From: a virus | Virus record (IMG/VR): IMGVR_UViG_3300026280_000003 | Strand: one strand, 5' to 3' | Length of the DNA: 24,737 nucleotides | Shown: positions 1-24,737 of the stretch, piece after piece | Numbering within the stretch: position 1 is the first letter of the stretch | How the letters are laid out: every line of letters starts with the position of its first letter | The notes under the pieces: generated by a model | Seen by the model: the letters and a program-made list of their open reading frames with translations, nothing else | What the model was told of the DNA's origin: nothing | Database searches by the model: none | Made by a program: the position numbers and the translations under genes

Positions 1-99
1 ATACGAGAGCCGTCGAGCAGGCTCAGAATTTGTTCCGCTCTTTGTTCGAAGAAGTAAACATTGTTCGTGCTCAAAATTTCCTTGACGAGCTCCAATGCG
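1..99. repeat. Terminal direct repeat: window bases 1-99 are identical to 24639-24737 (circular-contig overlap or terminal redundancy)
   Basis: Compared the first 99 bases with the last 99 bases by eye; exact match. The terminase reading frame is continuous across the junction. Confidence 0.9.
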
Positions 100-287
100 C
101 TCAGGCGTAATGATGGGTTGGTTTTTCGCGTCACGAGGATTTTCAATGGCTCGGTTGCGTAGCCAATCAAGATCAGCAAATATTGCGCGACGGCGTAGCT
201 TTTTCCTGAACCTGCTCCGCCGAAAATAACAAGTTCAGTACCTTCGCGGATAGCTCTTGAGAAGAATCTCACATACTTAGGAATCAT
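1..287 (-). CDS. terL: Terminase large subunit, N-terminal segment (ATPase domain); continues across the window junction into 23735-24737
   Basis: Reverse-strand translation from the ATG at 287-285: MIPKYVRFFSRAIREGTELVIFGGAGSGKSYAVAQ..., with Walker A GGAGSGKS. The start overlaps the TerS stop. Frame is continuous with ORF 23735..24733 through the 99-bp repeat; combined length about 1191 nt, about 396 aa. Confidence 0.85.
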   Translation of the reverse strand, partial: MIPKYVRFFSRAIREGTELVIFGGAGSGKSYAVAQYLLILIGYATEPLKILVTRKTNPSLRLSALELVKEILSTNNVYFFEQRAEQILSLLDGSR

Positions 288-765
288 CCAATTGCTTGTC
301 CGCGTTTCCGTCATAGTTTGTTTTCTCCTCTTCAGGAAGTTCGATTATAAGCTTGGGTAACTTGTCGAGCTCAATTGCGGTTTCTTTCCTATCTGCCCAT
401 CTGTCGGGCGCGCGGTTCTTGAGGAAGAAAATGATCGCGGTCGTGTCGGGAGGCATGTGCTTTTTCATCACTTCTTGGCGCTCGTACACGGTTTCGTCTT
501 CGCGAATCACGCGATGCACTTTGATTTCTTGGTATTCGTATCCCATCGCGCGCTTGAATAAAGCGTTTTCGACTTTGTGTATCGCTTCTTCTTTGCCTTT
601 TTTTACCGCCTCACCTAATTGAGGATATTTCTTGAGCCATTCATAGAATGTGCGTTCCGATATCCCAAGATTGTGAGCGATTTCTTCTTGAGTTAGTCCT
701 TGCGAAGCATATTCGTAAGCTTGATTGATCATTTCTTTGTTGAACCTCGGTTTTCTTCCTCGCAT
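277..765 (-). CDS. terS: Terminase small subunit (HTH-containing)
   Basis: 162 aa. N-terminal HTH-like segment (LTQEEIAHNLGISERTFYEWL) and a TerS-like motif AIIFFLKNRAPDRW; stop overlaps the TerL start; RBS GGGGGAG upstream. Confidence 0.75.
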   Translation of the reverse strand: MRGRKPRFNKEMINQAYEYASQGLTQEEIAHNLGISERTFYEWLKKYPQLGEAVKKGKEEAIHKVENALFKRAMGYEYQEIKVHRVIREDETVYERQEVMKKHMPPDTTAIIFFLKNRAPDRWADRKETAIELDKLPKLIIELPEEEKTNYDGNADKQLDDS

Positions 766-952
766 GCGCTCCCCCCGTTGCTTGGACCTCCTCGGGTTTG
801 GAAAGGTTTTAGGCTTGCTCTTCAGCGTAGTTGAAGCGATATCTGATTGTGAATCGGATTGTACGGAGCTGGTTTCAGTTCGCTAAGTTTCTTTTTCACT
901 ATTTCCATCCTTAACCCTCCTGTTTCAAGATTACCACGCCGAATAAAATTAG

Positions 953-1129
953 TCAAGCCCACCATTCGATCGTGACTGCGCCTTTGTGTATTTCCGCAAT
1001 CACGTAGTGCGTTTCATGCCCTGACGCGTCCACAACGAGCCCTTCCGCCAACGTCGTGTCTCCGTTTTCAGAAAGAATGTTTTTCACTACTAAGATTCTT
1101 CCACCGTCAAGCTCTATGATTTCTTCCAT
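953..1129 (-). CDS. Hypothetical small early protein (about 58 aa; the track ORF 953..1177 extends to a TTG)
   Basis: ATG at about 1129 preceded by AGGGAGGT; the longer track ORF begins at a TTG overlapping the upstream stop. Confidence 0.4.
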   Translation of the reverse strand: MEEIIELDGGRILVVKNILSENGDTTLAEGLVVDASGHETHYVIAEIHKGAVTIEWWA

Positions 1130-1173
1130 GCTCCTACCTCCCTTCAGAAACGGGAGAGCTCTTCGCTCTCCCG

Positions 1174-1377
1174 TCAATGCGCAAATGCTTTTCTAAGTTT
1201 TTCGACTCTTTCTGCGTCCATTAGGCAAATGCCATCTTCGACGCGAACCCACGTGAGCTTTTTCCAGCCGAAGTACGCCTTCACAAGTCGCTTCACCTCG
1301 TGCCATTCTCCGCGTGTTATCTTCTTTGTCTCGTGAAACAGTGTTTTGCTTCCATTCGCAGATACGTAGATCCTCAT
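1174..1377 (-). CDS. Hypothetical small early protein (67 aa)
   Basis: ATG start with RBS GGGAGGTGG; stop overlaps the next start. Confidence 0.45.
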   Translation of the reverse strand: MRIYVSANGSKTLFHETKKITRGEWHEVKRLVKAYFGWKKLTWVRVEDGICLMDAERVEKLRKAFAH

Positions 1378-1583
1378 TTTTCCACCTCCCTTTCAAGCTT
1401 GCGAATATCCGCTTCAGCCACAAGCGTGACGCTAACGTTTCTGATATTTCTAACCTCATAGATGCCCCCGTTGCTGGCTGTGTAGAACGGTGTCATGCTT
1501 GCCAAAGCGATTAGGTAATCGCGAGCTTCTTCGATTGTTTCAAACACAAAACATATTTTGTCGTCGCGAATGGTCTTTGTCAT
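1374..1583 (-). CDS. Hypothetical small early protein (69 aa)
   Basis: ATG start with RBS AAGGAGGAG; ATGA overlap with the downstream gene. Confidence 0.45.
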   Translation of the reverse strand: MTKTIRDDKICFVFETIEEARDYLIALASMTPFYTASNGGIYEVRNIRNVSVTLVAEADIRKLEREVEK

Positions 1584-1598
1584 TTCCTCTCCTCCTTT

Positions 1599-1907
1599 TC
1601 ATTCGTCTTCCTCTTCGTTCGCCACGCGAAGTTGGTCCACGCGGTCTAAGTATCCCCCGACAAGCTCCAAGATCCTCTGTCTCAAAACGGGTTTTCGGTT
1701 CGAAAACTTGTACAGGTGCAACAAGACTATCAACGTCTTCAGCTGTGTGCGCGGGTTCTTGTTCTGAATCCTTTTCACAAGTTGAGCTACGCGAAGATTG
1801 TCAAATTCCTCCGCATAGAGCACCTTCCCGTTTTCGTTAACGACTTCGACGGTCGCAATTATCCCGCGTGGCGTTTTTTCAATTCGCGTCGCGATCTTCA
1901 TCGTCAT
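1599..1907 (-). CDS. Hypothetical early protein (102 aa)
   Basis: ATG start with RBS GGAAAGGAGGG; acidic C-terminus. Confidence 0.45.
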   Translation of the reverse strand: MTMKIATRIEKTPRGIIATVEVVNENGKVLYAEEFDNLRVAQLVKRIQNKNPRTQLKTLIVLLHLYKFSNRKPVLRQRILELVGGYLDRVDQLRVANEEEDE

Positions 1908-1995
1908 CCCTCCTTTCCACGCGCAAAAGCGCCATTACGAACATCCCCAACAAAGCGCCTAACAGTATTAGTCCCAAACCTACGATGAAGCTCAT
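1879..1995 (-). CDS. Small hydrophobic peptide (38 aa, one predicted TM helix, acidic tail)
   Basis: Hand-translated: MSFIVGLGLILLGALLGMFVMALLRVERRDDDEDRDAN. ATGA overlap with the upstream 44-aa ORF; below the ORF-track size cut-off. Confidence 0.3.
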   Translation of the reverse strand: MSFIVGLGLILLGALLGMFVMALLRVERRDDDEDRDAN

Positions 1996-2126
1996 TCCTC
2001 CTCGCCTCCTTCCTCCTCAGCTTTCTCAAGAATGTACTGCCACAAGTCCTCATCTTCAATCTGCCAAAGCTCGCAACCGTACTCCACAAGCGCAATTCTG
2101 TTTGCTCTCTCTAACAAGCTTTTCAT
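1992..2126 (-). CDS. Small acidic protein (44 aa)
   Basis: Hand-translated: MKSLLERANRIALVEYGCELWQIEDEDLWQYILEKAEEEGGEEE. RBS GGGAGGG 7-9 nt upstream of the ATG; first ORF downstream of the iteron cluster. Confidence 0.3.
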   Translation of the reverse strand: MKSLLERANRIALVEYGCELWQIEDEDLWQYILEKAEEEGGEEE

Positions 2127-2129
2127 GCC

Positions 2130-2400
2130 TCTTCCCTCCCTTTTCTAACCCGTTTCTACTGTTTCTACTTTCCCCCTCGCCACACGCCGCCGCAATCCCT
2201 TTTCTGGAGCGCGTTTCCGATACTTATCCGAGTTTCTAACCTTTCTACTTTTTCTACTCTCTTAAGAGTGAGAAAGCTTCTAATAGCTTTCTCACTCTAT
2301 ATATTTTTTATATAATATAGCGAAAGTAGAAACGCATTCAAACCCACATGAGAAGCGGTTTTGCGTTTCTAACCCGTTTCTAACGTTTCTACTTTTACCC
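2130..2400. repeat. Putative replication origin: three clusters of three GTTTCTA(C/A) iteron-like repeats at about 10-bp spacing, flanking a palindrome and an AT-rich tract
   Basis: TTTCTA cores at about 2142, 2153, 2162; 2233, 2242, 2252; 2366, 2376, 2386, plus one inverted copy at about 2326. Lies immediately 3' of the initiator-like ATPase gene. Confidence 0.6.
2265..2320. repeat. Perfect 14-bp inverted repeat (AGAGTGAGAAAGCT / AGCTTTCTCACTCT, 6-nt spacer) followed by an AT-rich tract (ATATATTTTTTATATAATATAG)
   Basis: Read directly; the arms are exact reverse complements. The AT-rich tract is a candidate DNA-unwinding element. Confidence 0.6.
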
Positions 2401-3639
2401 ATGTATAGCCCTCCATTTGCCTCTGGAGGAGTTTTCGGCTAACCCTTGCTTTTTGAGTTCCGATAAAGCGTTCCAGACGCTTTGTTGAGACGCTCCGATG
2501 AGCTTCGCCAGGTCTGCGGGGGTCATTTCACCTTCTTCGAGGAGCAAAGAATATACAACGTCTCTAACAGTGTTTCCCGTTATGTTCGTTTTCAATTCTG
2601 TGTCCGCGCGGGAGACGAATGCGAACCCGTCTTGCCACTGCACGCGCAAGCCGATGGGATCGTGATACCCAAAGTTCGATTTTCGGTTATAGAGCGCGTA
2701 AATGAAAGTTTTTTCGTCATTGGGAGAGCGCCAGAACTTGAGCTCCCAGGTCATGCGCGCGAGGTTTTCGAAAAACACAGACCCAATTGGCATAGCTCCG
2801 TCGTCCTTCTCTTTGTGCGCTTTCGAGACATGGGAAATGATTAACACAGTTACACCCATGTCAGTTAGTTTGCGCACCTCGGCGAAGAAGCGAATCACGT
2901 TCGCCGAATCGATCAGGTCTCCTCCAGACGCCAAAGCCGCTGAGTCGAGGATAACTAATTTCACGTCGTGATGTGTGACGTTTTCAACAATGTTATATAT
3001 CTCCTCTGTCAGTGTTCTTGTGGCTGAGAGGTACAGCGGCGGGCGTTTTCCCGCGATGTCGAGCACAAGCTGGTTGAAGCGCGTATTTGTCAACGCGTAG
3101 TCGAGCTCCCAGTCCATGTAGAGGACGTTGACAGGCTCTTGACGTTGATAATTGAGATCATATCCTGACTGGAGAAGGACAGCGACATAGAGCGCAACGA
3201 TGGATTTTCCTGCACCACCTGGAGCGTAAATAAGAGCAGGGACGCGCGCAGGGAGCAAAGGATATAACAGATATTCTACGGTCGGTAGCGTCTCACAAAA
3301 TTCCAGCGGTTTAGCTTCATTAGGTGTGTGCAAGAGTGTGAAAACGTCGTTGCAGAATTTTTCGACGAGTTTGATCCAATCAACGCCCTCGAAAGGACTC
3401 CCAGCCACGACGTTTTTGATGTAGTTTGCCACGTTTTTTCGGCTTTGCGGGCTGCTCAGGCTTAGTCTTCCAGTGTAAATATGCATTCTTGTGCCATCCA
3501 CGAGGACACCTTTGATTGTTAAAAGACCCGAAGTGTGTTCGTCTTCTATGATTCGCGACAACGAAAATTCGATTGTTCCCATGGCGTAGTTTTCAAACGC
3601 ATAACACCCCAAGGGGGTCTTTTCCACGATCATATTCAT
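2395..3639 (-). CDS. Replication initiator / helicase-like RecA-fold ATPase with C-terminal winged-helix domain
   Basis: Walker A APGGAGKS and Walker B LVILDSAA; C-terminal HTH-like segment TPADLAKLIGASQQSVWNALSELKKQG. Track ORF starts at a TTG at 3660; an ATG at about 3639 overlaps the upstream stop (ATGA) and follows AAGGAGGA. Confidence 0.65.
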   Translation of the reverse strand: MNMIVEKTPLGCYAFENYAMGTIEFSLSRIIEDEHTSGLLTIKGVLVDGTRMHIYTGRLSLSSPQSRKNVANYIKNVVAGSPFEGVDWIKLVEKFCNDVFTLLHTPNEAKPLEFCETLPTVEYLLYPLLPARVPALIYAPGGAGKSIVALYVAVLLQSGYDLNYQRQEPVNVLYMDWELDYALTNTRFNQLVLDIAGKRPPLYLSATRTLTEEIYNIVENVTHHDVKLVILDSAALASGGDLIDSANVIRFFAEVRKLTDMGVTVLIISHVSKAHKEKDDGAMPIGSVFFENLARMTWELKFWRSPNDEKTFIYALYNRKSNFGYHDPIGLRVQWQDGFAFVSRADTELKTNITGNTVRDVVYSLLLEEGEMTPADLAKLIGASQQSVWNALSELKKQGLAENSSRGKWRAIHG

Positions 3640-3896
3640 TCCTCCTTGAGCTTCTCCCAATCTGTCGGTTGTGGACGTGGGCTTGAAGATTTCTTTTGAA
3701 GTTCCTTCAGTAGGACTAACAATATTTCTTGTTGCTTTGCCATCTGCTCCTCGAGCTTTTCTATTCGCTCAAGGAGCATCCTTTCGGCGCGGGAGAGTCT
3801 TCCTGACGAACGGGGCGTGAGACCCCGTTCGTGGTAGAAATCGAGCCAATCAGAAGACACAGGGAAATCGATGTAGTCTTCATTCATGCGAATCAC
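3636..3896 (-). CDS. Hypothetical protein (86 aa) with a coiled-coil segment
   Basis: ORF track; translationally coupled to the ATPase gene; no recognisable motif. Confidence 0.4.
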   Translation of the reverse strand: MIRMNEDYIDFPVSSDWLDFYHERGLTPRSSGRLSRAERMLLERIEKLEEQMAKQQEILLVLLKELQKKSSSPRPQPTDWEKLKEE

Positions 3897-4611
3897 CGTC
3901 TTGCGAGCGTGTTTCGGATAACAATGTTTGTAGCTCGTCTATCAATTTGGATGCTTGAGCTTTTGTTAGCTCTGACGAACTTTGTACGCCGTATCTTTGT
4001 TTGATATCGGCGACAATTTCTTCAACAGAGCATTCGGCTTCTTTTGCGAGATCGTGGATAAGGTGCGTGATCATTTTGATTTGCTTCTCCGTCGCAAGTT
4101 CTTGTTTTTGCGTCTGTTGCGCCGGCTTTTGCTCTGCTTCGGTGGTTTCCATATCTTCTAAGTCTTGGGTGAAAACATTTGAGGCTCCGAGCCCAGTCAA
4201 AACGGCGTCGACGTGTGCACGTTTCTTAGCCATTTTTAATATTGTGTTTGCGTTTCCAAGAGGATTATCGCTCCAATGACGTTTTTCCTTGCTGTTGCAC
4301 GAGCCGAATCCTTCTCCCACGACCTGACCAGACGCGGTTGTGAGTGTAGCCTTGAACATGTAATAAACATAGTTTTCTTCCTCAATCGCTTTTAGGAGCT
4401 CAAAATGTGGTATGAGATTGAAAAGGCGCGTGAGTTTCTCGGCACCCGACTTGTAGAGCGATGGTTTCCCTTCGCGTTTCCCGTGCGGGAAACCGTAATC
4501 GACGTCCGCTTCAAGAACTTCTTTTTGTAACAGTCTGAAGAGATCGTACTGTTCCTTCAGCGCCGTGATTTCTTGCTGTGTTACTGAGATAAGTTTTGGC
4601 AAGTCACTCAT
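3880..4611 (-). CDS. Hypothetical protein, possibly a single-strand annealing / recombination protein (ERF-like?)
   Basis: Track ORF 3880..4620 begins at a GTG that is part of GGAGGTGA; the ATG 9 nt downstream is the likely start. Sits between the resolvase and the replication ATPase. The YYMFKATLTTASG segment resembles, from memory only, the ERF core. Confidence 0.3.
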   Translation of the reverse strand: MSDLPKLISVTQQEITALKEQYDLFRLLQKEVLEADVDYGFPHGKREGKPSLYKSGAEKLTRLFNLIPHFELLKAIEEENYVYYMFKATLTTASGQVVGEGFGSCNSKEKRHWSDNPLGNANTILKMAKKRAHVDAVLTGLGASNVFTQDLEDMETTEAEQKPAQQTQKQELATEKQIKMITHLIHDLAKEAECSVEEIVADIKQRYGVQSSSELTKAQASKLIDELQTLLSETRSQDGDSHE

Positions 4612-4804
4612 TTTCTTCACCTCCCAAAACTTTCTTCAGTTCCTCGTAGAAGGCTTGTGCCTCGTCCTTTTCGAAGGTTTCCGTGCTCCCGTCTACGAAC
4701 TGGATCTGCAACAGCGGGCCGCGCGCGAAGACGTACGTTATCGCGGATACGTTGTTCGTGTTCAGCCAAATAACACTTTGCTCTTTCTGTAGCCTCACCC
4801 ACAT
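4604..4804 (-). CDS. Hypothetical small protein (66 aa)
   Basis: ATG start; preferred over an overlapping Arg-rich alternative frame (4617..4832). Confidence 0.4.
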   Translation of the reverse strand: MWVRLQKEQSVIWLNTNNVSAITYVFARGPLLQIQFVDGSTETFEKDEAQAFYEELKKVLGGEENE

Positions 4805-4852
4805 GCCTTCGCCTGCCTCCCTCAGGCTCCACCTCCTCCTGAGTTTTCTACA

Positions 4853-4881
4853 TCTAACATAGTGGGAGGGACTATGTTAGA
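4853..4881. promoter_or_regulatory. Perfect 11-bp inverted repeat TCTAACATAGT-GGGAGGG-ACTATGTTAGA in the 5' region of the leftward operon (operator or RNA hairpin)
   Basis: Arms are exact reverse complements; the 7-nt loop GGGAGGG is SD-like on one strand. About 50 nt upstream of the ATG at 4804. Confidence 0.5.
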
Positions 4882-4972
4882 CGTGCTAAAGTTTTTCGAA
4901 TCTCGCTAAGATAATATCGACTAAGTTTTGCGATCGCATGAAGCTACCGTAACGATCCCCAAACGCATAGCT

Positions 4973-5062
4973 GAAAAACACGTGAATTTATCATAGGGAG
5001 AAAAACACGTGGTATGATAGAATTGAAAGAAAATAGTTGTGGTAAACTCCAGGTGTGGTAAA
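4973..5062. repeat. Direct repeats in an AT-rich intergenic region: GAAAAACACGTG x2 (27-bp period) and TGTGGTAAA x2 (16-bp period)
   Basis: Copies at about 4973-4984 and 5000-5011; and at about 5038-5046 and 5054-5062. TGTGGTAAACT recurs on the opposite strand at about 5477-5488, just upstream of the resolvase gene. Confidence 0.5.
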
Positions 5063-5092
5063 ATAGAATATTAGCCTGCTCCACCTCCCTTC

Positions 5093-5129
5093 AAATAGAA
5101 AAAGCGCTTTAACCCTCCTTTGGGAGGGT
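5093..5129 (-). terminator. Putative intrinsic terminator/attenuator overlapping the 3' end of the resolvase gene
   Basis: Minus-strand hairpin ACCCTCC-CAAA-GGAGGGT followed by the palindrome AAAGCGCTTT and a T-rich run TTTTTCTATTT. Confidence 0.45.
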
Positions 5130-5459
5130 ATTTCGTTTCAAAAGTTTCTTCAGGGTCTCTAACTCCATGCAAACAATCCAATCTTTTCTGTCTGCTCTAA
5201 CAAAGAGCAAATCCGCGCGCTCAAGGAAACGATACAGCGTTTCAAAACCGCGTGCGCGCCTCTTGACCTCTACGACCCACTGCGGATGTCCCTTTTCGAA
5301 AACGACGACATCGCCTTTTTGGAACTCGGACGCTCCCGAAAGTGGGACGCGTTTTGCGTCGAAACCGAGCTCGCGAAGGATTTCTTCTGCCTCCTTCTCG
5401 CCACGGTATCCTTTTCTCCGCGAAAGCTTTCCCACAAACAATCCCCCCTTCTCTGCCAT
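5109..5459 (-). CDS. Holliday-junction resolvase, archaeal Hjc-type PD-(D/E)xK nuclease
   Basis: Pattern GYRGEKEAEEILRELGFDAKRVPLSGASEFQKGDVVVF...VVEVK matches the Hjc arrangement (G..E...L...GF...R...SG......D....(E)xK). Likely start is the ATG at about 5459 (RBS GAAGGGG); the track ORF begins at a GTG at 5465. Confidence 0.55.
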   Translation of the reverse strand: MAEKGGLFVGKLSRRKGYRGEKEAEEILRELGFDAKRVPLSGASEFQKGDVVVFEKGHPQWVVEVKRRARGFETLYRFLERADLLFVRADRKDWIVCMELETLKKLLKRNTLPKEG

Positions 5460-5549
5460 TTGCACCCCTTCAACAATAGTTTACCACATGAACGGCGCGG
5501 TGGCTAAGGGAGGAGAACATGGGTTGCGCTTTCTCGGTTTCATCATTCT

Positions 5550-5614
5550 GCAATGTACTTGATCGCAAGTCGTTACGGAGTCTACATTATGTCGCAATGT
5601 AGGGGGGGTATAAT
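5550..5614 (+). promoter_or_regulatory. Control region for the plus-strand operon: three AATGTA half-sites, including the inverted repeat CTACATT-N7-AATGTAG, directly upstream of a TATAAT -10 box
   Basis: GCAATGTAC at about 5550-5558; CTACATT at about 5582-5588; AATGTAG at about 5596-5602; TATAAT at about 5609-5614. No good -35 hexamer at 17-bp spacing; the inverted repeat occupies that position. Confidence 0.5.
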
Positions 5615-5683
5615 TGGGGTGAAAAGTGTTTGAGAAGCCCCGCCGGGTGAGGTGGCGGGAAAACGGGAAAGGAGGGGTGAAGG

Positions 5684-5902
5684 ATGAAAGATGTGCGAAA
5701 AATCATTGAAGATTGGCTCGAGAACAGGATGTGGCATCTCATACCACAAGAGACACGGCAAAAAGCGGAGCAGTTGTTGCAGCAAGGGGTTGCGGGAATC
5801 GATTTAAAGGGTCTCATCATCGTGCTTCATCATTTTGTTACTGAACCGGTCGAGACTCGTTACGGAACCGACATCGTAGCGCAACGAAAGGCAGTAAAAT
5901 AA
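5684..5902 (+). CDS. Hypothetical protein (72 aa), first gene of the only plus-strand operon
   Basis: ATG preceded by GGAAAGGAGGGGTGAAGG; no recognisable motif. Confidence 0.5.
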   Translation: MKDVRKIIEDWLENRMWHLIPQETRQKAEQLLQQGVAGIDLKGLIIVLHHFVTEPVETRYGTDIVAQRKAVK

Positions 5903-5956
5903 AAGTGGAAAACAACAAATGCCGTCGGGGAACGACGGCAAAAGGGAGGGGGAAGT

Positions 5957-6310
5957 ATGGGAAAGATAACTTTAGAGTCATTGGAGGCACCCTATGTCTT
6001 AAAAGAAAGCACGTATTTCTGGCGGACGGAGCGGCATGCGGCCGCGCGCCGCAGCCGCGAGAAATACTACGTGAGCCTGGTAGAAGACTGGTTGAGGCGC
6101 CTTTGTGAACAACACGGGTTGAACCTCAGAATTGAAAAGACAGACACGAGCGTCGCGGCATACAACAAAGATGAGCAGGTATTCAAATTCACAATCAGGT
6201 TAAGTTGCCGCCACGTTTACAAGAGACAAGATGTGAAAAAGTTACTGCGGCTGGTTTCTGAAACGCAAAGGAAAGGAGGTGACGGACGTCCTCCCGCGGC
6301 AGGGGAGTAA
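5957..6310 (+). CDS. Hypothetical protein (117 aa), basic
   Basis: ATG preceded by AGGGAGGGGGAAGT; no recognisable motif. Confidence 0.5.
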   Translation: MGKITLESLEAPYVLKESTYFWRTERHAAARRSREKYYVSLVEDWLRRLCEQHGLNLRIEKTDTSVAAYNKDEQVFKFTIRLSCRHVYKRQDVKKLLRLVSETQRKGGDGRPPAAGE

Positions 6311-6339
6311 AAACGGAGAAGAGGAGGTGGAAGCCCGCG

Positions 6340-6693
6340 GTGGGAGGCGCGGGCAAGGCGATGGGAAAGGCAGAAGTACTTCAAAAGCTGCGCAAATTCT
6401 TGAGAAAGAATCTCTGGGAGATCCCCGAGGTCCAAGAAGCGGTCGCGCAGTTGGAGAGATTGGCCGCGCAGCACGATTGGTACCCCTCAGACGTGCTCAA
6501 CTTTGAAATCATGTATGAGAACAAGCCGCGAGCGCTCAGGATAATTTTCAGTGCTCCTGTTGAAACGCTCGGCGAAGACTCCGTAAAAGAGATGCACCGC
6601 TGGCAAGAAGTAATAGCGACCGCAGTCCAGTCCTTTGTTTTGAAAACCCTCGAAGCCGAAGGTCTCCCATGGGAAATTGTGAACGAGCTCTGA
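6340..6693 (+). CDS. Hypothetical protein (117 aa by the track GTG start; alternative ATG at about 6361)
   Basis: GAGGAGGTGG about 9 nt upstream of the GTG at 6340; ends at a TGA immediately before the bidirectional terminator. Confidence 0.5.
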   Translation: MGGAGKAMGKAEVLQKLRKFLRKNLWEIPEVQEAVAQLERLAAQHDWYPSDVLNFEIMYENKPRALRIIFSAPVETLGEDSVKEMHRWQEVIATAVQSFVLKTLEAEGLPWEIVNEL

Positions 6694-6710
6694 AAAAGCA
6701 CCGCACTGCG

Positions 6711-6741
6711 AAAAGGTCCGCTCACGAGGAGCGGACCTTTT
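6711..6741. terminator. Bidirectional intrinsic terminator between convergent genes
   Basis: AAAA-GGTCCGCTC-ACGAG-GAGCGGACC-TTTT: 9-bp perfect GC-rich stem flanked by an A-tract and a T-tract; located between the plus-strand stop at 6693 and the minus-strand stop at 6744. Confidence 0.8.
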
Positions 6742-6743
6742 GC

Positions 6744-7244
6744 TCAAATCTCGTCGACGTCCAGCACGTCGAAGCGGGTGTATCCGCCAAGCACAAGCGC
6801 TGATTCGATCGCTTCATCGATCATGAAATAACGTTTCGGCAAGAGTACGAACGGTGTGAACATGCGGTATTCGTATTGATACGTGCTTTCGTCGCGCACG
6901 ATGGCAAAAACGTGATTTCGTTCGGGGCGTTTGTGTACCCCTGTGATGTAATATGCCTTCCTCCCGAGCGCCTGCGCGAGCCTGCACACAGCAAGAGCGA
7001 AATCGTCGCAATCTCCTCCGCCGCGCCTTACGAACGCTGGCAAGTCGTATTGGATGTCGAGAAGTCCCCACAGCGGGTCGGGAATGTAGCGAAAGCGCGT
7101 CATGAAGTTTGCGACATCGTCGAGCGTGCGCATCTTGTATGCCTCGGCAATTTTCCTCGCGTACTCCTTTGCGCCTTTTTTGCCTTTTCGAAAGAGCATT
7201 TTCAAGCGGACGTAGAGGCCGAGCATGCCATGGCCACCCCTCAT
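6744..7244 (-). CDS. Transglutaminase-like cysteine peptidase fold protein, last gene of the lysis cassette
   Basis: GGGDCDDFALAVCRLAQALG matches the transglutaminase-core active-site pattern G-x-C-x-x-F-A; a downstream His (NHVFAIV) and Asp candidates are present. ATGA overlap with the upstream small membrane ORF. Confidence 0.5.
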   Translation of the reverse strand: MRGGHGMLGLYVRLKMLFRKGKKGAKEYARKIAEAYKMRTLDDVANFMTRFRYIPDPLWGLLDIQYDLPAFVRRGGGDCDDFALAVCRLAQALGRKAYYITGVHKRPERNHVFAIVRDESTYQYEYRMFTPFVLLPKRYFMIDEAIESALVLGGYTRFDVLDVDEI

Positions 7245-7411
7245 TTTGTGAACTTGCTCGCCACATTGCTGCCGCAGTAGATTCCGAACAACGCGATAAC
7301 GACGTGGGAAAAGTTATCGTTGTCGATCTTGTCGAAAACTTTGAGGAGAAAAAAAGCCGCAATGAGAAGCAGCGCCAAGATGAATTTGCGGCTTTTCCAC
7401 TTCTCTTCCAT
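7241..7411 (-). CDS. Small two-TM membrane protein (56 aa), holin-like
   Basis: Hand-translated: MEEKWKSRKFILALLLIAAFFLLKVFDKIDNDNFSHVVIALFGIYCGSNVASKFTK. RBS GAGGTGA; two hydrophobic segments; stop overlaps the next start. Not in the ORF track (under 60 aa). Confidence 0.45.
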   Translation of the reverse strand: MEEKWKSRKFILALLLIAAFFLLKVFDKIDNDNFSHVVIALFGIYCGSNVASKFTK

Positions 7412-7415
7412 ACGG

Positions 7416-7778
7416 TCACCTCACGAAGAGCAAAACGAGCGTTCCTATCGTGATCGCTCCGACGACAATCCATGCAACTCTTTTTTGTTTGTCTAACTCT
7501 GTTTTCAGCCTCTGTACTTCTTCAGCAAGCGCTTTCTTTTCCGCTTTCTCGAGCTCCAGCATATCGCGCAAAACTTGCACTTGTTGTTCGAGATTCGCAA
7601 TTTGCGCGCGATAGTTCTGATTCAGCTCCTCCAGCTGTTTGATGTAGTTTGCGAGCAAAATCACCGTTTCTTCGTCGAGATAATATCTGCCGTCCTCGGC
7701 ACGCTGAATGATTTTGTATTCGGCGAAGAGAGAAACGACGGCAAAGAGGATCAACAATATCAGAAGCCTCTTCATCAC
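7416..7778 (-). CDS. Membrane protein with N-terminal signal/TM, central coiled coil and C-terminal TM; spanin-like (unimolecular-spanin architecture, no lipobox Cys)
   Basis: MMKRLLILLILFAVVSLFA... then heptad-rich QLEELNQNYRAQIANLEQQVQVLRDMLELEKAEKKALAEEVQRLKTELDKQ, then WIVVGAITIGTLVLLFV; RBS GGAGGGATCGTG. Confidence 0.45.
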   Translation of the reverse strand: MMKRLLILLILFAVVSLFAEYKIIQRAEDGRYYLDEETVILLANYIKQLEELNQNYRAQIANLEQQVQVLRDMLELEKAEKKALAEEVQRLKTELDKQKRVAWIVVGAITIGTLVLLFVR

Positions 7779-7891
7779 GATCCCTCCAGTCGGAAACCTT
7801 CTTCTTTTATCTCGAACTTTGTTAGCTTACCATCCTTTAAAAGCGCACAACAAAGTCTGCCTTGCTCGTTTACATATGCCCATACACGCAT

Positions 7892-7993
7892 TCACATCAA
7901 GCTCCTTACGATGATTTCGTAGATCTGCACGACGCTATCGAATGCGGAAGCTACTACCGCCACCAGAAGCAACAACACCACGAGGCATCTCAT
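7892..7993 (-). CDS. Small hydrophobic peptide (33 aa)
   Basis: Hand-translated: MRCLVVLLLLVAVVASAFDSVVQIYEIIVRSLM. Strong RBS AAAGGAGG 8 nt upstream; not in the ORF track (under 60 aa). Confidence 0.3.
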   Translation of the reverse strand: MRCLVVLLLLVAVVASAFDSVVQIYEIIVRSLM

Positions 7994-8008
7994 GATTTCG
8001 CCTCCTTT

Positions 8009-8320
8009 TCACTTTTTAAGTTTCTTTAGTACCTCGTTCAAGTACTCAATCGCCTCATCCACGTTGTTGAAGTGCTTTTTGTCGTAGATGATCTTTTCCT
8101 CTGCTTTGAGCTTTTCAAGCTCTTTTTCAAGCTTATCAAGCTCCGCTGTCTTACGTTTTTTAATCTCCTCTAACTCTGTTTTCAGCTGTTGCCTTTGCTT
8201 TTTCTTCGCTAACTCCGCTCCGCCGACGAACGCGACTAACGCGAGGATGAGCCACCAAAACCGCTTGACGAATTCTGTTGACGCTTTGAAAAACTCTTTA
8301 ATCACCTTCACTATTTTCAT
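8009..8320 (-). CDS. Type-II membrane-anchored coiled-coil protein (about 103 aa), i-spanin-like
   Basis: Likely ATG start at about 8320 (RBS GGAAGGTGAG); the track ORF extends to 8380. N-terminal TM FWWLILALVAFVGGA followed by a Lys/Glu-rich coiled coil. Confidence 0.45.
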   Translation of the reverse strand: MKIVKVIKEFFKASTEFVKRFWWLILALVAFVGGAELAKKKQRQQLKTELEEIKKRKTAELDKLEKELEKLKAEEKIIYDKKHFNNVDEAIEYLNEVLKKLKK

Positions 8321-8696
8321 TCGTCTCACCTTCCTTCGTGAGTAGTAAATCAACCAACCTGCGCGCTTGTTCGTTTGCAAGGAAGCTCACAAGACCCGTG
8401 GCGATCGCATCAACAAAATGTTCGTTCTTTCGCACACTGTGCCGCAAAGACTCATGACCCGTTATGTACCCAATTGCGTGCAAGACTTCGTGAAACAATG
8501 TTTGTGCAAACTGAGTTCGTGAGAGAAGCGGAGACACGTAGATGCGAGCATCCTCGAGGTCATAAGCGACGTGAAGTCCTTGTGTGGTTTCAATTTCCAA
8601 GCCTTCCTCTTCGCACGCCTCGGAAAGTTTTTGTTCGTCGCATATAATTCTGTATGGAACGCCTAAAATCCTTACACTTATCTCAAATCCTTTCAT
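8298..8696 (-). CDS. HExxH zinc-metallopeptidase-like protein (132 aa), translationally coupled to the endolysin
   Basis: Motif TLFHEVLHAIGYITGHE (HExxH plus a downstream His/Glu); the start ATG overlaps the endolysin stop (ATGA). Confidence 0.5.
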   Translation of the reverse strand: MKGFEISVRILGVPYRIICDEQKLSEACEEEGLEIETTQGLHVAYDLEDARIYVSPLLSRTQFAQTLFHEVLHAIGYITGHESLRHSVRKNEHFVDAIATGLVSFLANEQARRLVDLLLTKEGETNENSEGD

Positions 8697-9187
8697 CGCT
8701 TACCCTCCCCTTTGAGTCGCCAAAACTCGCTCCAAAAGAGGAAATCAATCAAGTGCGCTTTTGTCTCTTGCGGTACAGCTTCATCGATTTTGCAATTCGA
8801 CGGATCTCGCATCGCCAGCCAATTCAAAACGTTCCCAATACCCCAATTGTATGCCATGACCGCGAGAATGTCGGCACGTTCGTAGTCGAAAAACATTCTG
8901 TAAAGACGTCTAAGATAGCGAATCCCAACAAAGATGTTGCGGTCTGGTCTAAACATGTCATCGTAGTCGAAGTTTGTTGAATAAATCTGGTTTATATCCT
9001 CGAGCGCCGCGCGCGAGACCTGCATAAGTCCTCTCGCATATCCCGAATCCGCGTTAGGATCCCAGGCGCTTTCGGTTTCAATCAGCGCAAAAACGTGGTG
9101 CAACTTCGGAAAGTCCGCGACCTTGTACGCCGTCACAAAGTCAACATAGTGTGCCTCAACTAAGTGTTCAAGCATTTTTCTTGTCAT
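8693..9187 (-). CDS. Endolysin, lytic transglycosylase (SLT domain)
   Basis: Family-1 lytic transglycosylase motifs: ETES (catalytic Glu), GLMQV, and AYNWG; no signal peptide or TM segment. Confidence 0.8.
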   Translation of the reverse strand: MTRKMLEHLVEAHYVDFVTAYKVADFPKLHHVFALIETESAWDPNADSGYARGLMQVSRAALEDINQIYSTNFDYDDMFRPDRNIFVGIRYLRRLYRMFFDYERADILAVMAYNWGIGNVLNWLAMRDPSNCKIDEAVPQETKAHLIDFLFWSEFWRLKGEGKR

Positions 9188-9191
9188 GTCC

Positions 9192-9422
9192 TCACCTCCT
9201 CAGAAGGAAGGAAATTAACAAACTTATAACCGCCGAGGAAGTGAGAACCGCGAGAAAGATTTCACCGACCATGGCTTTCACGACGCCACGAACACGATTT
9301 TCCAAGTAGCCGTTTAGACGATCGGACAAGGACTTGAGTTGCTGTTTTATCTCCTCGATGTCCTTTTCCTGTGCCTTTAACAGTGTTTCAACCGCCGCAA
9401 TTCTTTCGCACAAGTTGTCCAT
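9192..9422 (-). CDS. Small tail-anchored membrane protein (76 aa), holin-like candidate
   Basis: N-terminal coiled coil and C-terminal TM (IFLAVLTSSAVISLLISFLL) ending in RR; RBS GAGGTGG; immediately upstream of the endolysin. Confidence 0.4.
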   Translation of the reverse strand: MDNLCERIAAVETLLKAQEKDIEEIKQQLKSLSDRLNGYLENRVRGVVKAMVGEIFLAVLTSSAVISLLISFLLRR

Positions 9423-9478
9423 TTTCCCACCTCACTTGAACTAGTGTTGTTTTTCTAACCTAAGTTGTCCTATCACAC

Positions 9479-10273
9479 TTATTTTACTTCGACAAGTCTA
9501 ACTTCTTTTTTCTTCTCTTCTCTGTAAAGCTTCACGATCACATGGCATCTGGGAACAAGCGGAAACAGCTTTTGATCCGCATACTTTGCTCGCGCCCACG
9601 CCGACACGCAGACATGAAGAATGTTTCTTTCAATCACTTTCTTGTTCAGAGGATCATACTCCTCGACCGCCGTCATCGCGGTCATTGGCGCGTGCGTGTG
9701 CCCCGTGATGTAAATATCTGCGCGCTGGATTCGTTCGAAAAAGTATCTGTGTTGACGTACGGAGCGTTCTGGAAAACGTCCTCCCGCAACGCCGTGATGG
9801 CATACAATCGAATACTGTGTACGTCCTCTTGAACCGCGCGCAGAGCCGTTCAAAGCTACGTCGACGATCAAAAAATCATCACTGAACGGTACGCCTAACT
9901 CTGTGCAAATCAAGCGAATCGGATCCACACCCGCGACGCGCCACGTGCGACGCTCGTGATTTCCTCCCACAACACCCAAGATGCGTTCTTTCCAGCGCCG
10001 AAGAATGTTAGTCACTTCTTCTATCGCTCGGTGCGGAGGCCTGTCCTGCGAATACACGTCACCGATACTCGAGATTATCGCGTTGTCGATCAAGTCGCCT
10101 AACAGAATTAGCTTGTATTCAGGGTGCATATCCACGAACGCGACAGCTTCGTGAAAGTAACTTCCCGTCTCGCCGATGTGAAGATCCCCGAGAGGCAAGA
10201 TCTCGACCTCGCTTGTGTCGAGGTCATAGCGAACAACACGGCTGATGTCATGCTCCCCCCGCGCCTTGCTCAT
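9479..10273 (-). CDS. Calcineurin-like metallophosphoesterase
   Basis: All signature motifs in order: GDLHIG (GDxH), GDLIDN (GDxxD), GGNHE (GNHE), CHHG, GHTH (GHxH). ATGA overlap with the upstream 56-aa ORF. Confidence 0.8.
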   Translation of the reverse strand: MSKARGEHDISRVVRYDLDTSEVEILPLGDLHIGETGSYFHEAVAFVDMHPEYKLILLGDLIDNAIISSIGDVYSQDRPPHRAIEEVTNILRRWKERILGVVGGNHERRTWRVAGVDPIRLICTELGVPFSDDFLIVDVALNGSARGSRGRTQYSIVCHHGVAGGRFPERSVRQHRYFFERIQRADIYITGHTHAPMTAMTAVEEYDPLNKKVIERNILHVCVSAWARAKYADQKLFPLVPRCHVIVKLYREEKKKEVRLVEVK

Positions 10274-10440
10274 GCGATCACCTCAGTAGTCGCTTGAAAG
10301 ATAGTTTCTCGAAGTTGTTTCAACTCCTCAAGAGTCTTTGCGCGCGCGATAGCTTGTTTCATATCCGCGTTGAATTGGCGTATTTGTTGTCTTTGAGCAA
10401 GTTTAGTCTGAGAAAAGTTTCTTGCACTAAGATTGATCAT
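10270..10440 (-). CDS. Hypothetical small protein (56 aa), translationally coupled to the metallophosphoesterase
   Basis: Hand-translated: MINLSARNFSQTKLAQRQQIRQFNADMKQAIARAKTLEELKQLRETIFQATTEVIA. RBS AAGGAG; stop overlaps the phosphoesterase ATG. Confidence 0.35.
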   Translation of the reverse strand: MINLSARNFSQTKLAQRQQIRQFNADMKQAIARAKTLEELKQLRETIFQATTEVIA

Positions 10441-10454
10441 TCCTCCTCACTCCT

Positions 10455-10898
10455 TCACGGAGTTGAGAAGCGCATGATACCAGCTTGGTTCCAGATGATC
10501 GTGAACTCGCCATTTTCTGAACTTTTGTTTTGTCCAAAATCGACGTATCCGAGCAAGGGCTTCTCGTCTGCGGACGTGCCAATATCCGCATATAGGACCG
10601 CATATCGTGCCGTGATCGTCGCGTTTGGCCAAGACACGTCGTCCGCGTCGAAAATCGTGTAATTGTTCGCCGCGTCGTATGTTAGCGTCTTGTTCGCCAA
10701 AGCTTGCCCGCCGGCTGTGTAGCCTTCCCCTGTGATTTCGTGGCTTACTACGTCAGAAAGAAACTTGTGGTTGTCTTGGTCTGGCGTGTAAGTGTGTGCG
10801 AGAAGCATAACTTTGATAGGGTCGTTTAACAAATCCACAGGGTGCGTGGACAACGCAAGTTTTGGGAACTGTCCATATGCTTTCGCCGTTACTGGCAT
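10455..10898 (-). CDS. Putative tail fibre / receptor-binding associated protein (147 aa)
   Basis: Position at the distal end of the tail module; Thr/Asn/Gly-rich; no motif recognised. Confidence 0.35.
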   Translation of the reverse strand: MPVTAKAYGQFPKLALSTHPVDLLNDPIKVMLLAHTYTPDQDNHKFLSDVVSHEITGEGYTAGGQALANKTLTYDAANNYTIFDADDVSWPNATITARYAVLYADIGTSADEKPLLGYVDFGQNKSSENGEFTIIWNQAGIMRFSTP

Positions 10899-10946
10899 TC
10901 AAAACACCTCCTCGGTCTTTCTTGAAAAGCATCAGCGTCACCTCCT

Positions 10947-11981
10947 TCAGAAAGGACTTTGATCGACCACGGGAATCGTCGTCGTCCCTAAATCTATTTC
11001 CGCCACGACGCGCCCCGAATATCCAGTCAAGGGACTTGCTTCAAGCGCAAGCACAAGACCGAAATATTGAAACCCATCTGGCGCTTCAATTGCTTGCGGA
11101 GTTATATTCGACAAATTCACGTCCACGTATGAGCCTAAAGAAGGCGGATTAAATTCAACTAACAAGTTGTTGATCGCTATCGCGATATAACCTGGCTCAA
11201 AAATGGCAAATTTTGCGTCATAGAGGCGGAATTTTTTCAAATTGCTATGCATCCTCGAATCACGCACAAAGAACGTGTATTGAAGCGCGCTCGTGCGCGG
11301 TCTGATCGAATCTAACCCTGCTTGAAAAGCTGAAATTCTGTAGTGTGGTGTCACTGTGTTAGAACCCTGACCGAGGACAAGCGCGGGATAAGCTATCCCC
11401 CACGCGGTTCTTTCTCGTATTTGCCCATTTATCTCGCGAGCCGGTGGGTGCACTTCGTCGATGCTCGGCATTTGCGACACCGGTTCGGCACCGCTGCGGA
11501 AATACTCTCTAACATAGTTTTGTGTCACCGTTTCGGACTTTCTCTGCCGAAACTCGCCAGGAACCTGACTGGTGAAAGTGTATCCGCCTTCGTATTCTGC
11601 GTAGTAAATCGCATACTTGTTAAAACAAAATTCTGGGAACGTTGACGTGATATCGCTCGGGTAAAGTTTGTCCCGCGGAAAGCCTACATATTGGATATCG
11701 CAAATGGAACCATCTTGGCGCGTGAAATAAATGAAGTCAACAAAACCAGTGTTAGACACGTCACGCAAAATGTGACTAAGCGGACTTAGCAAAAGATTCC
11801 CTTCAACCGCGTAACCCCAATCAGTTATGTTTAATCCAGAATGCGCGAACACTCCGACCTTCAAACCAATTTGGCGTATCGCATTCCATAAAGCTAACAC
11901 ATTTGAAGCGGATCTCACAAAGACAAACGCATTCGTATGTGATGAAAGCGTCCGAATCGCGTTATAGTCCCCAATTTGCAT
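10947..11981 (-). CDS. Putative tail fibre / receptor-binding protein (344 aa)
   Basis: Position in the tail-tip gene block; no motif recognised. Confidence 0.4.
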   Translation of the reverse strand: MQIGDYNAIRTLSSHTNAFVFVRSASNVLALWNAIRQIGLKVGVFAHSGLNITDWGYAVEGNLLLSPLSHILRDVSNTGFVDFIYFTRQDGSICDIQYVGFPRDKLYPSDITSTFPEFCFNKYAIYYAEYEGGYTFTSQVPGEFRQRKSETVTQNYVREYFRSGAEPVSQMPSIDEVHPPAREINGQIRERTAWGIAYPALVLGQGSNTVTPHYRISAFQAGLDSIRPRTSALQYTFFVRDSRMHSNLKKFRLYDAKFAIFEPGYIAIAINNLLVEFNPPSLGSYVDVNLSNITPQAIEAPDGFQYFGLVLALEASPLTGYSGRVVAEIDLGTTTIPVVDQSPF

Positions 11982-11993
11982 CTTAACTCCTCC

Positions 11994-12734
11994 TCATAAT
12001 AATAGATCATACGTTGTTGACGCCGACGTGGTAAAGAACCGGAGATTATGCTTCAACTTCAAACGCAAAATACTCCCTTTTATGCAACGAAAAGGAATCG
12101 AAACGTTGTAAGTGACAGTCAATATCCCTGAAGAGAGCGACAAACTTGGAGCGCAATCCACCGTTTGTTCAATCGTGCAGTTTGTGAAATTCCCATTCAC
12201 AGCTTGCACGAAACGCGTTTCAGGACCCGAAACAACGTAATAAAGAGTGTTATAGAATCGAAAACGATACGCCACTAAATTAGATACGTTCTTTGTCGGC
12301 GCTATTCCCAAATTGACCACTGGAAAAAACTCGGAAGGAGTGAGAAACAGACCCGACCAAATCCTATTAATGAAAGTGTTTCCATAGCTCCAATTAAAGA
12401 TAGGGTCAGCTGAAGAAGTTAGCGCCCCCATGCTCGTGTATTGTGGGAACAAGATCCCATACCCGGCACGGTACGTGCCTTTTTTGATGATAATCGCTCT
12501 AAATTTTGAAACGTTGTTTTCCTTGTAAAAATCAACGTCGATAACAGGACCGTTTAGGAATTGTCCGATTACCCACAAACCTAACGGCGTGTAATCCGCT
12601 CCCACAAATTCCACCTCACTTTGGTAGAAAACAAAACCTTTGCCACGGTCGAACTTGTAACAGCGTATGCGCTGGCCACGCCGAATAGGTTCCCAAATAA
12701 TCATAGCACTCAATTTCTGTGTAGTTGCTAACAT
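11994..12734 (-). CDS. Putative tail-tip/baseplate protein (246 aa by track; start uncertain)
   Basis: Track ORF overlaps the upstream gene by about 119 nt in a different frame; a GTG at about 12614 lies just after the upstream TGA. Confidence 0.35.
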   Translation of the reverse strand: MLATTQKLSAMIIWEPIRRGQRIRCYKFDRGKGFVFYQSEVEFVGADYTPLGLWVIGQFLNGPVIDVDFYKENNVSKFRAIIIKKGTYRAGYGILFPQYTSMGALTSSADPIFNWSYGNTFINRIWSGLFLTPSEFFPVVNLGIAPTKNVSNLVAYRFRFYNTLYYVVSGPETRFVQAVNGNFTNCTIEQTVDCAPSLSLSSGILTVTYNVSIPFRCIKGSILRLKLKHNLRFFTTSASTTYDLLL

Positions 12735-13842
12735 TCAAAGCGCGGTCGCAGAAGAACGCGTACAAATGTCCGAGATTTTCAGTCAAACTTCCTATCAAAT
12801 ACTGTTGCTCTAAAACGAACACGCCTGGGATCTTCGCCATTGTGTCTCCTTGTATGGCATTGGGAATGTCATAGAGGATTTCAGCTTCTTGTTCGCCTTG
12901 GGTGTTGAAAACGCCAATTTTGTTCACTTTTGGCACGAAGAAGCGCGCGCCAGTAGCGTCGAAAAACGCTTGCAGAGCCAGCGTGTCCTCATCTGGAACA
13001 TAAGCAAGTAACCGAGTGTCGCTTATCAGTGTTTCTGCAATCCAAACTTGTTTCGCTGGTCCTGATACAGAAACTATTCCCGCCACTGGCCCCCTTATAA
13101 GCGTCACTGTCGCGATCGTTTCCGCCACGCTCGAACCATCAGACCTAAAAATCTTCATTTCAACCATGTTTTCTATGAACGTGTCGTACTTCGCCACGAC
13201 CATAAACGATTGTGAGTTTTCAATATCTATGTGAGGTATGTCGGGTTCCGCGAAAAGGAGCCTGTGCAAAGCGTTGAATGACACTTTTTGCAAGTATGGA
13301 CCGTACTCTGAGTCGTAAACGATTTCAAAAACACTTACACCCTTATTAGTACGCACGCACACGTACTTTTCGCCAGCACTAATAGACACAGCCGAAAACG
13401 ACGCGCCGATGAGGCCGAACGCTTCCAGATAGTCTCCGCCAAAGTAAAGCCCATAAAACCACCCATATTTCACTCCACGGAAGGCGCATATGAGGCCATT
13501 TATCGCGTAAGGGATAACAACCCGCGGTTCTAACATTGTCACATGAATCTCAGTCGTCGGGATCTCCAACACAGCTGGCGCTTCGAGGCTAACAATGACG
13601 TTCGGAGTCCCTTTATAGAAAAGTTTTTCGACGAGAGGAACAACGTTCATGCCTGGTCCAAACAACAATCTTTGACCGAGCGAATAATCTTTTGTGGCGG
13701 GTAGGTAGCAACTTTCGCCGTTGTAGGAAACCTCTGCCCAGCGCCTTCCTTGCGCGTCTGTGACGAATCGTTCAAGAGGGATGATGTCTATTTCATTTCG
13801 ATACCTTTCAATCACGCGTTCAATTGGATCGCGTCTCATCAT
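12616..13842 (-). CDS. Putative tail-tip/baseplate structural protein (408 aa)
   Basis: Large ORF in the tail module downstream of the tape measure; no motif recognised. Confidence 0.45.
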   Translation of the reverse strand: MMRRDPIERVIERYRNEIDIIPLERFVTDAQGRRWAEVSYNGESCYLPATKDYSLGQRLLFGPGMNVVPLVEKLFYKGTPNVIVSLEAPAVLEIPTTEIHVTMLEPRVVIPYAINGLICAFRGVKYGWFYGLYFGGDYLEAFGLIGASFSAVSISAGEKYVCVRTNKGVSVFEIVYDSEYGPYLQKVSFNALHRLLFAEPDIPHIDIENSQSFMVVAKYDTFIENMVEMKIFRSDGSSVAETIATVTLIRGPVAGIVSVSGPAKQVWIAETLISDTRLLAYVPDEDTLALQAFFDATGARFFVPKVNKIGVFNTQGEQEAEILYDIPNAIQGDTMAKIPGVFVLEQQYLIGSLTENLGHLYAFFCDRALNVSNYTEIECYDYLGTYSAWPAHTLLQVRPWQRFCFLPK

Positions 13843-14066
13843 GTTAAAAGCACCTCAGAACCTTTTCTCAGCGCGACCACACGCATACCTTTTCGCATCC
13901 ACCGCGTCGCAGGGACGGTCGCCGTTGTGCCGTCGTCTAACTCTATTTGTGCCCAGTAAGCCGAAAGTCCCTGAATCTGGTATATTCCAGCTATATGCCC
14001 CGAGACAATCACAGTCGCTTGGGACTCGCGCAGTTTCTTTCCTACTCCGCGTTTTAACTGTCTCAT
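13839..14066 (-). CDS. Hypothetical small tail-module protein (75 aa)
   Basis: ATGA-coupled between two large tail genes. Confidence 0.35.
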   Translation of the reverse strand: MRQLKRGVGKKLRESQATVIVSGHIAGIYQIQGLSAYWAQIELDDGTTATVPATRWMRKGMRVVALRKGSEVLLT

Positions 14067-15280
14067 CCGATCACCTCAATTTCAGCTTCTGCGACTTCTG
14101 TCAGTTCGTCATAGCCTATCCGCACAGCTTGCACGATACCGTTCTCGCTCGGTCCGAGGGTCGGAATCGAATTTATTTCGTCTCCTCTGAATTCCTTAGC
14201 GTAGGTTAACTTTGTCAAAGCTCCGTTCCAAAAGAGCATATAACTCGCGTAATTGTGTCTAAAAGGGGCTGGCACGTGGCTCACATCGACTTCAAGGTAA
14301 GGTTCGTTACCGTGGGTGTACGTGCCTGTGAGCGTGTAGCTAACATTGAGAGACACAGAAAAGTCTGGAGTCAGACGAAAAGCGCGATCAATTCCAAGAA
14401 CCTGGCACGCTTGCTCGAACACAACGCGCGCGGGTTCTGGAGATTCAGAATCGTATGGCAAGACGAGCCTGAATTTTAAGTTTATTACGCGGTTATCTTC
14501 CGCGCTGTAGCCCCATTCTTTGCGTCCTGGTGTCGTGTCCTCTGTTATTCCTCTAATAAAGCCAGACAAATAGGATGAAACGCTGTAGACCTCATTTATT
14601 TCGCTGTATGGCAGATATTCGGCGTATTCGAGATAGATCGACACATACTTGTTTTCGCCTGCTTCGAATGGTTTGCCGATGATGGCGCGCAAACGGTCTC
14701 TGTCTGTTAGGTAAATCTCGTGATCTTTGAGAACCGAAGTTTTGTAGCTGTACTTGTACTTGTAGCCGTTGAAGATCTCGTAGCTAAACGATCCTGTTTC
14801 TAACTCCGCAAAGAGAGCCGATTCGGGTACTGAAATGGTGTGATGCGTTAGTTCGAAGAGTCTAACAGTGTTCGCGTCTACCATATACCAGCTTCTGCCA
14901 GCCAATTCTGCGATGTATTGAACGAATTCACGCACCGTGCCAGAAAAGTTCACGACGAATGGGTCTTCTGTTTCAGGTACGTTTTCAATTATGATCAGCG
15001 ATTCGTTGGCGAGCGCTTGCAGGTTCGCAAACGGAGCAAAGCGGAAGAATTTCTCTTCAAAAACAGGATTAGTGTAGACAAAATCATACACATTCTGAAA
15101 CGCTTTCACAGAGCCTTTGACGCCGAACCACGTGGATCTTTTTCGAATTATCTTTCCCTGTATCGTGACGCTACCAAGCGTGAGCGAAACCTGGGAACCC
15201 ACTTCGCGGTCCTCAGTTGTTGTGATTCGTCCAACAAACTCGGTTGATTCGATCTTCATTTCATACTCGTATTGCCTCAT
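14063..15280 (-). CDS. Putative distal tail protein (405 aa)
   Basis: Immediately downstream of, and overlapping, the tape measure gene, the usual position of a distal tail protein in siphoviruses. Confidence 0.4.
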   Translation of the reverse strand: MRQYEYEMKIESTEFVGRITTTEDREVGSQVSLTLGSVTIQGKIIRKRSTWFGVKGSVKAFQNVYDFVYTNPVFEEKFFRFAPFANLQALANESLIIIENVPETEDPFVVNFSGTVREFVQYIAELAGRSWYMVDANTVRLFELTHHTISVPESALFAELETGSFSYEIFNGYKYKYSYKTSVLKDHEIYLTDRDRLRAIIGKPFEAGENKYVSIYLEYAEYLPYSEINEVYSVSSYLSGFIRGITEDTTPGRKEWGYSAEDNRVINLKFRLVLPYDSESPEPARVVFEQACQVLGIDRAFRLTPDFSVSLNVSYTLTGTYTHGNEPYLEVDVSHVPAPFRHNYASYMLFWNGALTKLTYAKEFRGDEINSIPTLGPSENGIVQAVRIGYDELTEVAEAEIEVIG

Positions 15281-17115
15281 GGCCGCGCTCCTTCAAATAT
15301 TTCTGTCAAGATCGAGCGTTTCAAATTTTCGCCAGCCTTGCGCCATTCTGCGTCGAAGTCGGAGATGTCCACGCGGATCTTGTATTCCCTCACGACTCTT
15401 TCCGCACGTTCTCGTATTTCCCTCGGGATCGCTAAAGCTCCTGCCCCCGTTGCCGCTATCTGCGTTATCGCTTCTGGAATCGTTCTCGCTCTTCCATACG
15501 CCACAAGCTCTTGCGCCATGAGACGGAGTCTATCAATCTCAGCTGGCGCAGTTGTTGTGAGATAGCGCAAAACTTCATTCGCCGTCTCTGCCATACGAGT
15601 CTCAGTTTCTATGCGCTTTGTCTCTTTCTTTATTTTGAACAGGTCCACGAGTATTTTCACAAGCTCGATCGCTTTGTAAAGGTCAAAAATCAACAGCCCC
15701 ACGACTCCCGCAACGGTCGCAATCGTTGCGCCAGCCGCAGCAAAAGCTGTTTGAATAGCGTGCGCCGCTTTCACGGCAAGGTCAGGGAGCATCGAAAAGC
15801 CCGAAGCGATCTTGGACAGAATCACAGGCACGTCGAGCGCGATGAACTTTTTGAAGATCTCTATCGCATCGCTAACCCCGACAACGAGTTTGCCGATTGC
15901 ACCAGCTGCGGTTAACCCAACGCCACCAAAAACAACCAACTTCGCGATTGCGTTTTGGACTCCTTCAGGTAGCGAATTAAACCAGTTCACAAGATCCTGA
16001 AGCGGTTTCAAAACAGTTTTTAGCGCTTCAAATACTGCGGGAAAGATCGAATACGCCATCTCTTTAAGGGAGGTAAGCGCCATTTGATATTGAGCATACG
16101 GAGTTTTCGCCATCTCGTCTGCAAGCTTTTTCGCTTCGCCTGAAGCGTTTTGAAAACTCGTCGTGAGTTCGTCCACGCGGGATGCGTTGTCTATGAGTAC
16201 TTTCAGAGCCGCTGCGGCGCGGTCTCCAACAATGTAAGCGAGATCCTGAAACGACGCATTTGCGTTCGCCAAGGCCGTGACTATTTCACCCAAAGTATGT
16301 TTTGTTGGGTCTAACTGTTCGAGTGACAAGCCAAGAGCTTTAATGGATTCCGCTGCGACCTTGCTTGGCGTCACTAGCCCGCCAATGATCATTCGCAGAC
16401 TCATCGCCGCTTGGCTTGACTCTATTCCCGCTTGGTTCAACAATGCTAACGCCGCCGCAGTTTCTTCGAAACTCAATCCCGCTTCTTTCGCCATTCTTCC
16501 AACTGCCAAAAGACCCGTGCCTAACTTGTCTATGTTCACGCCAAGTTCATTCGAAACATATGCGAATACATCAACAACTTTCTGTGTTTCTTCGACGCTC
16601 AAGCCGAAACGCGACATCGTGTTGGAAACGTAATTAGCGATGTCGCCAACATTTTTCATTGAGCCAGCCGCGAGCTCTGCGATCGAGGGGATCATCTTGA
16701 TCACGTCAACGCCCTTCACGCCTTCAGACGCGAGAACCGCCATGCCTTGCGCCACTTCGGTAGCACTCAACGGCAGGCTCTTGCTAATATCGCGCGCGAC
16801 CATCTCAAGATCCTTGAATTTATCAGCCGTGAAGCCTGCGACCGTACCAGCTTCCGCGATCGCTTTGTTGAGGTCCAAGCCTATCGCCGTGACGACTCCC
16901 GCAATCCCTGTCGCCGCAGCGCCTAAGCCCAAGAAGGTGTTTGACACCTTGTTTAAGTCATTTCTTAGTTCGTCCCAACCGAGCCCCCGCGCGCTTTTCC
17001 TTCCCGCGGCGGTCACAGCTTCGGCGGTTCGCTCGGCGTTATTGGCGACTTCTTTCAAAGCCGAGGACGCTTTATCTTCAGCCTCGATGAGGATTCTAAC
17101 TTTGTCATCTGCCAT
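15277..17115 (-). CDS. Tail tape measure protein (612 aa)
   Basis: Long Ala/Gly/Leu-rich alpha-helical protein with hydrophobic glycine-rich segments (VVFGGVGLTAAGAIGKLVVGV; AAAGATIATVAGVVGLLIF); follows the tail chaperone candidate; RBS GGGAGG. Confidence 0.75.
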   Translation of the reverse strand: MADDKVRILIEAEDKASSALKEVANNAERTAEAVTAAGRKSARGLGWDELRNDLNKVSNTFLGLGAAATGIAGVVTAIGLDLNKAIAEAGTVAGFTADKFKDLEMVARDISKSLPLSATEVAQGMAVLASEGVKGVDVIKMIPSIAELAAGSMKNVGDIANYVSNTMSRFGLSVEETQKVVDVFAYVSNELGVNIDKLGTGLLAVGRMAKEAGLSFEETAAALALLNQAGIESSQAAMSLRMIIGGLVTPSKVAAESIKALGLSLEQLDPTKHTLGEIVTALANANASFQDLAYIVGDRAAAALKVLIDNASRVDELTTSFQNASGEAKKLADEMAKTPYAQYQMALTSLKEMAYSIFPAVFEALKTVLKPLQDLVNWFNSLPEGVQNAIAKLVVFGGVGLTAAGAIGKLVVGVSDAIEIFKKFIALDVPVILSKIASGFSMLPDLAVKAAHAIQTAFAAAGATIATVAGVVGLLIFDLYKAIELVKILVDLFKIKKETKRIETETRMAETANEVLRYLTTTAPAEIDRLRLMAQELVAYGRARTIPEAITQIAATGAGALAIPREIRERAERVVREYKIRVDISDFDAEWRKAGENLKRSILTEIFEGARP

Positions 17116-17172
17116 CTATTTCGCCTCCCAGCGTGAGGAGGAGCAAAACGGTTTTGAGATCGCTATCTGCGT

Positions 17173-17604
17173 TCAAATAACTCGAGGTTCTGACGAGATT
17201 AGAGATTGCACGGAATAGGACAGGATTTCTTCGAAAAAATCAATATCGCCTTGTGCGACAAAATTGAACAACTTGAATTGCGCAATAATGGCAACTTGGA
17301 CGACGCTTGGTAGCGTGTCGAACTTACTTAGGTCCTGCGGTTCCGAATCAATCGTGAATTCAACAATTGTGGGCTTGACGAGTTCAAAAACGGCTTCAAC
17401 TTCGCTTTCGTCTACAATCTCTTTGCCGTCCTTCAGGGTTTTTTGAATCAAGTTAGAGCCCAAACCAGAGAGCCAACCGAACGCGATGGGATGTCGCGTC
17501 GCAAACTCAATGAATTCTCCCGTTTTGAGAGCTCTCAACTTCAATGAAAGTTTGTGGATCTTCCCTGCTTGCACAAAAGGAATTTCTATCGTCGCGGTCT
17601 GCAT
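17173..17604 (-). CDS. Putative tail assembly chaperone (143 aa)
   Basis: Acidic protein between the major tail protein and the tape measure; no slippery frameshift site identified. Confidence 0.4.
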   Translation of the reverse strand: MQTATIEIPFVQAGKIHKLSLKLRALKTGEFIEFATRHPIAFGWLSGLGSNLIQKTLKDGKEIVDESEVEAVFELVKPTIVEFTIDSEPQDLSKFDTLPSVVQVAIIAQFKLFNFVAQGDIDFFEEILSYSVQSLISSEPRVI

Positions 17605-17614
17605 GCTGTCACCT

Positions 17615-18346
17615 TCATTCTGTCATGGTTTGAATCGTCAATTCGGAGATTGTAAACTCTCTTGTCGTTGCGTAGAACTCGTCTGGCGTGTCTTCAGCTG
17701 TTTGCGTTGTCTCATACGCTTTACCCGTGATTGACAATGTTTTATTTGCGCCAAGAGCGATGGAGATTGAGAAGGACACCTCCGAAAGCGTGTTGGAGAG
17801 GCCCGGAGTCGCGTTCAGTTTCACGCTCAGTGTGCCATCAAAAGATTTGAAAATCGTGTCCGCCACGGTTGGGTAAACGTCCGCGCCCCAGATGAATTCA
17901 ACATCCCAGCTCGCGTTCAAATTGAATTCAAGCACGCTAAGTTGGTTCGACCCGACTGTGATTGTTGCATCCTCGAGCATCGCGAGCGTGCCAGGAGCTG
18001 GTGTTGAACTTGGTGGTGTTGCGGTCTTGCCTTTGACCTCAAGCGAGAAGTTTATCACATCCGCTTTCTTACCTGACAAAGTTAGAGACGTCAAAACTCC
18101 TTCGACCGCTTTTCCTGCGCCACCAACGGTCACGCTTGTCATCGCCGAGTGCGTGATAGCGTTCGTGATTGTCGTCGTCGAATCAAGGATACCAGCGATC
18201 GAAGCGGTAGCTAACTTTTTTCGCCCCGCCACAACTGTATAGTGTGGCAAACCTTTGTAAGTCTTCGCTTGGAATTCGTCGGCAAAACTCGCGCTCGTGT
18301 ACAAGCCTCCAAAAGCGTTCACGTGCTGATGATCCACGTATGGCAT
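17615..18346 (-). CDS. Putative major tail (tube) protein (243 aa)
   Basis: Thr/Ser/Ala-rich composition with beta-rich character, at the canonical position before the chaperone and tape measure; no sheath-sized gene is present. Confidence 0.5.
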   Translation of the reverse strand: MPYVDHQHVNAFGGLYTSASFADEFQAKTYKGLPHYTVVAGRKKLATASIAGILDSTTTITNAITHSAMTSVTVGGAGKAVEGVLTSLTLSGKKADVINFSLEVKGKTATPPSSTPAPGTLAMLEDATITVGSNQLSVLEFNLNASWDVEFIWGADVYPTVADTIFKSFDGTLSVKLNATPGLSNTLSEVSFSISIALGANKTLSITGKAYETTQTAEDTPDEFYATTREFTISELTIQTMTE

Positions 18347-18347
18347 T

Positions 18348-18770
18348 TCAATTCACCTCCACGTAGTAATTCAGTTCGAGACGTATCGCGATCCCCAGCA
18401 CAACAAAGTTGTTTTCCTCATTTAACGTGCGCAAACTGAGTGAAAACTCTCTAACTTGGAACATGACGTTGTCGACAAAGACGCGTTCTCCTATCTTGAA
18501 AAACTCTTCAAGAGCGTCTTTCTTTGCCAGAAGTTCCAGCATAGCCGTGTTCTTTGCTTGCTCTAACACTCTGTGAACGACAAAGATACTTAGCGTGGCG
18601 CGTCTCACCTTCGCTTGCGCCAAAGCCTTTTCGTATGCGTCGTTTGTGACGTCTAAAAAAGCGCACGGGAAAGATTGTACGGCGCTCCAATTCGGCTCCG
18701 CTAAGCTAAGCGGTATGCGTGTGATTTCGTAGAACTTTTTCTGAAAAGCCTTGAGCATCTCGACAGTCAC
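18348..18770 (-). CDS. Putative neck / tail-terminator protein (140 aa)
   Basis: Position between head-completion genes and the major tail protein. Confidence 0.35.
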   Translation of the reverse strand: MTVEMLKAFQKKFYEITRIPLSLAEPNWSAVQSFPCAFLDVTNDAYEKALAQAKVRRATLSIFVVHRVLEQAKNTAMLELLAKKDALEEFFKIGERVFVDNVMFQVREFSLSLRTLNEENNFVVLGIAIRLELNYYVEVN

Positions 18771-18774
18771 AATC

Positions 18775-19191
18775 TCAACTCCTTAGGTGTTCTAAAATCT
18801 GTTGAATTGCAAACGGAACATCTGTGCTTTCATCGATTTCGAGAAACGGGCGCGCCGGAATTCGACTCGTGCCATATTGGTGGTAAGGTCCGTAATGCAC
18901 ACCCGTGTAGACTTCTGCGGTATTTTCACTAACTTCGTGAGTTATACTCGCTCTCAAGCGACCGTGAAACACCAAAATCGGGTACGCGGTCCCTTTGGCT
19001 CTTATCTTGCGTTTCTTAGTCTTCTCGCTCAAGTCTGGCCACGCCGTCACACGCCCCGTGTTGCGTTCGAAAGTCTTTTGCGACTCGCTTTGAAGATGAA
19101 TCGCTATCTTTTTTAGCGGGTTCGAAAGATCTTTGAGCTTTTCAATTTTGTTTTTCAGCGTCTCACCTTCGAAGATAGCGCGAATTACCAT
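18775..19191 (-). CDS. Virion morphogenesis protein (Mu gpG / HK97 gp10-like)
   Basis: C-terminal motif YGPYHQYGTSRIPARPFL characteristic of this family. Confidence 0.55.
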   Translation of the reverse strand: MVIRAIFEGETLKNKIEKLKDLSNPLKKIAIHLQSESQKTFERNTGRVTAWPDLSEKTKKRKIRAKGTAYPILVFHGRLRASITHEVSENTAEVYTGVHYGPYHQYGTSRIPARPFLEIDESTDVPFAIQQILEHLRS

Positions 19192-19538
19192 CTTTCCAGC
19201 TCCTCGTCTGTTATTGCGCGCGGGTCTGAGCGCACAACAGGACGGCTGTAGTTCTGAATCAACGCTGTGTTTTTCATCATCCTGTAAAACTGATCGGCGC
19301 GCTCTGCGTAGTATTTCGCCTGTTCAAGATAACCGAATCGCTCGTGAAGACGCTGAAGCGCGAAGTACTTCGCAAAAAGCTCCACAATTGGGCCTGTGTT
19401 GTCACCAACCATAGCGTTAATTTCGTCTAACAGATCTCGAATCGCTTTATCGTCGGGCGCTTGCGTTTCTGGATCGGTCAGAAGCGCGTTTTTCAGAGTT
19501 TGCGGGATGAAACTCTCTAAATCTTGCCATGTTATCAT
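19185..19538 (-). CDS. Putative head completion / connector protein (117 aa)
   Basis: First gene after the major capsid gene; RBS GAGGTGA. Confidence 0.35.
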   Translation of the reverse strand: MITWQDLESFIPQTLKNALLTDPETQAPDDKAIRDLLDEINAMVGDNTGPIVELFAKYFALQRLHERFGYLEQAKYYAERADQFYRMMKNTALIQNYSRPVVRSDPRAITDEELERW

Positions 19539-19552
19539 CGCATCACCTCAGA

Positions 19553-19578
19553 AAGGGAGGGGGGGCCCCCCTCCCGTC
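19553..19578 (-). terminator. GC-rich palindromic hairpin immediately 3' of the major capsid gene (putative attenuator)
   Basis: GGGAGGGGGGG/CCCCCCTCCC near-perfect palindrome followed on the minus strand by TTTCT, then the RBS of the next gene. Confidence 0.5.
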
Positions 19579-19582
19579 GCTA

Positions 19583-20581
19583 TTACGGTTGCGCTTCGAA
19601 CGTGACCGCGTAAATTTTGAGGGCGTTCACGTTGAGGACATACGGCAACGGTCTCGAAACCGCATAAACGTCGACTGAGCTTCCATCGACGGATGGCGCT
19701 TCAAATGCGAAAATGTCTCCAACAACTGGTTTCATATCGGCATTCAAGTTCGCGTTCGCAACCGCACCGTACGCGATGCCAAGCCCGTTCGGGTCCAAAA
19801 GCACAACTTTTCCTGTGCCGAATGGAGACTCCGAGCCGATTGTGACGTCGTAAATCAGGACTGGAGGCAAATCTGGAAGCTCAAACAACGGCGTCACGAA
19901 AGGTTCGGTTTTCAACGATATCGTGCCAACAGCGTAGTTTGCCTTTGTTAGCGCTTTGTCGATGTATTTGTTGTCGAGCAGAACGCTCGCGACGTCTTTG
20001 CTCACGAGGATGTACGCTGGGGCGAAGCCGTGTTTCTTTTGCTCAGTTACGAGATCTTTGAGCCACAAAAGAAGGTTAGAATCTGGGTCCAGCGTCACTG
20101 CGCTCGGCGCGGTGTACGTCAACGTGTACGTGTACGTGCCGTCGTTGTAGTTTATCTTCCCTGTTCCCGCGATCTGAGCGCACATGAGCTCGATGCGGTT
20201 TAGGACCATGCGTTTCAAGCGCGCGACGGCTTCGGCGTAGACGAACATAACATTGTTTGTCACAGATCCTGTGTCTGCGATGATCAAACTCGGGTCAGAG
20301 ATCTGCGAAAGGAGCAATTCTTCGGTGATCGGAATTTTCACAAAGATCTGCGGTGGGTTAATGTCTGTTTCCGTGTACGCGAAGGTTTCGTTTTGGTTGA
20401 CCGCTTGCGTGTAAAGACCGCGAAGAGGCGCGGCAGTTACCGTCGCGTCCATGTTGCGCAGCGTCACCTTTGGAACAGGTGACAAAGCTCTGTTTACTTG
20501 TTCGAACGTCTTTGTTAGGAACGAGGGCGCAGGTTTTGCCACTTTGATAAAAGCCGTCAGTAGTTTCCAATCCTGTGGCAT
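19583..20581 (-). CDS. Major capsid protein (332 aa)
   Basis: Follows the protease/scaffold gene in a Mu-like head module; size typical of an HK97-fold capsid protein; a strong hairpin lies downstream. Confidence 0.6.
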   Translation of the reverse strand: MPQDWKLLTAFIKVAKPAPSFLTKTFEQVNRALSPVPKVTLRNMDATVTAAPLRGLYTQAVNQNETFAYTETDINPPQIFVKIPITEELLLSQISDPSLIIADTGSVTNNVMFVYAEAVARLKRMVLNRIELMCAQIAGTGKINYNDGTYTYTLTYTAPSAVTLDPDSNLLLWLKDLVTEQKKHGFAPAYILVSKDVASVLLDNKYIDKALTKANYAVGTISLKTEPFVTPLFELPDLPPVLIYDVTIGSESPFGTGKVVLLDPNGLGIAYGAVANANLNADMKPVVGDIFAFEAPSVDGSSVDVYAVSRPLPYVLNVNALKIYAVTFEAQP

Positions 20582-20603
20582 AACTTCTCAACCTCCTTTT
20601 AGG

Positions 20604-21758
20604 TTACTTCCAGCGCATTTGTTTAGCCACAATATCAACAATGTCAGCGCTATCTGGGTTCACGAATTGACGTACCAAATTGCGTTTCGTGTGCTCTGCG
20701 AGTTTCAAGATACTTTCTTTGTCCATCTTACCTTCTTTGAATAGTCTAACATATTCTTCGGCAAGTGCTGGCGGTACACCTTTTTTGACTAACTCTTGTT
20801 TGAACGCGTTGAGCTCGCGCTCTCTTTCTTTCTCTTTGAATTCGTTGATCGTGTTCTCGTACTCTGTTAGCTTGTCCATAAGATGTTTGTTCATTCTTTT
20901 CAGGCGCTCGATCTCCTCGCACAACGCGACTTCGTCCGAGCCACGGAATTCTTCTCCGAACAGTTCGTAAATCTCCTTGATCTTGCGAATAACTTCGAGC
21001 TTTTCCGCGTCTGTCAGATCGACCTCAACACCACGCGCGCCATGCAGGTAAGCAAGTGCCGCGACGGCGGCGCGAAAGTAAAGGTGAAATTCTCCGTTTT
21101 CGAGTTTGCAGACTGGAAACTTGTAGGCTGCTTTCACTTCAGGAACTCCGCTGGGGCCTTCTTCAAAATCGCGCGTGTTCGCGTACAAATGACACTTCGC
21201 ATACGCTTTCCATCCTTTTTCCTCGATAATTTTGTTTCCATCCCGCGCGTCGTCCCAGTCCCATTGCTTCGTGCGCTCGGGAACAACAAGCATCCCGTTC
21301 CAACGTTTCCTCTCGCTGAGGAGTCGTCGCATACCCGAAAACATGGCGATGAAAACATCTTTGAAAGTTAGCTTCGTCTCAGGAAGCGCGGGGCGATTCG
21401 TGAGCGCGACGCCGAGCAACACGACACCGACTTCCTCTCCCGTCTCGCGGTCCACATAAGCGAAGTCGATTTCGGGGCTCACGTACTCGTACTTGTGTTC
21501 CTCTAACATTTTTTGTCCTTCCTCATTTAGTTCGAGCACTGCCCACAAGCCGTCTTCTTCGATGTAGAGCTCCTTCACGTCGCCGTACTTTTCACTTGAT
21601 TCGTGATCAATGTTCACGAACGGCTTGTAGTGTGGATAGCCTTTGTTGAAGTTCTTCACGATCTCTTCGGCGAGCTCTTTCGTAAACTCGATGGGTTCCT
21701 TTTGACCGTACACGTAGATTTTGCCGAAAGGAAGAATCTTCGCTTTCGCTAACATCAT
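20604..21758 (-). CDS. Prohead protease / scaffold protein (Mu gpI-like), with a C-terminal coiled coil
   Basis: N-terminal region VNIDHES...DGLWAVLELNEEG...YEYVSPEIDF resembles the Mu I pattern (VDYEH...DGLY...YRY.SP.F); C-terminal half is Glu/Lys-rich coiled coil. Confidence 0.6.
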   Translation of the reverse strand: MMLAKAKILPFGKIYVYGQKEPIEFTKELAEEIVKNFNKGYPHYKPFVNIDHESSEKYGDVKELYIEEDGLWAVLELNEEGQKMLEEHKYEYVSPEIDFAYVDRETGEEVGVVLLGVALTNRPALPETKLTFKDVFIAMFSGMRRLLSERKRWNGMLVVPERTKQWDWDDARDGNKIIEEKGWKAYAKCHLYANTRDFEEGPSGVPEVKAAYKFPVCKLENGEFHLYFRAAVAALAYLHGARGVEVDLTDAEKLEVIRKIKEIYELFGEEFRGSDEVALCEEIERLKRMNKHLMDKLTEYENTINEFKEKERERELNAFKQELVKKGVPPALAEEYVRLFKEGKMDKESILKLAEHTKRNLVRQFVNPDSADIVDIVAKQMRWK

Positions 21759-21759
21759 T

Positions 21760-22623
21760 TCACCTCACCGTCCTCAAAATTTCCCTCACTATTTCGACAT
21801 CCTCAGGACGCTTTTGGATCTCGGGAAGCTCAGCCATTTTGTGTTCGTCGAGAATTTCTTGCGTCTTCACGTGGTGCAATTCTGGGATTAGATAAGAGCG
21901 ACAATTCACGTGCAAAGGAGGCGTGTTCAGAGCAAGAATATCAACATTGTGAGCTGGGATGAACATTCCATGACGCTCTTGGCAAATTTCTGTTGTTCTG
22001 TCGTCCAACACGGCGGTGAATCGGTAACCTTCGATGTACTGAACAGTGTTTGCGAGATTTCCGACGTTGAAAGCGCGTGTTGTTTCGGTGCGCGCAATAG
22101 CCTTCGCGCGCTTTTTCTCGAACGCTTTGAACTGCTCTTGGATGTATTTTATCGCTTCTTCTTCGCTCATTCCGCGCAACAATGTTTGACGAACCGCGTC
22201 TGTGATCTCTGTCGCTAACGCTCGCAATTCGTATTGCGACACGCTAACCGTGTAGGACTCTAAGAATTTTAGCGCGGGTTTGTGAGCGTGAAAGACATAG
22301 TTAACCGCTTCCTCAGCGTTCTCGAAGACCTTTCCTATGACCTTCGCTAAGATTTGCCATTCACTTGTCAAAGATTGTTTGAGATACAGATAAAGCTCCT
22401 CCTCTGAGAACGTCGCTAATCTGCGTGGGCGCTTGCGAACGCTCGTGAGAACTCCTAAGCTGAAGGCGTAGAGTAGCGGGCGAAAGAGATTTTCGGCTCC
22501 TTGTTCCACATCTATCTTACCAGTGTTAAGGTAGTTGTCAAGACTTTTTTTGAACACTCTTTGCACGTTGAACAATATTTTTCGCTCCGAAGAAAGCATG
22601 AGTTTACCAACGACGCTCGACAC
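21760..22623 (-). CDS. Head morphogenesis protein (Mu F-like / SPP1 gp7 family)
   Basis: Conserved ARTETTRAFN and DDRTTEICQ...HVNCRSY motifs. Confidence 0.75.
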   Translation of the reverse strand: MSSVVGKLMLSSERKILFNVQRVFKKSLDNYLNTGKIDVEQGAENLFRPLLYAFSLGVLTSVRKRPRRLATFSEEELYLYLKQSLTSEWQILAKVIGKVFENAEEAVNYVFHAHKPALKFLESYTVSVSQYELRALATEITDAVRQTLLRGMSEEEAIKYIQEQFKAFEKKRAKAIARTETTRAFNVGNLANTVQYIEGYRFTAVLDDRTTEICQERHGMFIPAHNVDILALNTPPLHVNCRSYLIPELHHVKTQEILDEHKMAELPEIQKRPEDVEIVREILRTVR

Positions 22624-22625
22624 GA

Positions 22626-23738
22626 TTACTCCTCCAACTTCGGCAGATTTAATTCAGAGCGAATGAATTCCGCGTCCGCGACGAGGTCCAAGACGCCAAC
22701 TTCAAGTAGTTTCACGATGATATCCGTCATGGCCTGTTTGGCCTCGATGTCTTTGTCTTCCCTAATCTTGAAAAACCCATAACTCTCGATGTTCGAGAAG
22801 TTGTAGTCGAGTATTCGCGCAACAAGCTGGTCAATGAGCAATTCGGCCACATAGTTCGCCTCGGCCGCGGCGACGGACCGAAACACGTCAAGATGAGATT
22901 TTGCGAGCGCGTACGAACCAACCTTGTCCTGTTTCATGATAGCTTGCGGGATCAAAAGACCGCGCAAGATCAGCGTGTTGAGATACTCGATCGCTTGTTG
23001 GAACACGTCTCCAATATTGCGCGAGCTTTCCAAAAGTTGAACCTCATCATCTTTGTATACCGCGACAACGCCGTTGCGGTAAAGATTCTTCAACGCGTCT
23101 GCGAGAGCTTGCGTGTCGCTAACAGTCTTTCCCAGAATTGCAGGAGCCGCGAAACGTTCCATAGCCGTTGCCCAATATTTCACAAGCATGTCTTTCATCT
23201 TGAAGCGCGGATAAATGCGCGCCAACACACTCTTAGGCGCAAAAATAGAACCACGGAACAGGATCAAGCATTTTTCAACTGGGATTTCGACAACCTCGCC
23301 TGGTTGCTGGTACTTGACGGCTGTCAAAATTTGTTTGTTGTTTTCGTCCTTTTCGGTCACGAAGCTAACGCGTGTGATGTCGAGAGGTATGAGGCCTTTA
23401 AAATAAACCTTGTCTTGTTTGATTGTCCAAAGAATCTCAGCGACGCTGATTCCCCATGCGAAGTAAGAAGTGAGGAGGTTATGTAACTGTTGGCGAATCG
23501 AATAGCGCGCTTGTTCAAAGTTAGCTCTGACGAAGTTTTGTAGCTCCTCGACCGGGTTGAAGTAATCTCCAATCATGCCGAGAGTTGTGTTCGAGAGGAT
23601 GTCCAAGCCTGCGCCGATCGTCTCATCTCGCAACATCTTTTCGACGTCTTGCGCCGTGAGACGCAAAGGAACCGACTCTAAAGATGTTAGCGAAGGTAAA
23701 AGGTGTTCGCTCGCGTACTGCCGGAGATCCACACTCAT
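22626..23738 (-). CDS. Portal protein (370 aa)
   Basis: Immediately downstream of TerL with an ATGA overlap and upstream of the Mu F-like gene; assignment is by synteny and size only. Confidence 0.55.
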   Translation of the reverse strand: MSVDLRQYASEHLLPSLTSLESVPLRLTAQDVEKMLRDETIGAGLDILSNTTLGMIGDYFNPVEELQNFVRANFEQARYSIRQQLHNLLTSYFAWGISVAEILWTIKQDKVYFKGLIPLDITRVSFVTEKDENNKQILTAVKYQQPGEVVEIPVEKCLILFRGSIFAPKSVLARIYPRFKMKDMLVKYWATAMERFAAPAILGKTVSDTQALADALKNLYRNGVVAVYKDDEVQLLESSRNIGDVFQQAIEYLNTLILRGLLIPQAIMKQDKVGSYALAKSHLDVFRSVAAAEANYVAELLIDQLVARILDYNFSNIESYGFFKIREDKDIEAKQAMTDIIVKLLEVGVLDLVADAEFIRSELNLPKLEE

Positions 23739-24737
23739 ACGATCACCCTTTCAACGTGCGGTTTCACGTTTTGGCGATTCTGGTAGACCGCGTATCTGAG
23801 CGCGTCCATAGCGTGGTCCATAAATTTGACTGGTTCATCGAGTGGGTTGCCGTTTCGGTCTTCTTTCCATTTGTAGTTGCGAATCTCTTTTAGTGTATTC
23901 ACACAATGTTCGCTTATGTAGATTGTCCTGCGTTTCAGAAAATCTATGCCCGCTTTGACATCTTTCAAAGCGGGTTGGATGTTGAAGCCCGCGCGTCTGA
24001 TTTCTTCGATTCTTGCGGGTTCCGAAGAGTCAGCGAAAATTGGCGCATTGCGCTCCCGCACGAATTGCTTCAGTAAGTCAATCAACTCTGCGTTTGTTAG
24101 CTTCGTCTTATAGAGTTCGTCGAGCACCCACACGTTTTGGTCTTTGATGCCAACCTTCAGGACCACAGTGGGGTTGTTGAAACCGAAGTCGATTCCGTAT
24201 CTGATTTCGTCAAATTCGCTCGGCGCGTCTTTCACAACACGATAGTTCGTGAAGATCAGGTTTTCGGGTGTTGCAAATCTACCTTCCGCGTAGATCTCGT
24301 AGAATGTTTTGTCTTCGTTTTTTAGTGCTTCTAACTGTCTTATGTACTCCTCATCAAGGAAGGGATTGTCCCGATACGTCGTATGCAAGATCATAGCGCT
24401 TGGGTTCTGACGCTCAAAAAAGAGCTTGTACGTCCAGTTATGCACAGAAACGGGGTTGAATGCCAAAATTATTTGATTCGGAATCAGCCAACCTTTACGG
24501 CTTCTCACTTGCGGGCGTCGTAGCCTGAGCTTTAAGATTCTATAATCTTGTTCGTCGAACTCAGTCGCTTCTTCCATCCACACAATGTTAAATTCAGCGC
24601 TTTTGATCTTCTCAGGATCGTCCATTCCTCTGAAGTAGATACGAGAGCCGTCGAGCAGGCTCAGAATTTGTTCCGCTCTTTGTTCGAAGAAGTAAACATT
24701 GTTCGTGCTCAAAATTTCCTTGACGAGCTCCAATGCG
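23735..24737 (-). CDS. terL: Terminase large subunit, C-terminal segment (Walker B and nuclease domain)
   Basis: ORF track 23735..24733; IVWMEEATEFD Walker B-like motif and a C-terminal nuclease-like region (GIDFGF...); sits directly upstream of the portal-position gene. Confidence 0.85.
   Translation of the reverse strand, partial: ALELVKEILSTNNVYFFEQRAEQILSLLDGSRIYFRGMDDPEKIKSAEFNIVWMEEATEFDEQDYRILKLRLRRPQVRSRKGWLIPNQIILAFNPVSVHNWTYKLFFERQNPSAMILHTTYRDNPFLDEEYIRQLEALKNEDKTFYEIYAEGRFATPENLIFTNYRVVKDAPSEFDEIRYGIDFGFNNPTVVLKVGIKDQNVWVLDELYKTKLTNAELIDLLKQFVRERNAPIFADSSEPARIEEIRRAGFNIQPALKDVKAGIDFLKRRTIYISEHCVNTLKEIRNYKWKEDRNGNPLDEPVKFMDHAMDALRYAVYQNRQNVKPHVERVIV
24639..24737. repeat. Second copy of the 99-bp terminal repeat (identical to 1-99)
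   Basis: Exact identity with bases 1-99. Confidence 0.9.

Follow-up and report, generated by a model that had tools for sequence, protein, structure and literature searches.

A predicted stand-alone metallophosphoesterase beside the lysis cassette of a small hot-spring phage, and a probable deletion scar upstream of it

Three enzymes have been named as precedents for a metallophosphoesterase (MPE) that works as a stand-alone protein. The MPE of Pseudomonas putida, which is monomeric and cap-less, cuts ssDNA as a Mn-dependent endonuclease and requires the histidine of motif III (PMC7826289). The mycobacteriophage protein Bxb1 gp47 has been described as a nuclease-like replication factor and as the directionality factor (RDF) of a serine integrase. 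The gp47 homologue A10ZJ24 gp48 has phosphodiesterase activity and disrupts the genomic DNA of the host, by which it counters host defences (PMC12287305). Other MPEs are built or partnered differently. Mre11 and SbcD have a C-terminal capping domain and pair with an ATPase of the Rad50/SbcC type, DP1 of PolD has an N-terminal OB-fold and a DP2/PolB partner, PdeM sits with a Lhr/ligase operon, and lambda phosphatase is of the PPP type, with the motifs GDxHG...GDxVDRG...GNHE at PPP spacing. In Thermotogota, a protein annotated as 'DNA repair exonuclease' (Marpi_0340) is encoded by one of the few genes conserved in Group 1 proviruses (bioRxiv 10.1101/2020.11.07.368316). Here we describe an MPE related to the Thermotogota proteins, encoded by a small phage genome from a hot-spring metagenome.

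The window, that is, the whole 24,737-nucleotide stretch of DNA that was analysed (IMG/VR record IMGVR_UViG_3300026280_000003), was examined for completeness. Joining its end to its start produced a single uninterrupted terminase ORF of 448 aa with a Walker A motif, which identifies the window as the complete genome of a 24.7-kb phage in circularly permuted form. The window is matched at 100% by a JGI metagenome contig of 50.8 kb that appears to carry ~2 copies of the genome. Mu-like portal, F and I proteins and an E-type capsid are encoded, together with a Hjc/PDDEXK resolvase, a GemA-like protein and an AAA_25 helicase. In the complete genome we detected no integrase of any kind, no DNA polymerase and no SMC-like ATPase (Rad50/SbcC-type), the largest ORF being the 612-aa tape-measure protein. 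A megablast search of the whole window against phage genomes returned no match.

The tail-fibre region and the lysis cassette flank the MPE gene (Table 1), an arrangement that the first-pass annotation had read correctly. The tape-measure gene, several tail-region genes without annotation and a PHROG 644 gene are found on its 5' side, and the XhlA-like and SLT genes on its 3' side are accompanied by genes for an M78-like and an Rz-like protein. The MPV1 homologue of the XhlA-like protein is annotated as holin-like. A motif scan found no promoter or terminator around the MPE gene or between the neighbouring genes; GC content is uniform, with no GC island.

Table 1. Coordinates of the MPE gene, its neighbours and the deletions at the locus (positions in the window).
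Feature	Position	Strand	Remarks
SLT lytic transglycosylase (endolysin)	8693..9187	minus	Pfam SLT E 3.8e-18; PHROG 669 endolysin
XhlA/hemolysin-like protein, 76 aa, C-terminal transmembrane segment	9192..9422	minus	PHROG 1193, E 7e-6; first lysis-cassette gene
MPE gene, 264 aa, ATG start	9479..10273	minus	predicted single-domain binuclear MPE, PHROG 7339
56-aa ORF, ATG start	10270..10440	minus	probable in-frame deletion-fusion remnant
Shine-Dalgarno-like GAGGTGA	10278..10284	minus	4 nt 5' of MPE ATG, within the end of the upstream ORF; sequence reading
5-bp deletion (AACTC, flanked by ACT repeats)	10285..10290		from alignment
955-bp deletion junction relative to contig L102	10390..10394		L102 3098-4052 absent; short imperfect microhomology; blastn coordinates
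147-aa protein, PHROG 644 (function unknown)	10455..10898	minus	E 1e-35; last intact tail-fibre-region gene
Conserved block, MPE and lysis cassette	7919..10394	minus	kept together across recombination breakpoints
Tape-measure protein	15277-17115		upstream of MPE

The 264-aa gene almost certainly encodes a real MPE with an intact active site. The five motifs of the calcineurin-like superfamily are present in order, with their metal ligands: GDLH (G29-H32), GDLID (G59-D63), GNHE (104-107), H160 and GHTH (191-194). The score with Pfam Metallophos (PF00149) is 29.4 bits, above the gathering threshold of 21.5. The complete ordered motif set reported for this protein in the first-pass annotation is thereby borne out. 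In an alignment of 22 sequences (the MPE and 21 homologues at 29-57% identity), D30, H32, D60, N105, H106, H160, H192 and H194 are invariant. S69, R109, G161, D186 and Y231 are also invariant and are specific to the family, and G164, G165 and R166 are nearly so (≥90%). The predicted α/β sandwich agrees with known MPE folds, and neither a signal peptide nor a membrane segment was found. To judge from its sequence, the gene is expressed as a protein and is under purifying selection, with dN/dS = 0.10 at dS 0.67 in comparison with an 82%-identical relative.

The MPE belongs to PHROG 7339, which it matches significantly and at full length (E 6.2e-51, 174 bits; residues 16-261 against profile positions 23-262 of 263). 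The database label of this PHROG, 'DNA repair exonuclease', is an annotation by weak similarity, and a literature search found no experimental study of any member. The closest relatives from cultured phages are proteins of the Marinitoga phages MPV1, MCV1 and MCV2 (47-51% identity), followed by Thermosipho and Marinitoga prophage proteins (46-53% identity). Considered together, MPV1 (MPV1_42), MCV1, MCV2 (UF09_41) and the Thermosipho proviruses share 47-57% full-length identity with the window MPE, as well as its size and motifs. Gene order agrees as well, running from the tail fibre through a variable small ORF to the MPE, the XhlA-like protein and the transglycosylase. The genomes differ. 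That of the window phage, which comes from a hot-spring metagenome and is 24.7 kb long, has Mu-like head genes and another set of tail-fibre genes, and lacks an integrase.

When 1.84 billion representatives were searched with the family profile, 1,020 proteins matched at E≤1e-30, rising to 4,054 at E≤1e-10; counted by clustering at 50% identity, the family has ~1,000 representatives. IMG/VR contigs encode at least 272 relatives. Nearly all of the best 150 matches listed are single-domain proteins of 250-270 aa, and when the family was screened for fusion to other domains, N-terminal extensions and a single intein-like insertion were all that emerged, but no fused domain that was informative. 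The window MPE is an ordinary new member of a known and widespread phage family, common rather than rare, that is already annotated in Marinitoga phages.

We compared the predicted fold with solved structures. The highest fold-comparison figure was obtained with the PolD DP1 proofreading exonuclease (17.6; 207 residues aligned), followed by Mre11 (15.2), MJ0936 (14.6), the Pol delta B-subunit (14.4), SbcD (13.2) and LpxH (12.9). DP1 was also the best PDB sequence match of the family profile (E 0.011, C-terminal strands included); a single-sequence phmmer search of the PDB with the MPE gave nothing useful. The NCBIfam models for YfcE, PdeM, SbcD and the PolD small subunit were matched only far below their cut-offs. 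With TIGR00619 (Mre11/SbcD) the window MPE scored 14 bits against a cut-off of 77.65, and in contrast to Mre11 and SbcD it is a single-domain protein of 264 aa in a genome with no detected Rad50/SbcC-type ATPase. Unlike DP1, it has neither an OB-fold nor a DP2-binding domain, and the sub-threshold matches to the PolD small-subunit model NF003118, seen in 3 of 22 family members, do not include it. The P. putida MPE/PdeM type (COG1407, ligase-associated) shares the motif-III histidine with the window MPE, and distant homologues in Geobacillus phages are assigned to COG1407. However, the window MPE reached 17.4 bits against the PdeM cut-off of 150 (TIGR04123), and it is encoded in a phage late operon instead of next to Lhr and ligase genes. 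In terms of its modelled structure, the MPE thus appears to be a distinct stand-alone enzyme whose nearest folds are nucleases.

The closest CHARACTERISED proteins are the mycobacteriophage MPEs Bxb1 gp47 and its homologue A10ZJ24 gp48, which on sequence comparison are remote relatives and functional analogues from another family. Bxb1 gp47 defines PHROG 221, which also contains L5 gp54 and A10ZJ24 gp48. Apart from PHROG 7339, the window MPE matched no PHROG but this one, and the match is partial rather than full-length (21 bits, E 3.2e-4). An hhalign comparison of PHROG 7339 with PHROG 221 gave a probability of 90.5% (E 1.4e-6) over motifs I-III only (85 columns), and pairwise BLASTP between the window MPE and gp47 was not significant; the relationship is therefore remote. 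The two proteins differ in motif I (D-x-Q in gp47, D-x-H in the window MPE) and in setting. Bxb1 gp47 is encoded in the early replication arm and serves as RDF for a serine integrase, whereas the window phage has no such integrase.

We next surveyed gene context by calling ORFs in 90 loci, clustering the neighbours and annotating the major clusters (74 non-identical family members). In the close members, ~14 of the 74, the MPE is encoded between the tail genes and the lysis cassette, and an XhlA-like gene follows 1-4 genes later in 11 of these loci. This position is kept down to about 35-41% identity, even where an amidase endolysin replaces SLT. The first-pass annotation had put the MPE gene at a classic accessory-gene position; the gene proved conserved rather than sporadic, holding its position to ~35% identity and being one of the few genes that Thermotogota Group 1 proviruses are reported to share. 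The surroundings of the more distant members (~30% identity, n=60) are different. At least 30 of them lie within 7 genes of the large terminase, 22 upstream of it (in some cases accompanied by an HNH gene) and 8 downstream, several of these between terminase and portal. In a 36%-identity relative the MPE gene is part of a RecA-helicase-PolA-DnaB-MPE-primase operon, in Geobacillus phages it follows DNA methyltransferase genes, and in Bacillus phage Staley it precedes an HNH endonuclease gene.

In nucleotide comparisons by blastn, the conserved block (Table 1) is 98.9-99.0% identical to contigs L003, L004 and L102 and 82.5% identical to L098. Upstream of 10394-10402 no homology with L003, L004 or L098 was found. 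This recombination breakpoint at the block edge leaves the MPE gene joined to the lysis genes within the block.

The same contigs bear on the short ORF upstream of the MPE. Its TGA stop overlaps the MPE start codon (ATGA), and the first-pass annotation had taken it for a translationally coupled partner. The coordinates of the two minus-strand ORFs and their overlap were accurate, but the partnership gave way to a different explanation once the upstream DNA was traced. In contigs L003-L005, whose MPE is 98% identical, a 147-aa gene lies directly upstream of the MPE, and the last ~40 codons of that gene make up the 3' part of the 56-aa ORF. Contig L102 (27.7 kb; 99% identical to the window on both flanks) contains, in order, the PHROG 644 gene, a 164-aa gene starting MINLNARNFSQTKLAQGIDATTT, this 147-aa gene and the MPE gene, with the PHROG 644 gene immediately 5' of the 164-aa gene. 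In blastn alignments with L102, the match to the window breaks off at L102 position 3100 and resumes from 4051. The junction of this 955-bp deletion coincides with the 5' edge of the block common to L003/L004/L102 and L098. Note that L102 carries another 1.16 kb that is absent from the window.

[quoted passage not shown] The last 4 codons were altered by the 5-bp deletion, which changed the C-terminus from ...NSLR to ...TEVIA and generated the ATGA overlap. A 55-aa variant (P0065) with the same junction, without the 5-bp deletion, keeps ...NSLR and stops 4 nt before the MPE ATG, so that the overlap is a product of the window variant alone. The GAGGTGA element is also present in relatives whose upstream gene ends 4 nt before the MPE ATG.

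Full-length members of the 147-aa family were found in 32 clusters. Searches with the full-length gene against Pfam and PHROG gave only noise, and the proposed accessory role in tail-fibre function is thus suggested by position alone. Searches with the 56-aa ORF against Pfam, PHROG, NCBIfam and PADLOC gave no matches. The ORF is a chimera of two genes, and the Marinitoga MPEs are preceded by ORFs related neither to one another nor to it. We therefore consider it very probably a scar that a deletion left in the hypervariable tail-fibre region, and not a partner of the MPE, although the peptide could be translated. An AAGGAG/GGAGG sequence ahead of a start codon, the ATGA overlap, and the recurrence of the same junction in ~5 contigs from several samples, indicating that it is tolerated, would all be expected of a genuine, translationally coupled functional partner. 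Such a role is nevertheless highly improbable, given that the ORF was assembled from two unrelated genes by the 955-bp deletion and that a 99%-identical MPE adjoins an intact 147-aa gene (intact in L003, L004, L098 and L102). Moreover, the 55-aa variant has no ATGA overlap, the upstream genes of other MPE relatives, those of Marinitoga included, are unrelated or offer no counterpart, and the 147-aa family also occurs with no adjacent MPE, behind fibre-like genes (~330 aa), for example in a Thermocrinis Great Boiling Spring virus.

What, then, might the MPE do? The available evidence points to a DNA-directed phosphodiesterase over a second-messenger or virion role. The leading proposal, to which we give an even chance, is that the MPE is a stand-alone binuclear DNA phosphodiesterase, co-transcribed with the late genes and acting on host DNA and/or phage intermediates; our estimate that DNA is the substrate is equally balanced. 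As envisaged, the enzyme would be a Mn2+/dimetal-dependent exo- or endonuclease of the Mre11/PolD-DP1-like branch, working with no capping domain and no ATPase partner. D30, H32, D60, N105, H160, H192 and H194 would bind a pair of metal ions, which in turn would activate a water molecule, with H106 protonating the leaving group and R109 and R166, both called invariant, holding the backbone phosphate. Transcribed with the tail and lysis genes of an integrase-less phage, the enzyme would act ahead of packaging, attacking the DNA of the host, intermediates of phage replication or recombination, or both. Counted against a DNA role are the Hjc/PDDEXK-type resolvase that the phage already has and the restriction of the similarity with gp47 to motifs I-III. 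Furthermore, because the MPE gene rides with the lysis cassette and not with replication genes in the closest relatives, a lysis-linked or other late role would fit its position equally well.

One alternative is that the MPE counters host defence as a phosphodiesterase that destroys nucleotide second messengers, such as the signals of CBASS, Pycsar, Thoeris and type III CRISPR systems; degradation of such messengers was the role put first in the first-pass annotation. MPEs include cyclic-nucleotide phosphodiesterases, and small phosphodiesterases of the YfcE/MJ0936 type are found among the fold neighbours and the weak profile matches of the window protein. The two arginines called invariant are near the active site and could bind nucleotide phosphates, and late co-expression with structural proteins would match the triggers of many abortive-infection systems. 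We nevertheless regard this function as unlikely. The top fold neighbours are nucleases, the contexts of the relatives are DNA-centred (terminase, HNH, methyltransferase, replisome), and the PADLOC defence models gave no match to the MPE at E≤0.01. Moreover, a literature search found no phage MPE that degrades signalling nucleotides. To our knowledge, the known anti-signal nucleases have folds other than that of MPEs: Acb1 is a 2H phosphoesterase and Apyc1 a metallo-β-lactamase-fold enzyme.

The place of the gene beside the lysis cassette is what a lysis-linked, envelope-directed or virion-associated phosphodiesterase would lead one to expect. Such an enzyme, with chemistry like that of LpxH or GpdQ, would cut an envelope component held by a phosphodiester or pyrophosphate link and so aid lysis or, if packaged, entry. 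This function is also improbable. The MPE has no signal peptide or membrane segment that would direct it to the envelope, and as a single-domain protein of 264 aa it shows no apparent extra domain; as pointed out in the discussion of Bxb1 gp47, an LpxH-type lipid-binding cap is missing from Mre11 and DP1. The more distant family members are encoded far from lysis genes, and the synteny at the end of the late operon may be historical rather than functional. A broader version of this idea appears doubtful as well. It holds that the family is not primarily one of DNA enzymes but provides a late factor tied to the XhlA-like lysis cassette of thermophile phages (e.g. for cleavage of phosphodiester or pyrophosphate bonds in envelope precursors), and that it doubles, separately, as RDF in Thermotogota proviruses with large serine integrases. 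If this were true, the integrase-less window phage would display the ancestral, non-RDF function of the MPE.

Two further readings are close to excluded. A protein Ser/Thr phosphatase that acts on host proteins in the manner of lambda phosphatase would share the superfamily and the GDxH/GDxxD/GNHE motifs with the window MPE, but is extremely improbable: lambda phosphatase ranks only 53rd among the fold neighbours (10.1), and the window MPE shows neither the PPP motif set and spacing nor a close fold. The least credible for this genome, and rejected here, is a moonlighting role as RDF of a large serine integrase, of the kind described for Bxb1 gp47 (a stand-alone MPE of equal size; PMC1470463), because the complete circular 24.7-kb genome has no detected integrase on which it could act and many family members come from phages with no serine recombinase nearby. 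MPV1 and MCV2 do encode serine recombinase integrases, a few genes downstream of the MPE, and integrase and MPE are among the few genes conserved in Thermotogota Group 1 proviruses; an RDF role is conceivable only for these provirus relatives.

In conclusion, the apparent two-gene coupled system is best read as an artefact of tail-fibre cassette decay, which leaves the small ORF a poor partner candidate and not one to pursue. The recently characterised mycobacteriophage MPEs, to which the family is linked, function in replication, in damage to host DNA and as a serine-integrase directionality factor. A biochemical assignment of the MPE would annotate thousands of phage genes (~1,000 clusters at 50% identity).

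Joining window positions 23735-24737 to 1-314 produced a single uninterrupted large-terminase ORF of 448 aa. Because both ends join into one terminase ORF, the window is a complete, circularly permuted phage genome of 24.7 kb. A 50.8-kb JGI contig matched the window at 100% and appears to contain approximately two genome copies. Besides Mu-like head genes, the phage encodes a resolvase, a GemA-like protein and a helicase (see table). No integrase or transposase was detected anywhere in the complete 24.7-kb genome. Relatives derived from hot-spring metagenomes and Thermotogota.

Coordinates of genes in the window and in two Marinitoga phages
Sequence	Coordinates	Feature	Class
Window	2395-3660	AAA_25 helicase with wHTH domain	
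Window	3880-4620	GemA-like protein	
Window	5109-5465	Hjc/PDDEXK resolvase	
Window	20604-21758	Mu I	Mu-like head gene
Window	21760-22623	Mu F	Mu-like head gene
Window	22626-23738	Mu-like portal	Head gene
MPV1 (L001)	9004-9771 and 11871-13340	Metallophosphoesterase (MPE) and large serine recombinase integrase	
MCV2 (L002)	9004-9765 and 13537-15006	MPE and large serine recombinase integrase	

Comparison with L102, a relative sharing the MPE gene and lysis block, revealed a second indel in the tail-fibre region (window 10913/10914 versus L102 1417-2576). Here L102 has an additional 1.16 kb that separates the 344-aa gene from the PHROG 644 gene; this stretch encodes a 298-aa ORF rich in EPSLRR-like repeats. 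The fibre region is a hotspot at which cassettes are gained and lost. A further mosaic junction was found at window 7918/7919, immediately past the lysis cassette (versus L003 2695-4289 and L098 4190-5065, from two other such relatives). At this position L003 contains ~1.6 kb with three additional genes (182, 199 and 176 aa), and L098 contains a Trypsin_2 protease gene. Within the lysis cassette, flanked by the SLT endolysin on one side and an Rz-like gene on the other, a 132-aa protein (window 8298-8696) showed weak similarity to M78/IrrE-like metallopeptidases (HExxH); it is kept in L003, L098 and L102. Note that a gene of the Cas_VVA1548 family (8306-8842) lies at the end of the L098 contig, which carries a block closely related to the MPE/lysis block. 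The L098 phage may have integrated beside a CRISPR locus or been assembled together with one.

The MPE family includes unusual members. In P0210 (583 aa), recovered in the representative search, an insertion of ~300 aa splits the MPE domain and gave a weak, sub-threshold match to an intein splicing domain. Inteins occur in MPEs of the mycobacteriophage gp47 type. In one clade of distant relatives (L006, L039, L056, L066, L083 and others), the MPE gene lies between the large terminase and portal genes, an unusual slot in the packaging module. At L083, homing endonucleases are located near the MPE gene in this slot.

According to the literature, gp47 is the recombination directionality factor (RDF) of mycobacteriophage Bxb1 (PMC1470463), whereas RefSeq NC_002656 (L104 9876-10788) assigns this label to gp46 (5.3 kDa) and lists gp47 as 'metallo-phosphoesterase'. 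Given this discrepancy, the RefSeq record looks like a case of annotation shift between gp46 and gp47. In the Marinitoga phages, a large serine recombinase integrase is encoded a few genes downstream of the MPE, and both are among the few genes conserved across Thermotogota Group 1 proviruses (bioRxiv 10.1101/2020.11.07.368316). By analogy with Bxb1 gp47, the MPE of the Marinitoga phages could be their RDF.
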